Below are positions 1 to 64,000 of a stretch of DNA of 64,000 nucleotides, in pieces; positions within the stretch are counted from its first letter, which is position 1; every line of letters starts with the position of its first letter. Location: positions 18,131 to 82,130 of the forward strand of contig JAEOTS010000009.1 of assembly GCA_016839745.1 (NCBI GenBank), written 5' to 3'. Under the pieces are notes generated by a model. That model was not told where the DNA came from. It ran no database searches and saw nothing but the letters and a program-made list of their open reading frames with translations. The stretch comes from Promethearchaeota archaeon (lineage in GTDB: Archaea > Asgardarchaeota > Lokiarchaeia > Sigyniarchaeales > SOKP01). A program made the translations under genes and the position numbers.

Positions 1-1828
1 CAATGACTTTATAAGAGTAATATTCGTGCTCAACTTTTACATTGCCAAAGAATTTCTCAATTATGTTATTCTGCCCCGTATTATCTTGCGAGAGAATTTC
101 AAGAGGAAATATATCTGTATGCTTGAGCGATTGAGTGTAAAATTCAACATTAGCTCTAGATAAATACACAACTTTTTCATCGAGATCTAAGTCTTGTACT
201 ACATAAGTTTCAGCTTCATAAAGGTAAACTGCTCCTGGGTGTAAATCACGAAAAACATAACTTTCGTCTTCGACTGTTAACAGTTCTTCAAATCCACTCT
301 TCCTAAGAATTACTTTATAGCTCCTAGAGGAAACTGCGTTCAATCCGTACTTCTCGTTTGGAAAAAAGTCTCCTTTCCAATAGTACTTGTCCATCCTCTT
401 CATCAACAACGATTCTGAAACTAAATCACTAATACAATTGTCAAATGTCACCTTTTTCTCAATTCCAAATCTCTGATATTCATCAATAGTTATAGGTATT
501 TCTTTAGCAGCACAGCATAAGTGATTTTTTAAAATATATTTATTTTTTAAAGTTATAAGTACTTCTTCTTGAATATTTCCAAATAATTGCTCATGGTTAT
601 GGATATAAAACAAATCTAAGGGATTTTGCATTGGAATGAAAGTTGAAATCGATAATTCTGATCCTCTACCAGAGCGCCCAATCTGTTGTCTGAAGCTTGA
701 AATAGTGCCTGGAAAACCCGAGCTAATTGTAGCGTCTAGGGAACCTATATCTATTCCTAATTCTAGAGCATTTGTAGAGCTAATCCCTAGAATATTCTTA
801 TTTTTAAAGTTTTCTTCGATTTCTCTTCTTTTTTTCTTGCTGATGCCCGCTCTATAACTGCTAATTCTGTCTTTGAGCAGGGGGAGAGCTTTCTTAGTCC
901 AAATGGCTTGTAATTCGGCCATCTTTCTCGAAAGGGTGAAAGTTAAAGTTTGAATGCCGCTTTTGTATTTTAAATGAGTGATAAATAAATTCTTGGTTTC
1001 TTGATGGGCAGACCTATATTTTGCCGAGGCCTTATCATACGGTAAATCCCATAGTATTACTTTTTTTGCTCCAGAGGGAGAATCGTCTTTATCAATGACT
1101 ACAAACTCTTCGCCAATTAATTTCTCGCAGAACACTTTTGCGTTATTAATTGTGGCACTTGATAATATCCAAATTGGTTTTACTTCAAATATGTCAAGAA
1201 TTCGCTTCAATCTTCTTAAGAGTAAGGCGAAATTAGACCCAAAAATGCCTTTGTATATATGAATTTCGTCGAGTACAATATATTTTAGATTACTACAAAC
1301 TCTTCGCCACTTTTGTTTGAACCACGGTAAGTAATAGTGTAATCCATAAGGATTAGTTATTATAATGTTTGCACTTGCTAATATGCGCCTTTTTTCGTTT
1401 GGAGTAGTATCTCCGTCGTACACGCCAATACGGTAATCTTTTATGTTAGTCTCGCTTAGAATTTCTTTTAATTGAGAATGCTGATCGCGAGCTAAAGCTT
1501 TAGTTGGAAAAAGGTATAACGCCGTAGTTTTTTCGTTGTTTAAAAGGTGATCTAACACCGGTAAATTATAGCAGAGAGATTTTCCTGATGCCGTGGATGT
1601 AACAATAACAGTATTATTATCTTTCCTGATTGAATTTATAGCCACAGCTTGATGTCGCCAAAGATTTATTCCTTTATTATTTAACCATCGTTCTAATCTT
1701 TTTCTTAGAGGTTTATCTAAAGCTTCAAAGCGAGCCTTAAGTTCGGGGATATGTTCAATGTGAGATATTTGACCACAATAGAAATCTTGAGATTTGATAA
1801 ACTTAAGAAAATCTTCAAAATCCACCAT
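1..1828 (-). CDS. DEAD/DEAH-box helicase, Hrq1/SftH/MrfA-like (DUF1998 type); 3' end runs off the window
   Basis: Missing from the ORF track because it is open at the window edge. Manual translation from ATG 1828 gives MVDFEDFLKFIKSQDFYCGQISHIEHIP, Walker A TSTASGKS, IVLDEIHIYKGIFGSN, SSAT, TNALELGIDIGSLD and QQIGRSGR. Confidence 0.88.
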   Translation of the reverse strand, partial: MVDFEDFLKFIKSQDFYCGQISHIEHIPELKARFEALDKPLRKRLERWLNNKGINLWRHQAVAINSIRKDNNTVIVTSTASGKSLCYNLPVLDHLLNNEKTTALYLFPTKALARDQHSQLKEILSETNIKDYRIGVYDGDTTPNEKRRILASANIIITNPYGLHYYLPWFKQKWRRVCSNLKYIVLDEIHIYKGIFGSNFALLLRRLKRILDIFEVKPIWILSSATINNAKVFCEKLIGEEFVVIDKDDSPSGAKKVILWDLPYDKASAKYRSAHQETKNLFITHLKYKSGIQTLTFTLSRKMAELQAIWTKKALPLLKDRISSYRAGISKKKRREIEENFKNKNILGISSTNALELGIDIGSLDATISSGFPGTISSFRQQIGRSGRGSELSISTFIPMQNPLDLFYIHNHEQLFGNIQEEVLITLKNKYILKNHLCCAAKEIPITIDEYQRFGIEKKVTFDNCISDLVSESLLMKRMDKYYWKGDFFPNEKYGLNAVSSRSYKVILRKSGFEELLTVEDESYVFRDLHPGAVYLYEAETYVVQDLDLDEKVVYLSRANVEFYTQSLKHTDIFPLEILSQDNTGQNNIIEKFFGNVKVEHEYYSYKVI

Positions 1829-1952
1829 AAACTAGCCCAAGAAATTTAATGAAATATATGAATTAAAAATTCAAAGGATATATGATTTTATAATTTTTAA
1901 GAACCTCCAAAAATGTCAACTTTTTTAATGAAGTCTACTTACAATTAAAATT

Positions 1953-3260
1953 ATGGGAATGAATGCAAAAAAAGAAGATGATTTTATTTCTCCTACTTTA
2001 GTGAACTACTTAAGACAAGAGATACCAATAGAAGAAATTAGGGATTATTCCTCATCAGGAAGAATAGAGAGTATTGATTTTGTAAAAGGTTTTGCAATAC
2101 TGTTCATAATACTGGCCCATTATGCTGCTGTTTGGTTAAATGAAGAGTGGTATTTCGTGTATGGATTAGCATTTATGTTTTTAGATATTTTAGGCCCTTC
2201 ACTTTTTATATTTCTCTCTGCTTTAAGCGTAGTATTTACAGTAAAGAAAAAAGCAGGAAAAATGCCCGAGAAACTCATTAGAAATCGAGTTTTTTCAAGA
2301 GGACTAATTATTGTGGTTATTGGCGTGTTTATAAACTTAACAGAGCACTATTATCCCTTTCCCTTAAATCTTTGGGGCTGGAATATTTTGTTTTTTATGG
2401 GATTTTCCCAAATTTTTTCGTATTACGCATTAAAAATAACTAAGATGCCTCGTGCGATTATTGGAATATTCATAATTTTCTTAACTCCCACGATTAGAGC
2501 TTTTCTCTATACTGAAAAAGACACAAATTTGATAGTGGGATTTTTTCACTTTATCATCACTTCTGCCAATCCGTCTGTCACGCTTTTACCTTGGCTTTCG
2601 ATATGTTTTATTTCGACAATTTTCGGAGAATATCTTTATGAGGCGATGAGTGATAAGTCAGAGAATAGATTTAGAGGATTATTTCGCATCTTCTTTACTT
2701 GGGGTATTTCCCTTATTGTTGCTGGAGTTATGATGGGGTTTACTTTACAAACGGTAGTAACTATGAACATGTCAGAATATGGACACTTATCTCTATTGGG
2801 AATTGCCAACGATCAGAGTTTTTTTTACCTGCCAGGCATGCCCGATTTTTTGATTAGAGGAACTGCCTCCAATATGTTATATAATTTAGGAGCTGCTCTC
2901 ACAATTATAGGTATCGCTTTTTATTTCATCGATTTAAAAGGAAAATCGAATAATATTGTAAGAATGTTTAGATACTATGGAAAAATCTCTTTGAGTCTGT
3001 TTATGATACATTTTATCTTCATGCCCCTATATGTTAAGCAATTAAATATTTTTTTATTTCCAGTTATTTATATTGCGAATGTTGGCTTGTTAGGATTTAT
3101 GATGTATATATGGATTGAATATGGAAAAGGAATAGGATCACCTGAATGGTTAATGGTTCAAATTGGTAGGATTGGACAAAAAACCGGAGAAAATATTAAA
3201 AAAACTTCGAAATTAGCAGTTGAAAAAACTAAAAAATCAATTGAAAAAAGAAGGACCTAA
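1953..3260 (+). CDS. Multi-pass membrane acyltransferase-like protein (HGSNAT catalytic/DUF1624-like)
   Basis: N-terminal RIESIDFVKGFAILFIILAH and about 11 hydrophobic segments; LLPWL motif. Confidence 0.7.
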   Translation: MGMNAKKEDDFISPTLVNYLRQEIPIEEIRDYSSSGRIESIDFVKGFAILFIILAHYAAVWLNEEWYFVYGLAFMFLDILGPSLFIFLSALSVVFTVKKKAGKMPEKLIRNRVFSRGLIIVVIGVFINLTEHYYPFPLNLWGWNILFFMGFSQIFSYYALKITKMPRAIIGIFIIFLTPTIRAFLYTEKDTNLIVGFFHFIITSANPSVTLLPWLSICFISTIFGEYLYEAMSDKSENRFRGLFRIFFTWGISLIVAGVMMGFTLQTVVTMNMSEYGHLSLLGIANDQSFFYLPGMPDFLIRGTASNMLYNLGAALTIIGIAFYFIDLKGKSNNIVRMFRYYGKISLSLFMIHFIFMPLYVKQLNIFLFPVIYIANVGLLGFMMYIWIEYGKGIGSPEWLMVQIGRIGQKTGENIKKTSKLAVEKTKKSIEKRRT

Positions 3261-3405
3261 ATCATACTTTTATATTTTTTTTATTATAGATGTTTAAGGT
3301 TCAAAAGTATAACAGTAAATTCTTCACCTACTAAAATATAAAAATAATTACCCGTTATTGAGATCAATTTAATCCTAAATATATGAAATATTTTTTAATT
3401 GAAAA

Positions 3406-4425
3406 ATGTCTAATTCTGAGTGGAATAAAGTAGATTTTCAGACTTTCATAGATAAGTTTAGTAAGAAAGTAATCGTTGAAAACGCACCGATTATGTTATA
3501 CTCGAAGAAGGATAAAGAGCACGAAGCTTTAAATTCGTTGATAACTTTTTTCTTTCTTACTGGAGGTTTATTTATTTTTATCTCCTTAGCGATATTTTTT
3601 GGATTCGCTGAAATTTTTACTATTCTTTTTGTTGCAATAATCGTTATTGCAGCAGTGGTGGATGCGGTTTTAATTTTTAATTATCTTCGTTCTCATGTAC
3701 TAATCAGACCTTTAGAAAATTGGGTGGAAGTGTATGAAGGACAGATGCAAGGAGATAATGTGTTTTATTGCCTTTCATATTATCCTGTGTTTTCTGGAAA
3801 ATGTCACCCAAATAAAGCAAAAAATGTGCTTTACAAATTGCTTCAGGAAGAATTATTTAATAGTAGTATAGATATAACCCAGATTGAAGTTTATTTACAA
3901 TTTAATTTAACTGATCCAGAAAACTATAATGTAATCGGTTATTATTTCCAGTATGGAGAAGGTGTTCCCTTTAAGAGCGTTAAAATCAACAGAAATTCAT
4001 GGAAATTTTTCCCTATGGAGCAAGCAAGCCACGAGAACTTTATTGCAATAGCTAATTGGGATCATCAATACGAGTGGCGTAATGATTTAGAATTAGATTA
4101 TGATAAACTACATAGCTACGCACCATGGATTATACAAAAATGGGACGAATCAAATATAAAACCATTAACGAAAATATTTAAAAACGAACTTAATTGGGAT
4201 TTAAGAGGAATTGAATCGATTCCTAAGTTAAAACCATGGGAGCCTAATTTCGAAACAACTTCTTTTGATAGTTTTAAGGCTTTTAAGGACCTTCAATTGA
4301 TGAATGATGCGATCGAAAAAGTTATAGGTAAAGATATAAAAATAGAAAAATTAAAAGATATTAAAAAGCATTTGTTAGAATTTAAAGCTTATTTAAGGGA
4401 TTTAAATTCTCAATATATTATCTAA
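3406..4425 (+). CDS. Hypothetical membrane protein (2 N-terminal TM helices plus a soluble domain)
   Basis: 339 aa ORF with genome-typical codon use and two hydrophobic stretches at about aa 43-93. Confidence 0.65.
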   Translation: MSNSEWNKVDFQTFIDKFSKKVIVENAPIMLYSKKDKEHEALNSLITFFFLTGGLFIFISLAIFFGFAEIFTILFVAIIVIAAVVDAVLIFNYLRSHVLIRPLENWVEVYEGQMQGDNVFYCLSYYPVFSGKCHPNKAKNVLYKLLQEELFNSSIDITQIEVYLQFNLTDPENYNVIGYYFQYGEGVPFKSVKINRNSWKFFPMEQASHENFIAIANWDHQYEWRNDLELDYDKLHSYAPWIIQKWDESNIKPLTKIFKNELNWDLRGIESIPKLKPWEPNFETTSFDSFKAFKDLQLMNDAIEKVIGKDIKIEKLKDIKKHLLEFKAYLRDLNSQYII

Positions 4426-4447
4426 AGAATTATAGAGTTAAACCAAA

Positions 4448-5881
4448 ATGGAATCTTTACAAACAATTAAAGAACTTAAAATTGAGACCAATAAAATCTT
4501 TTACGATAAAAAAACAGAAATTTTATCTGTGTATATTTACGATATCGTCTTTATTGGAAATTATAAAAAGAATACAAAGATAAATAAAATATTAGATGAC
4601 ATCTACAAATCGCTTGGAGAAACCCAGATATTGCGCGAATACTTATTAATCGTAGATTTTGTTACACAAACTCCAATTAATGAAAAAACTAAATTAAAAG
4701 ATTTAAAATTAATTTCTAAAAAAGAAAAACCAGATAAAAAAAAAGAAGAGAAGGAGAAGAAAAAAGACATAAGTAGAGACAAAAGCGGTAAAGCAGACGA
4801 AAAGTTTAAGAGTAAAAAATTACGTAGCGCTCCCGAGAAGCCAATGAAATATCAAGAAAAAGAAAGACTTGTCGTGGATGCTCCAAAGGCAAAAAAAAGA
4901 GCAAAACGAAAGGAAGAAACTTATGAAATAGAGATGGCCGATGAAGAAGCTGCCGATGAAGATATGTTTTTTGAAGAACCGGGAGAATTTGAGGAGGCTT
5001 CAGAAAAGTCAATGAGTGCACTTCCCGTTTCAGCTCCACCCCCATCTCCAGCTCCAACAAGAGCTCCTGACGGTGCCCCTAAAGCAAGTAGAGAGGTTTT
5101 AGGCGGATATGGCGAAGGTCCAAAAGATGATGATATAGTTCCTTCCGTAGTGTCTGAAGCTGTTTCCGAAGAACCAAAACCGACAGTTTACGAAATTAAC
5201 ATGGGACTTCAGTACTATTCTGTCATGATGGAAAAGTCGAGCTATCTTTTCTATGTTTACTTATCACATAAAGAGCTAAAAATTGTTGACGAAGAAGGGA
5301 AAACTGTGTTTGAAACGTCGTTTACAATAGTCACAACTAAGAAGGAACCCCCAATAGTGAACTTAAAAGTTGAGGGAGAAGGATTTGAAGTGCATCCCTT
5401 ATACGGGAAAGTAGAAATTAAAAAGGACGCTATCAACCCCCCTGTAATGATCTTTTCAGTACTACCTGTAAAGAATAAGAAAAGAACTAAAAAAGAAAAG
5501 AAGATGAGTGAGAGACGATACTTACACGTCTACATTGAATATGAGGATAATGTAATTAATCATAGCGTCTTATCGATAATCGTACAACCCAAACATTTTA
5601 GATTAGATATCGGTCCAATTCATTTAAACATAAGTAAAAAGACGGCAGCTGTAATTTCTTTTCTTTCTATTATAGTCGCTGTTGCTTCGTTAATATTTAC
5701 TATATTTGCTTTCGATCCTTCGTCAACTTTAGTCGATGTCGTAGGAAATTTTGCACCAGGAATTGGTTCTATCCTGTTCATAGTGATCTTTCTTATCACA
5801 TTATTTAAAGAAGGTATTTATCCACTCAAAGAGAAAATCAGTTATTTCCTAAATTTTGATAATACGGGGCTAATAAAATAG
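4448..5881 (+). CDS. Hypothetical membrane-anchored protein with a long charged/Pro-rich disordered linker
   Basis: 477 aa with Lys/Glu-rich, acidic and SAPPPSPAP segments, a beta-rich domain and two C-terminal TM helices. Confidence 0.65.
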   Translation: MESLQTIKELKIETNKIFYDKKTEILSVYIYDIVFIGNYKKNTKINKILDDIYKSLGETQILREYLLIVDFVTQTPINEKTKLKDLKLISKKEKPDKKKEEKEKKKDISRDKSGKADEKFKSKKLRSAPEKPMKYQEKERLVVDAPKAKKRAKRKEETYEIEMADEEAADEDMFFEEPGEFEEASEKSMSALPVSAPPPSPAPTRAPDGAPKASREVLGGYGEGPKDDDIVPSVVSEAVSEEPKPTVYEINMGLQYYSVMMEKSSYLFYVYLSHKELKIVDEEGKTVFETSFTIVTTKKEPPIVNLKVEGEGFEVHPLYGKVEIKKDAINPPVMIFSVLPVKNKKRTKKEKKMSERRYLHVYIEYEDNVINHSVLSIIVQPKHFRLDIGPIHLNISKKTAAVISFLSIIVAVASLIFTIFAFDPSSTLVDVVGNFAPGIGSILFIVIFLITLFKEGIYPLKEKISYFLNFDNTGLIK

Positions 5882-5892
5882 AAGAGCTTACT

Positions 5893-6813
5893 CTAATATT
5901 TCTTATATTTTTTTTTTATGTATTCCCAAAAACCATTCTTTAATTCACTTAATACCTTATTTTTTGATTTGATAAAAAATAAATCTCTTTTTACGATCTG
6001 TGGAGAACCTCTAATTTCTATAATTTTAATTAAACCTGCCTTTTCAGCGTTAACTGCCATCATTTCACTCATTATGCTAATATAATTTGATTCGCTAACT
6101 GCTGAAATAATAGAATCGTTATCGTTCATCTCGAGTTTAATTTTTAGCCTTTTATAATCTGGAAATTGACGCTTAAATGCATTTCTCATCCCTGAGCCCT
6201 TTTCTCGCCAAACGAAGGGAAATTTGATCAGATCTGTAAACTCAACTAAACCATTAGTATTTTTTAATAATTTATGGTTAGGAGAACAAATAAATTTAAG
6301 TTCATCTTCTCCAATTTTAATGAAATCAAAATCATCCTTACTATATTTTAGAAAACCCCCTATACCAGCAAAATCTGCCAAATTTTTTACGATATTTTCT
6401 ATTGACTTTCTTGAATTATTGATCTTAACTTTAAAACTTACATTAGGATTATTATCCCGGTATTCAGCAATATCTCTAGGAAGGATTTGAGAACCAGGAG
6501 TCGTTGATGCAGAGATAATAATATTTTCATACCTAAAATCGCTAAACTTTGACAACTCTTTTACACACGCATCGAATAAATCTATAATTCTTTGCGCGTG
6601 ATCTAAAAAAACTGTTCCAGCTTCGGTTATTTCAAACTTCTTTGTGCTTCTATTTATTAAAACAATATCTGAGTCATCACCAAAAAAATATCTCTCTAGT
6701 TGAGATGTTTGATGAGATAACGTACTTTGAGAAATGGGAAGATCGCGAGCTAATTCGGAGAAGCTTTTATATTTCGCTAATTTAACGAAATTTCTTAAGT
6801 ATTCGATATTCAT
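5893..6813 (-). CDS. LysR-family transcriptional regulator (CysL/selenium-metabolism-associated-like)
   Basis: HTH MNIEYLRNF..SFSELARDLPISQSTLSHQ..LE; effector domain ASTTPG..ILP and FPFVWREKGSGMR. Confidence 0.88.
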   Translation of the reverse strand: MNIEYLRNFVKLAKYKSFSELARDLPISQSTLSHQTSQLERYFFGDDSDIVLINRSTKKFEITEAGTVFLDHAQRIIDLFDACVKELSKFSDFRYENIIISASTTPGSQILPRDIAEYRDNNPNVSFKVKINNSRKSIENIVKNLADFAGIGGFLKYSKDDFDFIKIGEDELKFICSPNHKLLKNTNGLVEFTDLIKFPFVWREKGSGMRNAFKRQFPDYKRLKIKLEMNDNDSIISAVSESNYISIMSEMMAVNAEKAGLIKIIEIRGSPQIVKRDLFFIKSKNKVLSELKNGFWEYIKKKYKKY

Positions 6814-6894
6814 CCTTCTACTGCTTATTTTTAATTTTTTACTCTAAAAATATCAAGTGTTTCCAATTAAATATTACTTTACCAATAATAAATA

Positions 6895-6940
6895 ATTTAT
6901 CGAAAATATAAATAAATTATTTCGAAAAAATTAATAAATC
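6895..6940. promoter_or_regulatory. Candidate LysR-binding region in the divergent LysR/DsrE promoter
   Basis: Imperfect direct repeat TCGAAAA..ATAAAT starting at 6900 and 6922 (22 bp spacing, two helical turns). Confidence 0.35.
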
Positions 6941-6997
6941 TTTTTTTATTACAATTCCATAACTAACCTTATAAATTTAAACATTACATAATCTAAC

Positions 6998-7357
6998 ATG
7001 ACAGAAAAGATAAAAGTATTTACGGTTGTAATTGGAAACGCTGCTTATACTTCCGAAAGACCTTATACAATGTTACGGTTTGCTTATACCGCCCTATTGG
7101 AAGGACATAAAATTAATATCTTTTTGGTTGAAGATGGTGTTTTTGTAGGGAAGAAAAATCAAGATCCTTCGTCATACGATAACGTTGGTAAATGGCTTAA
7201 AGATGTCATCGAAGAGGGTGGAGTAATTAAAGCGTGTGGAGTTTGTACAAAAGCGAGAGGGGTTTCTGCTGAAGAGTTGATTGAAGGTATTGAAATTACT
7301 ACCATGAATGGCTTCGTTGACATGTGCGTCCAAGCGGATAATATTTTATTTAGCTAA
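6998..7357 (+). CDS. DsrE/DsrF-family sulfur relay protein
   Basis: AYTSER..LRFA, IFLVEDGV and ACGVCTKARG motifs. Confidence 0.88.
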   Translation: MTEKIKVFTVVIGNAAYTSERPYTMLRFAYTALLEGHKINIFLVEDGVFVGKKNQDPSSYDNVGKWLKDVIEEGGVIKACGVCTKARGVSAEELIEGIEITTMNGFVDMCVQADNILFS

Positions 7358-7378
7358 ATCAAATAGAGATGATTTATC

Positions 7379-7606
7379 TTGAGCAAAACTTATAATTTGA
7401 AATTGGACGGATTGGTTTGCCCATTACCCGTCGCTAAAACTAAAAAGAAATTAAACGAAATGGAAACTGGTGAGGTATTAGAAGTTACGGGAGATTTTGG
7501 CGAATCTGGGGAAAACATCAAGCGATATGTAGAAAAACATGGAGATTCAATTATAGAGTTTAAAATTGAAGGTGAAGATTATTATATTAAAATTAGAAAA
7601 GCTTAG
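7379..7606 (+). CDS. TusA/SirA-family sulfur carrier
   Basis: GLVCPLPV (CPxP) motif; 75 aa; GEVLEV; TTG start. Confidence 0.9.
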   Translation: MSKTYNLKLDGLVCPLPVAKTKKKLNEMETGEVLEVTGDFGESGENIKRYVEKHGDSIIEFKIEGEDYYIKIRKA

Positions 7607-7934
7607 TTTTCTTAATTTTTATTGTAGGTTTTATTAAATCGTCATCTATAGGGAGATAAAGAAAGGAAAACCAAAATAAATATTGTAAGTCATCATGCTT
7701 GCAAACTGCGCTGGTTAAGTCCCCCCATAAATATGTGCAGGACCAACCTCAAAAACACTTTTTCACTCAGCTCTTGAAAAGCTTCGAATATTTTCTACTT
7801 CAATATTTTATTAAAGTTTAAAAATGAGCACGATTATACATCGAAAAGCTTTATATAAAATAACGACAAAATTTTAATACACATCTTAAAAAATTAAAGA
7901 TGTTATATATCCACAGCAATTTAAAAAAATTGAG

Positions 7935-8996
7935 ATGATAAAAATTCTAGCACAAGATTTTAGCACAGCTTGGGCAATCCCTTGGTATACGGTTATGGTG
8001 ACTATTAACATCATGGGCCTGGTGTATTGTGCAGTTGTTTACAAACGATCACTGATTCCAAGGGATGGAAAGGATTCAACATATCGGAAATGGATGCGAA
8101 TAATGGCGGTAATCTTTACGTTAGTTTCTGCATATCGAGCGATTAGTGTATGGTCTATACCTTATACTTTCCGAATACCGAACACGTTAGCGGAAGTTTC
8201 ATTCGCTGGGTTATTTGGATATGCGATGTTACGATTTAATACTTATTTGCCTGCTACCGACGATGCACGTGCTAATAAATTCAAGTCATTCATAACAAAG
8301 ACTCCCTATATCCTAGTAGGATGTTTAATTCTAGCACAACCCATTGACACATGGGGGGGGATCACCCATTTTGTATTAAGGGGTGTATTCGTGGAGACAT
8401 TATGGGCGATTGGGTTCCTGTCAGTACTCCCACTTGCTATTATACAACTGCGCCGTGTTTTCTCGATAAAAGATAAGGAGGCAGTAGAACGGTTGCGAAT
8501 ACTGAGGTATTCTGCGATAATAATTGTAACTTGGTGCGTGGTTTATTGTATGTACAGGTGGCTCTTTACTTTACCGGGAATGTGGGGTAGGGCGTTATAT
8601 ATATTAGAAACGGAGGGAATTCAACTTGAAACTGGCATACAAGCGATAATTGATGCCTTGGGCTTTAGAACGCGAACATCGCTAGAGTACAGCGATTGGA
8701 GTTTTAGTTTTCTAATATGGCACTCTGCCTACTTTAGCGTCTGTACTTGGATTTCAATATTCTTAATGAAAGCGCCACGACCCCGGGAAATTTCCGGGAA
8801 ACATAACGCTAAGCTAACGCTAATAACGCTAGCGCTAATAACGATAGGTTTAATATCGCTTATCACGATAATTGGCTTACCAGCTGACTTTGATGAGATA
8901 ATTACTCTTATCATTTTGGGAGGCATATTTCTCGTACCAATTGCCTACTTTTTCGTTTGGGAAATTAAGCGTGTTAAGTTAAGGACTATAGAATAA
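7935..8996 (+). CDS. Hypothetical polytopic membrane protein, probably horizontally acquired
   Basis: About 9 TM segments; visibly higher GC and more CGN/ACG/GCG codons than its neighbours. Confidence 0.7.
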   Translation: MIKILAQDFSTAWAIPWYTVMVTINIMGLVYCAVVYKRSLIPRDGKDSTYRKWMRIMAVIFTLVSAYRAISVWSIPYTFRIPNTLAEVSFAGLFGYAMLRFNTYLPATDDARANKFKSFITKTPYILVGCLILAQPIDTWGGITHFVLRGVFVETLWAIGFLSVLPLAIIQLRRVFSIKDKEAVERLRILRYSAIIIVTWCVVYCMYRWLFTLPGMWGRALYILETEGIQLETGIQAIIDALGFRTRTSLEYSDWSFSFLIWHSAYFSVCTWISIFLMKAPRPREISGKHNAKLTLITLALITIGLISLITIIGLPADFDEIITLIILGGIFLVPIAYFFVWEIKRVKLRTIE

Positions 8997-9304
8997 ATTT
9001 TAATTTTTTTTTTTTTTATAAATACCAAATTAATCTCAGTGAATAATAAGTTAAAGATTGGCGACAAAAATCGCAACCAAACAATAAGGATCCGTGAATG
9101 ATTTCATTTATAAACGTGAAAAAAATTCCATTGGATTATAAGATAAAGTGAAGCCTTTTTTAAAATCAATAATGATTTATTAGGTGATAGCTTAAGAAAA
9201 TGAAAAGTGAAAGAGAGACAACATTTTTTGTCGACAAAGACTAATTTGCTACATCATATTTTTTGAAACAAATAGAAAATAAAAAATAGAAATAATAATT
9301 TCTT

Positions 9305-10453
9305 TTATTTCATTCTTGCTGAAACCCAGTCGTAATAACCTTTATCTTCCATTACCTTCGGAATTTCGGCGAAGAATTGAGCAGTAATCTCTTTTACGTG
9401 TTTAGCTGCTACAGGATGGAACATCATAGCTAAATCTAAGCCCACTAAGCTCAGAGTTAATGCGTTAATGATTTCCCAGATAGGTCCTCTGTATTGTCTT
9501 AAACCCCATTGAGGTGCTTGCTTTTCACTCATCCAGGCTTCACGAGCCCCCCATGCATTAGTAGTTCCGCCACTAATTGGATAAGCTAAATCAGTTTCTC
9601 CCAATAAACCTGCGATTCGCATTCTTTGATAAATGCTAAATGAATATTCCATTCCATAACCTAAGGTAGCACATGTAGGGTCCATTACAATTCTATTTTT
9701 GGGTAATCCTAGTTCTAATGCGTCTTTGTTCATTTTTATTTGGTTATTTAAATCCAAGCTCGTCCAAAGTAAGCAATTATGGTCGTACTTAACGGCTAAA
9801 GGAATAACTTCCTCCCAGGTTGCTTTATCAGCTGCAGATAGCATTAAAACCTCGCTCTCGGTGGCAGCTGCAGTGACTTTAAATAACTCGACATCTTTTT
9901 CTTTATTTCCAGAGCAACCAATAATTACCGGAACATCAACGGCTTGTAAGATATCTTCTAAATATTTCACAGATTGCGAAACTGGTGCGTCGCCCATAGC
10001 AGGATCAATTTCTAGAGAATGAAAAGTTATGCTTTCTGCGCCGAACTTATCGACGGCAAATTTTGCCCATTCTGCGGGATCTCCTAATACTTCTCCATAT
10101 TCTTGCTTAATAGGTTTAGGTAACATCATTTTAGAGCCCATATCAAAAACATCATAAGTAACTAAAGGTGGGTTAGGATTTCTTTTGTCAAGACCAAGAA
10201 AGTTGTAAAACGGGGGAACCTTTTCTCCGCCAATTACTGCTTTCTTTCCGTTCGATCTTATGAATTCAATCGTTTCGATTTGTCCGGGAAATTCCAAATC
10301 AAGAGTAAATTTGGTTGGAGTCCATTCTGCTTTTCCAATTCCAGGTAAAACGGCTTGTGCAGCAGATTGAACGATACCGGGCAACATTTGAAACTCTAAA
10401 TACTCTGCGAATAAATCTACATCTTTTAGTTCGATTTCTTCAGTTTCTTTCAT
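9305..10453 (-). CDS. cdhD: CO dehydrogenase/acetyl-CoA synthase delta subunit (corrinoid Fe-S protein small subunit)
   Basis: IGGEKVPPFY, YDVFD, DPAEWAK, IIGCSGN..KD, IVMDPT..LGYGMEYS, NAWGAREAW and MMFHP motifs. The true start may be upstream (see findings). Confidence 0.93.
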   Translation of the reverse strand: MKETEEIELKDVDLFAEYLEFQMLPGIVQSAAQAVLPGIGKAEWTPTKFTLDLEFPGQIETIEFIRSNGKKAVIGGEKVPPFYNFLGLDKRNPNPPLVTYDVFDMGSKMMLPKPIKQEYGEVLGDPAEWAKFAVDKFGAESITFHSLEIDPAMGDAPVSQSVKYLEDILQAVDVPVIIGCSGNKEKDVELFKVTAAATESEVLMLSAADKATWEEVIPLAVKYDHNCLLWTSLDLNNQIKMNKDALELGLPKNRIVMDPTCATLGYGMEYSFSIYQRMRIAGLLGETDLAYPISGGTTNAWGAREAWMSEKQAPQWGLRQYRGPIWEIINALTLSLVGLDLAMMFHPVAAKHVKEITAQFFAEIPKVMEDKGYYDWVSARMK

Positions 10454-10586
10454 TAATTGGGCTAATTTCTTACTAATCTCATCAAACGAAATTTTGTATC
10501 ACTTTACATTATTATATTAAATCTATAATTAGGCTATTGGTGAATTGAATTTAAAATTATGTGATGGAAAATGATCAAGGATCACC

Positions 10587-10603
10587 CAAAATGATTGTTT
10601 TAT
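10587..10603. promoter_or_regulatory. Candidate operator upstream of cdhD (shared with metV copy 1)
   Basis: CAAAATGATTGTTTTAT is 15/17 identical to 34527-34543; there is a second half-site AAAATGATCA at 10568. Confidence 0.3.
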
Positions 10604-10728
10604 GTGGTTTAGATAAGAAAAATTTCGTAAAATTACTGAATTTGACCATTCTTTAAATATAGTCCACTTCGGAATTCGTCATGTATGTTTGAAAATGATA
10701 AAAAAAGTCTTTACTAAAAATTACTTTA

Positions 10729-11247
10729 TTAGTAATTCTTCTTTGTAATTCTCTTCTTAAATAAGATAATCAAGCTTGAAGTTAAAATAATAGTTAGAAT
10801 TAAGAGACCTATTTGATATCCAGGTATAATTGGAAGGTAATATCTCGTTAACTCGTCATTACTACAATAGAAAAAGAAAGTATCTGGTCCGTTTTCAATC
10901 AAAATTAGTTCGATGTAATAGATTTTAGACTCTGATGCTGTATAGTTAATGTAAGGATTATCATCTATACTATAATTTATTGCTACATCAAAAATATCAG
11001 GATTAAGGCTACTATCAATATTTATAAAAGATTCAGTAGGACGCCTATCATAAAGAAACAGGTTGAAATTTCCATCACCGCTGTGAGTTACATTAATTAC
11101 AATATTTTCATCTGCTTCTAAGTGAACAAGGAAATATACAGAAATACCGTTGTTTATATTATCTATATGCTCAAAACCAAAAACACTTACAGTTGGGATT
11201 AAAGTCATTAAAGTAAGAAGTGTAATCGCGAGATACTTTCGTTTCAT
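10729..11247 (-). CDS. Secreted/surface protein with a Loki-CTERM-like sorting signal
   Basis: Signal peptide MKRKYLAITLL..., a small beta domain, then C-terminal IPGY + TM helix + KKRITKK. Confidence 0.75.
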   Translation of the reverse strand: MKRKYLAITLLTLMTLIPTVSVFGFEHIDNINNGISVYFLVHLEADENIVINVTHSGDGNFNLFLYDRRPTESFINIDSSLNPDIFDVAINYSIDDNPYINYTASESKIYYIELILIENGPDTFFFYCSNDELTRYYLPIIPGYQIGLLILTIILTSSLIILFKKRITKKNY

Positions 11248-11320
11248 AATTTTGGTTAGGTAATAATTTTAAGTTTGATATAACGTTTAAACTAAATTAA
11301 GCTTTATTAAAATATGAAAT

Positions 11321-12229
11321 ATGAAAATAAGTGTGAACTTGTTTAACATGGACAAAATATCAATACAAAATTTAGAGTTTGGTAAGTATCATGGTCTTGG
11401 AAACGATTATGTAATAATAAATAATCTAAAATATGGGATTCCTGACGATAAAAAATCAGACTTAGCAAAAATATTATGTAAGCATCATTATTCTATAGGG
11501 GCTGATGGAGTTTTATTTGTTTGCCATCCAAAAAAAACGGAAGTGAGGATGAAAATGTTCAATCCCGACGGTACTCAAGCCGAGATGTGTGGAAATGGAG
11601 TTCGATGTTTTGCGAAATTTCTTTACGAAAACGATATTTATAAAAAAGATAAAATAGAGATTGAAACACTTAAAAGTATTGTAATCGCTAAACTTACTGT
11701 TATTAATGATAAAGTCGAAACAGTAACAATTGATATGGGCACTCCGACTTTAGATTGCGAGAGCATTCCAGTTAATTTAGAAAGTCCGGTAAATCAATGC
11801 GTTAATGAATCAATAGTAGTTTTAGATAAGATTTTTAAATTTACAGCAGTATCAACAGGTAACCCTCACGCTATTATTTTTTCAAAAGAGGTCATTAATG
11901 ACGATGATTTGAAGAAATATGGTGCTGCAATCGAGTCTAATATCCTTTTTCCAAAAAAAACCAATGTAGAATTCGTAAAAGTATTGTCCAAAGAGGAAGC
12001 TATTCTGAGAGTTTTTGAAAGAGGAGTTGGCGTAACTAATTCGTGTGGAACCGGTACTTGTGCTGCTGTAGTAGCAGGAACGACTTTAGGATTATTTAGG
12101 AAAAATACTCCCGTTACAGTCCATAACGATGGGGGTGATTTGAAAATTACTTATGATGGGAAATCAGTTTTTATGGAAGGTCCGGCTGAAAAAGTTTTTG
12201 ACGGAGTAATTGAAACAATTGAGTTTTAA
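11321..12229 (+). CDS. dapF: Diaminopimelate epimerase
   Basis: KYHGLGNDY, IGADG, AEMCGNG, GNPH, TNVEF and ERGVGVTNSCGTG motifs. Confidence 0.96.
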   Translation: MKISVNLFNMDKISIQNLEFGKYHGLGNDYVIINNLKYGIPDDKKSDLAKILCKHHYSIGADGVLFVCHPKKTEVRMKMFNPDGTQAEMCGNGVRCFAKFLYENDIYKKDKIEIETLKSIVIAKLTVINDKVETVTIDMGTPTLDCESIPVNLESPVNQCVNESIVVLDKIFKFTAVSTGNPHAIIFSKEVINDDDLKKYGAAIESNILFPKKTNVEFVKVLSKEEAILRVFERGVGVTNSCGTGTCAAVVAGTTLGLFRKNTPVTVHNDGGDLKITYDGKSVFMEGPAEKVFDGVIETIEF

Positions 12230-12302
12230 TTTGTTTTCATAATTTACTTGGCCATTTTTATTTAAAAAAGAAGGAAATTTATCAAATTTGAGGTAATAAA
12301 CT

Positions 12303-13616
12303 ATGAATTATTCTGATTGGTTAAAGAGAAAAGGATTAGAATATAGAGAGGATATATTGTATTTTGCAAAAAAAAAAACCTTAGATATCGCTAAAAGGTT
12401 TGGTACACCCCTTTATGTAATTAACGAACAAATGATACGTGAGCGCTACAGAAGCTTGAAAAATGTTTTAAATCACGAATACAAAAATAACCAAATTAAC
12501 TATGCTGTTAAAGCAAATTCAAATCTGTCTGTTCTAAAAATTCTGAATTCAGAAGGGGCTTCCTTCGATTGTACTTCTATGGGAGAAGTGTACATTTGTT
12601 TAAAAGCGGGTATATCTTCAGAAAAGATGATATATACGGGAAATATGTTCACAGATGCTGACTTTAAATTCGCAGTAAAAAATAATGTTTTCGTCAATTT
12701 AGACAGTCTAAGCCAATTGAACCGTTTAGTACGAATTCATGAGAGCCTTGGTAAGGAAAAAAAAGCTATCTCTTTTAGGATAAATCCAGAATTTGGGGCA
12801 GGACACCATAAACACACAATTACAGCAGGAAAAGACATAAAATTTGGTATACTCGAACAACAAGCAATAGAAGCGTACAGAAAAGCTAAAGAAGCTGGTT
12901 TTGAAAAATTTGGTATTCATCAGCATATTGGGTCTGGAGTAATAAACGCTCTCGATTTTGGAAAACCAGCAGAAAAATTTATTAGTATTATCAAGAAAAT
13001 AATAAAAACACTTGATATTAAGTTTGAATTCATCGATTTTGGTGGGGGTTTGGGAATTCCTTATCGACCAGAAGAAGAACCATTAGATTTAGAGAGTTAT
13101 AAAAATTTAGTAATAAAACCGTTTTTGAATTTGTTGGAGGCAGAAGAGTTAGGCGAACCCATTTTTAAAATCGAACCAGGACGTTTCCTAAGCGCGGAGT
13201 CTACAATTTTATTAACGCAGATAAATACAATAAAAGATAATGGATTTAAGCTTTTTGCTGGAGTTAACGCTGGTTTTAATACGCTAATTCGTCCAACATT
13301 ATACAATAGTTATCATCATATAATTCCTTGTGATTTAAAAGGAAAAAAGCGGGAATTTGAATATGATATTGTAGGACCTATTTGTGAGTCTGGAGACATT
13401 CTTGGAGAAGGTAGGAAATTAAATGAGTTGAAAGAGGAAGATTATCTTGCTATTCTTGATACTGGAGCATACGGTTTTGTTATGAGTAGCCCTTATAATT
13501 CAAGACCTAGACCTGCTGAAGTATTAATTAATAATAATTCTGTGTATGAGATTAGAAGGGCAGAAACTTTCGAGGATCTATTAAACGGTCAAAAAGTTCC
13601 AGAACATTTAAAATAA
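12303..13616 (+). CDS. lysA: Diaminopimelate decarboxylase
   Basis: YAVKAN (PLP lysine), HIGS, DFGGGLG, EPGR, GPICESGD, GAYG and YNSRPRP motifs. Confidence 0.96.
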   Translation: MNYSDWLKRKGLEYREDILYFAKKKTLDIAKRFGTPLYVINEQMIRERYRSLKNVLNHEYKNNQINYAVKANSNLSVLKILNSEGASFDCTSMGEVYICLKAGISSEKMIYTGNMFTDADFKFAVKNNVFVNLDSLSQLNRLVRIHESLGKEKKAISFRINPEFGAGHHKHTITAGKDIKFGILEQQAIEAYRKAKEAGFEKFGIHQHIGSGVINALDFGKPAEKFISIIKKIIKTLDIKFEFIDFGGGLGIPYRPEEEPLDLESYKNLVIKPFLNLLEAEELGEPIFKIEPGRFLSAESTILLTQINTIKDNGFKLFAGVNAGFNTLIRPTLYNSYHHIIPCDLKGKKREFEYDIVGPICESGDILGEGRKLNELKEEDYLAILDTGAYGFVMSSPYNSRPRPAEVLINNNSVYEIRRAETFEDLLNGQKVPEHLK

Positions 13617-13673
13617 GAAAAAAGAATTAAATCCTTTATAACGTTAATTATCACGAGATAGAATTATAAATAT

Positions 13674-13774
13674 GGGCTGCGTAAGGATTGGATACCCTTT
13701 ATGCCGTTTCGATGAAGAGTTGGCGTAATGAAATCTATATTACTTAGATTAATGATAATACCGATCTGCTCTGA
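13674..13774 (+). ncRNA. Candidate box C/D-like guide sRNA with a structured 5' leader
   Basis: C-like TCGATGA 13709-15, 12 nt guide, D' ATGA 13728-31, hairpin AATCTA/TAGATT, C' ATGATAA 13752-58, 12 nt guide, D CTGA 13771-74. TATA-like elements at 13635 and 13664. Confidence 0.55.
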
Positions 13775-13898
13775 TTTATTTATAATTTTATCTCTCTTAT
13801 TAAAAAGATAAGTATAATTTTTAAATGAAAGAAAATCTTCTTAAAACCTAAGAACTTTTTATTTTATCATCACAGAAATTATAATTAAAGTTTTATCT

Positions 13899-14624
13899 AT
13901 GAATGTTGCTATTTTATCTGATATTCATGGAAATATTCACGCATTAAACGCCGTAATATCTGACATCAAATCTCTCAACATCTCAGAAATTGTATTTTTA
14001 GGAGATTTGGTTATAAATGGCCCTTCACCATCGGAAGTATTTCAAGAATTGCGAAATTTAAAACCAATTTGTTGGATAAAAGGAAATACTGACACCTGGT
14101 TTGCTGAAATAAATGACGAATGGTCACCAACTACGGAACAAGAAGAAAAATTATATAATCTTTTTATCTTTGCTCGAAATTATTTAACCAAAGAATCGAT
14201 AGAATTTTTATTAAAACGCCCTGAGAAATGTGTTTTTGAAACTGCTGGAGTAGCTATCTTAGCATTACACGGATCGCCTAGATCTATTTCAGAAGGTATA
14301 GGAAAAAATATTACGCAGAATGAACTTAAAGGAATTTTCTCAGATATAGAAGAATCAGTTATAGTGTCAGGACATTCACATGTACCTTTTATAGGAAAGG
14401 TTGCGAATAAATTTATTTTTAATGTAGGAAGTATTGGAATGTCCTTAGACGATGATAATAGAGCGTCTTACGGTATAATAAAAATTAAAAATGAGATCCC
14501 TGAATGTTCGATCCGAAGAATAGCATATCCTATAAGTAAAACTCTATCAATAGCACAGAATCGGGATTTTCCTGATTTGAAAAATTATAAAAAAAAGTTA
14601 AATGAAGCGAGAAGTTCACCGTAA
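13899..14624 (+). CDS. Calcineurin-like metallophosphoesterase (YfcE/MJ0936-like)
   Basis: SDIHGN, LGDLV, KGNTD, HGSP, GHSH and NVGS motifs. Confidence 0.9.
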   Translation: MNVAILSDIHGNIHALNAVISDIKSLNISEIVFLGDLVINGPSPSEVFQELRNLKPICWIKGNTDTWFAEINDEWSPTTEQEEKLYNLFIFARNYLTKESIEFLLKRPEKCVFETAGVAILALHGSPRSISEGIGKNITQNELKGIFSDIEESVIVSGHSHVPFIGKVANKFIFNVGSIGMSLDDDNRASYGIIKIKNEIPECSIRRIAYPISKTLSIAQNRDFPDLKNYKKKLNEARSSP

Positions 14625-14646
14625 ATTTATTTAAAGATATAAAAAG

Positions 14647-15468
14647 CTAAAGATCAAGTACATCTTTCATTTCGAAAATTTTATTTTCTTTCACTTTGGC
14701 AACAAATTTGATAGCTTTAATTGCTCCTGATGCGAAACATGCTCTACTATGAGCTTGATGCTTTAATTCTATTCGTTCGCCTGGTCCTGCAAATAAGATG
14801 GTATGGTCGCCAATAATATCACCACCCCGGACAGAATGGATGCCTATTTCGCTTTTTGCTCCAACGAGTCGCTTATTTGGTCCTTTTTCTCTTCCATATT
14901 TTGCTATTTCATCTAAGTTAGAACCTATCGCATTAGTTATAGCCTCTCCAATTTTTAAAGCAGTGCCACTAGGAGAATCAACTTTCCTATGATGATGTGC
15001 CTCTATGACTTCTATATCCCACTCCTTCAAATAGCTTGCTATTATACCGGAGATTTTAAATAGGAGATTTACTCCAGTGGCCATATTTGGTGATATTACA
15101 GCAGGAGCTCTATTTTTTTCTACAAGTTCTTTAAACTTTTCTAAAAAATCTTTTGACATAGCAGTTGTTCCAATTACGCACCGTATTCCGTTTTTAACAC
15201 AAATTAGGCAATTCTTTTCTGTAGCTCTTGCAACTGTAAAATCAACAACCACATCTGGCTTGGTTTCGTTAATAACCTCTTGAATATTATTCACATCTTT
15301 GATCATAATCTTATTAGCGTCATCGATTGCTACAAGGGCTCCTAACTCATTATTAATTTGAGTTAGGTCGCATGCAGCTACAACTTCTATTTCGCCATCG
15401 GTAATTGCGAGTGAGGAAATTAATTTTCCCATCGATCCGGTAGGACCTAGTATTAATAACTTTATCAT
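14647..15468 (-). CDS. dapB: 4-hydroxy-tetrahydrodipicolinate reductase
   Basis: GPTGSMG, DFT, IGTT, EAHHHRKVDSPSGTA, RGGDIIGDH and H.A.SR..FA.GA motifs. Confidence 0.96.
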   Translation of the reverse strand: MIKLLILGPTGSMGKLISSLAITDGEIEVVAACDLTQINNELGALVAIDDANKIMIKDVNNIQEVINETKPDVVVDFTVARATEKNCLICVKNGIRCVIGTTAMSKDFLEKFKELVEKNRAPAVISPNMATGVNLLFKISGIIASYLKEWDIEVIEAHHHRKVDSPSGTALKIGEAITNAIGSNLDEIAKYGREKGPNKRLVGAKSEIGIHSVRGGDIIGDHTILFAGPGERIELKHQAHSRACFASGAIKAIKFVAKVKENKIFEMKDVLDL

Positions 15469-15494
15469 CTCAATTCCTCAATCATACTAGTGAT

Positions 15495-16394
15495 CTATAT
15501 TAAGTTTAGATTTCTTAATACAGTCTTTATTTTTTCTTGATTTTCTTCTAAAGGTGGAGTTAAAGGTAATCTCATCCTTTTATTCATAATGCCCATTATT
15601 TCAGCGGAAAACTTAACAGGACCGGGATTGGTTTCCACAAATAATATTTTGAAAAGATTAAAAAGTTCCAATTGCATTTCCCTTGCCCTATCCCAATTTC
15701 CCTTAAGCATGGTGTTCGTGAATTCCACTAGTTTAGCGGGTATAATATTTGAGGCTACGCTTACAACTCCTTTGCCACCTAAAGCCATTATATGAAATGT
15801 CATCCCGTCATCACCACTAAGTACTATGAAATCATCTGGAGTTGTTTTTATGATCTTCGTAATTTGGTCTATGTTTCCGCTCGCACATTTAATCCCAACG
15901 ATGTTATCTTTTTTATATGCTAATTTTGAAACAGTTTCAGGTTCTAGATTCCTCCCCGTCCTACTGGGAACATTATAAAGAACTATTGGCAAAGAAATTG
16001 AATCTGCTACTGTGGAAAAATGATCGATCAGAGAATGTTGAACAGGTTTATTATAATACGGTACAACTACTAAGCACCCGTCTGCACCTGCTTTTTCAGC
16101 GTACTGGCAAAGCGAAATCGCTTCTTTAGTTGAATTACTCCCACAACCCGCTAAAATAAAGGGATCTTTTCCACTCTTCTTCCCTTCATCAATAGCTATA
16201 TCCATAGCAACATGGTGTTCTTCGTGAGAAAGGGTCGCTGATTCTCCCGTGGTGCCCATAGTTAGTGGTTGACACCCGTTGTCAATCTGAAACCTGATAA
16301 ATTCTCTATATTTTCCCTCGTCTATTTCTAAATCCTCTGTGAAAGGTGTAATCATCGCAGTAATGACATTTTGTAATTTTTCTATTTTATTCAT
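15495..16394 (-). CDS. dapA: 4-hydroxy-tetrahydrodipicolinate synthase
   Basis: GTTGES, GSNST, PYYNKP, LYNVPSRTG, GIK, SGDD and ETNPGPVK motifs. Confidence 0.96.
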   Translation of the reverse strand: MNKIEKLQNVITAMITPFTEDLEIDEGKYREFIRFQIDNGCQPLTMGTTGESATLSHEEHHVAMDIAIDEGKKSGKDPFILAGCGSNSTKEAISLCQYAEKAGADGCLVVVPYYNKPVQHSLIDHFSTVADSISLPIVLYNVPSRTGRNLEPETVSKLAYKKDNIVGIKCASGNIDQITKIIKTTPDDFIVLSGDDGMTFHIMALGGKGVVSVASNIIPAKLVEFTNTMLKGNWDRAREMQLELFNLFKILFVETNPGPVKFSAEIMGIMNKRMRLPLTPPLEENQEKIKTVLRNLNLI

Positions 16395-16645
16395 ATACTC
16401 TCAACTCGGTTTTAAATATATTGAATGATTGTATTGACTTAACTATTTAAATAAAAAATGCTAATTAAAGTATTATTTGGTAAAGCTCACTTATAAGCCT
16501 TATTGCTAAACGCATCATAAATAAATCTCTAAGCAATTTGAGTCTCGTTGTATCCTCCTTTGATTTTGGGGATTAATGATTTTAGTTTAAGACAAAAAAT
16601 AAATAGGAAGTTAATTATGATTTTGGTATAAAATTCTATAATAAC

Positions 16646-17656
16646 ATGAAAATCGATTATTTAGATAAATTTTCCGGAACCCTTTTAGGAGTAAGCATTG
16701 GAGACACCTTAGGTCATCCGTTTGAAGGAATGATCAGGGAAAGAATATATTCACATTTTAAGGACTTCAAACAATATTTGAAAGACAACAAACGGTTCTT
16801 CAAAACTTACACAGATGACACTCAACTGACACTACACACAGCAGAAGCGCTTATCCAAGGATCAGGATTTAATGAAAACAATTTCATTAGGGAGTATGTT
16901 AAATGGCTTGACGATCCTCCAATAGGTCCCGGATTTGGGTGCATATCCTCCATACAAAAATTAAAATACGGAATTCCATGGAAAAAAGCAGCTTCAAATT
17001 CCGGAGGTAATGGCACAGCAATGAGAGTCTCTCCTATTGGACTATTTTATTGTAAAGACATAAAGAGTTTAAATAGTGCGGCGTTAAAATCTAGTGTAAT
17101 TACTCATTCTCACCCAGCAGCTTCGGCAGGTGCTATCGTTATAGCAAGAGCAATAGCTTTTCTAGTTGATAAATCAGTAGAGAATCGTTTCTCAATAGAG
17201 GAATTTTTTGCTACTTTAATATCTTCAATTTCAGACTCGCAAGAAAAAATATGGGAAGAATTTATTAAGATTTTAAATAGAGTTAAAGACAATCTCAACA
17301 TTTCAGTAGAGACTGGGCTAATAAAATTTTCCCAAGTGGGTGTAAAATCTCCGTTCTTTATCGAAGATTATTTGGGTAAAGCTTTTGTTCATCCCTATAC
17401 ATTAAGCACCGTCGCTTGCGCAATATTCATCTTTTTAAAAAATCTGAACTCGTTTGAAGATTGTATCATTCAATTAGCTACTGCGGGTGGCGATAGTGAT
17501 ACTGTAGGTGCTATTGGTGGGAGCTTAGCTGGAGCTTATTTCGGATTAGGAAATATTCCAGATGATTTGAAAACGATGGTAAAACAGCATAAAAATATCT
17601 TAAAAATTAGTGAGCAATTACATTTTAAATTCATAGAAAAATACGAAATATTTTAA
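16646..17656 (+). CDS. ADP-ribosylglycohydrolase (DraG/ARH family)
   Basis: GDTLG..FE, TDDT, GNGTAMR, TH.H and GGDSDT motifs. Confidence 0.92.
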   Translation: MKIDYLDKFSGTLLGVSIGDTLGHPFEGMIRERIYSHFKDFKQYLKDNKRFFKTYTDDTQLTLHTAEALIQGSGFNENNFIREYVKWLDDPPIGPGFGCISSIQKLKYGIPWKKAASNSGGNGTAMRVSPIGLFYCKDIKSLNSAALKSSVITHSHPAASAGAIVIARAIAFLVDKSVENRFSIEEFFATLISSISDSQEKIWEEFIKILNRVKDNLNISVETGLIKFSQVGVKSPFFIEDYLGKAFVHPYTLSTVACAIFIFLKNLNSFEDCIIQLATAGGDSDTVGAIGGSLAGAYFGLGNIPDDLKTMVKQHKNILKISEQLHFKFIEKYEIF

Positions 17657-18222
17657 TCAGCTCTACTTAGATACTTCTTCAGTTTTTTCAAACATATTTC
17701 GCAGAAATCATGCGGTTTTTTATCGGTATCGTCTAAGGAGTTTGAGAAACGCATCACACATAGATTCTCGCAATGTTCTAATCCAAAAGTGTGGCCAAGC
17801 TCGTGAATTGCTTCTTTGAGAACTCTTTGCTCAAATTGAGCTTCATTTTCGGTTCTTCTATAGAATTCTTCTCTTAAGCGAGTAACTGAAATTAATGCGC
17901 TCCCAAAAGACTTATTTCTAGGCAGATCAGCAACGCCAAATACAAAGTTTAAAAATTTAGAGAAAATGTCAACATCCATAACCCCCAGAATGCGATAATA
18001 ATTTTTATTCTTTACATGAGCGTTTAATCTTTTTTTAACTTGTAACGCATCGTATTGTCGCTTTATGGGTTCAAATTCGGAATCCAACACGGGAAGTTGG
18101 TCAGGAAGGATAACAACTTTGATATTATATTTTTTAAAGAACCACTTTAAATTCTTTTTAAGAATTATTAATATTCCGGGTTCGATATCTCCAATTTTCT
18201 GCAAATATATTGTTTTCGTCAT
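17653..18222 (-). CDS. amzA: Archaemetzincin zinc metalloprotease
   Basis: KEAIHELGHTFGLEHC..CVMRFS...D.K..FC..C; RQY; LNFVFG. Confidence 0.92.
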   Translation of the reverse strand: MTKTIYLQKIGDIEPGILIILKKNLKWFFKKYNIKVVILPDQLPVLDSEFEPIKRQYDALQVKKRLNAHVKNKNYYRILGVMDVDIFSKFLNFVFGVADLPRNKSFGSALISVTRLREEFYRRTENEAQFEQRVLKEAIHELGHTFGLEHCENLCVMRFSNSLDDTDKKPHDFCEICLKKLKKYLSRAD

Positions 18223-18421
18223 TTTAGAGCTAACTTAAATAGCTTTCCTAAGGAAGTTAAATATAACCTAATTTATTAGATTTAACAATAACTGCTTAGA
18301 TGGAATAAAGAAATAAAAAAATTAAAAATCGAAAAAAGATTTGGATCATTATTATTGATATTTTATAATGTAATTTTTCATTATGAAAGCATAATTTATC
18401 AAACTACTCCTCGAATTTAAT

Positions 18422-18495
18422 GGGAGGGTGGTCTAGCTTGGTATGATTCCTGGTTTGGGACCAGGTGGCCGGGGGTTCGAATCCCCCCTCTCCCA
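18422..18495 (+). tRNA. tRNA-Pro (TGG), intronless, CCA not encoded
   Basis: Acceptor stem GGGAGGG/CTCTCCC, anticodon arm CCTGG-TTTGGGA-CCAGG, T-loop GTTCGAATC, followed by a T-tract. Confidence 0.95.
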
Positions 18496-18577
18496 TTTTT
18501 CTAATTATCTTTCTTGAGAGATCTAATTTCAAAGAATATGATCAAAAAAAACTAAGCGGTTATAAAATGAAAAAGGA

Positions 18578-18865
18578 TTAGATTTCGAAATATTCTTCAA
18601 CATTTATTGAATCGTTTGTATTGAAATAGATATCTGGAATTAGTTCTTGAACTGTTGTCAGAAGAGACAACATTATTGCGGGATTATCTGAAGTAATTTT
18701 GTAGTAAATATGGAGCCCTATTCTCGTTTTTACTTGAATCTGTTCTTTAAAGAACTCTATTAACTGCTGGACATCTTCTTTAAACTCTTTATTTTTTTCA
18801 ATCCAGACGAAAATTTGTTTCTTTTTAGTTTTGATGTTTGATTTAATTTTTAATTTTAATATCAT
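18578..18865 (-). CDS. Hypothetical protein
   Basis: 95 aa ORF with ATG start filling the gap between neighbouring genes. Confidence 0.6.
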   Translation of the reverse strand: MILKLKIKSNIKTKKKQIFVWIEKNKEFKEDVQQLIEFFKEQIQVKTRIGLHIYYKITSDNPAIMLSLLTTVQELIPDIYFNTNDSINVEEYFEI

Positions 18866-18983
18866 TTTTATCGAGAAATTATATAATTAATTCTTGAAGT
18901 ATTAGTTAATATTCTTTTAAATCTAATTATAAAAACGAGGATATTTTTAGGGGAAAATTAGAGGGATTAAAATTTTAAAATGT

Positions 18984-19262
18984 TTAATCTCTAATCCTCT
19001 TTAATTCGATTTTAACAACATTATAACGATCCGGACACTCTAATTCGACTACATCAGAATCTTGCGACCAAGGAAATGTGCCGCCAAATTGTAAAGTTAT
19101 AATAGAGGGAAAGATATCATGATAAAAGAAGCCACACAATCCTCCGGAATCGTGTCCGCTCAATTCTATCACATCTCCTTCCTTATGATTTGCGTTACAT
19201 TGACCTTTAACATCTTTTATGGTGCCTAGTATTTTATAGGTTTTCCTATCGTTTTCGCTCAT
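18984..19262 (-). CDS. TIGR04076-like small Cys-motif protein
   Basis: KGQC...HKEGD, GLC..FYH.IFP, GG.FPW and CPD motifs. Confidence 0.8.
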   Translation of the reverse strand: MSENDRKTYKILGTIKDVKGQCNANHKEGDVIELSGHDSGGLCGFFYHDIFPSIITLQFGGTFPWSQDSDVVELECPDRYNVVKIELKRIRD

Positions 19263-19278
19263 TATTATACACGTTACT

Positions 19279-20367
19279 TCATTTTAGTTTTTTTCTTAAT
19301 TCTTTTAGAATGTTATCCACTTTTTTATCTTTAATCCAATACCTAATTTTAGAAGATTGTAATAGCGATTGGAATTTGGCATTAAGCTCGTTTAATTTTT
19401 GCTTATCATCGTCAGATAATTGAGGAACATCTACTACTTTCGACTTGCTAATTTTTTTAATATGTTCTTCTATAGAGGGAATCTCTACTTGCTCCTTACC
19501 TTCAATAAGAGCTTTTCTTAACACTTCTTTAATATTTTTAACCCAACCTTCTATCCAAGGATAAGGTCCTCTCTTCTTTGGGTCTCTGATCTGAATATTT
19601 TTCCTTTTAACAACAATTAAATCGTCAGGACAAGAATTTTCGCACGCTCCACAATAAAAACATTCATCTTCGTTACAGGCAATTTTACCATATTTCACGA
19701 CTTCCTCTGCGCTTTCAGGGATGTAAAACGATTCCACGGGGCAGATATTGACGCAAGCTTTGCAACCTTGTGGGTCGCACTTGTGTAACATATTTTTCTT
19801 AATAATTACTTCTCCTTCTATTGGAGTACTGATTGAAAAACAATCAGCTGGACATTCTTTTGAAATTTTATAGTAATCTTGGACATAATTGCTCTCTCTT
19901 ACCGATAAACATAGTTGACAAATTTCGTTTTCCTTATCTTCGGTACACTTATCCAAATCGATTTCATAGAATTTCTCGATTGTAGGAAATTCGTCCATAT
20001 TAATTTGTCCTTCGGGTTCAATATTTTCGTGGAACGCGTTGGTCGGGCATACAACGACACATAACATACAATAGCAGCATTTATCATGATCAATAAATAG
20101 TTTAGGATTTGAATCGTCCAATATATTTTGGGCAATTTCTGGGATTGGTCCTAGTTCTATGGCATCAACTGGGCAGACAAGTTTACATAAACTGCACCCA
20201 ATACATTTTTTGATGTCGTAGGTTAATTTTTTCTTAACTTCCTTATATTGCCAATTTAAAACCAACTGATCTAGAATTACATCTAATGTTTTTTCGATCT
20301 CTTCCTCTTTATTTGGGTCTGTTTTATCCTTTCCTGAAGTTTCAGTAATATTGATTCTCCCTAACAC
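19279..20367 (-). CDS. Polyferredoxin (FwdF-like 4Fe-4S protein)
   Basis: Multiple CxxCxxCxxxCP motifs (CIGCSLCKLVCP, CCYCMLCVVVCP, CFYCGACENSCP); IELGPIPEIA. The only gene in the window ending in TGA. Confidence 0.85.
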   Translation of the reverse strand: MLGRINITETSGKDKTDPNKEEEIEKTLDVILDQLVLNWQYKEVKKKLTYDIKKCIGCSLCKLVCPVDAIELGPIPEIAQNILDDSNPKLFIDHDKCCYCMLCVVVCPTNAFHENIEPEGQINMDEFPTIEKFYEIDLDKCTEDKENEICQLCLSVRESNYVQDYYKISKECPADCFSISTPIEGEVIIKKNMLHKCDPQGCKACVNICPVESFYIPESAEEVVKYGKIACNEDECFYCGACENSCPDDLIVVKRKNIQIRDPKKRGPYPWIEGWVKNIKEVLRKALIEGKEQVEIPSIEEHIKKISKSKVVDVPQLSDDDKQKLNELNAKFQSLLQSSKIRYWIKDKKVDNILKELRKKLK

Positions 20368-20445
20368 TTTGTTAAGACTTTTCTAAGTAATCTAAATTAC
20401 GGAGATTAATTAATTTTAACTCTTAAATAAATATAAAATAAAAGG

Positions 20446-20946
20446 TTAGGAATAATAGGATTGACTCTCTCTATCGAAGCCAACCACATATTCAATAGAT
20501 TTACCTTTTGGCCGCGGTCCGGGAGGACGATATAGAAGTTGCCAGTGAGGAATGAATGCACCAATTCCGTTTTTTGCGAGTATTATTGCAGGATGGTTCT
20601 TGTCTTTGAAAACCTCCTCACTAATATTAAGCGTAATAGTCTTACACTGCCACTCATTGATAGCACCAAGTGAATGGATATATTCATGAAGTAGAATATG
20701 ATAAGTGTATGCCCAAATGCGATCATCTGGTTGTGTTTCTAATAGTTTCTTCAATGGAGATGTATTCATTACTATTTCCGTTCCGGGATAAAAATGCATT
20801 CCTCCTATAAATCCACGGGGGGACATTCCCATTTCTAAAAGACCTAAACTCAAACCCGCACGATGGCGACCCAATATTCTTCTTACGTCTTCTTTGACAT
20901 GTTCAAATATTTCAGGCATTTTTTGTTTTAAATCGTCTAGGTTCAT
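20446..20946 (-). CDS. Conserved archaeal HEXXH zincin-like protein
   Basis: RAGLSLGL, FIGGMH and HILLHEYIHSLG..E motifs. Confidence 0.75.
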   Translation of the reverse strand: MNLDDLKQKMPEIFEHVKEDVRRILGRHRAGLSLGLLEMGMSPRGFIGGMHFYPGTEIVMNTSPLKKLLETQPDDRIWAYTYHILLHEYIHSLGAINEWQCKTITLNISEEVFKDKNHPAIILAKNGIGAFIPHWQLLYRPPGPRPKGKSIEYVVGFDRESQSYYS

Positions 20947-21015
20947 ATAACTCCTCCTGCAATTACTAATTTTTATTTAAAATATAATAAATGAGAGTCT
21001 TAATGATTAAGATTG

Positions 21016-21810
21016 TTAAAAATCAAAAAACCAATCATCATCATCCTCCCAAAGAAAATCCATAAAGGATGACATATCTTTCATCAGGGATTTTACATTT
21101 GCTATTTTGGAATCTCTTGTAAAATTATCTAAATCAGAAAAAAATAATTTATCGACAAGATTATCGATACTGATTCTTTTCCGAAATTGTAATGGATTGT
21201 AGAATAAAGTATATAAAATTTCTCGTTCTAGATTTTCAACTTCAGATTTTGGTTTTAAAAAATTTTGTTGGTAAGTTTTGTTAATTATGTTCTTAAGTTC
21301 GACGATGAAGCACTCTTTGTTTTGCAATAGTTTACTTCTCTCTACTTCTAGGTTTCTAATATCATGCTCAATATCTCTAATCTGCTGCCCTAAAAATCTA
21401 ATTTTATCATCAGGGGCTTTAATGCTCTCAAATTTTGTAGAACATCCAATATCTTTAAGATCAATAGATTTAATATCGTCGTCTATTTGAGCCATGTTGT
21501 ATTGGATGCTATAATAATCTGGTGTTATATCAATTCTTATAGAAAGATTGCTTTTTATTCTGTATTTGCCACCTCGCTTTTCATCTCCTATTCTCTCAAC
21601 AACATTGTTAGAGGTTAGAATGTCTAACTGGCTGTGCACTGCTTGTCTTGATATCCCTAAAATTTTAGATAATTCTGAAGTAGAGTGGGGAACTTTAGCT
21701 AATTTAGACAATATAATACGTCGAGTCGGATTCCCTAACATCTCTAATAAATCATCTAAGCTAATAAATTGTTTTGTCTCATCTTCTCTTTCTATTTCCA
21801 TTTGCATCAC
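21016..21810 (-). CDS. ArsR-type wHTH regulator with coiled coil (HSR1/Phr-like heat-shock regulator)
   Basis: LGNPTRRIIL..L...P....ELS..LGISRQAVHSQL; heptad region; directly downstream of cdc48 and hsp20. Confidence 0.8.
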   Translation of the reverse strand: MMQMEIEREDETKQFISLDDLLEMLGNPTRRIILSKLAKVPHSTSELSKILGISRQAVHSQLDILTSNNVVERIGDEKRGGKYRIKSNLSIRIDITPDYYSIQYNMAQIDDDIKSIDLKDIGCSTKFESIKAPDDKIRFLGQQIRDIEHDIRNLEVERSKLLQNKECFIVELKNIINKTYQQNFLKPKSEVENLEREILYTLFYNPLQFRKRISIDNLVDKLFFSDLDNFTRDSKIANVKSLMKDMSSFMDFLWEDDDDWFFDF

Positions 21811-21840
21811 TTTATTTTATCAAATTGAAATAATTTTTAA

Positions 21841-24156
21841 CTATCTATACATATCATCTGACCCTTCTGAATATTGATCGTGAACTCTCTTAGCTCTGTC
21901 TGCTCCTTTAATGATTTTGTCAATTGCTTCGTCGAATTCTGCTTGATTTATCTCGATTTTACTGACGATTTTGGATTGAGCGCTCTTAATTTTATCCTCT
22001 AACGCTTTGATATCGTTACTAGACGCTTTTTCTAGTTGTAATTGTTCTAATTGTTCTTCATAATCATGTAATTCTAATTTTTTTTCGTTAAAAACAGGAA
22101 TATTTTTACGGATTGTTAATAGCGTTGCTTCTTCGCATATAGCTTGAATGTCAGCACCCGTATAATCTTCTAAAGCTTCAGCTAATTTATCATAATTTAC
22201 ATTTTCGGCTAAGGGTTTATTCTTGAGATGAATTTTGAAAATTTCCTTTCGTGTTTCCAAATCAGGCATAGAAATTTCGACATGCCTCCCAAACCGTCCT
22301 GATCTTAGTAAAGCTGGATCGAGCATATCAGGTCTATTTGTTGCAGCTAGTAAAATTACGTCTTTCAAATCTTCTAAACCGTCCATTTCGGTTAGAAGTT
22401 GGGAAATCACTTGATCTGTTACCTCTGAACTCGCAGATCTACCCCTCATCCCTGCAATTGCATCGATCTCATCGAAAAATATAATACAAGGGGCGGCGGA
22501 TCTCGCTTTCCTAAAAGTTTCTCTAACTGCTTTTTCACTTTCACCAACCCATTTTGAGAGAAATTCGGGACCCTTTACTGAAATAAAATTTACTTCGCTT
22601 TCGTGAGCTAGTGCTTTTGCTAACAAGGTTTTTCCTGTTCCGGGAGGTCCATATAACAATATCCCACTTGGAGGTTTTGAAGATAAATGACTGTATAATT
22701 CGGGGTACTTTAAAGGCCACTCAATAATTTCTCTTAGTTGTAATTTAGCGTCTTCTAGGCCTCCCACATCATCCCAAGTTTCCTTAGGCTGAGAAATAAC
22801 TACTTCTCTTAATGCAGAAGGTTCGATATTGTTAAGAGCTGAAGTAAAATTATCCATTCTAATCCTGATCGCATTTAACACCTCGAAAGGAATTGGTTTG
22901 TCTAAGTCTATTTTAGGAAGCATTTCTCTAATGGCTAACATGGCCGATTCCTTTGCTAAGGCTTCAACATCGGCACCAACAAAACCGTGAGTCCTTTCTG
23001 CGATTGTTCTCAAATTTACATCCTCGAATAAAGGCATACCTCGAGTGTGAATTTGCAGTATTTCATATCTTCCATCCGTGTCGGGTACTCCAATTTCGAT
23101 TTCTTTATCAAATCTACCCGGTCTTCGGAGGGCAATATCGATGTCGTTAACTCTATTTGTTGCTCCGATTACGATGATTTCACCTCTCCCTTCCAAACCA
23201 TCGAGTAGAGAAAGCAGTTGAGCTACAACCCTTCTTTCAACCTCTCCAGTGACTTCCCCTCTTTTTGGGGCAATTGAATCTAATTCATCGATAAATATTA
23301 TTGAAGGTGCGTTGTTTTTAGCATCATCAAAAATATTTCTTAAATTTTGTTCGCTTTGTCCGTAAAATTTACTCATAATTTCCGGACCGCTGATCGTTAT
23401 GAAATGAGCATCGGTTTCAAAAGCTACAGCTCTTGCTAATAATGTTTTCCCTGTTCCAGGAGGTCCGTGTAATAAAACACCCTTAGGTGGATCAATTCCA
23501 ATTCTTTGAAAAAGCTCCGGATGTTTCATTGGTAATTCGATCATTTCACGAATTCTCTGAATTTCATCTGCTAATCCCCCAATATCTTCGTAACTTACTC
23601 TTGATTTTTCTCTTTCTACTAGTTCTTTATGTGTTTTTTCGCTTAATTTAATGTCTGTTCCAAGATGGATTCTCACTGCATCTATTCTTGGCTGGAAATC
23701 AACGACGATCATATCGTATCTCTTATTGTAAGAATAAAAACTCAAGATGTCGTCTTTGGTAACAACTCTATTTTCTAATAATGTATTTAACTGTCTAGGA
23801 CTGATTACAATTGATTCTGATAAACTCGCAAAGACAACCTTTTCTGCTAAAGCAGTTTTAATTTTACGAATTATAACATTATCGTCAATAGTCGCATCTA
23901 TATTTCTTCTTAAAAAATTATCAAGTCTGATGAAACCAGTACCGTTATCTTCTTGCTTTCCTGGAAATAACAATGCTGCCGTTTTAGATTTTGAAATAGG
24001 ATGAAATATTTCTATAGCATCACCAGTTTTAAATTTTAGCTTTTTAACTACCTCAGGATCTATTCTTACTCTACCCAATCCAGAATCTTCTTTAAAAGCG
24101 TCTTTTACTCTTAACCTACTGTCTTTTCCTTCAATACCACTTGAAATTCCGCTCAT
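21841..24156 (-). CDS. cdc48: Cdc48/VCP/p97 AAA+ ATPase
   Basis: N domain and two AAA modules (GPPGTGKT twice, [27 protein letters not shown]); C-terminal MYR (HbYX). Confidence 0.96.
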
Positions 24157-24170
24157 AATTGATACATCCT

Positions 24171-24803
24171 CTAAGAATTCTTCTTTCTCATTAATATAGA
24201 TACAATTCCATTATTCACTTCCATTACATGATCGTCCATCGTAGACTCAAACGGTAATCGTATCTTTTTTTCAAAATCAACAAAGTTGATTTCTATTGAT
24301 ACCTTAAGATTTCTTCCATCCTCGCTTAAACTTAAAAGTATGTGCCCTTTTTCAACTCCAGGCGCTTCTATAATAATATCAGCAAAATCCTCATGAAGAT
24401 TAATTTCATAATAAGGTTCGTTTACCACCGATTTTTCGCGCTTTATATTTGGTTGTAGGGATAAAGTTCCTACATCAATAGCTTGTTTTTTTCCTGATTG
24501 TCCTAATTGTCTAAACTGCGGAAAATTAGAAATATTTAGTCTTTTAAAATAATCTTGAAGTTTTTGCTCATCAAAATTACCCTCAATTCTGATCTCTGGC
24601 TTGTCCATTCCAGATTCAAAATGGTAAGTAACCTTAAATCCTTTTATATTTTCATCTTTTAGATTCTTATTTGGATCAAAATTTGGTTCAGGCAGAAATA
24701 AAAAATCCACATCAAAAACATCTGAGTCTATATTAAGAAATTTCTTAATACGCTCTAAAAACTCATTATAATCATCATCAAATTCATCTGACAAAAATAT
24801 CAC
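24171..24803 (-). CDS. Hsp20/alpha-crystallin small heat-shock protein
   Basis: GFKVTY.....KPEIR..GN, EPYYEI...IEAPGVEK..I and NNGIV motifs. The true start is probably the TTG near 24794 after AGGTGA. Confidence 0.85.
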
Positions 24804-24816
24804 CTATTTGAAAAAT

Positions 24817-24835
24817 TGTCAACTTCTAATTGACA
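24817..24835. promoter_or_regulatory. Inverted-repeat operator candidate upstream of hsp20-cdc48-regulator
   Basis: Perfect TGTCAA-N7-TTGACA 14-32 bp upstream of the hsp20 ORF. Confidence 0.55.
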
Positions 24836-24915
24836 TAAGGTACTTTACCTTAAAAAATGTATCGATTTTTAAAAATAAGCGGTTAACATTAAAACAATTT
24901 TAGGAGCAATTTCCA

Positions 24916-25509
24916 TTATTCGACCAGCGATATCATTTCTGATTTGTATATTTTCTTCAGTATAAGCTCTAATAATTCTTCAAAGGATTCTACGATCCCT
25001 TCACCGTATATCGCAGCAGTATTTTTAGTTTTTAAGTTGTGGTACTTAAAGCTATTAATGTTTTCTAGAAATTCAGAGGTATTAAATTTATCGTCCAAAT
25101 CTTGCTTGTTGAATGCAAGAATTTTAGGGATTTTTTCAAAATCTTCTTCGAAATAATTGCATAACTCATTCCACGAGGTTAAGTTCCTATAATAGGCAGA
25201 ATTTTGTGAATCAGCAACGAAAATAATTCCATCTATTGCTCGTAAAGTTATAGGTCTAGTTATAATGTAAAAGTCTTGCCCAGTTGTGGAATAAAGGTGG
25301 AGTTTAAGGAGCCATTGTTTATTTTCAAAAACAATCGTACCATAATCGAAAAATAGAGTTCTTCGTACGCTACTGTCTATGCTTAACACCCTATCTTCCT
25401 TTCCAAAATGTTTAAATAAGGATTTCAAGGTAGTGGTTTTTCCCGAAAGTGCAGGACCAAAATAACAGATTTTTAATTGAATTGTTTGACTTAAATGGTC
25501 TATTATCAT
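24916..25509 (-). CDS. MglA-like small GTPase
   Basis: KICYFGPALSGKTT, RTLFFD, TTGQDFY, DGIIFVADS and NKQD motifs. Confidence 0.88.
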   Translation of the reverse strand: MIIDHLSQTIQLKICYFGPALSGKTTTLKSLFKHFGKEDRVLSIDSSVRRTLFFDYGTIVFENKQWLLKLHLYSTTGQDFYIITRPITLRAIDGIIFVADSQNSAYYRNLTSWNELCNYFEEDFEKIPKILAFNKQDLDDKFNTSEFLENINSFKYHNLKTKNTAAIYGEGIVESFEELLELILKKIYKSEMISLVE

Positions 25510-25618
25510 CTTATATCTTTTTGCATTAATTTTTGACTTATATTCTGATTAGAAGTATATTAATTTCTATTTTTTTTCCAAAAAATGTAGAAGAGGAAGA
25601 AGAGATATATGCGAGGAT

Positions 25619-26674
25619 TTAATCATAACTAAGTTTTACTTCCTTAATGACATTGTAAGTTCTTCGCAATAATTCATATGCAATTTGGGGAGGATTCCAT
25701 CCTTTAAGTCCACAATCAGGTCCTACGAATTTAAGTCGATCGTCATAATGTTCAAGAGCAAAAAGTAAATTTTTCTTGATGAATTCTTTTGAATCTATTA
25801 AGTTCATAGTTCCTTCAAATGTATTGAGTTCATCAAGTGGGGTTCCAGTATCCAATTTTTCAGCCATTATACTATTAATATTCGTTCTCGTGATACCGAC
25901 CCGTATAAACTTATCAAACTTCTCTAAGTCATTTTTTGGAATGATATTAGAATGATCAGAGGCATATTCACAAGTAAGCACATCTATGTTTTCTGCTTGA
26001 ATAGGAATTGAGTATTTTTTTAAAGTGTGAAGGTGGATTTGGATAAATCCATCTATTCCTTCTACAGTTTTATCAAATGCTTTAATCAAGGCATCATCTT
26101 CAATATTAAACATGTCAACATACCCAAATGAAGGTTCATCTATCGAGATGATGGAACTTCGCAGATATTTGGTATTCTTTATTGATCGTCTCAATATACT
26201 ATTGAGAGACTTAGCAAAATTTAACGCTATGTCAGGATATATCGTAAATCCATGCTTTTTTATGTATAATTCTATGGGTCCGGTAATACATACTTTGATT
26301 TTAAGCGCATTTCCAGTTCTTTCATAGTAATCCTTAGCAAAATTTTCTAAAATAAAGAGTTCTGGAATAATAGCTTTTTTAGGATCAATCAAAGATGGCT
26401 CTACTTCATAATCTTCAATAGGCTTTAAAAATTGAGTATACATGTCCATATGTTGGGGATAATTTATTATTTCTACACCCGAGTTTAATTTTAGCTGGAA
26501 CGACTGGAGAAATGGATGGATAAAAAAATTATAAATTCCCCTATTCTCATATATATCTGCATTATTTACTATTCCCTTGTATGCTGCCCAATAAAACTGC
26601 TCGAACTTATCAAAGTCGATATAATCTGGTAAGGGAAAACTTCCTACATCGTCAAATTGGGGAAAGTCTTTCAT
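25619..26674 (-). CDS. MetE-core-like (folate-independent, Mes-type) methionine synthase homologue
   Basis: DDVGSFP, NYPQ, KVCITGP, SIDEPS, QIHLH and GPDCGL motifs; single barrel of about 350 aa. Confidence 0.75.
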   Translation of the reverse strand: MKDFPQFDDVGSFPLPDYIDFDKFEQFYWAAYKGIVNNADIYENRGIYNFFIHPFLQSFQLKLNSGVEIINYPQHMDMYTQFLKPIEDYEVEPSLIDPKKAIIPELFILENFAKDYYERTGNALKIKVCITGPIELYIKKHGFTIYPDIALNFAKSLNSILRRSIKNTKYLRSSIISIDEPSFGYVDMFNIEDDALIKAFDKTVEGIDGFIQIHLHTLKKYSIPIQAENIDVLTCEYASDHSNIIPKNDLEKFDKFIRVGITRTNINSIMAEKLDTGTPLDELNTFEGTMNLIDSKEFIKKNLLFALEHYDDRLKFVGPDCGLKGWNPPQIAYELLRRTYNVIKEVKLSYD

Positions 26675-26741
26675 GAAAATTTAATCGATCTAAAACTGTA
26701 ATTTCGTTAATCATAAATAATCCTTTACAACAGATATATGT

Positions 26742-27800
26742 ATGGAAGAAGAGTTAATTAATAAACAAATAAAAAGGAAGAAAAAAAAGCAAATCGCAGA
26801 ATTAGCGCTAGCTGCTAAAAGCGCTAAGGAAAATAATGGAAAACCATTTATATTTCACTTTCTAACGACTTTAAAATGTAATTGCGATTGTGAAACTTGC
26901 CTTTGGAAAAATAATACTTTAAAGGACGAACTTTCTCTCGAGGAAATCAAGCGTATTTATTCGGAAGCAAAGGAAGCCGGTTTTGTGGTAACCATTTTAT
27001 GGGGTGGAGAACCTCTAATTAGAAAAGATATTACAGAAATTATTAAATTCGTTAAAAGAGAGTTAAAATTTGCAATTGTAGGAATTGTAACAAATGGTTG
27101 GTTCCTTCCAGAGAAAATCAAAGAATTTGGAGATGATTTAGATTTTATTCTGATATCTCTAGACTCCCCTAAGGCTGAAGAACACGATAAGATTAGAGGA
27201 TTGCCGGGATTATACAATAAAATCATGAATGCAGTTTCTACAATTCAAACTAATTATCCATTGATCTCACTTCAGTTTAGTTTTTCTATTAGTAAATATA
27301 ATGTAAACCGCGTTGAGGAAATGATACAATTATCAGATAAAAAGGGAATCCCGGTGGCTTTTAATGTAATTAATACTGTTCGCCATTATTCATATAGTGA
27401 TGTAGATGAGAAAGGCACGCTTTCTGCGAGTGAGAACGAAATTAGTAAAGCATTTGAGGTAATTTTTAACGCTAAAAAGAGCGGTTCAAAAATATTAAAT
27501 TCAGAAATGTATTTAAACCACTTTATTGGCGGGAAAAAACAATATATCTGCCACACAAGAAAGGTTTTCATGTTTGTAAACTATAATGGAGACATCGAAA
27601 ATTGTCTCCAACTTGATAAACCTATCTCTAATTTACGCCAGACATCTGTTATAGAAGTGTTACAACTCCCTGAATTCGTTAAATTCACTGAAGAAAGCGA
27701 AAAGTGTTATAGTTGTAATTCTCCTACCATGATCGACACAAGTTATCTATGGGATGATATAAGTTTGTTAACAAAATCAGGAGGTATTTCCTTTGGTTAA
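26742..27800 (+). CDS. Radical SAM protein with C-terminal Cys (twitch/SPASM-like) domain
   Basis: CNCDCETC (CxxxCxxC), WGGEP, TNG, ISLDS, HD.IRG; C-terminal C..GDIENC..C.SC. Confidence 0.88.
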   Translation: MEEELINKQIKRKKKKQIAELALAAKSAKENNGKPFIFHFLTTLKCNCDCETCLWKNNTLKDELSLEEIKRIYSEAKEAGFVVTILWGGEPLIRKDITEIIKFVKRELKFAIVGIVTNGWFLPEKIKEFGDDLDFILISLDSPKAEEHDKIRGLPGLYNKIMNAVSTIQTNYPLISLQFSFSISKYNVNRVEEMIQLSDKKGIPVAFNVINTVRHYSYSDVDEKGTLSASENEISKAFEVIFNAKKSGSKILNSEMYLNHFIGGKKQYICHTRKVFMFVNYNGDIENCLQLDKPISNLRQTSVIEVLQLPEFVKFTEESEKCYSCNSPTMIDTSYLWDDISLLTKSGGISFG

Positions 27801-27816
27801 ATATTTATTAACTCGT

Positions 27817-29697
27817 TTAATAATATTTCTCAATCAAAAGCTCTATCTCCTCTTCGTCCAAACCAAATAACTTAAGAAGACAAATATCTATTATTCTTTT
27901 GAAGTTTTTTACATCCCTTATTTGGGAATAAATATTAAGGTTTAAATCTTTTAACTTATCAAATTTGCCTTTATCCATGGAGACTATATTTTGAGTTAAA
28001 TTTGAAGTTAAATATCGAATAATATCAATTAATTCTATTTGATAAGGAAATTGAAAAAGTGAAATGTTGGGAACTGGGATCTCCTCCTCCAATTTAGTCT
28101 TACTTCTCTTTATTGTTATATTTTTTGCTTTGAAAAGAAATTTCACAATCTTCGAATTAAGATATGCAAGTAGAAATAAGTGATCAATGTCGGTTTTTCC
28201 CTCCCTCGGCCATAAGAAATAAGTATCAGAAGTAGCATAATATGAATCTTGGGTGTATCCAAAGACATTTGAATTGGAAATGTAACTAAAAAAAATCTTA
28301 GGTTCCTTATCATAGTAAGGTTCGAGATTAACTAATTTTCTTTTATGGTTAATATCAAACTGGGTAATTAAACTCCCTCTTCTTGGAAAATATATGTCTC
28401 TAATATTTTCTTTGGCATTCCTAAGTATATCTTCAAGTTCTCTTCTGTATTGGTTTAAATATGCCGTAAGGTTAGGATATTTCTTCTCAGTTAATTTATT
28501 CCTTCTTTTTAAGTCTTGAATTTTAAATTCATTCTTTTCTAGGTAGATTAAATAACCTGAAAAGCCATTCTTGTCATAAGAGAATGGCAAGATAACTTTG
28601 CTTTTAAACAATTTTTTTAATTTTTGTTTCTCATCATTGTTCAATTTTACGAAAGTATTGTTCATCTTGATAAACATGTTCGAATCGGCAATTTTGAGGT
28701 TATCATTCTCTTTTAATATGAAAACTTCATCTTTAATCAAAATTAATCCATTTCTAATGATAAAAAAATCAGATAGATAAGATAAACTCCCATTAAAGCT
28801 GCAAAATATCTCGATCTTTTTAACAACATTCTTTACATCAACAGGATATTGTAAGTTCCAGCCGTTAATTTTAGATAAATCTTTATTTGTCATTGCTGAT
28901 TTGTATTTTAGAAGATGTGGTGAATTTTCGTTGTTTATTATATTTTTAAAGAGGATTTTATTCGATTTTTCATTAAATCGGTTATTATATGGATTAACTT
29001 GAACCACATCTATATATTTATTGATATTCTTTTGTTTTTCATTCTCATACTTCTTTTGAAGAACAAAGATACAATTGTGTTGACCCTTAGCATCCTTAAA
29101 AACAGAAATTTTTGATAAATCAATGAGTTGTAATATAAAGCAATCGGTTACTATGTGTGGTTTTAGATGTTTAATCCCTGTCTTATTAGATTTCGTTAAC
29201 CAGTAGTTAGTGGTGATAAAAGATAGTAACCCTCCCGGTTGTAATTTTTCTATTCCTAGATGAATGAAAAAATAAAATAAATCCATATTTCCAACGAAAT
29301 ATTTTTCACACATCGAATAAGTCCTTACAAGCTCTTGAAAAATATGTGCGTTATAGTTTTGTCCTAAATAAGGTGGATTTCCTATAATAATATTAAATTT
29401 TTCGTTAGAGTCTGAGCCTAAGAAATTCTCGAATTTAAATTTTACATTCGGATAATAATTTAAAAGAGGTGCTTCTAAACTTTGATCTAATTCATAAGCG
29501 GTGATATCGGTAAATCCTTCATCTATCATATGACTGAGAAAGATTCCTTTACCTGCGCTAGGTTCGAGAATTTTAATTAAATCAATGTTTGGCTTATTGT
29601 GGATTGAAAGATATTGTTGCTTAATGTTTTTGACCATAAATTCTGCTATGTAATCAGGAGTAAAAATTTGACTTAACTGGTTTTTATTCAAATCCAT
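27817..29697 (-). CDS. N6-adenine DNA methyltransferase, gamma class (TaqI/Eco57I-like); no cognate nuclease nearby
   Basis: QIFTP, ILEPSAGKGIF (motif I), IIGNPPY (motif IV), DLFYFF and LLAYLNS motifs. Confidence 0.88.
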   Translation of the reverse strand: MDLNKNQLSQIFTPDYIAEFMVKNIKQQYLSIHNKPNIDLIKILEPSAGKGIFLSHMIDEGFTDITAYELDQSLEAPLLNYYPNVKFKFENFLGSDSNEKFNIIIGNPPYLGQNYNAHIFQELVRTYSMCEKYFVGNMDLFYFFIHLGIEKLQPGGLLSFITTNYWLTKSNKTGIKHLKPHIVTDCFILQLIDLSKISVFKDAKGQHNCIFVLQKKYENEKQKNINKYIDVVQVNPYNNRFNEKSNKILFKNIINNENSPHLLKYKSAMTNKDLSKINGWNLQYPVDVKNVVKKIEIFCSFNGSLSYLSDFFIIRNGLILIKDEVFILKENDNLKIADSNMFIKMNNTFVKLNNDEKQKLKKLFKSKVILPFSYDKNGFSGYLIYLEKNEFKIQDLKRRNKLTEKKYPNLTAYLNQYRRELEDILRNAKENIRDIYFPRRGSLITQFDINHKRKLVNLEPYYDKEPKIFFSYISNSNVFGYTQDSYYATSDTYFLWPREGKTDIDHLFLLAYLNSKIVKFLFKAKNITIKRSKTKLEEEIPVPNISLFQFPYQIELIDIIRYLTSNLTQNIVSMDKGKFDKLKDLNLNIYSQIRDVKNFKRIIDICLLKLFGLDEEEIELLIEKYY

Positions 29698-29784
29698 TAT
29701 TTACTAGATTGTTGAAAGTAGCTAAATATTTGAAGTTTTTACTTAGATAAACTTATTGCCTTAGAAAAAGTGAAAAAAAAGTTT

Positions 29785-31311
29785 TTAATGCTCGTGTTGA
29801 TGTTCATGGCCGTGAGATTTAATATTTATTGGTCGCATTTTTCCAATTGCCCAACCTGTTACTTCATTAAGAGAGGGATGAATTACCATTGATTTATAAA
29901 GCGGCATAAAAGAACCTGCCTCAGGACAAGCTCTCCCTAACTTGTTAGAACCTGTTCTTCCGGGAAAATCGGGAGAATCGCAGGTATAGCCTGCATTCAT
30001 CAAATAGACAAAGGGTTGAACCAGCATCGCAGCGTGAGGGCCGACCACATGTGCACCTAATAATTTATAAGATTTATCGATGACGAGTTTAACAAAACCA
30101 TTATCAAAATCATCACTTTCATATCCCATTGCAAATCCTTTTGCAACTGAGGAGTAATTATTTATTGCAACATATATCTCGTGACCATTTTCTATGGCTT
30201 CTTCTTGAGTCATTCCCACATGTCCTATTTGGGGCGATGTAAAAATAGCCCAAGGCACTACTGAATAATCTACTTCTCTTTTATCATCGGGAGGACCAAA
30301 AATGTTGTTTGCACAGATATCCGCTTCATAGTTAGCTTTATGTCTAAATTGATAAAGACCGTTAGCATCTCCAAAGCACCATATATTTGGTTTTGAAGTT
30401 TCTAAGTATTTATTGGTTTTAATCCAGCCTCTTTCGTCAGTTTCAACTCCAGTCTTCTCAACCGCCAATAAATCAGCATTAGAACGACGTCCAGCGGCAA
30501 TTAAAATTTCTTCGGCTAGTAGTTCAATTTCCTTTCCACTCTCAACATTTTGAACTATAACAGTCTTTAGATTCTTTTTTATTCCTACTTTAATCGCTTT
30601 ATGGTTTACTAACACAGTCATATGTTTCTTAAAATTGCGTTCTAAGAACTTGCTTATTTCAGGTTCTTCAGTCATGACTAAACGTGGCAACATCTCAACG
30701 ATGGTAACGTTTGTACCAAAAGCTGAAAATATATGTGCGAATTCAGCTGCAATTACTCCACCCCCAATAATAATTAGACTTTCCCATGGTTTTTTAGGAA
30801 ATTTTTCACCAAAGAAATTCTTGTTTGTTACATATTCGATTTCGTCTAATCCTTGTATTGGAGGAATTAGAGAACGCGCGCCGGAAGCTAATACAAATTT
30901 TTCTCCTTTAAAGTGTCCAATTATTCCATTGGATTCTACAGATTTAACTATCATTTCGTAATCTCCTACAAATTCTCCTACACCTTTATAAAGTTTCAAG
31001 TTTGGTACATGCGATAGTCCTTCTTCCATTTCTTTGCTTTCGTCTATCTGACTCCACATACGCTTACCAATCAACTCCCAATCAAAATCTTCAACTCTTA
31101 ATTTGATTCCTACTTTAGTAGCATGCTCTGCTTCTCTTATCAAATCAGCAGGGTGAACCAAAACTTTTGAAGGAATGCAACCACGAGTTAAACATGTCGC
31201 TCCTAGTTTTGTGTCTTCGACTAGAACGCACTTTAAACTCATTTGAAGTCCATAATTAAGGACACTTAATCCTGCTCCAGATCCTATCACAACTAAATCA
31301 TAGTTATCCAT
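29785..31311 (-). CDS. Class I pyridine nucleotide-disulfide oxidoreductase (dihydrolipoamide dehydrogenase/mycothione reductase-like)
   Basis: IGSGAG, TCLTRGCIPSK, GGGVIAAE, GDANG..QFRH and HPSLNE motifs. Confidence 0.88.
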   Translation of the reverse strand: MDNYDLVVIGSGAGLSVLNYGLQMSLKCVLVEDTKLGATCLTRGCIPSKVLVHPADLIREAEHATKVGIKLRVEDFDWELIGKRMWSQIDESKEMEEGLSHVPNLKLYKGVGEFVGDYEMIVKSVESNGIIGHFKGEKFVLASGARSLIPPIQGLDEIEYVTNKNFFGEKFPKKPWESLIIIGGGVIAAEFAHIFSAFGTNVTIVEMLPRLVMTEEPEISKFLERNFKKHMTVLVNHKAIKVGIKKNLKTVIVQNVESGKEIELLAEEILIAAGRRSNADLLAVEKTGVETDERGWIKTNKYLETSKPNIWCFGDANGLYQFRHKANYEADICANNIFGPPDDKREVDYSVVPWAIFTSPQIGHVGMTQEEAIENGHEIYVAINNYSSVAKGFAMGYESDDFDNGFVKLVIDKSYKLLGAHVVGPHAAMLVQPFVYLMNAGYTCDSPDFPGRTGSNKLGRACPEAGSFMPLYKSMVIHPSLNEVTGWAIGKMRPINIKSHGHEHQHEH

Positions 31312-31419
31312 ACATTCAATTCTCCATCTATCATTTTTAAAGTTTTTATTAATTTTTTAAAGATTATAGAAAAATAAGATTGTTTAAGAGAATTAATTCT
31401 AATTAAGAGGTTTTAGGGT

Positions 31420-32610
31420 CTACTTACGCATATTAATAAAACCCCCAGATTTCATTAATTCACATGGTTTAAGGAATGTCTTATCGCTCACTTCAACGAA
31501 TTCTTCCAATATTTTGGACCACTTTTCATAATTTCTCTTGCCTGAACCGAAAGGACCAGGCATACTCGTTCCTGCGAGCATCACATCATTAATTACTTTA
31601 TATCCGGAAACAATATTCTCTTCTAACAACTTACATCCTTCATTGAGCATAATAGCCATTGTCATTTCGGGATTTAAAATGCCCGCTTTTTTATCTAAAT
31701 TTATTTCTGCCTTCCCCCTCGTCCAATCGTAGAAGCCTCGACCTGATTTCCTTCCTAAATGCCCTTTATTGACAAGTTCAGTAAGAACCTTTCCGGGAGC
31801 GAAATCTGGAGAAAAAATCTTTTCATAACTTCTCAATGAATTATAAGTAGTATCTATCCCAAGATAATCAGTTAATTCGCAAGGGCCCATAGGAGTTAAT
31901 CTTCTTGCTTCGGCATCAGCATCGATTTGTTCCCAAGGAATACCTTTCTCTGAAGCTATATCGAAAATCCAACTAAGATAAATAATTGGTGGAATTAGTA
32001 AACGATTTGCAATAAATCCCGGACTTTCTTTCTCAATTCGAACTGAAAGTCGTTTTCCTTTAAGACATGGTAGACTTTTTCCTATTTCGACACCAATATC
32101 TAATGCTCTATCGGTTGTTTCTTCCCCTTTCATCACTTCAACACAGCATTGAAGTACAACAGGGAAGAAGAAATGCATTCCAATAACATTTTCTGGTCTA
32201 ATTGAATCTTTAGCTATGTCTGTTATTTTAAATGTCGAGGTATTTGAAGCAAAAATACAGTGTGGAGGTGAATTTTCCATAACCAGATTACATACTTGTT
32301 TTTTAATGTCTAGCTTCTCAATAATAGCTTCAAAAACGAAATCACTCTTTTTAACTGCATATGATAAATCAGTTGATACCTTACATTTTAACATTAGATC
32401 CAAAACGGAGACTCCTTCTTCTAGTTTATCTTTTATCTGAGCTTTTTTCAAACCCTCTTTAATTTTTGACAAACCATTGTTAACTATGTTTTCTTTAATA
32501 TCAACTAAAATTACTTTATAACCTGCCATTAAAGCAACTTGAGCTATTCCATATCCCATAGCTCCTGCCCCTACAACGGTTACATTTTTAATTTTGCTAA
32601 TCTCCACCAT
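31420..32610 (-). CDS. 3-hydroxyacyl-CoA dehydrogenase
   Basis: VGAGAMGYGIA, EAIIE..DIK, ASNTS, GMHFF.P, PGFIANR, PMGP.EL.D and LGRKSG.GFY motifs; duplicated C-terminal domain. Confidence 0.92.
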   Translation of the reverse strand: MVEISKIKNVTVVGAGAMGYGIAQVALMAGYKVILVDIKENIVNNGLSKIKEGLKKAQIKDKLEEGVSVLDLMLKCKVSTDLSYAVKKSDFVFEAIIEKLDIKKQVCNLVMENSPPHCIFASNTSTFKITDIAKDSIRPENVIGMHFFFPVVLQCCVEVMKGEETTDRALDIGVEIGKSLPCLKGKRLSVRIEKESPGFIANRLLIPPIIYLSWIFDIASEKGIPWEQIDADAEARRLTPMGPCELTDYLGIDTTYNSLRSYEKIFSPDFAPGKVLTELVNKGHLGRKSGRGFYDWTRGKAEINLDKKAGILNPEMTMAIMLNEGCKLLEENIVSGYKVINDVMLAGTSMPGPFGSGKRNYEKWSKILEEFVEVSDKTFLKPCELMKSGGFINMRK

Positions 32611-32797
32611 TTAAGGCGCCAACTCTCAATATTCAAATATCCATTGATCTCTTATTTTCCGAATATAAATCTTTTATGTTTCTGGAATTTATCAAAACAA
32701 TACTGCTTTAAATACGAGTTTTATAAAAAATTATGAAAGAGATTCAATAAAAATATTGGTTAAATAAAAATGAAAAAGTAAGAAATTAAAGTTGCAT

Positions 32798-33745
32798 TTA
32801 GTTTCCGATAATATCCTTTAACTTGGGAAAGATTCGGGGATAATGCACCGCCATGCAATGGATCCCTGCTAGGAGGTTTTTACTTCGTAATTCTGATATG
32901 AATGGTTTGAAGAAATCATAATTATATTGATCGTATAATTTTTTCTGCTCCTTTTTATCAGTGACTTCTTTTTTAACGTTTTTCCACTTAGCTAAGATTT
33001 CTTTAGGGACGCTAACGCCAGGTACAAAAGTATCGAAACCTTTAGCAATTCCATATGACTTCATTGGAAATATTCCAAGTAATATCGGCACTTTATACTT
33101 CTTGATTTCTGTTAAAAACTCTATAGTACGATCGAGGTCGTAAACAACTTGAGTTTGGATAAATTCACAACCCGCTTCTGCTTTTCTACCTATTTTTAAT
33201 ATTTCTGCGCCCATTGGTTCAGCATTAGGATTTGCAGCCGCCCCAACATGTAAAGTTGGAGGTGCTTCGATCTCGTTACCGTTAATAGAACCTTTATCAA
33301 CCATTTCCCTCACTAACTTTACCAGCGTTGCGGAATCAAGATCAAAAACAGGTTTTGACTCGGGCATATCGCCTAAAGCTGTGTGATCGCCTGTTAGAGA
33401 AAGAACATTGCGTATCCCTAGAGCGTGCGCGCCCATTATCATTCCCGCAATTCCTAACTTATTAACATCCCTTACAGTCATTTGCCAAACGCATTCTAAA
33501 CCGGCAGCTTTTTGAATTAAATGCGTTGCAGCCATAGAATTTATTGTTACAATGCCTAAGGGACTATCTGTCACATTTGCAGCAATAACATAGGGGGCCA
33601 TTTCTTTAGCTTCATGGATAGTGTGAGAGAGATCCGTTGTTTTTTCAGGCTCAAGTTCACCTGTTAATATAAATTCACCCTTCGCGATGGCCTCTCCTAA
33701 TTTGGAATAAGTTTTTACTTCTGTCATTTTCACATTTACCTCCAA
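32798..33745 (-). CDS. metF: Methylenetetrahydrofolate reductase, copy 1
   Basis: GELEP, ANVTD, QMTVRD.N, LTGDH, VFDLDS, FIQTQ and PGVSVP motifs. The true start is probably the ATG near 33727. Confidence 0.9.
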   Translation of the reverse strand: MEVNVKMTEVKTYSKLGEAIAKGEFILTGELEPEKTTDLSHTIHEAKEMAPYVIAANVTDSPLGIVTINSMAATHLIQKAAGLECVWQMTVRDVNKLGIAGMIMGAHALGIRNVLSLTGDHTALGDMPESKPVFDLDSATLVKLVREMVDKGSINGNEIEAPPTLHVGAAANPNAEPMGAEILKIGRKAEAGCEFIQTQVVYDLDRTIEFLTEIKKYKVPILLGIFPMKSYGIAKGFDTFVPGVSVPKEILAKWKNVKKEVTDKKEQKKLYDQYNYDFFKPFISELRSKNLLAGIHCMAVHYPRIFPKLKDIIGN

Positions 33746-34407
33746 ACTATCTCTCTTTGATGACCGATCTTACTCCAATCCAATGGGTCTCTTAATTTTG
33801 AAAATAAGTCTAAACGGCCTAACTCTTTTAGGCGATTATATATCGTTATCCAACCGCAGTCTTTCTCATAATCACCCACTTCACATTTTCCATCCACCAT
33901 ACCTCCACAAGGTCCATTCATAAGCGCTTTAGCGCAAGTTGTGACTGGACAAATACCTCCAGTTTCGTTTAACAAACAATCGCCACACCCTTTGCAACGC
34001 ATATAGAAACGTCCGATGCGTTCTGTCATTCCTATAAACTCAGTGTTATTAGCCGTGAAAACGGGTATTTCTGGATGAGATTTCGTAAGAACTTCAATAA
34101 TCGATTGTACCCCTAAACCACAGGCTAATGTTAAAATACCGTCTGAGTTTTTAACATCCTCATCAATCTTGCGTAAATCTTTTTTCATCACACGGTTATC
34201 ACAAACATCCTCGCTCACTATTGCATTAGTAACATTAAATCCCCTTTCTTTTAGTTTTTCCGACCATTCCTCAGCTCCTTCACTCCCCCCAGTTTGACAG
34301 AGAGCTGCGCAAACCCCACAGCTCACGACTAATATATTTTTTACTTTATAATTGTTAAGAGCTTCAAAAACCTCTTCTTCCGGTTTTTTCGTTGTTATTA
34401 CAACCAT
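33736..34407 (-). CDS. metV: MetV (MTHFR-associated Fe-S/Zn subunit), copy 1
   Basis: C..C...C.TGG, LACGLGVQ and C..CG.C.L..TGGICP...CAK.L.NGPCGG..GKCE..C.W motifs. Confidence 0.9.
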   Translation of the reverse strand: MVVITTKKPEEEVFEALNNYKVKNILVVSCGVCAALCQTGGSEGAEEWSEKLKERGFNVTNAIVSEDVCDNRVMKKDLRKIDEDVKNSDGILTLACGLGVQSIIEVLTKSHPEIPVFTANNTEFIGMTERIGRFYMRCKGCGDCLLNETGGICPVTTCAKALMNGPCGGMVDGKCEVGDYEKDCGWITIYNRLKELGRLDLFSKLRDPLDWSKIGHQREIVWR

Positions 34408-34526
34408 GATTTTTAACTCTTCTTTTTTGATTTTAGTTGATTTTAAATTTTAATCCTGTAATATTTGAGAAAATTATCTAATCCATTTTAACTTAATTAT
34501 TACAATAAATAAACAATTAAATGCAT

Positions 34527-34543
34527 CAAAATGATAATTTTAT
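34527..34543. promoter_or_regulatory. Candidate operator upstream of metV1 (shared with cdhD)
   Basis: CAAAATGATAATTTTAT; near-palindromic core AAAATGATAATTTT. Confidence 0.3.
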
Positions 34544-34612
34544 CGAATTATGAAAACTAGCTGATCGAAACCTTCCAAATCAGAGCTTTTAAAAAAAAAA
34601 ATAAAAAGGAAT

Positions 34613-36127
34613 CTATAACTCATTCTTAATTTGATGTTTTTCCTTTGTATCTTTTGAAATATTGCGTTTATTGCGATAGCGGAATATAACCACGACTGAT
34701 ATTGTCCCTATTATAAGTACTATTACAATGATAAATACTAATTCTATTGGAAATGGTAAAGCAGTAATTCCATAAGCATAATATATATCCATCTCATTAT
34801 TTCTTCCGTCAGACCAAGCTATATGAGGGATTCCGTATTGATCAAGTTGAATACACATATATTCTCCAGGTCTCGTAAAAATACTCGAAGTGTCTTGGTC
34901 CGCTATAACTATTTCATCGGACAAGACAGGATCGTTTCTATTAACCCCCGTAAAATTGATTGTACGATAATAGGGTCTATAATTACCTCCAATTTCACTA
35001 TAATAGACAACATGTAATCTTCCAGTCGGATCAATTACCATATCGGGATTCCATTGGTTTCCGGCAGTGTTTGGGTTCACTTGTATTCGTTCACTCCAAT
35101 TTATACCATAATTATCGGAATAACGCAAGTATACATCCCATGTGTCAGCAACTTGATCAAATTTATCCGCCCATATAACATAAAGCCGATCATCATTATC
35201 AAACTTTATTACTGGTAAGGTAGATTTACTTACTCCACCACTTGCTAGTTCAAACGCGGAATAATTTCCGTCGTCGTTAATAATTTGCGGAGTGTCAAAT
35301 GATAAACCCTTATCAAGACTTTTAGAAATAAAAAGATTTCCACCCGAGCCAGGTACCCAACTCCATGCTACAAAAGGGTCTCCAGAACCATTTAAAGTAA
35401 TATAAGGCCCTACAAAAAACTCATCTTCACCTATCACCGAAATTTCATGGTATGAGGCTCCTCCATCCATAGAACGCGTTACACGAATGGTTGCGTTCCC
35501 ATTTGGGTCTTCTACATTAGCATCGTCATAAACAAGATACACTGTGTTATTTTCACCAACAAAGAAAGTTTCCTTATCTGCAAAATATGTGCTATTGGAA
35601 GCTTGTATGGGATTCCATGTAACTCCGTTGTCGCTGCTTTTAGCTATCGTTATTTGTGTTAGATAACCTCCACTCGGATCATTAAAGTACTCAGGTTCGA
35701 ATTCAAGATAAGCATAATAGACAGTTCCATTATACCAATATAACCACGGATCAGATTGTCGTGTAAAAGAACCAAACATTGGCATGTCGTACGGTTGAGT
35801 CCAAGAAGTACCACCATCAAGAGATCTTACAATGCTCACGCGTGCCCCACCTCCATTATGCGTTTCTGAATTTTTCCAGCCAACGAAAATCGTTCCATCA
35901 TCGCTTATTGCCATCGAAACTTCCACATGGTGGGCGTAGTTGTTGTCGTCAGTTGATAAAAGTTTATTACTTGAAAATCCTAAAATAACTTTGTCTGTCT
36001 CTTGAGAAAGGCTTAAATTACCTGCAGCAATGGAATTAATTGAAATAAAAGTAGAAAAAGGGAGTAAAAATGCTAAAATGAATACATAAGAAGTCAAGAA
36101 GACATATGATTTTCTAATTCTATTCAT
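34613..36127 (-). CDS. Membrane-anchored BNR/Asp-box (sialidase-like) beta-propeller protein
   Basis: Five Asp-boxes (SLDGGTSW, SSDNGVTW, SMDGGASY, SLDKGLSF, SDNYGINW); N-terminal signal and C-terminal TM with basic tail. Confidence 0.82.
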   Translation of the reverse strand: MNRIRKSYVFLTSYVFILAFLLPFSTFISINSIAAGNLSLSQETDKVILGFSSNKLLSTDDNNYAHHVEVSMAISDDGTIFVGWKNSETHNGGGARVSIVRSLDGGTSWTQPYDMPMFGSFTRQSDPWLYWYNGTVYYAYLEFEPEYFNDPSGGYLTQITIAKSSDNGVTWNPIQASNSTYFADKETFFVGENNTVYLVYDDANVEDPNGNATIRVTRSMDGGASYHEISVIGEDEFFVGPYITLNGSGDPFVAWSWVPGSGGNLFISKSLDKGLSFDTPQIINDDGNYSAFELASGGVSKSTLPVIKFDNDDRLYVIWADKFDQVADTWDVYLRYSDNYGINWSERIQVNPNTAGNQWNPDMVIDPTGRLHVVYYSEIGGNYRPYYRTINFTGVNRNDPVLSDEIVIADQDTSSIFTRPGEYMCIQLDQYGIPHIAWSDGRNNEMDIYYAYGITALPFPIELVFIIVIVLIIGTISVVVIFRYRNKRNISKDTKEKHQIKNEL

Positions 36128-36284
36128 TTAGCGCCACAAATCTAATTTTATTTTTAGTAGAATATATTTTCACTATTAATGGTTCATTTATATCAGTCAA
36201 CTAATAAACATTGTTATTAAATAACACAAGTTATTTATTCCAGTTTCTTTTTAAAAAACCAAATAAAAAAAAGAAAGAAAAGGA

Positions 36285-37772
36285 TTATTGTATTAAAGTG
36301 GGAAGAATTTTTGCTAATGGAACAGCTAGACCACCTAGTAAAGAACCAATAGAAGTCAGTTTTTTCAAATAATCCTTCATGTTTTTAGTTACTTTTATAG
36401 TTCTCGTTTTTCCCTCAATAATGGTGCCATCAGAGGACATTAAAAAGATTTGAATTGTTTGTTCTCCCGTTTCTCTTGGCTCTAAAGTTAACCAAGTTGT
36501 ATCTCCATTTTCTAGCATAGTTGACAATACACCTGCAATGTCAGTACTTTCAGAAGAGATTAAAGGAATGGATTCATTCGGAATTAAAAAGCTTCCTCTC
36601 CCTTCGACTTTGATATCCAACTTTAATTTGCTAGGTTCGAAACCAGGGGCGACTACCTTTATAGCGTAATTCTTATCCTCAGGAGCATTATTATAAAGAA
36701 AAACAAAAATATTTAACTCCGAATTCAAATAAACGACTTCCTGTGCTGAAGAATCCATATATATTGGATCTTTTGAAAGACGTTCAATGTTATCAGCGAG
36801 TTCTAATTGAAGCCTATCGATGATGTTAAAAAAACCAGGATTGAATTTTTTAATGTAATTGAATAATTTATAGATATCAGAAGTAGAGAAGTACCACAAA
36901 CCGTCAATTAACAATCCCTTTTTGACATCAAAAGAAACAGAATCTACATTAATTACTTCTTTTAATTCACGAGTAAATTGTTCATCGGTTAAAACGCCTT
37001 GAAATCGCAAATAATATAAGAATAAGATCGATTCAATTCCAAAAGTTAATGGTAATTCATCTTCCTCGGCTTCTTTCACCTTTTGAATAAAGGACGGTGT
37101 TAAAATTTTTTCTATTCCTAGTAAGTATTCGTCCCATTTAAGATATGTAACCGGATCCAAATGATCTGCAAATACTTCAGCAAAAAAATTATCAAGAAAA
37201 ATTTGATGAGTTGTGGGCTTATAGAAATCTTGAAGACCATTTACATCGTGAATATTTAGGTTTAAACTCCTAATAATAATCGCTAATCCTAACCCTATTA
37301 ACGCAAATCCTGCTGCTGCGAATCCTAAATTCAGATCTCCGAGTAATAACATTACCAAGAACAAAATTAAAGCAATAAAACATATTGTGGCAATAATCTT
37401 TAGCAGGTTAACAACTCGTTTAACGCTTGAAAACAACATTTCAAAACCATCAAGGCTGTCTATTGGTCTCCCTCTCTTTCTTTCAAATTTTAATCTTAAT
37501 TTAAGAGAAGAATTTGTCGAATTTGCACCTAAAAATAGCATTATTGAATTAAAGGCATATATACCTAATATCACGAAAAACACAATTTTTAACGTGAAAT
37601 CCAACGCTGAAATAAAAGCTAGAATGGTTACTATTAGCAGAAGAATAGGAAGAATGAACAGTAGAACTTTGCCAAATCCAGATACGTACTTAACCATTTT
37701 GCCTTGAAATCGTTCCTTTTTACTTATTTTAGATAAGTCTTTTTCTAATTCTCTTTCCATTTTATAATTCAT
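36285..37772 (-). CDS. Hypothetical membrane protein (4 N-terminal TM, soluble helical and beta domain, C-terminal hydrophobic helix)
   Basis: 495 aa ORF; hydropathy pattern. Confidence 0.65.
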   Translation of the reverse strand: MNYKMERELEKDLSKISKKERFQGKMVKYVSGFGKVLLFILPILLLIVTILAFISALDFTLKIVFFVILGIYAFNSIMLFLGANSTNSSLKLRLKFERKRGRPIDSLDGFEMLFSSVKRVVNLLKIIATICFIALILFLVMLLLGDLNLGFAAAGFALIGLGLAIIIRSLNLNIHDVNGLQDFYKPTTHQIFLDNFFAEVFADHLDPVTYLKWDEYLLGIEKILTPSFIQKVKEAEEDELPLTFGIESILFLYYLRFQGVLTDEQFTRELKEVINVDSVSFDVKKGLLIDGLWYFSTSDIYKLFNYIKKFNPGFFNIIDRLQLELADNIERLSKDPIYMDSSAQEVVYLNSELNIFVFLYNNAPEDKNYAIKVVAPGFEPSKLKLDIKVEGRGSFLIPNESIPLISSESTDIAGVLSTMLENGDTTWLTLEPRETGEQTIQIFLMSSDGTIIEGKTRTIKVTKNMKDYLKKLTSIGSLLGGLAVPLAKILPTLIQ

Positions 37773-37908
37773 CTTTTCAATTTCTTAAAAATTTAATAAA
37801 TATATAGTTAGAATAATAAAAATCGTGATTTAAAATATTAATGAAAATAATCTCTCTTAATCTGAATTAAAAACTAAATATTTAAACAAGACATCCTTTA
37901 ATAAAATC

Positions 37909-39027
37909 ATGTCGGAAATAGAGTATTATGAGATTGTAAGACAAAAATTAACTCTAGGGCCTTTATACGCGCCAAAACATAAGAAAATCTTTGAGCTGAT
38001 GAAACTCTTGTGGAATGAAGAGGAAATTGAAATACTTTCCAAATTTGAAGGCGCTGATAAATATAATTCGTTAAAAGAGTTAGTAAAATCAACTGGGATC
38101 TCAAAAGATAAACTGGTACCCATTTTAGATCGGTTATATAATAAAGGCACAATTGCTAAAGTCGAGAGCGGGTACGGGCTAGTTCCGATTCTACCAGGCA
38201 TATTTGAAAGATATTTTATTAGAAGGAACGATTCTAAAGTAAATTTAAAAAGAGTAGCTGAAATATATAGGTGGTTTTTTAAGAATTTTTTACCCCCATT
38301 CTTAGTGGAAACAAATTTAAAATTTTTTAGACCGCGATTACCCGTTGACGCTAAAGAAAAATTAATACAAATAGACGAGTCTCTTGATGTTGAGACTCAA
38401 ATTCTTCCGTATGAATTAATAACTCAATTAATTGATAACTACGATGTCTTTACCGTTATTTCCTGTCAATGTCGTTTAATTGCAGAATATGGAGGAGACC
38501 CATGTAAAGTAGCACCCGCAGAAATGGGATGTTTTTTAGCAGGTGAAGGTGCTCGATCTTCCATTGAACGTGGGGCTCCAAAACTTAATAAAAAAGAAGC
38601 AATAGAATATTTAAAAAAAACAGAAAAAGCGGGATTAATTCATAATTGTGTAGCTGATAGCAGTATTGAATCTACTTTAGCCATATGTAATTGTTGTAGT
38701 TGTCATTGTGGGGCACTTGTAGCAGCAAAAGAGCATAAATACTATGCCACTTTGGCATCTAATTACACACCCAAAATAAACGACGATCTTTGCACTAAAT
38801 GCGAAATCTGCCTTAATAAGTGCCCAATGGGCGTAATTTATCATAAACTTCCTAATGAATCAGATTCTTCTGATGAACATATGTTTATAAATGAAGATTT
38901 TTGCTTGGGGTGTGGAGTTTGTGCAACTAATTGCCCCAATGATGCTATAAAGCTAGTAAAAGTTAGAGATAATGTTCCCACAGAACAGTACAAATTCGGG
39001 ACGAAAACATTTTTGGAATTGATATAA
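37909..39027 (+). CDS. 4Fe-4S ferredoxin-domain protein with an N-terminal HTH-like region
   Basis: CQCR..C..C, GLIH, ICNCCSCHC, CTKCEICLNKCP and CLGCGVCATNCP motifs. Confidence 0.85.
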   Translation: MSEIEYYEIVRQKLTLGPLYAPKHKKIFELMKLLWNEEEIEILSKFEGADKYNSLKELVKSTGISKDKLVPILDRLYNKGTIAKVESGYGLVPILPGIFERYFIRRNDSKVNLKRVAEIYRWFFKNFLPPFLVETNLKFFRPRLPVDAKEKLIQIDESLDVETQILPYELITQLIDNYDVFTVISCQCRLIAEYGGDPCKVAPAEMGCFLAGEGARSSIERGAPKLNKKEAIEYLKKTEKAGLIHNCVADSSIESTLAICNCCSCHCGALVAAKEHKYYATLASNYTPKINDDLCTKCEICLNKCPMGVIYHKLPNESDSSDEHMFINEDFCLGCGVCATNCPNDAIKLVKVRDNVPTEQYKFGTKTFLELI

Positions 39028-39153
39028 ATTTAACCATTAAGTTGTGAGTTTTTTTTCATATTTTTGAGAATAGTTTTATGGTTATAAATGACTAATTTCA
39101 GACAAATTTTTTTAAATAGTGCGGAAAAAGGAAAAAACAATCTTAAAAACTTC

Positions 39154-39171
39154 AAAAAATGATCATTTTTT
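39154..39171. promoter_or_regulatory. Perfect 18 bp palindrome in an intergenic region
   Basis: AAAAAATGATCATTTTTT. Confidence 0.3.
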
Positions 39172-39388
39172 AATTTTTAACTAATGTTTGGGGGACTTTT
39201 TTCCCCTTAAATAACGAATTCCTTTTTCGTTTATATTGTATTCAGAAAAAGTTAAATTATTAAGGATTCACCCGATCTCGTAAAATTGGCTAAGGAAAAT
39301 TTCCCATTACATTTATATACTTAACTAGTCTAACAATATTTAGAAAAAAAAAAAAAGAAATAAAATTTTAAAAAAGTGTGATAAAAAA

Positions 39389-39727
39389 ATGGAAATATTA
39401 AAACTTCAAGAAAAAATATTAAACCTTACGGATGAACAAATAAACGGAATATATTCTTTCGCAAGTAGAGTCACTCAAGAGACCATTGATGAGTTAGCTC
39501 CAATTTTATTAGATGTCTGTTTAGAAGCCGAATCAGGTATTCTAAAGAACGAGTTAGGCAGAGTAATATTTCATTTACAGAAAACGGAGAGATTGAATAC
39601 CCGAATTGGTTTTGAAAAACTATTGCATGGAGCCTTAAAAGTGGATACTAAAGAAGTTTTTAAGGTTCTTGAATCCGGAGCTTCAGACGCAAAGGATTTA
39701 GTTGGAAGAATCAAATCTGTATTATAA
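39389..39727 (+). CDS. Hypothetical all-helical protein
   Basis: 112 aa; GTGA-type RBS upstream. Confidence 0.7.
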   Translation: MEILKLQEKILNLTDEQINGIYSFASRVTQETIDELAPILLDVCLEAESGILKNELGRVIFHLQKTERLNTRIGFEKLLHGALKVDTKEVFKVLESGASDAKDLVGRIKSVL

Positions 39728-39765
39728 GGAAAAAGTTTTTTTTAACTTCTTATTTTATTATAGTA

Positions 39766-40047
39766 ATGGATAATCGAGATACTCAGTCTGATTTAGATAA
39801 AGCTTGGGAGCATTACGAGAAAATCCGAGACTCTCTCAACGGTTTATACGAAATTTTGAACATGAATTTGGACGATGGAAACATATTTTACCAATGCGCA
39901 GTTGATAATCTTGAGATTTTAAAGGAGACCATAATTGATTTGTTAAAAAAAGATTATAACCCAACCGAAATTAAAATTAAATTGCGGGAATTAGAATTTG
40001 ACATGAAGAAAACTCTCTTTTTTGAGAAAAAGGAGAATCAGAAATAA
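39766..40047 (+). CDS. Hypothetical helical protein
   Basis: 93 aa, co-oriented 38 bp after the previous gene. Confidence 0.7.
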   Translation: MDNRDTQSDLDKAWEHYEKIRDSLNGLYEILNMNLDDGNIFYQCAVDNLEILKETIIDLLKKDYNPTEIKIKLRELEFDMKKTLFFEKKENQK

Positions 40048-40213
40048 GTTATTTGAGCTAATCTGTTTGTATTAATCCCGCACTATTAATTCTTTCATTT
40101 TCTTAGCATTGCATTTCAAATATCACTTTCATTTATAAGGGGGATTGAGACAATTTAAATTAAAGTTATTTTATATATTTATTTGAAAACTAAAAATTAA
40201 GAGGGAATATGAA

Positions 40214-40927
40214 GTGTTAACTTTATTTGGTTGGATAGATGGGATTACTGCGTCTGGAGTTGTTATTTTTGGTTTCATTTTTGGATTTTTCTTCTTATAT
40301 AAAGCGCGTAAGTCCAGTGCTAAGATTTTATCTGTTTTAGGAATAGTAAATATTTTAGCTGGGCTTATGTATTTAGGGGTTTTTACAGATTTCTTAGTAG
40401 TTCTGGTAACAGAAACTAACCTGGATAATACTTACGGCTTAGTTGGGATTTTAAGTTATATATGGTTCGCTCCAGTAATAATACTTGCTCTCTATATCGG
40501 TGCTGAACTCTTGATACCCAAAAGAAAGTGGTATCTCATGTTTATCATCGTTGTTATATGTATATTATTTGAAATTCTTTTCTTCTTAGACCCATTGGGT
40601 ACATTTAATTTTGTCCCTCCACCAGAAGTTCCACCAACAGGAGAATTATTAATTGATTACAATGTAAATATGTTTACACCAGCTGGAATAATAATGGCAA
40701 TATTATTACTCGCGGTCCTAATTATTCTTGGATTTGGTTTTTTAATAAAGAGCTTTCAGTCTTCAGGCGTATTAAGGAAAAAATTCTTTTTCTTATCAAT
40801 GGGATCGATCTGTTTTTGCATATTTGGACTATTAGAGGGTTTAACAGAACCCGGATTTATGGTAATTTTCGTAAGGCTCGGTTATCTCATTAGTTTTTGG
40901 CTGATGTATTATGGTCTAAAAGATTAG
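40214..40927 (+). CDS. Stand-alone 7-TM membrane protein
   Basis: Seven hydrophobic segments; GAGGGA RBS; GTG start. Confidence 0.7.
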   Translation: MLTLFGWIDGITASGVVIFGFIFGFFFLYKARKSSAKILSVLGIVNILAGLMYLGVFTDFLVVLVTETNLDNTYGLVGILSYIWFAPVIILALYIGAELLIPKRKWYLMFIIVVICILFEILFFLDPLGTFNFVPPPEVPPTGELLIDYNVNMFTPAGIIMAILLLAVLIILGFGFLIKSFQSSGVLRKKFFFLSMGSICFCIFGLLEGLTEPGFMVIFVRLGYLISFWLMYYGLKD

Positions 40928-41039
40928 AATTATCTTTCAAATCTTTTTTTTCTTTTTTATCGATTTAAAAGGCAAAATAAAAATTGCTTTATTTATTTTC
41001 TCAATTAAAGGTAATTGATTAATAGTTAGGTATTTTTTT

Positions 41040-42062
41040 TTGTCTACACTTAAATCTGCAATCGATGAAATTGACGGTGTTTACCGAATAAAAATTGATG
41101 TTCCTTTTCAAGTCAAATTCGTATGCAGTTATCTTTTTAAGTTAGAGGACCAAACTGTTCTAATCGATGCAGGTTTCAATAGTCCCTCGTGGAAGAAGAA
41201 ATTTATACAAAAAATCAACAATATTGGATTTAATATTGAGGATATTGATATTTGTATAATCACTCATAACCATATAGACCATATTGGGCTAATTCAAGAA
41301 TTTAAAAAGAAGAACCCTGAGTTAAAGATCGTTATGCATAACATAACTAATAAACTCTTAGAGTGGGAAACAGATAAATCAAATAAGGAAGACATTGAAA
41401 AAAAGGCTATTAAAATTTCTTTGGAAATGAAGAAATATGGGTTGAGTGAAGAGGAAAGGTTAAGAATTATACAATTTTTTACTTATTGGCCAAGTTTAAG
41501 GAGACATTACCCACCAGATAAAATTGTACATGATGGTGATAAGCTTTTAAACGATTTAGAAATAATTTGGACACCAGGTCATAGTTTTGGGCATATTTGT
41601 ATTTTTAACTCAAAAAAGAAATATCTTTTCAGCGGGGATCATATTTTAAGTCGCATTACACCACATATAGGCAATTTTGTAATACCTGATTTTCTCGCTG
41701 ATGAATATAAGAACTATAACTTCAAGAATGTGCTTGATCAATACCTTCAGTCATTAGACAGAATTGACCTATTGAATCCAAAAGTTATCTTTCCCGCTCA
41801 CCAAGAAATAATTTATAATCCCCATGAAAGAATAAAAACAATAAAAGAACACCACGCGAATAGGCTTAATGATATTTCCAAAGTAATAAAAAAAAATCCA
41901 ATAAGCCCAAGGAAGATATCTCAAATTCACTTTGGTGAAGATTTGGACGTAATTAACTCGTTTATGGCTTTAAGTGAAGTTTTAGGCCATCTTTTCTATC
42001 TCGAAGACCTCGGAAAAATTGATAAATTAGAAAAGAACGGCAAATTTTATTATCAAAGTTAA
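41040..42062 (+). CDS. Metallo-beta-lactamase-fold hydrolase with C-terminal wHTH
   Basis: THNHIDHIG (HxHxDH), TPGHS.GH, SGDHIL and PAH motifs. Confidence 0.9.
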   Translation: MSTLKSAIDEIDGVYRIKIDVPFQVKFVCSYLFKLEDQTVLIDAGFNSPSWKKKFIQKINNIGFNIEDIDICIITHNHIDHIGLIQEFKKKNPELKIVMHNITNKLLEWETDKSNKEDIEKKAIKISLEMKKYGLSEEERLRIIQFFTYWPSLRRHYPPDKIVHDGDKLLNDLEIIWTPGHSFGHICIFNSKKKYLFSGDHILSRITPHIGNFVIPDFLADEYKNYNFKNVLDQYLQSLDRIDLLNPKVIFPAHQEIIYNPHERIKTIKEHHANRLNDISKVIKKNPISPRKISQIHFGEDLDVINSFMALSEVLGHLFYLEDLGKIDKLEKNGKFYYQS

Positions 42063-42102
42063 AAACTATGGGTTTCCTCTCCTAAATAAATTAGTTAATT
42101 AG

Positions 42103-42594
42103 CTACATAGGAACTTTCTCATTTTGAGATACGGTCTTAATAGGTTTTAAAACTACGCAAACTCGTTCCACTCCTTTAACATCGCTTCTACCTCTAAAAC
42201 TTTCTATAACTGCATCGAGTTCATTTATTTCTGGAACATTTACCTTAACAAGAATGCCACATTCTCCCGCTAAGAAATATACTTCTTCACACTGGGGAAG
42301 TATTTGGGCTTCTCGCAATAATTCCTTTAATTCGGATTGACTTCTCGGGATCAATGTGATAAATGCTATTATACAGTGTTCGTCCTCTCTACATACCTTA
42401 ATCGTGAACTTTTCTATTACGTTTTCGTCTTGAAGTTTAATAACTCTTTTTCTCACGGTGGATTCACTCATTCCTATTTCCTCTCCTATTTCTCGATATG
42501 GTCTTCGTGAATCCTCGATTAACATTTCTAGAATTTGTTTATCTTTCTCATCTAAATTTTTCATATTTCTATCACACTCTTCCAATTTGTTCAA
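42103..42594 (-). CDS. Lrp/AsnC-family transcriptional regulator
   Basis: LDEKDKQILEML.EDSRRPYREIG..IGMSESTVRKRV. The true start is probably the ATG near 42564. Confidence 0.9.
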   Translation of the reverse strand: MNKLEECDRNMKNLDEKDKQILEMLIEDSRRPYREIGEEIGMSESTVRKRVIKLQDENVIEKFTIKVCREDEHCIIAFITLIPRSQSELKELLREAQILPQCEEVYFLAGECGILVKVNVPEINELDAVIESFRGRSDVKGVERVCVVLKPIKTVSQNEKVPM

Positions 42595-42641
42595 ATACAG
42601 TAAAAAAATTATTAAAATTAAATTTTATATTACACTATTAA

Positions 42642-43580
42642 CTAAAAATTCTTTAATAATGGCTCAAAAAGCCTTTCGTAGTGAACGGCCATGCAATGAA
42701 TGCCCGCAGCCTTAGTAGTTTTCTGGATTTCTCTTATAAACGGTTCAAAAAAATCAATATTAATTTTATCGATAGCTTGATTCCGTTTTTTCTTATCTTC
42801 TTTGAATTCCTTTTTTACACTTTTTAAAGCGCTCAAAAGATCCTTTGGAACTGAAACACCAGGGATGTACTCGTTAAAATACCAAGCAATTCCATAATTT
42901 TTTATAGGAAATAATCCCAGCAAAACAGGAACATTGAATCTTTCTAATTCTTTTAAAAATTCCTTGGCATCATCTATATCAAAAGATGTTTGAGTTTGAA
43001 TGAAATCAGCACCAACTTCTACTTTTCTTCCTACTTTAAGGATTTCAGGTTCTCTGGGGTTTGAATTTGGATTAGCGGCGCATCCCACATTCATTTCGAT
43101 TTTCCCACCTTCAATTTCGTTTCCCTCTAAGTCAGTACCATCATCTACCATTTTAGAAACGAGATCGATTAATTGTGTAGAGTCTAAATCATATACTGCT
43201 CTTGCATTTTTATTATCTCCTAACGCTGAATGATCTCCTGTCAAAGCTAAAAGGTTTCTCAATCCAAGAATCGAACCTCCTAAAATATCACCAAATAAAG
43301 CAATCCTATTCCTATCTCTAACGGTTATCTGCCAGATGGCTTCTAGCCCTACTTTTTCTTGAACTAAATGGCATGGTACCAAAGAGCAAGTGTAAGCGTC
43401 TCCTTGTGGTCCATCAGTTACATTAGCCGCAGTAATCTTTCCCGTTTTCTTCATTTCTTCTGCGGAATGCAGAATGGAGGATAAATCAACCATCTTTTTC
43501 GGCTCCAATTCACCAGTGAATAAAAATTTGCCTTCTTTCATTGTTTTTACTAAATTACTATATGCTGGTCTTTTTGCCAT
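42642..43580 (-). CDS. metF: Methylenetetrahydrofolate reductase, copy 2
   Basis: GELEP, ANVTD, QITVRDRN, LTGDH, YDLDS and FIQTQ motifs. Confidence 0.9.
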   Translation of the reverse strand: MAKRPAYSNLVKTMKEGKFLFTGELEPKKMVDLSSILHSAEEMKKTGKITAANVTDGPQGDAYTCSLVPCHLVQEKVGLEAIWQITVRDRNRIALFGDILGGSILGLRNLLALTGDHSALGDNKNARAVYDLDSTQLIDLVSKMVDDGTDLEGNEIEGGKIEMNVGCAANPNSNPREPEILKVGRKVEVGADFIQTQTSFDIDDAKEFLKELERFNVPVLLGLFPIKNYGIAWYFNEYIPGVSVPKDLLSALKSVKKEFKEDKKKRNQAIDKINIDFFEPFIREIQKTTKAAGIHCMAVHYERLFEPLLKNF

Positions 43581-43583
43581 TTT

Positions 43584-44282
43584 TTAATTCTCCTCCTTTT
43601 GTGGTTCAGTTTCTTCGTTTGTGAACGTTTTATTTATCTCTATGAATCTGGGGCTACTCCATAGCTGATAATTTCTTGGCGGACGATACTTATTAAAGAG
43701 ATCAAGCCTATTGAATTTCCTAAGACGTTCATAAATCTTTATCCAGGCACACTCATGTATATATCCACCAACTTCGCATTTACCATTAACTGTACCTCCA
43801 CACGGTCCATTACTCAAGTTTTTAGCACAACCTGCCATAGGACATACTCCACCAGTAACCCCTAGTAAACACTCTCCACAAGTTTCACAGTATTCAGCAA
43901 AATTATTTTCAGCGTTATTTTCTGCTCCTCCAAACATACTATTTTGGGCTGGATAAGTAATAATGTTTTCGAATATTCTATTCATCATAACAACTCCCAA
44001 ACCGCAGGATAGAGATACAATTGCATCATAATGCTCAACAAACGGTCGAACAGTTGTTGCTGCGATTCTATCGTCACATTGTCTGAGTACAGTTATAGCT
44101 TTCCATGTTAATTCCTTCCCCTCGCTCCTTGCTTTTAATTCTAGCATCTGTGCTAATACTTTTGCCTCGTTGATAGAGCGAGGAGGTTGACAGCAGCCGT
44201 CACATCCAGCTACTAAAATCTTCGAATACGGTTTTATCATCTCGTAAATTTCTTCAATATTTTTCTGTTGCGTGATTATCAT
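43584..44282 (-). CDS. metV: MetV, copy 2
   Basis: MIITQQK, GCDGC, RQCD, SCGLGV and C..CGEC.L..TGGVCP...CAK.L.NGPCGG motifs. Confidence 0.9.
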   Translation of the reverse strand: MIITQQKNIEEIYEMIKPYSKILVAGCDGCCQPPRSINEAKVLAQMLELKARSEGKELTWKAITVLRQCDDRIAATTVRPFVEHYDAIVSLSCGLGVVMMNRIFENIITYPAQNSMFGGAENNAENNFAEYCETCGECLLGVTGGVCPMAGCAKNLSNGPCGGTVNGKCEVGGYIHECAWIKIYERLRKFNRLDLFNKYRPPRNYQLWSSPRFIEINKTFTNEETEPQKEEN

Positions 44283-44313
44283 ATTATTTAACTCCTTTTT
44301 TTATCATAAATAT

Positions 44314-47300
44314 TTATTCTGATATTTTAATTGATTTACTTTTATTTTCTAATTCAATTGATCCTAATTTTTTTATTCTTTCGACGAATTCTATCATCGT
44401 ATCAGAGAATATTTTACCTTCGCTGGCAGAAATCCATTTACGCAAAAATCTATCAGGATTAATCCCTATGGATTCGAGTTCTGATTCAATTTCATTTGTT
44501 CTTCTCAAAGTATCTTGATTTCCAGCAATGTAATGACAATCTCCGATATGACATCCTCCTACGAAAACTCCATCTGCACCCTCTAAAAATGCTTGTAATA
44601 TGAGGCTCTTAGATAATCCTCCAGAACACATCACTCTTATCGTTCTAACATTAGGCGGGTATTGGTATCGACTTACTCCAGCTAAATCTGCGCCGGCATA
44701 ACTGCACCAATTGCATAAGAATGCTATGATTCTTGGACGTCCGTTTCCGAATTCAACGCGTGCTGCTTCAGCTATCATTGGTTCAATCTGAGAGGTTCCA
44801 AAATGGCTCATTGTAATTGCTTCAGCAGGGCACTCAGCGGCGCAGTCCCCACATCCCTTACACAACAAGGGGTTTACTTCGGAGATCATTTTACCTTCTT
44901 CATATTTTACTCCAACGGCTCCGTAGTTACAAACTTCAGCACATCGATTACAACCTATGCATAGTGCTGGATTAACTTTTGAAATTACACCTTCTGTTAC
45001 TAGGATATCCTTAGATAAAATTGTAGTCGCTCTCGAAGCTGCTGATAATGCTTGAGCGATACTTTCGCTGATCGTAGCAGTTCCACGGGCTGTACCACAT
45101 AAGAATATACCATCAGTTGCGAAATCTGAAGGTCTTAGTTTCACATGCGCCTCCAAAAAAAAGTTGTCACTATTTGTAGGTACTTTTAGCATTTTCGCTA
45201 ATTTTTCATTTTCTTCTCCATCAGAAACAATACCGGCGCTTAATGCTATTAAATCGGAATTAATAGACAAATTGCCTAATTTTGGTGTTTCTATTTTTAC
45301 ACTTAATTTTCCGCTATCTTGAACGATTTCTGGGGGTTTTTCATGATTAAATCGAATGAAAACAATTCCTTTTTCCCTTGCTAAGTTGTAATACTTTTCC
45401 TTAAATCCATAAGTTCTTATATCCCTGTAAATAACTACAATATTTAATTTTGGATTAACTTCTTTTGCTTTTATTGCGTTTTTAATAGCTTCAGCACAAC
45501 ACATTCTGCTACAATAGGGGTGTTCTTCGTTTCTAGAACCAACGCACTGTATCATTACTAATGTGTTTACTCCCTCGATTTTTTCAGGATTCGTATAAAG
45601 AATATTTTCTAATTCAGATTGCAAAATTACTTTATCATTTTTCCCAAAAAGAAATTCTCCTTCTTTTGGTTGATATTCGTGAGCACCGGTAGCTACGATT
45701 ATGATTCCATGCTGAAATTCCGTTGTTTCTTTATCATTACCAAAAGTAATATTTGTCGTGAAATTACAGACATATCCACCAATTGAATTGATTTTACCAT
45801 TAAGAAAAACATTAATGAGTTTATGTTCATTAACTTTTTTGATTAAATCCGAAATATGTTCTTGAACATCGTAATTTTCAATTGTTTGATGTATATTTTT
45901 AGAAAAACCACCAAGTTCATTGCTTTTTTCAATGAGAAACACTTCAAATCCTTGATTTGCTAAGTTAAGCGCTGCCGTCATTCCTGCTACACCCCCGCCA
46001 ATCACCATTCCTTTATGTATTACGGGTACTTCTTGTTCTTGTAATGGTATTAAATTACGAGCTTTTGCGATTGCCATCCTAACCAAGTCTTTAGCTTTTT
46101 CTGTGGCTTCTTTTGGCTCATGCATGTGTACCCATGAGCATTGATCTCGAATATTAGCCAAATCAAAAAGATATTTGTTCAACCCGGCTTCCCTAATTGT
46201 TGCTTGAAATAATGGTTCGTGCGTTCTAGGTGTGCATGAAGCAACTATCACTCGATTTAAGTTAAACTCTTTAATTTTTTCTTTAATATTTGTTTGGGTA
46301 TCAGCTGAACAAGTATATAGGTTTCTTTCAGCATAACTTACATCTGGTAATTTACTTGCATAGTCAACAACGTCAGCAACATCAACAACACCTGCAATAT
46401 TAATTCCACAATGACACACAAAAACTCCAATTCGGGGAGGTTCCCCAATAGTATCAATTTCTCTCGGGAGTTTTTTTTCAGTAATTAAGGTATTTCTAGC
46501 TTCAGACAATAAAATATTAACAGCTCCAGCTGCTGCACTTGCTTCAACCACAGTTTCTGGAATATCTTTTGGCTCTGAAAACATCCCACAAACATAAATT
46601 CCTTCTCGAGAGGTTTCTACAGGAGAAAATGGTTTAGTCTTACAGAACAATTCTTCGTTCAAATCAATCTTTAATTTTATCGCTAACTCTTGAGTACTAA
46701 GATTTGGCATCGCCCCTACTGCTAAAACTACTAAATTAAAAATGTCTTCAATTATCTTCCCATCTTCAGACTCATAACTAAGGATTAAATCGTTCGATTC
46801 TGAAACCTCTTTCACGGCTGAAATTCTACTTCGGATATATTTTACTCCGTATTCTTCTTGAGCACGATCAATATACTTATCAAAATCTTTTCCACATGCT
46901 CTAATATCCATTGAAAAAATGGTAGGTTGAACAATTGGCATATGTTCCTTAGCAATTACTGCTTCTTTAGCAGTATACATGCAACAAACAGATGAACAAT
47001 ATTCGCCACCATGTTTTTTATCTCTTGAACCTACACATTGCAAGAATGCAATTTTTTTAGGGATTATCCCATCTGATGGCCTAAGAATAAGACCCGAATG
47101 CGGACCACTTGCACTCAATATACGCTCGAATTGAATACTCGTGACAACATTGGGATATTTTCCAAAACCATAATGCTGTGTAGATGCTGGATCATATTCA
47201 TCAAATCCAGGTGCTAGAATTACAGCCCCTACATTAAGTGTAGTCTTTTTATCTTTAAGGGTATAATCGATGGCTTTAGCTTTACATACACCCTTACAAA

Positions 47301-47775
47301 ATCCACACCCTATACATATATCTTGATTAATAGAAAACACTAAAGGAACAGCTTGAGGGAATTTAACGGATATCGCCGCTCTTTTTGAGAGACCTTCATT
47401 AAAGAAGTCAATTGCTTCTACTGGGCATTCTTGAGCACATACACCGCAACCAGTACATGTTTCTTGATCTAAAAACAACGATTGTTGCTTTAGCTCAACT
47501 TTGAAATTACCTGGCTTTCCCGTAATTTTTTCGAGAGTAGTATTAATTAAAAGGTTGATATTTTCATGGCGTCCTGCGGCAACCAATTTTGGCGCGAGGA
47601 TACAAATGGCACAATCATTAGTTGGAAAGGTTTTATCTAGCTGGGACATCACACCTCCAATACTCATTGTTGATTCTGCTAAATATACTTTATAACCAGA
47701 GTCACCCAAATCCATTGAAGCTTGTATACCTGCTATTCCGCCTCCAATAACTAAAACCGAGCCCACTTTTTCCAT
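44314..47775 (-). CDS. hdrA: Heterodisulfide-reductase-like flavoprotein: tandem HdrA-HdrA-MvhD fusion
   Basis: Two GGG(I/V)AG FAD sites, QLDKTFPTNDC, CVGSR..YCS..CC twice, internal RIGVFVCHCG, ferredoxin motifs, and a C-terminal FLCNWCSYAGAD..RVMCSG..GCH.GDCHY. Confidence 0.93.
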   Translation of the reverse strand: MEKVGSVLVIGGGIAGIQASMDLGDSGYKVYLAESTMSIGGVMSQLDKTFPTNDCAICILAPKLVAAGRHENINLLINTTLEKITGKPGNFKVELKQQSLFLDQETCTGCGVCAQECPVEAIDFFNEGLSKRAAISVKFPQAVPLVFSINQDICIGCGFCKGVCKAKAIDYTLKDKKTTLNVGAVILAPGFDEYDPASTQHYGFGKYPNVVTSIQFERILSASGPHSGLILRPSDGIIPKKIAFLQCVGSRDKKHGGEYCSSVCCMYTAKEAVIAKEHMPIVQPTIFSMDIRACGKDFDKYIDRAQEEYGVKYIRSRISAVKEVSESNDLILSYESEDGKIIEDIFNLVVLAVGAMPNLSTQELAIKLKIDLNEELFCKTKPFSPVETSREGIYVCGMFSEPKDIPETVVEASAAAGAVNILLSEARNTLITEKKLPREIDTIGEPPRIGVFVCHCGINIAGVVDVADVVDYASKLPDVSYAERNLYTCSADTQTNIKEKIKEFNLNRVIVASCTPRTHEPLFQATIREAGLNKYLFDLANIRDQCSWVHMHEPKEATEKAKDLVRMAIAKARNLIPLQEQEVPVIHKGMVIGGGVAGMTAALNLANQGFEVFLIEKSNELGGFSKNIHQTIENYDVQEHISDLIKKVNEHKLINVFLNGKINSIGGYVCNFTTNITFGNDKETTEFQHGIIIVATGAHEYQPKEGEFLFGKNDKVILQSELENILYTNPEKIEGVNTLVMIQCVGSRNEEHPYCSRMCCAEAIKNAIKAKEVNPKLNIVVIYRDIRTYGFKEKYYNLAREKGIVFIRFNHEKPPEIVQDSGKLSVKIETPKLGNLSINSDLIALSAGIVSDGEENEKLAKMLKVPTNSDNFFLEAHVKLRPSDFATDGIFLCGTARGTATISESIAQALSAASRATTILSKDILVTEGVISKVNPALCIGCNRCAEVCNYGAVGVKYEEGKMISEVNPLLCKGCGDCAAECPAEAITMSHFGTSQIEPMIAEAARVEFGNGRPRIIAFLCNWCSYAGADLAGVSRYQYPPNVRTIRVMCSGGLSKSLILQAFLEGADGVFVGGCHIGDCHYIAGNQDTLRRTNEIESELESIGINPDRFLRKWISASEGKIFSDTMIEFVERIKKLGSIELENKSKSIKISE

Positions 47776-47777
47776 TT

Positions 47778-48548
47778 TTATCCCCCCAAAATTGATATAA
47801 ATGTTGGAATTTCTTCATTTATTTCAGAAACATCGACTAAACCTCTTGCCCTTAGAACAACTATGTGCTCTAACACCTCGCTCGCTTTAATACCAATCTC
47901 ATTTGCTATAGTAGGGACAGATTTACCTTTCTCTTTTATTTTTATTATGATTTTATGACGAATAAATTCATTTCTAACGACCTCGTCAATTAAATTTTCA
48001 AATTTCTCAACTGTAATTTGTTCGCCGTATACATTTTCTTCAGTTACTAATTCCCTTTGTCTTGCTATTAACCCTCTCAATCTAGAATCCTCTAATACAT
48101 TTTTAACAGCTTGTAACGAATCTGTTATTTGTGCTTCTTTTTGTTTTTCTTTCATTGGAGATGGTCCTAATTTTTGTATATGATTAGTAAATTCCGATAC
48201 AATTTGAGCGAATTTATTTCCTTCTGCCGCAGAAACCCAATCAAGACGCATTCGATTAGAAAAATTAACTAAACCTAATAATTTGCTTAAAGCTTTCATT
48301 TTAATTTCAGCTTCATAATTGCCAGTTAGGTAATGACAGTCTCCTAAATGACACCCTAAAACAATTACTCCATCAATTCCATGGATGAAAGCATCTGCGA
48401 CGAACGATGGATCTACTCTGCCAGAGCACATTACTCGAATGACTCTAATATTGGTCGGGTATTGAATGCGGCTAACGCCCGCAAGATCTGCACCTGCATA
48501 GGAACACCAGTTGCATAAAAATCCTAAAATTTTTGGTTCAAATTTCAT
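47778..48548 (-). CDS. mvhD: MvhD [2Fe-2S] subunit with a C-terminal helical/wHTH-like extension
   Basis: FLCNWCSYAGAD, RVMCSGR, GCHLGDCHY and WVSAAEG motifs, plus about 125 extra residues. Confidence 0.92.
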   Translation of the reverse strand: MKFEPKILGFLCNWCSYAGADLAGVSRIQYPTNIRVIRVMCSGRVDPSFVADAFIHGIDGVIVLGCHLGDCHYLTGNYEAEIKMKALSKLLGLVNFSNRMRLDWVSAAEGNKFAQIVSEFTNHIQKLGPSPMKEKQKEAQITDSLQAVKNVLEDSRLRGLIARQRELVTEENVYGEQITVEKFENLIDEVVRNEFIRHKIIIKIKEKGKSVPTIANEIGIKASEVLEHIVVLRARGLVDVSEINEEIPTFISILGG

Positions 48549-50216
48549 TTAAACACCTCCTCCGTAAGCAAAAATTTCTGCTCGTATTTGATCCCCCGTA
48601 AAGTGATGGATAATTATTGCTTTTTTAGGACAACTTGCTCCACACAGTCCACATCCTTTGCAAACTACTTTATTAACAATTGCAGTGTCTGTAATTTCAT
48701 CTTTTGTAATAGCTTTATAGGGACAAATTTTTATGCAGGCTTCACATCCAATACATAATTCCTCTATAACTTCTGCGGTTGATCCTTCTACTTCTAAAGT
48801 ATCTTTCCATAAAATTCTAGAAGCCCGCGAAGCCGCTGCATTAGCTTGACTAGTACTTTCGGCTATATCGGCGGGCCAATGCGCAGATCCGCACATAAAA
48901 ATACCATCAGTTGCAAAATCTACGGGTCTTAGTTTCACATGAGCCTCTAAGAAGAAATTATTTTCTTCTAATGGAACTTTAAGCATTTTCGCTAACTTAT
49001 CTGAATCCTCATTTGCGATAAGCGGAGTAGATAAGACTACAAGATCCTGTGGTATTTCAATTTCTTGGTTTAGTGAGTCACTATATACCTTTACTACACC
49101 TTTCTTAATAATTGGAGGTTTTTCTGGTAAGTATTTAATGAATAAGATACTCATCTCTCTGGCTTTTCGATAATATTTCTCATAAACCGTTCCAGATGCT
49201 TGAATATCTTGGAATAATATGGTTATATGAGCATTGGGATTTTTTTCCTTAATTAGCATGGCGTTTTTCATTGCAGTCATGCAACAAATATTGGAACAAT
49301 ATTTTCTTACTTCATTTCGACAACCAACACACAATATCATTGTAATGTTATTAGAACTAATTTGATCAGCCTTCAATAATTTCTCCAAGTCCAATTGGCT
49401 AATTATGTTTTTTTTATTATATCCATACAAGCCATCTGGTGTTAAAGGAATTGCGCCAGTTGCTATAATAATTACCCCCGCGTCTATTTCGATGGTTTTA
49501 TCGTTTTGTTTAACAGAAATTTTATAATTTCCAATGAAACCATCAACTTTTTCGATTACTGAGGATTTGTAAACTTTAATTTTTTCATGAGATTCGATTA
49601 AATCTAAAGTCTCTAATAACTTTGAAGCATCCTCATTACTGGGATATACTTTATTAAGGGATCTAAGGAGTCCCCCTAACTCTTTTTCTTTTTCAATTAA
49701 CGAGACTTCAAATCCTTGATTGCCCAGGTTTAGAGCTGCGGTCATTCCTGCTATTCCACCACCTATTACAATAGCTGAAGGAGTGATCGACACTTTTATT
49801 CTTTCTAATGGTTCCAATAAAGCTGCTTTGTGAACGCTCATCCTAATAAGGTCCTTAGCTTTAATCGTTCCTTTTTCTGGCTCCTTCATATGAACCCAAG
49901 AGTCCTGGTCTCTAATATTTACCATTTCGAATAAGTAAGGATTTAGACCAGCTTCTTGGCATATGGCTCTAAATAAGGGTTCATGAGTTCTCGGAGAACA
50001 AGAAGCTACGATAACGCGATTTAACTCGTGTTCTTTTATATTTTCTTTAATTTCAGTCAATCCTACTTCGGAACAAGTATAAAGGTTATCCGCTGAATAG
50101 GTTACATTTGGTAATGTTTTAGCATATTCCGCTAAAGACGGAACATCTAATACACCGCCAATATTAGTCCCGCAATGACATACAAATACCCCAATTCTAA
50201 TATCTTCGTCTGTCAT
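48549..50216 (-). CDS. hdrA: HdrA-like flavoprotein (equivalent to the second module of the fusion)
   Basis: RIGVFVCHCG, ASCSPRTHEPLF, NIRDQ.SWVH, GGGIAG, YCSNICC, EAHVKLRP and two C-terminal ferredoxin motifs. Confidence 0.92.
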   Translation of the reverse strand: MTDEDIRIGVFVCHCGTNIGGVLDVPSLAEYAKTLPNVTYSADNLYTCSEVGLTEIKENIKEHELNRVIVASCSPRTHEPLFRAICQEAGLNPYLFEMVNIRDQDSWVHMKEPEKGTIKAKDLIRMSVHKAALLEPLERIKVSITPSAIVIGGGIAGMTAALNLGNQGFEVSLIEKEKELGGLLRSLNKVYPSNEDASKLLETLDLIESHEKIKVYKSSVIEKVDGFIGNYKISVKQNDKTIEIDAGVIIIATGAIPLTPDGLYGYNKKNIISQLDLEKLLKADQISSNNITMILCVGCRNEVRKYCSNICCMTAMKNAMLIKEKNPNAHITILFQDIQASGTVYEKYYRKAREMSILFIKYLPEKPPIIKKGVVKVYSDSLNQEIEIPQDLVVLSTPLIANEDSDKLAKMLKVPLEENNFFLEAHVKLRPVDFATDGIFMCGSAHWPADIAESTSQANAAASRASRILWKDTLEVEGSTAEVIEELCIGCEACIKICPYKAITKDEITDTAIVNKVVCKGCGLCGASCPKKAIIIHHFTGDQIRAEIFAYGGGV

Positions 50217-50220
50217 TTTT

Positions 50221-51516
50221 TTATACCCTCATTACTGTCTCAGCTGCTTTAGCTGCTGCTCCACTTGCGTCTATTACTGAATTTGGGATGTCCATTGGTT
50301 CTCTACAAGCCCCACAAAGGAAGATTCCTTCTTTGGTTGATTTTTGGGGATAGTAGGTCATCCCTTTGAAAAAATTAAATTCATCAAGCTTAATTCCTAA
50401 AATTTCTGACAATTTCACTGCGTCTTTATTTGGAATCATACTCGTTGCTAAAATAACTAAGTCAAATTGAAGTTCTTTCACTTCAAACGTGTTTATATCT
50501 TCATAAACAACAATAGGATTTTTTTGTTCGTCTTGTAAAATTTTTGCAACCTTTCCTTTAACATATTCAATTGCGTAATCTTCCGAACCTCTCTGAATAT
50601 ACTTTCGAAATCCTTTTCCACCGGCTCTTAGATCAATGTAAAATATCGATGTTTGAATTTCATTATCGTGTTCATAAGCGATCATAGCTTCTTTAGTTGT
50701 ATACATACAACAACAAGAGGAGCAATAGGGATTATTTTTTAAGTCTCTTGAACCTACGCAATTAATAAACGCGAGTTTTTTTGGTTCTTTTTTATCGAAA
50801 GGCCTAATTAAATGCCCATCTAAAGGCCCAGAAGCGCAAATCAATCGTTCAAACTCTAACGAAGTTACAACATTAGGAAATCGTTCATACCCTAAGGAGA
50901 TAATAGATTTAGGATTAAACACATCGTATCCTATAGCAGCTATGATCGATGCCACGTTTATTTCAATTTCCTTATCTTCCTGATCGAAATCTATTGCTTC
51001 TCTCTCACATGCTTTTTCACATAATCTACAAGCGGATTTCGTAAACCATAAGCATTTTTCTTTATCAATTGACATGATGGCGGGAACTCCTTGAACATAA
51101 TCAATAAAGATCGCTCTCCGCTTTCTTAATTGCATATCGAAATCGTCATCTACTCTCATAGGACATTTTTCAACACATAACCCACAATTAATACAAGCAT
51201 CTTCTTTCACATACCGTGCATGGGTTAATACTTTAACCGTGAAATTACCAGCAGTCCCCTCAACTTTTTGGACTTCTGATAGTGTGCGAAGCGTAATATT
51301 TGGATGTCGAGAACATTCTGCAAGTTTTGGTGCTAAAATGCATATAGAACAATCGTTCGTAGGGAATGTTTTATCAAGCTGGGCCATTCTTCCTCCAATA
51401 CACGCGTTTTTCTCTATTAAATCAACCTTTATACCTCTTTCAGCTAAATCTAATGAAGCTTGAATCCCAGCTATACCTGCTCCAATAACCATAACGCTTT
51501 TTAACCTTCCGTCCAA
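50221..51516 (-). CDS. hdrA: HdrA-like flavoprotein (equivalent to the first module of the fusion)
   Basis: GAGIAG, QLDKTFPTNDC, inserted ferredoxin and CVGSR..YCSSCCC motifs; TTG start after GGTGA. Confidence 0.92.
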   Translation of the reverse strand: MDGRLKSVMVIGAGIAGIQASLDLAERGIKVDLIEKNACIGGRMAQLDKTFPTNDCSICILAPKLAECSRHPNITLRTLSEVQKVEGTAGNFTVKVLTHARYVKEDACINCGLCVEKCPMRVDDDFDMQLRKRRAIFIDYVQGVPAIMSIDKEKCLWFTKSACRLCEKACEREAIDFDQEDKEIEINVASIIAAIGYDVFNPKSIISLGYERFPNVVTSLEFERLICASGPLDGHLIRPFDKKEPKKLAFINCVGSRDLKNNPYCSSCCCMYTTKEAMIAYEHDNEIQTSIFYIDLRAGGKGFRKYIQRGSEDYAIEYVKGKVAKILQDEQKNPIVVYEDINTFEVKELQFDLVILATSMIPNKDAVKLSEILGIKLDEFNFFKGMTYYPQKSTKEGIFLCGACREPMDIPNSVIDASGAAAKAAETVMRV

Positions 51517-51949
51517 ATCTGTTCACCGTATATTATTTAAGGTTTTGTTATACGACTCGAAACTAAATTGCTACCGAGGATTTATTGAAAATTTCATTTT
51601 TAAGAAAAATTTTTTCTTATTAATTTAATTACTCTTAACATTTTCTAATGAATCGTTCAATAATATTATTAGAACCGATGATTCTATATAAAATTTTTAT
51701 TAAAAAAAGTAAAAAAGTGTGGAATTATTGTGATAATCAATAAAAAAATGCGGAAAAAATCAATTTCCTCAAAAAAAATATAACTAATCAAGAAGAAATG
51801 TTATTTTTTTGTTTGATTTAATTTATTTAGAAGAATAATCTTATAATAGATGACGGTATTTTTATTAATAGTATTAAGATGTTTTAATTACAGAATGGAC
51901 TACTATAAAACAAATTATTAGTGCAAAAGATAAATAAGAGTTAAGAATA

Positions 51950-53059
51950 ATGACTGAAAACGAAGTTAAACCTAAATCCTTTGTAGATCTTATCAAAGAG
52001 GTTCACGAAAAAGGTATTTGTGGAGAATGTGGTGGATGTGTTAGTTTTTGTTCTGCTGCTGAAATAGGAGCCATTGATATCTCTACAACGGGGTTACCCT
52101 ATTATTCAAATGAAGAAAATTGCCTTCATTGTGGCATTTGCTATTTAATCTGCCCCGAAATTCACGAATTAGACGAAGAATTAAATGAGAGATTTAATTT
52201 TAAGCCCCCAATAGGTAATTGGTCTAAAATAGTAACAGCTCAAGCCAGTGATCCTCAGATACAAAAGTTTGCTACAGATGGTGGAGTGGTTACCGCAATA
52301 TTGATTGCCTTATTAGAAAATAACTTAATTGATGCAGCGATTGTAGCAAAAAAAATAGGTCCCTTTCAAAGAACACCTTTCTTTGCTAAAAATAAGCAAG
52401 ATATCATAGACGCGATAGGAACAAACTATAACATAGAAGGTCCTGTTTCAGAGTTAGGAAAATACAACACTTTCGTTCCAACGATTACAGAATTAAAAAA
52501 AGTAGTTAGTTCTGATAAAATGAAAATAGCGGTTGTCGGAGTTCCATGCCAAATTCATTCCATAAGAAAAATGCAAGAGTTAAAAATAATTCCTGCTCAT
52601 GTAGTCGAATACACATTGGGGCTATTTTGTTACGAGAATTTTAAATTTGACGACGCTGCTAGGGCGAGAATAGAAGAAAGATTTAATTTCTCTTTTAATG
52701 ATATTGAAAAGATGAATATTAAGGAGAACTTAATTATAAATCTTAAAAACAAAGATGAACCACTGATAATAGAATTTTCAGATCTACAAGATATTATGAG
52801 ACATGCGTGTAGAGTATGTGAAAATTTTACGAATTACTTCGCAGATATTTCTTTTGGGGGAATTGCATCGCAACAAGGATTAACCACCACTTTAATTCGT
52901 ACTAAAGCTGGAGAGAAGATATACAAACTTGCTTTAAACAAAGGATATATTAACGAACCCAGCGATTCCAATACCTCTATCGAAAAATCGAAAATGATAG
53001 CTCAAATTATAAGCTTTAGTAAAAGAAAAGCTAATAGAGCAGAAGAATTTCAACCTTAA
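51950..53059 (+). CDS. FrhB/FdhB-family (F420-binding) flavoprotein with an N-terminal ferredoxin (FpoF-like)
   Basis: CGECGGCVSFC, CLHCGICYLICP, DGGVVT, GVPCQ, GLFC..NF and C..C..F...ADISFG motifs. Confidence 0.88.
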   Translation: MTENEVKPKSFVDLIKEVHEKGICGECGGCVSFCSAAEIGAIDISTTGLPYYSNEENCLHCGICYLICPEIHELDEELNERFNFKPPIGNWSKIVTAQASDPQIQKFATDGGVVTAILIALLENNLIDAAIVAKKIGPFQRTPFFAKNKQDIIDAIGTNYNIEGPVSELGKYNTFVPTITELKKVVSSDKMKIAVVGVPCQIHSIRKMQELKIIPAHVVEYTLGLFCYENFKFDDAARARIEERFNFSFNDIEKMNIKENLIINLKNKDEPLIIEFSDLQDIMRHACRVCENFTNYFADISFGGIASQQGLTTTLIRTKAGEKIYKLALNKGYINEPSDSNTSIEKSKMIAQIISFSKRKANRAEEFQP

Positions 53060-53383
53060 AATGAAATTTATTGTTTAGTTTTAAGTTTCTCTTTTTATTG
53101 GGAATCCATTTGGTGAAAATCCTTATAATACTCTGAATGACCTATAATGTTAAGATATAAACATATTTAAATGCTTAATTTTATTACTTAAATGACATTT
53201 ATATACAATTTTGGGATATTGTAGACTTCATTTATTACGATAGAGAGAACAATGTGATTTTACGCAGAAGATAAGAGTCATATTATCCATATATTAATCC
53301 CAATTAAAAACTCATTTAAGTTAATGATCAAATAATAAACATCTATTGTAATAAGAGTCCGACGAAAGCTTTACTGGGAACAA

Positions 53384-54091
53384 TTGGATTCAAAAAACGA
53401 GCAGTTCATCATGAAAATAACAGTTTCGGGCCCAACACAGAGCGGTAAGTCAAGTTTCATTAAGTACTTTGACGAAAAAGCTTTGAATGTAGAGGCAAAA
53501 GCCAGAGACAACAAGTATTATACAGTTGGAATGGATTTAGGTAGCGTTAAATTAAATGGGTTTGATGTCTTCTTATTTGGAACTCCTGGTTTATTAAGAT
53601 TTAATGTTATGAGAGATGTTGTCGTGCGAGGAGCTGATGGTCTAATTTTTATATTTGATGCGGCTCACCCAGAAAAAGACGAAGATGCAATTATAATTTT
53701 AAATTCTCTTAGAAAGGTTCTAAGTCCCGATATACCAATAGTATATTTAGCAAATAAACAAGATGTTGCAGGAGCACGACATGCCGAAGTAGTGAGGTCC
53801 CAGAATTATCTTCGTGAAGATTCAGTGATTTTTCCAACTAACACCAGAACAGGAGAAAACTTAGAAGAGGCGTTGAAATTTCTTGTGAATCGAATATACG
53901 ATCATTATTCTTCGCTCCTCACAGTGCTCCGTTCATACGAAACAAACATAGAAGGTTTGCAAGAAAAGCTGAATAAGAATCCCGTTGAAATGAGAGATTT
54001 GTTAAATAACCTTGAAATAAAGAGATTTATTGAAGTTGACAGGATAAATAAAACCTATAAGGTAAAACATGGGTTAAAACTCTTAATATAA
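53384..54091 (+). CDS. Small GTPase (MglA/CvnD-like) with a C-terminal wHTH-like tail
   Basis: GPTQSGKS, TVGMDLG, FGTPG, GADG and NKQD motifs. Confidence 0.85.
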   Translation: MDSKNEQFIMKITVSGPTQSGKSSFIKYFDEKALNVEAKARDNKYYTVGMDLGSVKLNGFDVFLFGTPGLLRFNVMRDVVVRGADGLIFIFDAAHPEKDEDAIIILNSLRKVLSPDIPIVYLANKQDVAGARHAEVVRSQNYLREDSVIFPTNTRTGENLEEALKFLVNRIYDHYSSLLTVLRSYETNIEGLQEKLNKNPVEMRDLLNNLEIKRFIEVDRINKTYKVKHGLKLLI

Positions 54092-54100
54092 CCTCTAAAT

Positions 54101-56014
54101 TTAAATTTGAGATAATTCTGAGGGTATTATTTCTTCTTTTCCGAATTTTTTTTGCATATCTATCAGATCATTTCTCTGCTTAAAGAGAACATCCCAGAAG
54201 AATTTTGGAATTTCCTTTTCTGCCTTGTACATCTCTTCCATACGGTTTAATTTATTAAGCAGAAAACTAATTCTAAGCGTGAATTGCTCGATATAATCCT
54301 CATGAGAATAATCTTGATTTAATTCTAACTTGAAAAGATTTTTCAAATCTTCATATTTCGGAAGATAACCAATTGGTGAATTAATAGCTTCGTAATCTCC
54401 TTTGGTGCGTCCTTCTGCCCATATAACCCATACTTTTTTATCTAAAATGCCATTTAAATAGTTTCCATCCTTTCCTTTAAGAAAGTAGTTCGTTGAAAAT
54501 ACTTGGGGACAATGCTTCAATTGGTGGCCAAATTTTTGGTGGTTTTTTAGATATTTACCTAGTGGGACAACCAAGAAATCGAGATTTGCCATTGGGCTAG
54601 CTTTTCTAACGCCGACAGCACCAAGAGTTGCGGTTGTTGTTTCAGATTCGATAATAGCCCCTAAAAAAATTCCATGCTCCCAATTAATGCTTTCCACTAC
54701 GGGAGGCATTGTATCTGAATCCCTTCCGCCGTAAAATATTCCGTGGATTGGTACTCCATCAGGATCTTCTAATTTAGGATCACAATTAGAAAGATCCATA
54801 AGGTTAATTGTATATCGAGCATTTGGGTGGGCGTGGGTTACTTTATTACCGTTTTTATCGGTCATTCCATCAATCCAGTCACCATAATGATTAAAGCCAT
54901 CTTTGGGATGATCTACACCCATTCCAATCCAATAGGGTTTACCATCTTTTACGAGAACGTTAGAATAAATTAATTCTCTTGGAGAAGTAAGCGCTTCGTA
55001 AATCACTGGATCGTTTTTTGCGTTTACATCTTTAATAATTCCAAAAATTCCCTTCTCTATGTTGACGGCGTGAGCAAAACCATCTTTCCACGAACGTAAA
55101 TATGCAATATCATCCCCTACAATCAGTTGTCCGGGAAGCATCGCAGTTGATGTTTTTCCGCAAGCACTTGGAAAAGCTCCGGTAAAATAGGTTACTCGAT
55201 TTTTTCCTTTCGGGCGAACTCCTAATATAAAATAATGTTCCGTGAGCCAATCTTCATTATTTGCTTTATGTATTGCTAAGCGTAAGGCTAATTTTTTTAA
55301 TCCAAGAGAATTTCCGGCATATTGGTTATTAACAGTCAATACTCGCCCTTCTTGTAAATCAACAAATATTCTACGTTTGTCAATATTCTTGGTGACGGGA
55401 GGGTTTCCCACAAGCTCCCCTGCAGAATGTATAAAGTAAAAGAAATCGTTGGATCCATTCAATTCCCTGAATTCTTCATACCCTTTTCGATATAAAAGAT
55501 CTTCAGAATGAGCAACATAAAACGAATCTGTGAGTTGTAATGCTCCAATAGTAAATTTTGAGTGCAATGGTCCAAGACAAAAAAACCTAACGAGACATTC
55601 CTTGCCTTTCATACACCCATCCATAATGTCTAAAATTTCTTCGAGACCTTCATCTCTATCCATAGTATTAATCCAGGGGCTTCGATATGCGCCTTTTGGA
55701 ATTAGGACTTTAGTATTTTCTTTATCTCTTGCTTGATCATAATAGCTATCGTAGTGAATAGTATGTCCTTCTGTTTGGAGTGTAGATTCTTCTTGATTAG
55801 ATACAGATTTCTGTTTCACATATTCAATATCCTCTTTAGAATCAGAGATTACAGTAACTTTACTTGGTTTACAGAGATCTACAAATTGGTTTACAATTTT
55901 TAATACATCCTCATTTTGTAAAGCATATAACTTCTTAACATCCTTTTGAGAAATTAACGCATTATCAACATATTTCGAAAAAGCTTCTTTATAATACATT
56001 TTAATCAGTATCAA
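54101..56014 (-). CDS. pckG: Phosphoenolpyruvate carboxykinase (GTP)
   Basis: DQAR, QLTDS.YV.HS, YAGN..GLKK, WL.EH, AFPSACGKT, GDDI, HPNAR and GGRD motifs. The true start is probably the ATG near 55999. Confidence 0.94.
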   Translation of the reverse strand: MILIKMYYKEAFSKYVDNALISQKDVKKLYALQNEDVLKIVNQFVDLCKPSKVTVISDSKEDIEYVKQKSVSNQEESTLQTEGHTIHYDSYYDQARDKENTKVLIPKGAYRSPWINTMDRDEGLEEILDIMDGCMKGKECLVRFFCLGPLHSKFTIGALQLTDSFYVAHSEDLLYRKGYEEFRELNGSNDFFYFIHSAGELVGNPPVTKNIDKRRIFVDLQEGRVLTVNNQYAGNSLGLKKLALRLAIHKANNEDWLTEHYFILGVRPKGKNRVTYFTGAFPSACGKTSTAMLPGQLIVGDDIAYLRSWKDGFAHAVNIEKGIFGIIKDVNAKNDPVIYEALTSPRELIYSNVLVKDGKPYWIGMGVDHPKDGFNHYGDWIDGMTDKNGNKVTHAHPNARYTINLMDLSNCDPKLEDPDGVPIHGIFYGGRDSDTMPPVVESINWEHGIFLGAIIESETTTATLGAVGVRKASPMANLDFLVVPLGKYLKNHQKFGHQLKHCPQVFSTNYFLKGKDGNYLNGILDKKVWVIWAEGRTKGDYEAINSPIGYLPKYEDLKNLFKLELNQDYSHEDYIEQFTLRISFLLNKLNRMEEMYKAEKEIPKFFWDVLFKQRNDLIDMQKKFGKEEIIPSELSQI

Positions 56015-56148
56015 GTTAATGTCTTAAGAAGTTAAAAAAGCATTAAAAAACTTATTAAAGCGGATTATTGAATTTTTTTTAGAAGATGTTAATTATTATA
56101 TAAAATAAATAAAAAAATTAAGAAAAAATAGAAATTTCAAATAGTTTA

Positions 56149-57735
56149 TTATAATCCAGGTGGGCGACTACCCTTGGCACTGATAATTCTGTCTACTCTT
56201 AAAATCAAGTTTGCCAATTCGCTTCCAGCTTTGATTACATGGTTAACTAAAGCCGCAGGTTCAATTATTCCCTTCTCAAAATTATCTCCAATTTCGTTAG
56301 TAAGGGTATCAATTCCTTTCCATTTATCGTTTTCAGTTTTATGAGCAGCACGTAATTCAGTCATGTTTTCTATTTCGTCTAAACCTGCGTTTTTGATTAA
56401 AGTTTTTGGAATTTCTTCTAAGGCAACTGCAAACGCATATACAGCGAGCTGTTCTTTACCGCTCATTTCGTTTGCATATTCTCTTAATCTTTTCGCAAGT
56501 TCAATGTATATTGCCCCACCACCAGCAACAACGGCTTCGGTGTCCATAACTTTTGCAACTACTGAAAGCACATCGTGTAAAGTGATCTCAGCAGAATTTA
56601 AGATTTTCTCTAAACCTCCTTTAAGCAGTATCGAAACAGATTTGGGATTTTTACAACCCGTAAATAGTGTATACTCATTGTTGGCAAGTTTTTCAAATTT
56701 TATCTTCTCTGCGAAACCTAAGTCTTCTTCGGTTAAAGAATGAAGATCGTCAACTGTGTTAGCTCCAATTGCTTTTGTTACAGCTTTCATATCAGAATCT
56801 CCGAGATTTTTGATTGCTGCTATACCTTCCTTTGCTAAATAAGCTCCAAATTTATCAGATATGTCTTTATTGTTAACAACCATATTCACGCCTAAATCTG
56901 TAAAAATTTTCAAGTAATCAATGAGAATTTTTTCTTCTTGTTCGAGAAATTTTTGGATGTCAGCAGGATTTGAAATTCTTATTTGAGCATCAAATTCTGT
57001 TTTTACGACGTCAAGTTTTCTTCTAATAACTGCAATTTTCGCATTTTTTACTACATCAGGCATTGCGGCGTTTACTTTCTCTTTCTCTATATAAACACCA
57101 TTTATCAGCTCAGACTCTCTTAGCGATTTCCCAGGAACTTTTACAATTTTGACATTTCCTACTTTCGAGAAGGTGTTTCCATCTTCTCCCCTTATGTGTT
57201 TTATAGCTTTTACAGTCAATTCAGCGAAATAATCTTTTACTCCTACTATATCTTTAGAGTTCATAGCGGTTTTAGCGGCATCTATAAGTATCTTATCATC
57301 ATCTTGAGATATTTTGGCAGCCAATTCATTTACCAGTTTTAAAGCTCTATCTGCTGCTAGTTTATAACCGTGAGTAATGGGTTTTGGATGAACATTCTGT
57401 TCGATAAGTTCAAGAGCATTTCCCAGTAAAGCAGCTGAAAATATAACAGCAGTAGTAGTGCCATCTCCGATGTCCTCATCAATAGATTTAGCGATGTTTA
57501 CCATCATATTTGCAGCAACATTATCTATATCAAGTAGTTTTAGAATTTCAGCACCATCGTTTGTTATTGTAACATCTCCTACAGAATCTACAAGCATTTT
57601 ATTCATACCTCTCGGTCCAAGCGTAGATTTGACTGTTTCGGTAATTGCCATAATAGCATTTATGTTTTGCATGCGAGCTTCTTTTTCTTTCGTTTCTTCT
57701 GTTCCTTCTCTGAGAATTATAATCGGTACAGACAT
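56149..57735 (-). CDS. Group II chaperonin (thermosome subunit)
   Basis: TLGPRGMNKM, TNDGA, GDGTTT, AGGGA and LILRVD motifs. Confidence 0.95.
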   Translation of the reverse strand: MSVPIIILREGTEETKEKEARMQNINAIMAITETVKSTLGPRGMNKMLVDSVGDVTITNDGAEILKLLDIDNVAANMMVNIAKSIDEDIGDGTTTAVIFSAALLGNALELIEQNVHPKPITHGYKLAADRALKLVNELAAKISQDDDKILIDAAKTAMNSKDIVGVKDYFAELTVKAIKHIRGEDGNTFSKVGNVKIVKVPGKSLRESELINGVYIEKEKVNAAMPDVVKNAKIAVIRRKLDVVKTEFDAQIRISNPADIQKFLEQEEKILIDYLKIFTDLGVNMVVNNKDISDKFGAYLAKEGIAAIKNLGDSDMKAVTKAIGANTVDDLHSLTEEDLGFAEKIKFEKLANNEYTLFTGCKNPKSVSILLKGGLEKILNSAEITLHDVLSVVAKVMDTEAVVAGGGAIYIELAKRLREYANEMSGKEQLAVYAFAVALEEIPKTLIKNAGLDEIENMTELRAAHKTENDKWKGIDTLTNEIGDNFEKGIIEPAALVNHVIKAGSELANLILRVDRIISAKGSRPPGL

Positions 57736-57839
57736 AATTTTACCTTTTTTTTGTTTTTAAAAATTATTAATTTTTGTTTTTATTAATGACTCAATTTATA
57801 AGAATTTTATGATTAGGAGATCATTTAAAAATAAAAATT

Positions 57840-58409
57840 TTGAGATTGGAAAATTATATAAAATATTCAATAAATACTTGCAATGTTGAACAAATTTTAA
57901 GGATAGAATTATTTTCTCACTTATTAAAGATGAAAGAAGAATCTGTAAACGGAAAAATAAAAATTACGCTTGACGATATAGATGAGGCTATTATAAAAAT
58001 ATTGCAAGAAAACGCCAAAACATCTTATCGAGTAATCCAAGATGAGTTAAAAATTTCAATAGGCACAATCCACAATCGAATCTCTAAGTTGGAGGAAAAC
58101 AAGGTAATTGAAGGGTATACTCTTAAACTTAATAACGAAATATTAGGTTATAAGTTAACATTTTTAATAAGAATAAACATAGATGGGAAGCATACCCCAG
58201 AAATTTTGGAAGAAATAACAAAAAAACCAGAAGTTTGTTCAGTCTTTCACACGACAGGAGAACAATCTGCTGCATTAATTTGCAGATTTAAAGAAGCTCA
58301 AGATGTCCATAATTTTATACGGGACCTAAATGAAAAGGAATATGTAACGAAAACTAATTCAAATATGGTTCTAAAAGAATATAAAAATTCTTCAATTGTT
58401 CTTTCATAA
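57840..58409 (+). CDS. Lrp/AsnC-family transcriptional regulator
   Basis: LDDIDEAIIKILQENAKTSYR....L.ISIGTIHNRI. The true start is probably the ATG near 57930. Confidence 0.88.
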   Translation: MRLENYIKYSINTCNVEQILRIELFSHLLKMKEESVNGKIKITLDDIDEAIIKILQENAKTSYRVIQDELKISIGTIHNRISKLEENKVIEGYTLKLNNEILGYKLTFLIRINIDGKHTPEILEEITKKPEVCSVFHTTGEQSAALICRFKEAQDVHNFIRDLNEKEYVTKTNSNMVLKEYKNSSIVLS

Positions 58410-58430
58410 AAACATTAGCAATAAATTATC

Positions 58431-58838
58431 CTAATCCTCTTTATTATTTGGCTTGAAATCCAAAGAGATCGAGTTCATACAGTATCGTAAGCCAGTAGGT
58501 TTAGGTCCATCATCAAATACGTGTCCCAAATGCCCTCCACACTTGCTGCATAATACTTCTGTTCTTCTCATGCTTAAACTATTATCCGGGGTCTCATTGA
58601 TATTAGAATCAGTAATGGGGGCTGAAAAACTAGGCCATCCTGAACCTGATTTAAATTTAGATTTTGAATGGAAAAGAGGAGTCCCACATCCTGCACAATA
58701 ATAAATACCCTTTTCCTTATTATTCCAGTGTTTTCCTGTGAAGGGTTTTTCAGTTCCTTTTAATCGTAGCACGCGATACTGTTCCTCTGTTAACTTTTCC
58801 TTCCATTCTTCTTCATTATTAGTTTCATTTTCTGTCAT
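58431..58838 (-). CDS. msrB: Peptide-methionine (R)-S-oxide reductase (Cys form)
   Basis: GTE.PF, CxxC, GWPSF, RTEV.Cxx[11 protein letters not shown] and RYCMNS motifs. Confidence 0.96.
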
Positions 58839-59034
58839 CTTAATTATAAGAATAAATGTTGAATTATTATATGTTGTTCTTATATCCTTTTAATTAAAGC
58901 CAAGTTCCATTAACAAATTGAAGCTAAAAAGAGAAGAAAGAGTTTAAAATATTATTCATACACTTAAATAGTCTCAATCTGTATCAAAATTTTTAATTGG
59001 TTTCTATTTTTATTATTATCAATAATATTATACT

Positions 59035-60153
59035 GTGGAAACAAAAAAAGAGAATTTTAAAAAAATGCTGGATCCATGGGGTTCTTCTAGTCCTTTAGAT
59101 GATGAGGATTACGAGAGAATAATAAGAGAATTTGGAATTGAAGAAGTCAACGAAGTATTAAGACAAAAGCTAATAAAGAATAGATTTTTCAGAAGAAAAA
59201 TTATTTTTGGTCATCGCGATTTAGCTTTAGTGTTTAAGGCAATTGAAGAAAACAAACCATGGGCTGTAATGAGTGGTATTAAACCATCTGGACCGTATCA
59301 TTTAGGGACTTCAACTACTGCTTTAGAAATCGTTGAATTTCAAAAGATGGGAGGGACAGTGTATTATGGCATAGCAGATATTGAATCTTGGGAAGATAAT
59401 GGAATATCTTACGAAGAGGCGGAACCAAATGCAGTAGATAATCTTGCTGATATATTAGCGTTTGGGTTAGATCCTTCGCCAGATAGAACATATATTTGGA
59501 GACAATCTAAGGAGCCCCTGGTTAAAGACATATGCTTTAAAGTAAGTAGATTAGTAACTCAAAAAATGTTAAACGCAATTTACGGAGAGAAAACGTTTGG
59601 GCTCTATTTAGCCGCTCTGATCCAAGTAGGGGATATTGTTCTTCCTCAGGTTATAGAAGGACCACAACCAACTATAGTCCCCGTAGGAATCGATCAGGAT
59701 CCACATATAAGGCTTACTAGAGATCTTACACGGAGGTATTATAAAACATTTTTCTTACCTGGAGCAACATATCATTATCTTTTAGCGGGGATAGATGGAT
59801 CAGATAAAATGGCAAAGAGAAATCCTAATAGTTCTTTCACTTTCAACGAATCCTTAGAATCAATAGAAAATAAAGTTAAGGGTGCTTTGACTGGGGGGCG
59901 TAAAAATAAGAAAGAACAACAAGAACTTGGGGGAGAACCTAGAAAATGTATGATTTATAAAATGTTAATGTATCATTTTGAAGAAGATGATGATGTACTA
60001 GCTGATGAATTTGAAAGATGTGTTAAAGGAGAGTTATTGTGCGGTGAACATAAATCGCAATGCGTTGAGAAGGTCTTGAAATTTATTAAGCAACATCAGA
60101 AGAAGAAAGAAAAATTAATTGATAAGGCGAGAGAGCTTTTAAAAATCGATTAG
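59035..60153 (+). CDS. trpS: Tryptophanyl-tRNA synthetase (archaeal type) with atypical signature motifs
   Basis: DPWGS, RRKIIFGHRD, SGIKPSG..HLG, VPVGIDQDPH.RL.RD, ALTGGR and GELLCGE.K motifs. Confidence 0.88.
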   Translation: METKKENFKKMLDPWGSSSPLDDEDYERIIREFGIEEVNEVLRQKLIKNRFFRRKIIFGHRDLALVFKAIEENKPWAVMSGIKPSGPYHLGTSTTALEIVEFQKMGGTVYYGIADIESWEDNGISYEEAEPNAVDNLADILAFGLDPSPDRTYIWRQSKEPLVKDICFKVSRLVTQKMLNAIYGEKTFGLYLAALIQVGDIVLPQVIEGPQPTIVPVGIDQDPHIRLTRDLTRRYYKTFFLPGATYHYLLAGIDGSDKMAKRNPNSSFTFNESLESIENKVKGALTGGRKNKKEQQELGGEPRKCMIYKMLMYHFEEDDDVLADEFERCVKGELLCGEHKSQCVEKVLKFIKQHQKKKEKLIDKARELLKID

Positions 60154-60160
60154 TGAATAC

Positions 60161-61096
60161 TTAGGATCGCGTTAGTAATGGTTTCAATATCTCTATTAAT
60201 TCCGATATAAAGTCTGAAAATTTCTCTAAAAACGGTTCCTTTAGCTTTTCTTTAATAACTACTGAAACAAATAATGACTCATTTTCTAGTTCAATTCTAT
60301 GTAGATACGATATTAGCTCGTCCCCTATTGATGAGAGAGCGTAATCGGTTTCATAAGATTCTTCTTGCATCCTTTTAAGTAGAAACAAGTGTTCTTTAAT
60401 GGATTCTATAAGTTCGACGTATATTTCAGGTTCAATAATGTCCTTATAATACTCACTTAAAATTATTCCATTTTTATCAAACAAAATTAACGATTCACTC
60501 TCAAATTGTATGAGATATTTCTCTAACAACTCAGACAAATCGAAAAATTTTTCGTCAAATACGGATAGCCCATAAGAAATCAACTGAATAATTGAGATTA
60601 TATCGTAAATTGATGTTTGTTGAAATAATATTTTATAAGAGGGATATTTTTTTAATAAATGCTCTCTTAACGATTCTATTTCTTCAATCATTCCTTCATT
60701 TCCACTAAATTCAGGATCAAACTTATGAAAGCTAATTATAAGAGGCACATCCATCTTATGCTTCTTAAAGCTCTGCAAGATTGCATCTAAATATGTTAGA
60801 GAAGTTTTGATTCTTTTTGTGTCTTGAATATCGATGATATAGATAAGTAAGTCCGTGTTAGAAAAATATAGTTCTTGTTTTTCTTGATATAATTTTCTAT
60901 ATTTCTCTTGTCCTCCCATATCCCAAAAAACTATTCGATTTTTTAGAAACTCTGTGGCTTGATATTCAACTCGAATAGTTGGTGTGAGGGAAATTATATC
61001 TTTTTGAAAGTCGTATTTTTTATTTAGCGCCGTCAGAATTGATGTTTTACCCGCATTATCCAAACCGGATACTATTACCTTAATAATTCTTTCCAT
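60161..61096 (-). CDS. Arf/Rag-like small GTPase with a C-terminal roadblock/longin-like domain
   Basis: GLDNAGKT, PT, WDMGGQ, HKFD and TSI motifs; C-terminal LILFDKNGIILSE domain. Confidence 0.85.
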   Translation of the reverse strand: MERIIKVIVSGLDNAGKTSILTALNKKYDFQKDIISLTPTIRVEYQATEFLKNRIVFWDMGGQEKYRKLYQEKQELYFSNTDLLIYIIDIQDTKRIKTSLTYLDAILQSFKKHKMDVPLIISFHKFDPEFSGNEGMIEEIESLREHLLKKYPSYKILFQQTSIYDIISIIQLISYGLSVFDEKFFDLSELLEKYLIQFESESLILFDKNGIILSEYYKDIIEPEIYVELIESIKEHLFLLKRMQEESYETDYALSSIGDELISYLHRIELENESLFVSVVIKEKLKEPFLEKFSDFISELIEILKPLLTRS

Positions 61097-61353
61097 AATC
61101 TCAAACCGGTACTCATCAAAAATAAATCAAAATTTAAAAAAAACTTATAGAACCTTTTTTAAATGAAGAATATAATGAAATTTTTTAAATATAAGTGAAA
61201 TTCATTATTTTTAACCTTATTGTCTTTTTCTAATTTGCGTCCTTCTATCTCAAATCCCTAATATTACTCGAAAAATACATACATGACACTACTATTTTTT
61301 ATTGATTGTCATTTTAATTTGGTCAAAATACTAATTTAAAAAAGAGGATTTAA

Positions 61354-61575
61354 TTGATAGAAGAAGAAAACAACTTTTTGGAATTTTTAAATTACCAAAT
61401 AACACAGAAGAATAAATTTGAACATGTGGTCCGAAAAATTCCACTTTTTAAAAGTATGATACAAGAACGCCATAAAACTATCCTAAAGACGATAGATAAA
61501 TTTGAGGCTATTCGCCGCCGAGAAGTTTACGACATGCTTGTTGACGAATTTAATAAGATATCAAAAAGAATATAA
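61354..61575 (+). CDS. Hypothetical protein
   Basis: 73 aa; GAGGA RBS before a TTG start. Confidence 0.55.
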   Translation: MIEEENNFLEFLNYQITQKNKFEHVVRKIPLFKSMIQERHKTILKTIDKFEAIRRREVYDMLVDEFNKISKRI

Positions 61576-61601
61576 ATTTTTTTCATTTTATTTTTAGGTA
61601 G

Positions 61602-62036
61602 TTATTCCCCAATAATTTGACAGTAAATAGTCCTATGTCGGGGTTTTTCGTCGTTCTCCAAAAAGCAAACATTTTGCCAGCTGCCAAGAATTAACTTGTT
61701 ATTATGAAAGGGGAAAGTTTGAGAAGTTTTGATTAGGAAACTTCTTAGATGTCCTGCTCCATTATAGTCGTGCCATGTTTTGTGGTGTGCATAATTCTTT
61801 TTGTAAGGAATTATTTTTTCTAGAAAATCATTAATATCCGTTTGAACTAATCCGGGTTCATATTCAATAGTTGATATCGCGCCAGTGGATCCCGCAACAT
61901 GAACATTCACGATACCGTCTTTCAATCCTGTTTTTTCAATTGCGTTTTGCACTTGGGAAGTGATGTTAATTACATCGCAATAAGCTTTAGTTTTTAAATC
62001 AAAAGTTTCTAATATAACGGTCATGATTTCTTTCAC
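61602..62036 (-). CDS. YjbQ/UPF0047 family protein
   Basis: NIT..V, GST..I.TIEYEPGL, HH..W.D.NG.GHLRS and LG.WQ motifs. Confidence 0.9.
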   Translation of the reverse strand: MKEIMTVILETFDLKTKAYCDVINITSQVQNAIEKTGLKDGIVNVHVAGSTGAISTIEYEPGLVQTDINDFLEKIIPYKKNYAHHKTWHDYNGAGHLRSFLIKTSQTFPFHNNKLILGSWQNVCFLENDEKPRHRTIYCQIIGE

Positions 62037-62124
62037 TACTTCGTTATTTTTAATAATAAATTTAATTAATTATACTAATTTAAAACTATATATATTACAG
62101 AACTTATTAGCTTCTTGAATTAAA

Positions 62125-62544
62125 ATGAGTGACAAGCTGGACGAATTCTTAAAAAAAATTCACGATCCGAAAAATAACCTTCCACTTTATATTACAATTA
62201 TCGTACGCCCCGGTAAAAAATTAATTGATTTCAAAATAAAAAAAGAAGAAGCAAATATTTTAAGAGTAATTGCTCACGAAGAGAAAAGTACTGGTTATTT
62301 TATTCATTCATTTCACATTCCAATAAAGAATATTGGGCTTACTCCGGACTCCAAAGACAAAGAGATTCTTGCAAATCTATCCAATCCGATTAAAATACCA
62401 AACAAAGCGACTAAAGCTTTTGTTGAAGATATTTTAAGGAAATATATTAATATATTACCAGAGAAAAAGAAGCACTACTTCAAAACGGAGAGGTATAAGA
62501 AAAAGAAAGAGTTCCAAACCGGTGTTAAATTAAAAGGCTTTTAA
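62125..62544 (+). CDS. Hypothetical basic protein
   Basis: 139 aa ORF with ATG start; its stop abuts that of the convergent neighbour. Confidence 0.65.
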   Translation: MSDKLDEFLKKIHDPKNNLPLYITIIVRPGKKLIDFKIKKEEANILRVIAHEEKSTGYFIHSFHIPIKNIGLTPDSKDKEILANLSNPIKIPNKATKAFVEDILRKYINILPEKKKHYFKTERYKKKKEFQTGVKLKGF

Positions 62545-62880
62545 TTACTTTATTTTGCTTCCAATTGGGACATTTTTTTCGTTCCTCTCATCTAATTTTA
62601 GTAAAAAGGCTTCACCGTTATAATCAGCCGCTAAAAGCATTCCTTGACTTTCTAATCCCATAATGTTTTTTGGCATAAGATTGGTTAAAACAACAATTTT
62701 CTTATTAACTAATTCTTCTGATGAATAGAACTTAGAAATTCCAGTAATAATTTGTCTCAAATTTTCCTCACCACAATCCACTAATAATCGATACAGATGC
62801 TTAGATTTTGGAATAGATTCACAAATCTTAATAATTCCAACGCGTAAATCTAATTTTGCGAAGTCTCTATAATTTATCAC
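62545..62880 (-). CDS. Stand-alone tRNA-binding OB-fold protein (Trbp111/MetRS C-terminal-like)
   Basis: DF.KLDLRVG.I, RQII.GI and NL.P..IMG.ESQGMLLAA motifs. Confidence 0.9.
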   Translation of the reverse strand: MINYRDFAKLDLRVGIIKICESIPKSKHLYRLLVDCGEENLRQIITGISKFYSSEELVNKKIVVLTNLMPKNIMGLESQGMLLAADYNGEAFLLKLDERNEKNVPIGSKIK

Positions 62881-63755
62881 TATTTTTCATCACCTCTTAA
62901 AGGCATACCGTTTAATTCTACAAACTCGTCTTGTTTTGGTTTCTTTTCTCGATAAGGATTTCTAACATCTTTGATTTTTCTTGCAAACGTTATGTAGCCC
63001 GTATGCCCAATCATTCGAACTTCAGGATGGGTTGCGTTCTCTTTTACTTGAAATTTCCTTTTTATTAATTCGTACGTATTTATTTCATAAAATTCGTTCT
63101 CTTGTAGAGCAAAAGTTGTTTTTTTAACTTGTTCTATTGTTGGTGAAAAAGAAACTAAAGTTCCACTGAATTTTAGATATTTTTTAATTCTTTCAATTGC
63201 CTTCCAAGGTTGTGGCATATCTAAAACAACAGAATCAACATTAGCGTGCTCAAAATCATCGATTAAAATATCTCCATATTGAATTGAAACGAAATCTTTC
63301 AAGTTAGCCTTTATAACATTACTTAAAGCCCTTTTCAAACTTTTTTCTCTAATATCATACGAAAAAATATATCCATTCGGGCGGACATAATTTCCTAAAA
63401 TACAGGTTAATGCTCCAGAACCACAACCCGCTTCGATAACCTTACTCCCTGGTCCGATTCCAGAATAGACTAAGATTAACCCTGCGTCTTCTGGATATAT
63501 TATTTGAGTCTTGCGGCTCATATAAATCACATAATCGGATGGTAATGGTTTAAGAACATAGAATTTGTATCCTTGAGTTTCATAAGGTTGCGAAAAAATT
63601 ACGGAACCAAAAGGTTTTCCTATAATTTCATCGAATTTTATGATACCTTTATGAGTTTGAAATTCTCTCCCTTCTTCTACAGTAACCAACCACTTTCTTC
63701 TATTATCAAGAATTAAGTAAATTAAATCGTTCTTTTTTATTATTTCTTCTGCCAT
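62880..63755 (-). CDS. trmI: tRNA (adenine-57/58-N1)-methyltransferase
   Basis: THKG, R.TQIIYP.D, EAG.GSGALT, LDMPQPW, FSPTIEQV and GHTGY motifs. Confidence 0.94.
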   Translation of the reverse strand: MAEEIIKKNDLIYLILDNRRKWLVTVEEGREFQTHKGIIKFDEIIGKPFGSVIFSQPYETQGYKFYVLKPLPSDYVIYMSRKTQIIYPEDAGLILVYSGIGPGSKVIEAGCGSGALTCILGNYVRPNGYIFSYDIREKSLKRALSNVIKANLKDFVSIQYGDILIDDFEHANVDSVVLDMPQPWKAIERIKKYLKFSGTLVSFSPTIEQVKKTTFALQENEFYEINTYELIKRKFQVKENATHPEVRMIGHTGYITFARKIKDVRNPYREKKPKQDEFVELNGMPLRGDEK

Positions 63756-64000
63756 AGTTTGCCCTATCTTTAAAAAATGATTTCTCCTTATAATGTTAGA
63801 ATTATTCTAAAGCTTTCGTGTTATTATCTTTACATAATTGTAATTTTTCTTTGCTAATTAGAAAAATATAAACGAGATTTTACAAAAAATATTAAATCAA
63901 TGATAAATTGAAATACTCAATCATTGTTTATGCAACCTTTTTTATAAATACTCGTTAATGAATTTATCTATGAGTAGGGCTAACACAAATACCTCCCAAA

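Follow-up and report, generated by a model that had tools for sequence, protein, structure and literature searches.

Archaeal box C/D guide RNAs are recognised by boxes C and D that can form a kink-turn, an internal D'/C' pair that makes a second L7Ae site, spacers of about 12 nt on both sides, and a guide complementary to rRNA or tRNA with its target opposite the fifth base upstream of D or D'. They are usually about 50-70 nt long, with the boxes at the ends and a short terminal stem. In Pyrobaculum calidifontis, sR32 is such an RNA, of about 50 nt; both its spacers have 12 nt, D' and C' are joined by a 3-nt loop (K-loop), and extra domains are absent. Its D guide, UACUGACCUGCG, is followed by the D box, and its register and target are unchanged compared with the RNA described here (PMC4644070, supplement). 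According to the literature, a Gm in helix 34 of the small-subunit rRNA is conserved in yeast (1428, guided by snR56), human (1490), plants and algae. The eukaryotic RNAs snR56 and SNORD25 (U25) are 70-90 nt long and are encoded in introns or clusters. No description of box C/D guide RNAs from Asgard archaea was found in our search of Rfam and the literature.

Here we describe a locus in a Promethearchaeota genome. The window is the whole 64,000-nt stretch of contig JAEOTS010000009.1 that was analysed. Judged from comparison of homologous sequences, positions 13655-13794 on its + strand are a genuine, conserved and previously unannotated RNA gene of about 140 bases. Our best explanation of the whole, which we hold to be probable, is a box C/D-type guide RNA on the + strand that would direct methylation of 16S helix 34.

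A conserved RNA gene downstream of lysA

The gene and its parts are as follows.

12303-13616, upstream ORF: PLP-dependent Orn/DAP/Arg-type decarboxylase, consistent with lysA
13655-13794, + strand: RNA gene, from P0 arm to P0 arm, directly 3' of lysA
13655-13672, + strand: 5' arm of helix P0 (GAGATAGAATTATAAATA), 18 bp with 13777-13794
13674-13686, + strand: 5' strand of hairpin P1, a variable outer stem and a conserved UAAGG; covaries with 13697-13709
13687-13696, + strand: P1 loop ATTGGATACC, 10 nt, with a GGATACC core of 7 nt
13697-13709, + strand: 3' strand of P1, ending 2 nt before box C
13712-13718, + strand: box C, ATGAAGA (U5 of the consensus RUGAUGA is A here); ATGA invariant, then A/U-G-A/U in 50 of 50 homologues
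13719-13727, + strand: D' spacer (GTTGGCGTA), 9 nt
13728-13731, + strand: box D', ATGA, with GA invariant
13732-13750, + strand: hairpin P3, AATCTA/TAGATT (arms 13732-13737 and 13745-13750), canonical stem of the C'/D' kink-turn
13752-13758, + strand: box C', ATGATAA, with ATGA invariant in 50 homologues; 3-nt bulge at 13751-13753
13759-13770, + strand: D guide TACCGATCTGCT, 12 nt; family consensus TACTGATCTGCT
13766, + strand: base of the guide that faces the predicted target; fifth upstream of box D
13771-13774, + strand: box D, CTGA, kept in 49 of 50 homologues
13777-13794, + strand: 3' arm of P0 (TATTTATAATTTTATCTC), partner of 13655-13672
13899-14624, downstream ORF: metallophosphoesterase

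The same genus was sampled with 24 genomes, and BLAST detected the element in 21 of them, at 76-88% identity. Of the 126 family genomes sampled, 100 were matched over the full length of the RNA by a covariance model made from the same-genus copies (E 1e-17 to 1e-32); they cover at least 11 genera. Weak matches to the model, limited to the core, were obtained in two sister families (f2 and f3), and a pattern search of complete f2 genomes (G032, G038) found no homologue. When the core pattern was run against 185,579 species genomes, one per species, matches came only from Promethearchaeota/Promethearchaeia (Lokiarchaeia-type Asgard) MAGs. A few matching records carry other labels, having been deposited as MAGs of Hodarchaeota, Hermodarchaeota, Thorarchaeota and Odinarchaeota and as one 'Nanopelagicaceae bacterium' (for example, loci L175 (DATKTW010000048.1), L098, L120, L141 and L147); these labels are probably wrong.

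A position after lysA on the same strand is usual across genera and persists where LysA identity has fallen to 52-60%, which argues for vertical inheritance and not for a mobile element. The gap between lysA and the RNA is short (38-60 nt). Unlike lysA upstream, the gene downstream of the RNA varies among genomes. The Rfam search proposed in the initial annotation, done with release 15 on both strands, returned sub-threshold noise only; the best overlap was TtnuCD3, with 19.8 bits (E = 8) where the family's gathering threshold is 70.

Such an arrangement of boxes is rare: scanning the whole 3.5-Mb genome with a regular expression gave 2-3 matches, and the reversed-sequence control gave 0. The same genome encodes fibrillarin and Nop5, in adjacent genes, and two L7Ae-family genes. 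It is 89% complete, and simple box C/D scans of it gave almost no other candidates, the two found (C47:3644 and C157:10391) being doubtful. Guide RNAs may be very few in this lineage, or their boxes may be atypical.

Several genomes also contain extra, partial or divergent copies of the RNA 0.4-4 kb from the main copy. They lie at L012:1924-2058 (G021), L015 about 3010-3150 (G017), L092:104-238 (G060), L048:1128-1246 and L090:101-202 (both G059), L091:99-206 (G054), L086 (G068) and L093 (G112). The D guide is retained in most of them, and the GGAUACC loop is also retained in those of G059 (L048:1128-1246), G054, G068 and G112. The copies in G021, G017 and G060 and the L090 copy of G059 are truncated and have no P1. 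In the main copy of G059 the D box is mutated (CTAA).

Structure of the RNA

Over the whole structure, pairing extends to 94.4% of the alignment cells, and in 28 of 43 pairs both sides have changed, a level that 0 of 500 shuffles reached. Single-sequence folds of eight relatives recovered P0, P1 and P3. Cells with G.U far outnumber those with A.C (37 versus 3 in P0, 103 versus 7 in P1), so the helices form in RNA of the + strand, as the initial annotation had read from its G-U pairs. An RNA from the minus strand was rejected on this ground and on its weak fold (z -0.8).

The initial annotation described a box C/D-like RNA on the + strand, with every quoted motif string correctly placed. The RNA proved to be real and conserved, with a kink-turn at C'/D', but the C box had been set at TCGATGA (13709-15, + strand), followed by a 12-nt spacer AGAGTTGGCGTA (13716-27, + strand); the conserved box is AUGAAGA. 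Among 50 homologues the base before ATGAAGA varies (G 25, A 17, U 4, C 4), and the invariant register is ATGAAGA at 13712-18, so the D' spacer has 9 nt. Of the two 12-nt spacers claimed, only the D spacer has that length.

AUGAAGA agrees with the RUGAUGA consensus at six of seven positions. Stem II is formed by 13716-18 with 13770-72 (A-U, G-C, A-U), and its last pair is changed to U-A in 5 sequences. From the invariant GA dinucleotides we infer the sheared G-A pairs of C/D. At the other end of the core, 94% of P3 cells are paired, with changes on both sides in four of its six pairs, and by its motifs the combination of D' AUGA, P3, the 3-nt bulge and C' AUGAUAA is a true kink-turn. The D' spacer differs between genera, with 23 variants in 50 sequences, GUUGGCR being the commonest; it has 9-10 nt in the f2 and f3 homologues.

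P1 is a 13-bp hairpin in which 10 of 13 pairs show both-sided changes. The window's own P1 is weak, having five G.U pairs and one mismatch. Its end lies 4 nt (3 nt in some sequences) from the sheared G-A of AUGAAGA, and P1 thus stands where a kink-turn has its canonical stem. Other classes of RNA were also considered. As a test for H/ACA RNA, P1 showed a continuous 13-bp stem with no pseudouridylation pocket, and no ACA follows it. A tRNA or intron-bearing tRNA, which the D-arm-like AAGG...CCUU could recall and whose intron may hold a C/D guide in the manner of Haloferax tRNA-Trp, was rejected because ARAGORN called no tRNA and neither a T-arm nor a 3' acceptor is present after box D.

In P0, pairing is kept in 97.6% of the cells among 50 homologues, and both-sided changes occur in 12 of the 15 pairs modelled; in divergent genera, runs of A-U are swapped for G-C pairs. 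The f2 and f3 homologues seem to consist of P1 and the C/D core only. The 16-nt motif of the P0 arms occurs at only these two places in the whole genome. A generic promoter motif was therefore ruled out, and so were the ends of a mobile element, since the locus is also syntenic after lysA. The 'TATA' that the initial annotation placed at 13664 sits within the transcribed, base-paired arm, and promoter calls in AT-rich DNA of this kind are unreliable. A bulge-helix-bulge for the splicing endonuclease was sought at the inner end of P0, and the motif is absent there. Outside the window, the same genome (G000) encodes a protein of 124-142 aa made of the RNase III catalytic domain only (contig C191:65234-65605; locus L197:1501-1872, - strand). 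It scores 61 bits with PF14622 and 44 bits with PF00636 and resembles bacterial Mini-III. Such a protein could process long perfect helices like P0.

The D guide and its predicted target in 16S helix 34

Targets were sought in the 16S and 23S of a same-genus genome, as no rRNA was found in the window's own assembly. The core of the D guide, ACUGAUCUGC, is almost invariant and is complementary to GCAGGUCAGU in 16S helix 34. With the 16S sequence 5'-GGCAGGUCAGUA-3' (GGCAGGTCAGTA), the consensus guide UACUGAUCUGCU makes 10 Watson-Crick and 2 G.U pairs; all 12 positions pair for the consensus and 11 of 12 for the window. Guide positions 2-11 are near-invariant, both in the f2 and f3 matches and across at least 11 genera, and coincide with the block that pairs, with free variation at positions 1 and 12. 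The helix 34 site is identical in all the 16S recovered (G008, G015, G065, G032 and G039). Among 1000 shuffles, 12 found pairing as good as that of the consensus guide anywhere in 16S and 23S (p ~0.012), and for the invariant 10-mer the number was 47; p values of 0.01-0.05 are only moderate, and several registers of the guide had been tried.

Rare guide substitutions, U to C at position 6 and CU to UC at positions 1-2, retain pairing with G. At position 9, the window and two other genomes have C and one has A, a mismatch when read against the 16S of relatives, the own 16S of these four genomes (the window's genome, G110, G104 and G076) being unassembled.

By the supplementary E. coli alignment of Dennis et al. 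(2015; PMC4644070), the target nucleotide is 1197 in the 3' strand of helix 34. This strand is part of the decoding centre. The predicted 2'-O-methyl would most likely be on the first G of CAGGUC in CAGGUCAGUA of the 16S, equivalent to E. coli 1197. By our count on yeast and human 18S and the U25 guide, this nucleotide appears to be the eukaryotic Gm1428/Gm1490, again the first G of CAGGUC.

The initial annotation had offered the 23S peptidyl-transferase sequence as a target for this guide. No match to it was found in the same-genus 23S, and 16S helix 34 was the best target found instead. The D' spacer gave no significant rRNA target (252 of 1000 shuffles were as good). Its pairing with 16S helix 18 (CCAGCUCU) was rejected as not significant; it would also have to extend into box C, and several genera have lost it. 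No convincing tRNA target was found for either spacer or for the P1 loop. A genome-wide search for complements of the guide gave too many G.U-tolerant matches to be informative.

The apex of P1 (window 13682-13701; UAAGG AUUGGAUAC CCUUUA) resembles the '790 loop' of 16S helix 24 (CCGG AUUAGAUAC CCGG; 16S of G008, L028:2232-2252). The likeness is one of sequence and of loop size, with 12 of 13 bases in the window. A role of the apex as a mimic of the 790 loop (GGAUUGGAUACCC versus GGAUUAGAUACCC) would be a lead only and is within chance expectation. Genome G015 has a second 16S-23S pair on contig C263:2265-6910 (L025), whose archaeal-model scores are far below those of the C222 pair and whose 16S has a different 790-loop context; this contig is possibly a contaminant.

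Alternative readings and comparison with known systems

The mechanism proposed for a guide RNA follows from the known action of box C/D particles. L7Ae would bind both kink-turns, and Nop5-fibrillarin would assemble there. The 12-nt D spacer would pair with the 3' strand of helix 34 in nascent 16S, and fibrillarin would then act on the G that faces the guide's fifth base, counted upstream from box D (E. coli 1197), methylating its 2'-OH. The D' spacer, at 9 nt, probably guides no methylation. The part of canonical stem in the C/D kink-turn, normally played by a terminal stem, would fall to P1, whose invariant loop would presumably bind some partner, and P0 would close a three-way junction in the window's family. 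More speculatively, P0 may be a processing stem that frees the RNA from a lysA read-through transcript, a suggestion drawn from the short gap after lysA (38-60 nt) and the encoded RNase III-domain-only protein. Several features do not sit easily with a guide RNA: the 9-nt D' spacer, when 12 nt on both sides is optimal for archaeal complexes; a size two to three times the usual; a box C far from the 5' end; and the position-9 mismatches in four genomes against the 16S of relatives.

In the initial annotation, the leader was proposed to pair with the two guides and so to act as a built-in self-target or as an inhibitor of the RNA itself. This pairing is the minimum free energy fold in this one genome only, on the + strand of the window, where P1 is weak, both without P0 (-25.2 kcal/mol, with z -1.8 and 9 equally good shuffles among 200) and with P0 included (-41.0). 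In 21 same-genus homologues, however, only 63% of the cells of these pairs are paired, which equals the shuffles, and two of the three helices are at 50-54%. The nearest relatives, G012 and G061, fold as P0, P1 and P3, and covariation links the leader strands to each other as P1, inside the covarying P0. RNAalifold proposed a weaker self-pairing, in which the D' spacer joins the D guide; 94.7% of its cells are paired, but its energy is no better than that of shuffles (29-56% as good), and changes in G058 and G069 break it while the 16S pairing stays. A self-target or auto-inhibitory leader is therefore very hard to credit. An element of the lysA 3'-UTR, for example a kink-turn by which L7Ae or another protein would control mRNA stability or termination with no target in trans, draws on the fixed place directly downstream of lysA, on the same strand and across genera, with a gap of only 38-60 nt. 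Binding of L7Ae to mRNAs is reported in archaea by one study (PMC5539422). We consider this quite unlikely, as the f2 and f3 homologues and the extra copies have no established tie to lysA, two kink-turns and a 12-nt spacer are the layout of a guide RNA, and a 10-nt block that is identical across genera and complementary to 16S would be left without a role.

The loop of P1 bears on another explanation, in which the RNA, like U14, U3 or snR190, would be a non-methylating chaperone or processing RNA: C/D proteins would assemble on it, the D spacer would hold the 3' strand of helix 34, the P1 loop would hold GGUAUCC, and folding of the head domain would be timed. The GGATACC core of the loop is kept in 48 of 50 aligned homologues, and the f3 match keeps GGAUACC and the f2 match GAUACC, though the stems there are wholly different. 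Its exact complement, GGUAUCC, lies in the helix 35/36 region of 16S about 120 nt upstream of the D-guide target, adjoining the 5' strand of helix 34, and is present in the 16S of G008, G015, G065, G032 and G039. Dennis et al. proposed chaperone roles for archaeal sRNAs with guide sites that lie far apart in sequence and near each other in structure; cases in which accessory pairing promotes methylation are on record for yeast and human, and the 9-nt D' spacer deviates from a methylation-competent layout. On the other side, complements of a given 7-mer are expected about 0.3 times by chance in 4.9 kb, and a second exact match is present in 23S. No covariation was found between the loop and 16S; in G039, an f2 homologue, the loop is UGAUACC and the 16S GGUAUCC is unchanged. 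An antisense action of the loop on 16S GGUAUCC is thus a possible lead only, its match length being within chance expectation. With its 12 nt, the D spacer fits the geometry of a methylation guide exactly, and a chaperone role is compatible with methylation and does not exclude it. We regard a chaperone or processing RNA that does not methylate as an unlikely alternative to the guide RNA.

A composite of these ideas can be drawn as one joint claim. An Asgard C/D RNA with eukaryote-like features would carry one guide for the eukaryote-universal helix 34 Gm, P0 would be cut from the 3' region of the mRNA, the loop would dock on 16S GGUAUCC, and the particle would both methylate and chaperone the folding of the small-subunit head. 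Release at P0 would perhaps be by the RNase III-domain protein, as Rnt1 frees yeast snoRNAs. Taken together, all of this is improbable. The partner of the invariant GGAUACC loop is a defined puzzle.

Compared with the usual archaeal guide RNA, the Asgard RNA has boxes C and D able to form a kink-turn (AUGAAGA, CUGA and stem II), a second, internal L7Ae site in D' (NNGA) and C' (AUGAnnn) with invariant GA, and a D guide complementary to rRNA with its target opposite the fifth base. It departs in its spacers, 12 nt at D and 9 nt at D', and in its size of about 101 nt from P1 to box D, or 140 nt with P0, a 36-nt hairpin preceding box C. With sR32 of P. calidifontis (PMC4644070) it shares the order C, spacer, D', C', 12-nt spacer, D, the GA-based kink-turn motifs, the register of the guide and the predicted target nucleotide in helix 34. 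It differs from sR32 in the 36-nt hairpin before box C, the 18-bp terminal helix, the 9-nt D' spacer and the stem-closed C'/D'.

Yeast snR56 and human SNORD25 (U25) likewise target helix 34 of the small-subunit rRNA, and the Asgard RNA recalls eukaryotic snoRNAs in its single functional guide, degenerate second spacer, D'-C' stem and external stem. Beyond the guide, it has no demonstrable sequence homology to these RNAs. For the junction of P0, P1 and the C/D core, the nearest likeness is the k-junction, reportedly a kink-turn extended to a three-way junction (Wang, Daldrop, Huang and Lilley, 2014). By way of a short bulge, P1 continues into the G-A pairs, and the third helix, P0, interrupts the strand that faces the bulge; the window's linkers are 1 and 2 nt and the bulge is 3-4 nt, and the likeness is one of topology only.

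This is apparently the clearest box C/D RNA in a genome where simple box scans give very few, and the predicted methylation in the decoding centre would, by our count, be one common to all eukaryotes. The RNA offers a testable handle on the rRNA modification machinery in the archaeal relatives of eukaryotes. Its guide and the kind of target are known from other systems, and what is new is the layout of about 140 nt, in which a hairpin-capped C/D kink-turn lies inside a long terminal helix.

Follow-up and report, generated by a model that had tools for sequence, protein, structure and literature searches.

We analyzed a 64-kb stretch of DNA (the window) from a MAG of the Lokiarchaeia (phylum Promethearchaeota) with an estimated genome completeness of 89%. 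Open reading frames and profile matches give the minus-strand gene order hdrA431-hdrA555-mvhD-hdrAA::mvhD-metV-metF-lrp, with spacings of 4, 0, 2, 31, and 3 nt through the six genes from hdrA431 to metF and of 47 nt between metF and lrp (Table 1). A gene for a ferredoxin-FrhB protein lies divergently on the plus strand, 433 bp upstream of hdrA431. These open reading frames match exactly those of the original prediction, and the Pfam and NCBIfam profiles (HdrA, by the HdrA2 profile; FlpD/MvhD; PF12225 for MetV; PF02219 for MTHFR; Lrp/AsnC; FrhB_N plus FrhB_C) bear out its description of tightly packed hdrA, mvhD, metV, and metF genes, with gaps of 0 to 31 nt, followed by lrp. The window's gene order also occurs in four species-level relatives (80 to 97% protein identity), and an assembly artifact is therefore not the explanation. 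In nearly all of 72 Promethearchaeota loci, the Lrp/AsnC gene closes the operon on its 3′ side, after metF. The divergent spacer has a mean column identity of 76% across five species, and no specific regulatory motif was established in that five-species alignment.

Table 1. Genes and features of the metVF locus (positions are those of the window)
Feature	Length	Position	Strand	Profile or description
Ferredoxin-FrhB	369 aa	51950..53059	+	PF04422 + PF04432 + Fer4
Divergent intergenic region	433 bp	51517..51949		AT-rich; between frhB and hdrA431
HdrA431	431 aa	50221..51516	-	Module 1, 'a' half
HdrA555	555 aa	48549..50216	-	Module 1, 'b' half
MvhDx	256 aa	47778..48548	-	PF02662
HdrAfus	1153 aa	44314..47775	-	Module 2, 'a' half + 'b' half + MvhD fusion
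MetV2	232 aa	43584..44282	-	PF12225, E 4.7e-30; Fe-S/zinc-ribbon small subunit
MetF2	312 aa	42642..43580	-	PF02219, E 6e-31; predicted catalytic flavoprotein acting on methylene-tetrahydropterin (folate or methanopterin)
Lrp/AsnC-family regulator	163 aa	42103..42594	-	PF13404 + PF01037

Architecture of the HdrA modules

HdrA431 aligns with residues 144 to 563 of 5ODC HdrA (positions 140 to 560 of the HdrA2 profile) and comprises a thioredoxin-reductase-like FAD domain with an inserted 2x[4Fe-4S] ferredoxin domain; it keeps Cys194 and Cys197 and has neither the N-terminal domain nor the C-terminal ferredoxin domain. HdrA555 aligns with 5ODC residues 2 to 239 and 307 to 643 and combines an N-terminal [4Fe-4S] domain with an FAD domain that has no ferredoxin insertion and with a 2x[4Fe-4S] ferredoxin domain at the C terminus; Cys194/197 are not kept (SNEDASKLL at that site). 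Cys197 and the N-terminal cluster domain are complementary between the halves, the pattern of an asymmetric HdrA heterodimer, and HdrAfus shows the same complementary pattern. Residues 3 to 411, 445 to 1001, and 1014 to 1153 of HdrAfus match HdrA431 (43% identity), HdrA555 (49%), and MvhDx (48%), respectively. Judged by these alignments, this 1,153-aa protein is a fused paralog of the preceding three genes (hdrA431, hdrA555, and mvhD), so that the operon encodes a pair of asymmetric HdrA heterodimer modules together with two MvhD connectors. Alignments with 5ODC and among the paralogs place the FAD GxGxxG and proximal [4Fe-4S] (CVGSR...C..CC) motifs in every HdrA half. They show a total of four predicted FAD sites across split module 1 and fused module 2, with one predicted N-terminal cluster domain, inserted ferredoxin domain, C-terminal ferredoxin domain, and MvhD [2Fe-2S] connector in each module.

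In MvhDx, residues 1 to 130 form the MvhD/FlpD [2Fe-2S] connector and residues ∼135 to 256 a conserved helical, winged-helix-like C-terminal extension; mean column identity is 87% across 21 sequences, and the core of the structural model resembles 5odc_D, 7bkb_F, and 8rvu_F. Look-alikes in the Atlas are FlpD+HTH_5 proteins of Thermodesulfobacteriota, a lead only. Another MetVF pair in the window, MetVF1, is accompanied by Hbd-like and Lpd-like genes (38% identity between MetV2 and MetV1, 50% between MetF2 and MetF1).

HdrC and HdrB in the window's clade

As in Hdr-type MTHFR, metV adjoins metF (3-nt gap) and shares its transcription unit with hdrA and mvhD (gaps of 0 to 31 nt), but the hdrB (2x CCG) and hdrC (Fer4_8) genes of that type are missing from the unit. 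Pfam and NCBIfam profiles detected no hdrB/hdrC (CCG domain) anywhere in the 64-kb window and agree with the original prediction that it also holds no hydrogenase large subunit, and a tblastn search of the 433-bp spacer turned up no remnant of hdrC or hdrB. Among Promethearchaeota, hdrC and hdrB lie within the Hdr-MetVF operon in 58 of 72 species loci (17 of type A′, 1 of the L049 type, and 40 of type B), where type A denotes the window's two-module, hdrCB-less form and type A′ its hdrCB-bearing relatives. Type A is monophyletic (SH-aLRT, 99 to 100) and nested in type A′ in the trees of both modules. Because it sits inside hdrCB-bearing relatives, the loss is secondary, and on these trees the window's clade reflects a single loss of the hdrC-hdrB pair. 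The original suggestion that MetFV replaces HdrBC thus does not describe an ancestral design, given how regularly the pair accompanies metVF. In the window's genome and its five closest relatives, the best HdrB match is only 56 to 59% identical, compared with 75 to 85% for the other operon genes, and no orthologous hdrB was found in these six genomes of the clade. Operons without hdrCB have two further, separate origins, one in L047 and one in L027/L028, making three independent forms, all of which retain a ferredoxin-MvhD tail immediately upstream of metV.

The complex could still borrow HdrC and HdrB encoded elsewhere in the genome, which has more than 20 CCG-domain proteins; the hdrC-hdrB-frhB-hdrA operon on contig C80 encodes the closest paralogs of the lost subunits (57 to 59% identity). 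We regard such borrowing as unlikely, since the C80 pair belongs to a complete operon with its own HdrA/MvhD set, the interface has likely diverged at this level of identity, and hdrCB-less operons exist in three independent forms.

The ferredoxin-FrhB protein and the pterin context

In the divergently encoded protein, a 2x[4Fe-4S] domain at the N terminus precedes the FAD/[4Fe-4S] FrhB domain, and 12 Cys are invariant across 17 homologs. It falls below the curated NCBIfam cutoffs for TIGR03289 (153 bits; cutoff, 331.5) and NF040616 FpoF (107 bits; cutoff, 475), ruling out FrhB or FpoF equivalog identity and placing it only in the FrhB superfamily, whose members do not all use F420 (e.g., HCAR, 5dqr). 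Its best solved relatives, both matched over the full length, are FwdI (8rja_E; E 3e-44) and ACDS zeta (8riu_B; 9e-36), experimentally proven plug-in F420 reductase modules (PMC11493965). A genome-wide check for F420 biosynthesis, as the original prediction had advised, recovered cofG/H and cofD, indicating that F420 is made, and Mtd is also encoded; architecture and cellular F420 together match a plug-in ferredoxin-FrhB protein of the FwdI/ACDS zeta type.

The neighborhood comparison across relatives identified the FrhB-like gene as a recurrent partner: of 22 two-module loci that could be assessed, 16 have the window's type as the divergent neighbor (all 5 of type A, 10 of 16 of type A′, and L049), with 70 to 93% FrhB identity across the species that keep the pairing. 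The partnership originally proposed therefore stands as recurrent but not as universal adjacency, with no frhB beside most type B operons (∼34 loci) or beside the operon of 6 of the 16 type A′ genomes. A second FrhB subtype, 36% identical to the window's, is encoded within the operon in Hdr-MetVF loci L087/L088 and also within a whole-cluster paralog that the window's genome carries on contig C80 (colinear; 52 to 62% identity). In Elp-Hdr, structural and enzymatic evidence traces F420H2 electrons from an FrhB-family protein through MvhD to HdrA (PMC12350162). The recurrent neighborhood, the in-operon second subtype, the plug-in solved relatives, and the genome content (cofG/H/D and Mtd present, Mer and group 1-3 [NiFe] hydrogenase absent) make it plausible that the FrhB-like protein is the F420 inlet of the complex, although its gene is divergent from, not cotranscribed with, the window's operon. 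That arrangement, the operons without adjacent frhB, the ∼12 FrhB paralogs that serve many clusters in this genome, and the in vitro use of reduced ferredoxin by MetVF-type enzymes (PMC9430772, PMC8760232) would also fit a complex fed by reduced ferredoxin or another donor, with FrhB serving another enzyme. We give this alternative a minor though appreciable chance, as it would leave unaccounted for the divergent pairing conserved across species, the independent recruitment of a second subtype to Hdr-MetVF operons and to a paralogous double-HdrA operon, and the structural precedent in Elp-Hdr and Fdh-Hdr (PMC12350162).

The genome encodes Ftr, Mch, Mtd, CdhC, and FolD, whereas Mer, Fhs, and PF00374 hydrogenase (and with it any group 1-3 [NiFe] hydrogenase) were not found in it at 89% completeness. 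The best match to the Mer profile TIGR03555, a weak hit to a luciferase-family protein on contig C185, reaches 84 bits against a cutoff of 349. A sample of 84 genomes from the family yielded Mer in none and MetF2-type orthologs in 81; across the class, the complementarity of Mer and MetF is not strict. With Ftr, Mch, Mtd, and CdhC present and Mer and Fhs absent, methylene-H4MPT is a possible substrate, and MetVF2 may act on it rather than on methylene-H4folate. An Hdr/MvhD-linked MetVF reductase in an Asgard archaeon, as first proposed, holds up; the assignment of H4folate as its substrate may need revision. Most likely, the complex supplies the methylene-/methyl-pterin step done by Mer in other archaea and would couple that reaction to the pools of F420 and ferredoxin, though MetVF1 could equally be the Mer substitute. 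MetVF2-Hdr might alternatively work on H4folate, as an anabolic methyl supply or an electron sink, with MetVF1 or a divergent luciferase-like enzyme replacing Mer. FolD, the C185 match, and a second MetVF pair that is conserved in the family and also present in Bathyarchaeia are consistent with such a role, but the lack of Fhs, the retention of the operon in 81 of 84 genomes of a Mer-less family, and the proposal that ANME-1-type MetF, which groups with Asgard MetF, acts on H4MPT (PMC9012536) make it improbable. On balance, we favor, with modest confidence, reading the locus as a Lokiarchaeial, FrhB-linked variant of the Hdr-type ("fourth type") MetVF methylene-tetrahydropterin reductase that has lost HdrCB.

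Possible electron path and known systems

In our model, the ferredoxin-FrhB protein would dock via its N-terminal ferredoxin domain, exchange hydride with F420, and hand electrons on, by way of Fe-S clusters and MvhD, to the flavins of HdrA, the role that ElpB/FdhB play in Elp-Hdr and Fdh-Hdr. MetV and the flavin of MetF would be wired to the flavoprotein core by the ferredoxin-MvhD tail, whose coding sequence immediately precedes metV, and the inserted ferredoxin domains of the HdrA 'a' halves would contact ferredoxin. The methylene-H4MPT couple (E0′ about -320 mV) and the F420H2 couple (about -340 mV) are nearly isopotential. With methylene-H4MPT as substrate and F420H2 as donor, no driving force would be left for ferredoxin reduction, and it is then thermodynamically doubtful that MetVF would serve as the high-potential acceptor of a bifurcation; whether the complex would bifurcate depends on the pterin.

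The complex may instead be a nonbifurcating wire, a Mer analog that reversibly couples F420H2 to methylene-H4MPT, in which the multiple flavins and clusters would do no more than conduct electrons or provide a side-port for ferredoxin. The near-equal potentials, the H4MPT methyl-branch enzymes without Mer, and the bacterial Hdr-type enzyme of S. ovata, in which bifurcation was not detected (PMC9430772), argue for this possibility, to which we assign well under an even chance: FAD and proximal cluster motifs are kept in all four HdrA halves, as is the inserted ferredoxin domain in both modules, which contacts ferredoxin/polyferredoxin in Hdr structures (PMC12350162), and the machinery is costly for a simple wire. 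A bolder and more doubtful proposal is that the natural hdrBC deletions, in their three independent forms, reveal how Hdr-type reductases work: MetVF itself, reached via the ferredoxin-MvhD tail, would be the high-potential acceptor of a flavin-based electron bifurcation fed with F420H2 through the plug-in FrhB. If true, the bifurcating reaction (2 F420H2 + Fd(ox) + methylene-pterin -> 2 F420 + Fd(red) + methyl-pterin) would be a new one and would give Lokiarchaeia a hydrogenase-free supply of low-potential ferredoxin from the Wood-Ljungdahl pathway.

Among the closest known systems is MetVF-HdrCBA-MvhD, the Hdr-type (fourth type) methylene-THF reductase found in Moorella thermoacetica and Sporomusa ovata (PMC9430772; Mock et al. 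2014 cited therein). It shares with the window a metV-metF core cotranscribed with hdrA and mvhD and a double HdrA in which Cys197 and the N-terminal domain are lost in complementary fashion (PMC9012536), and it has the gene order of the type A′ relatives (hdrC-hdrB-hdrA...mvhD-metV-metF). The window differs in lacking hdrB/hdrC, in having two HdrA heterodimer modules and two MvhD proteins instead of one, in its associated FrhB-type module, and in its archaeal, H4MPT-pathway context without Mer. In the Elp-Hdr and Fdh-Hdr complexes of methanogens (8RVU, 7BKB; PMC12350162), an FrhB/FdhB-family flavoprotein oxidizes F420H2, Fe-S clusters and an MvhD-type [2Fe-2S] connector lead to the HdrA flavin, HdrBC reduces CoM-S-S-CoB, and an ElpA/FdhA subunit serves as scaffold, whereas the window's locus lacks both HdrBC and ElpA/FdhA, its likely acceptor is MetVF, and its FrhB is no more than a distant relative of ElpB/FdhB (E 2e-11). 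That FrhB shares the N-terminal ferredoxin anchor and FAD/[4Fe-4S] F420-reductase domain of FwdI (8RJA) and ACDS zeta (8RIU) from "Ca. Ethanoperedens thermophilum" (PMC11493965), but their hosts are Fwd and CODH, while for the window's protein we infer an association with HdrA and MetVF. Archaeal MetFV also stands beside HdrA and MvhD in "Ca. Syntrophoarchaeum" (PMC9012536), and, as in the window, the systems of that study include MetF as a proposed Mer substitute and asymmetric HdrA pairs (tandem or fused in ANME); these organisms belong to a different phylum, the half order of HdrAfus ('a' first) is opposite to that of ANME HdrA3/4, ANME-1 MetF is unlinked to HdrA, and that study reports no doubled module, FrhB link, or hdrCB loss series such as the window's clade has. 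What is new here is an HdrB/HdrC-less, four-HdrA form of the known Hdr-MetVF enzyme type, with a probable F420 inlet, in a Mer-less Loki-type archaeon.

Operon layout and loss of hdrCB among relatives

The ORFs found in the window match the originally predicted positions exactly, and the genes of the six-gene block from hdrA431 to metF are separated by gaps of 4, 0, 2, 31, and 3 nt. The window belongs to contig C17 of a 3.53-Mb Promethearchaeota (Lokiarchaeia) MAG that is 89% complete (genome G000). In an intergenic alignment of five species, the 433-bp spacer ahead of the divergent gene is AT-rich and 76% conserved, with no assignable motif.

Features of the Hdr-MetVF operon, its surroundings in the window, and two comparison loci
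Feature	Coordinates	Strand	Size or position	Basis
HdrA (HdrA431)		minus	431 aa	Pfam, NCBIfam
HdrA (HdrA555)		minus	555 aa	Pfam, NCBIfam
MvhD/FlpD (MvhDx)	47778-48548	minus	256 aa	Pfam, NCBIfam
HdrA-HdrA-MvhD protein (HdrAfus)		minus	1153 aa	Pfam, NCBIfam
MetV (MetV2)		minus		PF12225
MetF (MetF2)		minus		PF02219
Lrp/AsnC regulator		minus		Pfam, NCBIfam
Ferredoxin-FrhB gene		plus	divergent, across 433 bp	Pfam, NCBIfam
MetV1	33736-34407	minus		
MetF1	32798-33745	minus		
3-Hydroxyacyl-CoA-dehydrogenase-like (Hbd-like) gene	31420-32610	minus		
Dihydrolipoamide-dehydrogenase-like (Lpd-like) gene	29785-31311	minus		
Eco57I-type restriction-modification methylase, TaqI-like specificity domain	27817-29697	minus	between two MTHFR loci	
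Small GTPase, Ras/Arf-like	53384-54091			
GTP-dependent PEP carboxykinase	54101-56014			
Thermosome subunit	56149-57735			
HdrA-replacing protein of relative L027	L027:6545-9277		910 aa	
Paralogous cluster, L134	G000:C80:15000-33000			
Paralogous cluster, L135	G000:C80:6000-16200			

Searching species-representative genomes with MetF2 yielded 72 Promethearchaeota and 5 Bathyarchaeia loci, which we tabulated first using the proteins of the window and afterwards using HdrC and HdrB taken from relatives. Type B operons (34 complete and 6 partial loci) read hdrA(fused, with mvhD)-hdrC-hdrB-metV-metF-lrp, and type A' operons (17 loci) read hdrC-hdrB-hdrA431-hdrA555-mvhDx-hdrAfus-metV-metF-lrp; type A, comprising the window and relatives' loci L023, L025, L026, and L029, has the type A' order minus hdrCB. 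L049 combines hdrC-hdrB with one split module, L047 has module 2 (the fused protein) alone without hdrCB, L027 and L028 substitute an NfnB/GltD-like-ferredoxin-MvhD fusion for HdrA, and the Bathyarchaeia loci have metVF only. In every hdrCB-less form, the ferredoxin-MvhD tail immediately precedes metV.

The original prediction called the complex HdrBC-less, and a MAG artifact was ruled out as the cause of the hdrBC gap, which recurs in six genomes. In a quick IQ-TREE phylogeny of HdrA 'a' halves, type A forms one clade for both modules (SH-aLRT 99 to 100), nested within type A' and sister to the hdrCB-bearing L031. For HdrB, the top matches across the window's genome and the five nearest relatives reach 56 to 59% identity, versus 75 to 85% for the other operon proteins, and tblastn found no hdrC or hdrB remnants in the 433-bp spacer. 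The absence is therefore real, but it reflects a single secondary loss. Overall, hdrCB is part of the operon in 58/72 Promethearchaeota loci.

The GTPase, PEP carboxykinase, and thermosome genes form a syntenic block that directly abuts the Hdr-MetVF operon in type B relatives, so that frhB, plus hdrCB in type A', sits between block and operon. In L027 and the equivalent L028, from two species, the one protein that replaces the HdrA modules directly upstream of metV combines a short HdrA-like N-terminus with an NfnB/GltD-like domain (Fer4_20 plus Pyr_redox_2), a ferredoxin domain, and MvhD; MetF2 at these loci is 92% identical to the window's, and the operons are without an Lrp gene.

Paired HdrA modules and a paralogous operon

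The 1153-aa protein fuses paralogues of its three upstream genes: residues 3 to 411 are 43% identical to HdrA431, residues 445 to 1001 are 49% identical to HdrA555, and residues 1014 to 1153 are 48% identical to MvhDx, the free-standing MvhD. Aligned to the solved HdrA 5ODC, HdrA431 spans residues 144 to 563; it contains both the FAD and the inserted ferredoxin domains and keeps Cys194/Cys197 but has neither the N-terminal domain nor the C-terminal ferredoxin domain. HdrA555 spans residues 2 to 239 and 307 to 643. Its N-terminal cluster domain and C-terminal ferredoxin domain are present; the inserted domain is gone, and SNEDASKLL stands at the Cys-pair position. Both the GxGxxG motif for FAD and the proximal cluster motif are conserved in all four HdrA halves. 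The heterodimeric tandem/fused HdrA of ANME and Moorella share this complementary pattern (PMC9012536), although the window's fusion places the 'a' half first. Complementary halves and paralogous fusion together indicate that the operon supplies two asymmetric HdrA "dimers" along with a pair of MvhD connectors.

MvhDx has a C-terminal extension of ~120 aa (residues about 135 to 256) that is helical, winged-helix-like, and strongly conserved but missing from the fused MvhD domains. A fold search with the MvhDx model matched the MvhD core alone, with weak RuvB/ORC-type matches for the extension; language-model look-alikes (Atlas) were FlpD+HTH_5 proteins of Thermodesulfobacteriota, a lead only.

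Contig C80 of the same genome carries a paralogous operon (hdrC-hdrB-frhB-hdrA437-hdrA561-mvhDx-hdrAA1004-mvhD151) that is colinear with type A' across eight genes at 52 to 62% identity. A 343-aa gene, a Fer4_22 (AsrA-like) gene, and a NAD_binding_1/DHODB-FeS (AsrB/NfnA-like) gene follow it, and the AsrA/AsrB-like (NfnA-like) genes hold the place of the window's metVF. The cluster may encode an Hdr-like complex linked to F420, NAD(P)H, and ferredoxin. The double-HdrA core thus serves as a chassis whose terminal modules can be exchanged, and FrhB-family genes recur beside it.

F420, FrhB, and a proposed electron path

As expected of an F420-fed complex in the original prediction, the window's genome encodes cofG/cofH and cofD, plus the F420-dependent Mtd; Ftr, Mch, CdhC, FolD, and more than 20 CCG-domain proteins were also found. 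Two near-identical cofG-cofH pairs lie on short contigs (C104 and C106), and this doubling could reflect either a genuine duplication or strain heterogeneity/contamination (CheckM-type contamination, 5.8%). In this 89% complete genome we found no formyl-THF synthetase, no PF00374 [NiFe] hydrogenase large subunit, and no Mer, the F420-dependent methylene-H4MPT reductase (best, 84 bits versus a cutoff of 349). Among 101 sampled genomes of the class, each at least 80% complete, Mer was detected in 0 of 84 from the window's family versus 7 of 7 from three other families. MetF of the window's type occurs in 81 of those 84 and also in two Mer-bearing families, which rules out strict Mer/MetF phyletic complementarity.

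The second MTHFR locus (window 29785-34407), in which the Hbd-like and Lpd-like genes come after MetV1 and MetF1, lies ~9 kb from the Hdr-MetVF operon and is retained 6 to 10 kb from it in many relatives; MetF1 is 50% identical to MetF2, and MetV1 is 38% identical to MetV2. MetV1-MetF1 is another candidate for replacing Mer, and the locus may encode a MetVF system linked to NAD(P)H. Bathyarchaeia MetVF loci have an Lpd-like neighbor too.

All 5 type A loci, 10 of the 16 type A' loci that could be assessed, and L049 have window-type FrhB (70 to 93% identity) as their divergent neighbor; nine FrhB neighbors sat just beyond the 10-kb flank and were recovered by genome search. The expectation that this gene is kept beside the operon holds for these loci but not for six type A' genomes, which have just a 54 to 58% paralogue elsewhere, or for type B, where the GTPase gene occupies its position. 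Independently, relatives' loci L087 and L088 have another FrhB subtype (36% identity to the window's) co-directional ahead of hdrA, and this second subtype also lies, at 60% identity, inside the C80 operon. FrhB is recurrently associated with Hdr-MetVF-type operons. The genome holds ~12 FrhB-family genes, several beside ~920-aa CCG-domain (HdrB/HdrD-like) proteins (e.g., on C145 and C185), an expansion of F420-linked modules that recalls ANME-1.

Over its full length, the window's FrhB best matches the solved structures of FwdI (8RJA, E 3e-44) and ACDS zeta (8RIU). In each of these, an F420 reductase containing FAD is anchored to its host enzyme by an N-terminal 2x[4Fe-4S] domain, and measurements showed F420 reduction (PMC11493965). 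In Elp-Hdr, F420H2 has been shown to feed bifurcating HdrA via an FrhB-family subunit and an MvhD homologue (PMC12350162).

The comparisons establish the parts list and the loss of hdrCB. Through these parts, FrhB would exchange hydride with F420, and electrons would flow from its clusters via MvhD to the HdrA flavins; the ferredoxin-MvhD tail would then pass them to MetV and the MetF flavin, with the inserted ferredoxin domains as the probable site of ferredoxin contact. The redox potential of methylene-H4F is about -200 mV and that of methylene-H4MPT about -320 mV. F420H2-driven bifurcation to ferredoxin is feasible with methylene-H4F as acceptor, as with heterodisulfide; with methylene-H4MPT it is not feasible. 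In the bacterial Hdr-type prototype, bifurcation has never been demonstrated (PMC9430772).

Relation to known Hdr-type MTHFR

The electron partners and mechanism of Hdr-type MTHFR have been a standing question since 2014, and the operon also touches on what substitutes for Mer in Mer-less archaea (ANME-1, Bathyarchaeia, and Asgard). Lokiarchaeia offer a natural series in which hdrCB is present or absent, HdrA modules number one or two, an NfnB-like head occurs, and FrhB comes in two subtypes; this series reveals the dispensable parts against a constant wire (ferredoxin-MvhD-MetV) and makes donor, acceptor, and HdrBC role directly testable by heterologous expression. It bears on how F420, ferredoxin, and C1 metabolism are balanced without a cytoplasmic [NiFe] hydrogenase in the closest archaeal relatives of eukaryotes. 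Our literature search found no specific description of the Lokiarchaeial Hdr-MetVF operon. ANME-1-type MetF clusters with Asgard sequences, and Syntrophoarchaeum has MetFV-HdrA-MvhD clusters (PMC9012536). The window operon is a variant of a known enzyme type, Hdr-type MTHFR, and the gene order of type A' is colinear with hdrCBA-mvhD-metVF of Sporomusa and Moorella (PMC9430772).
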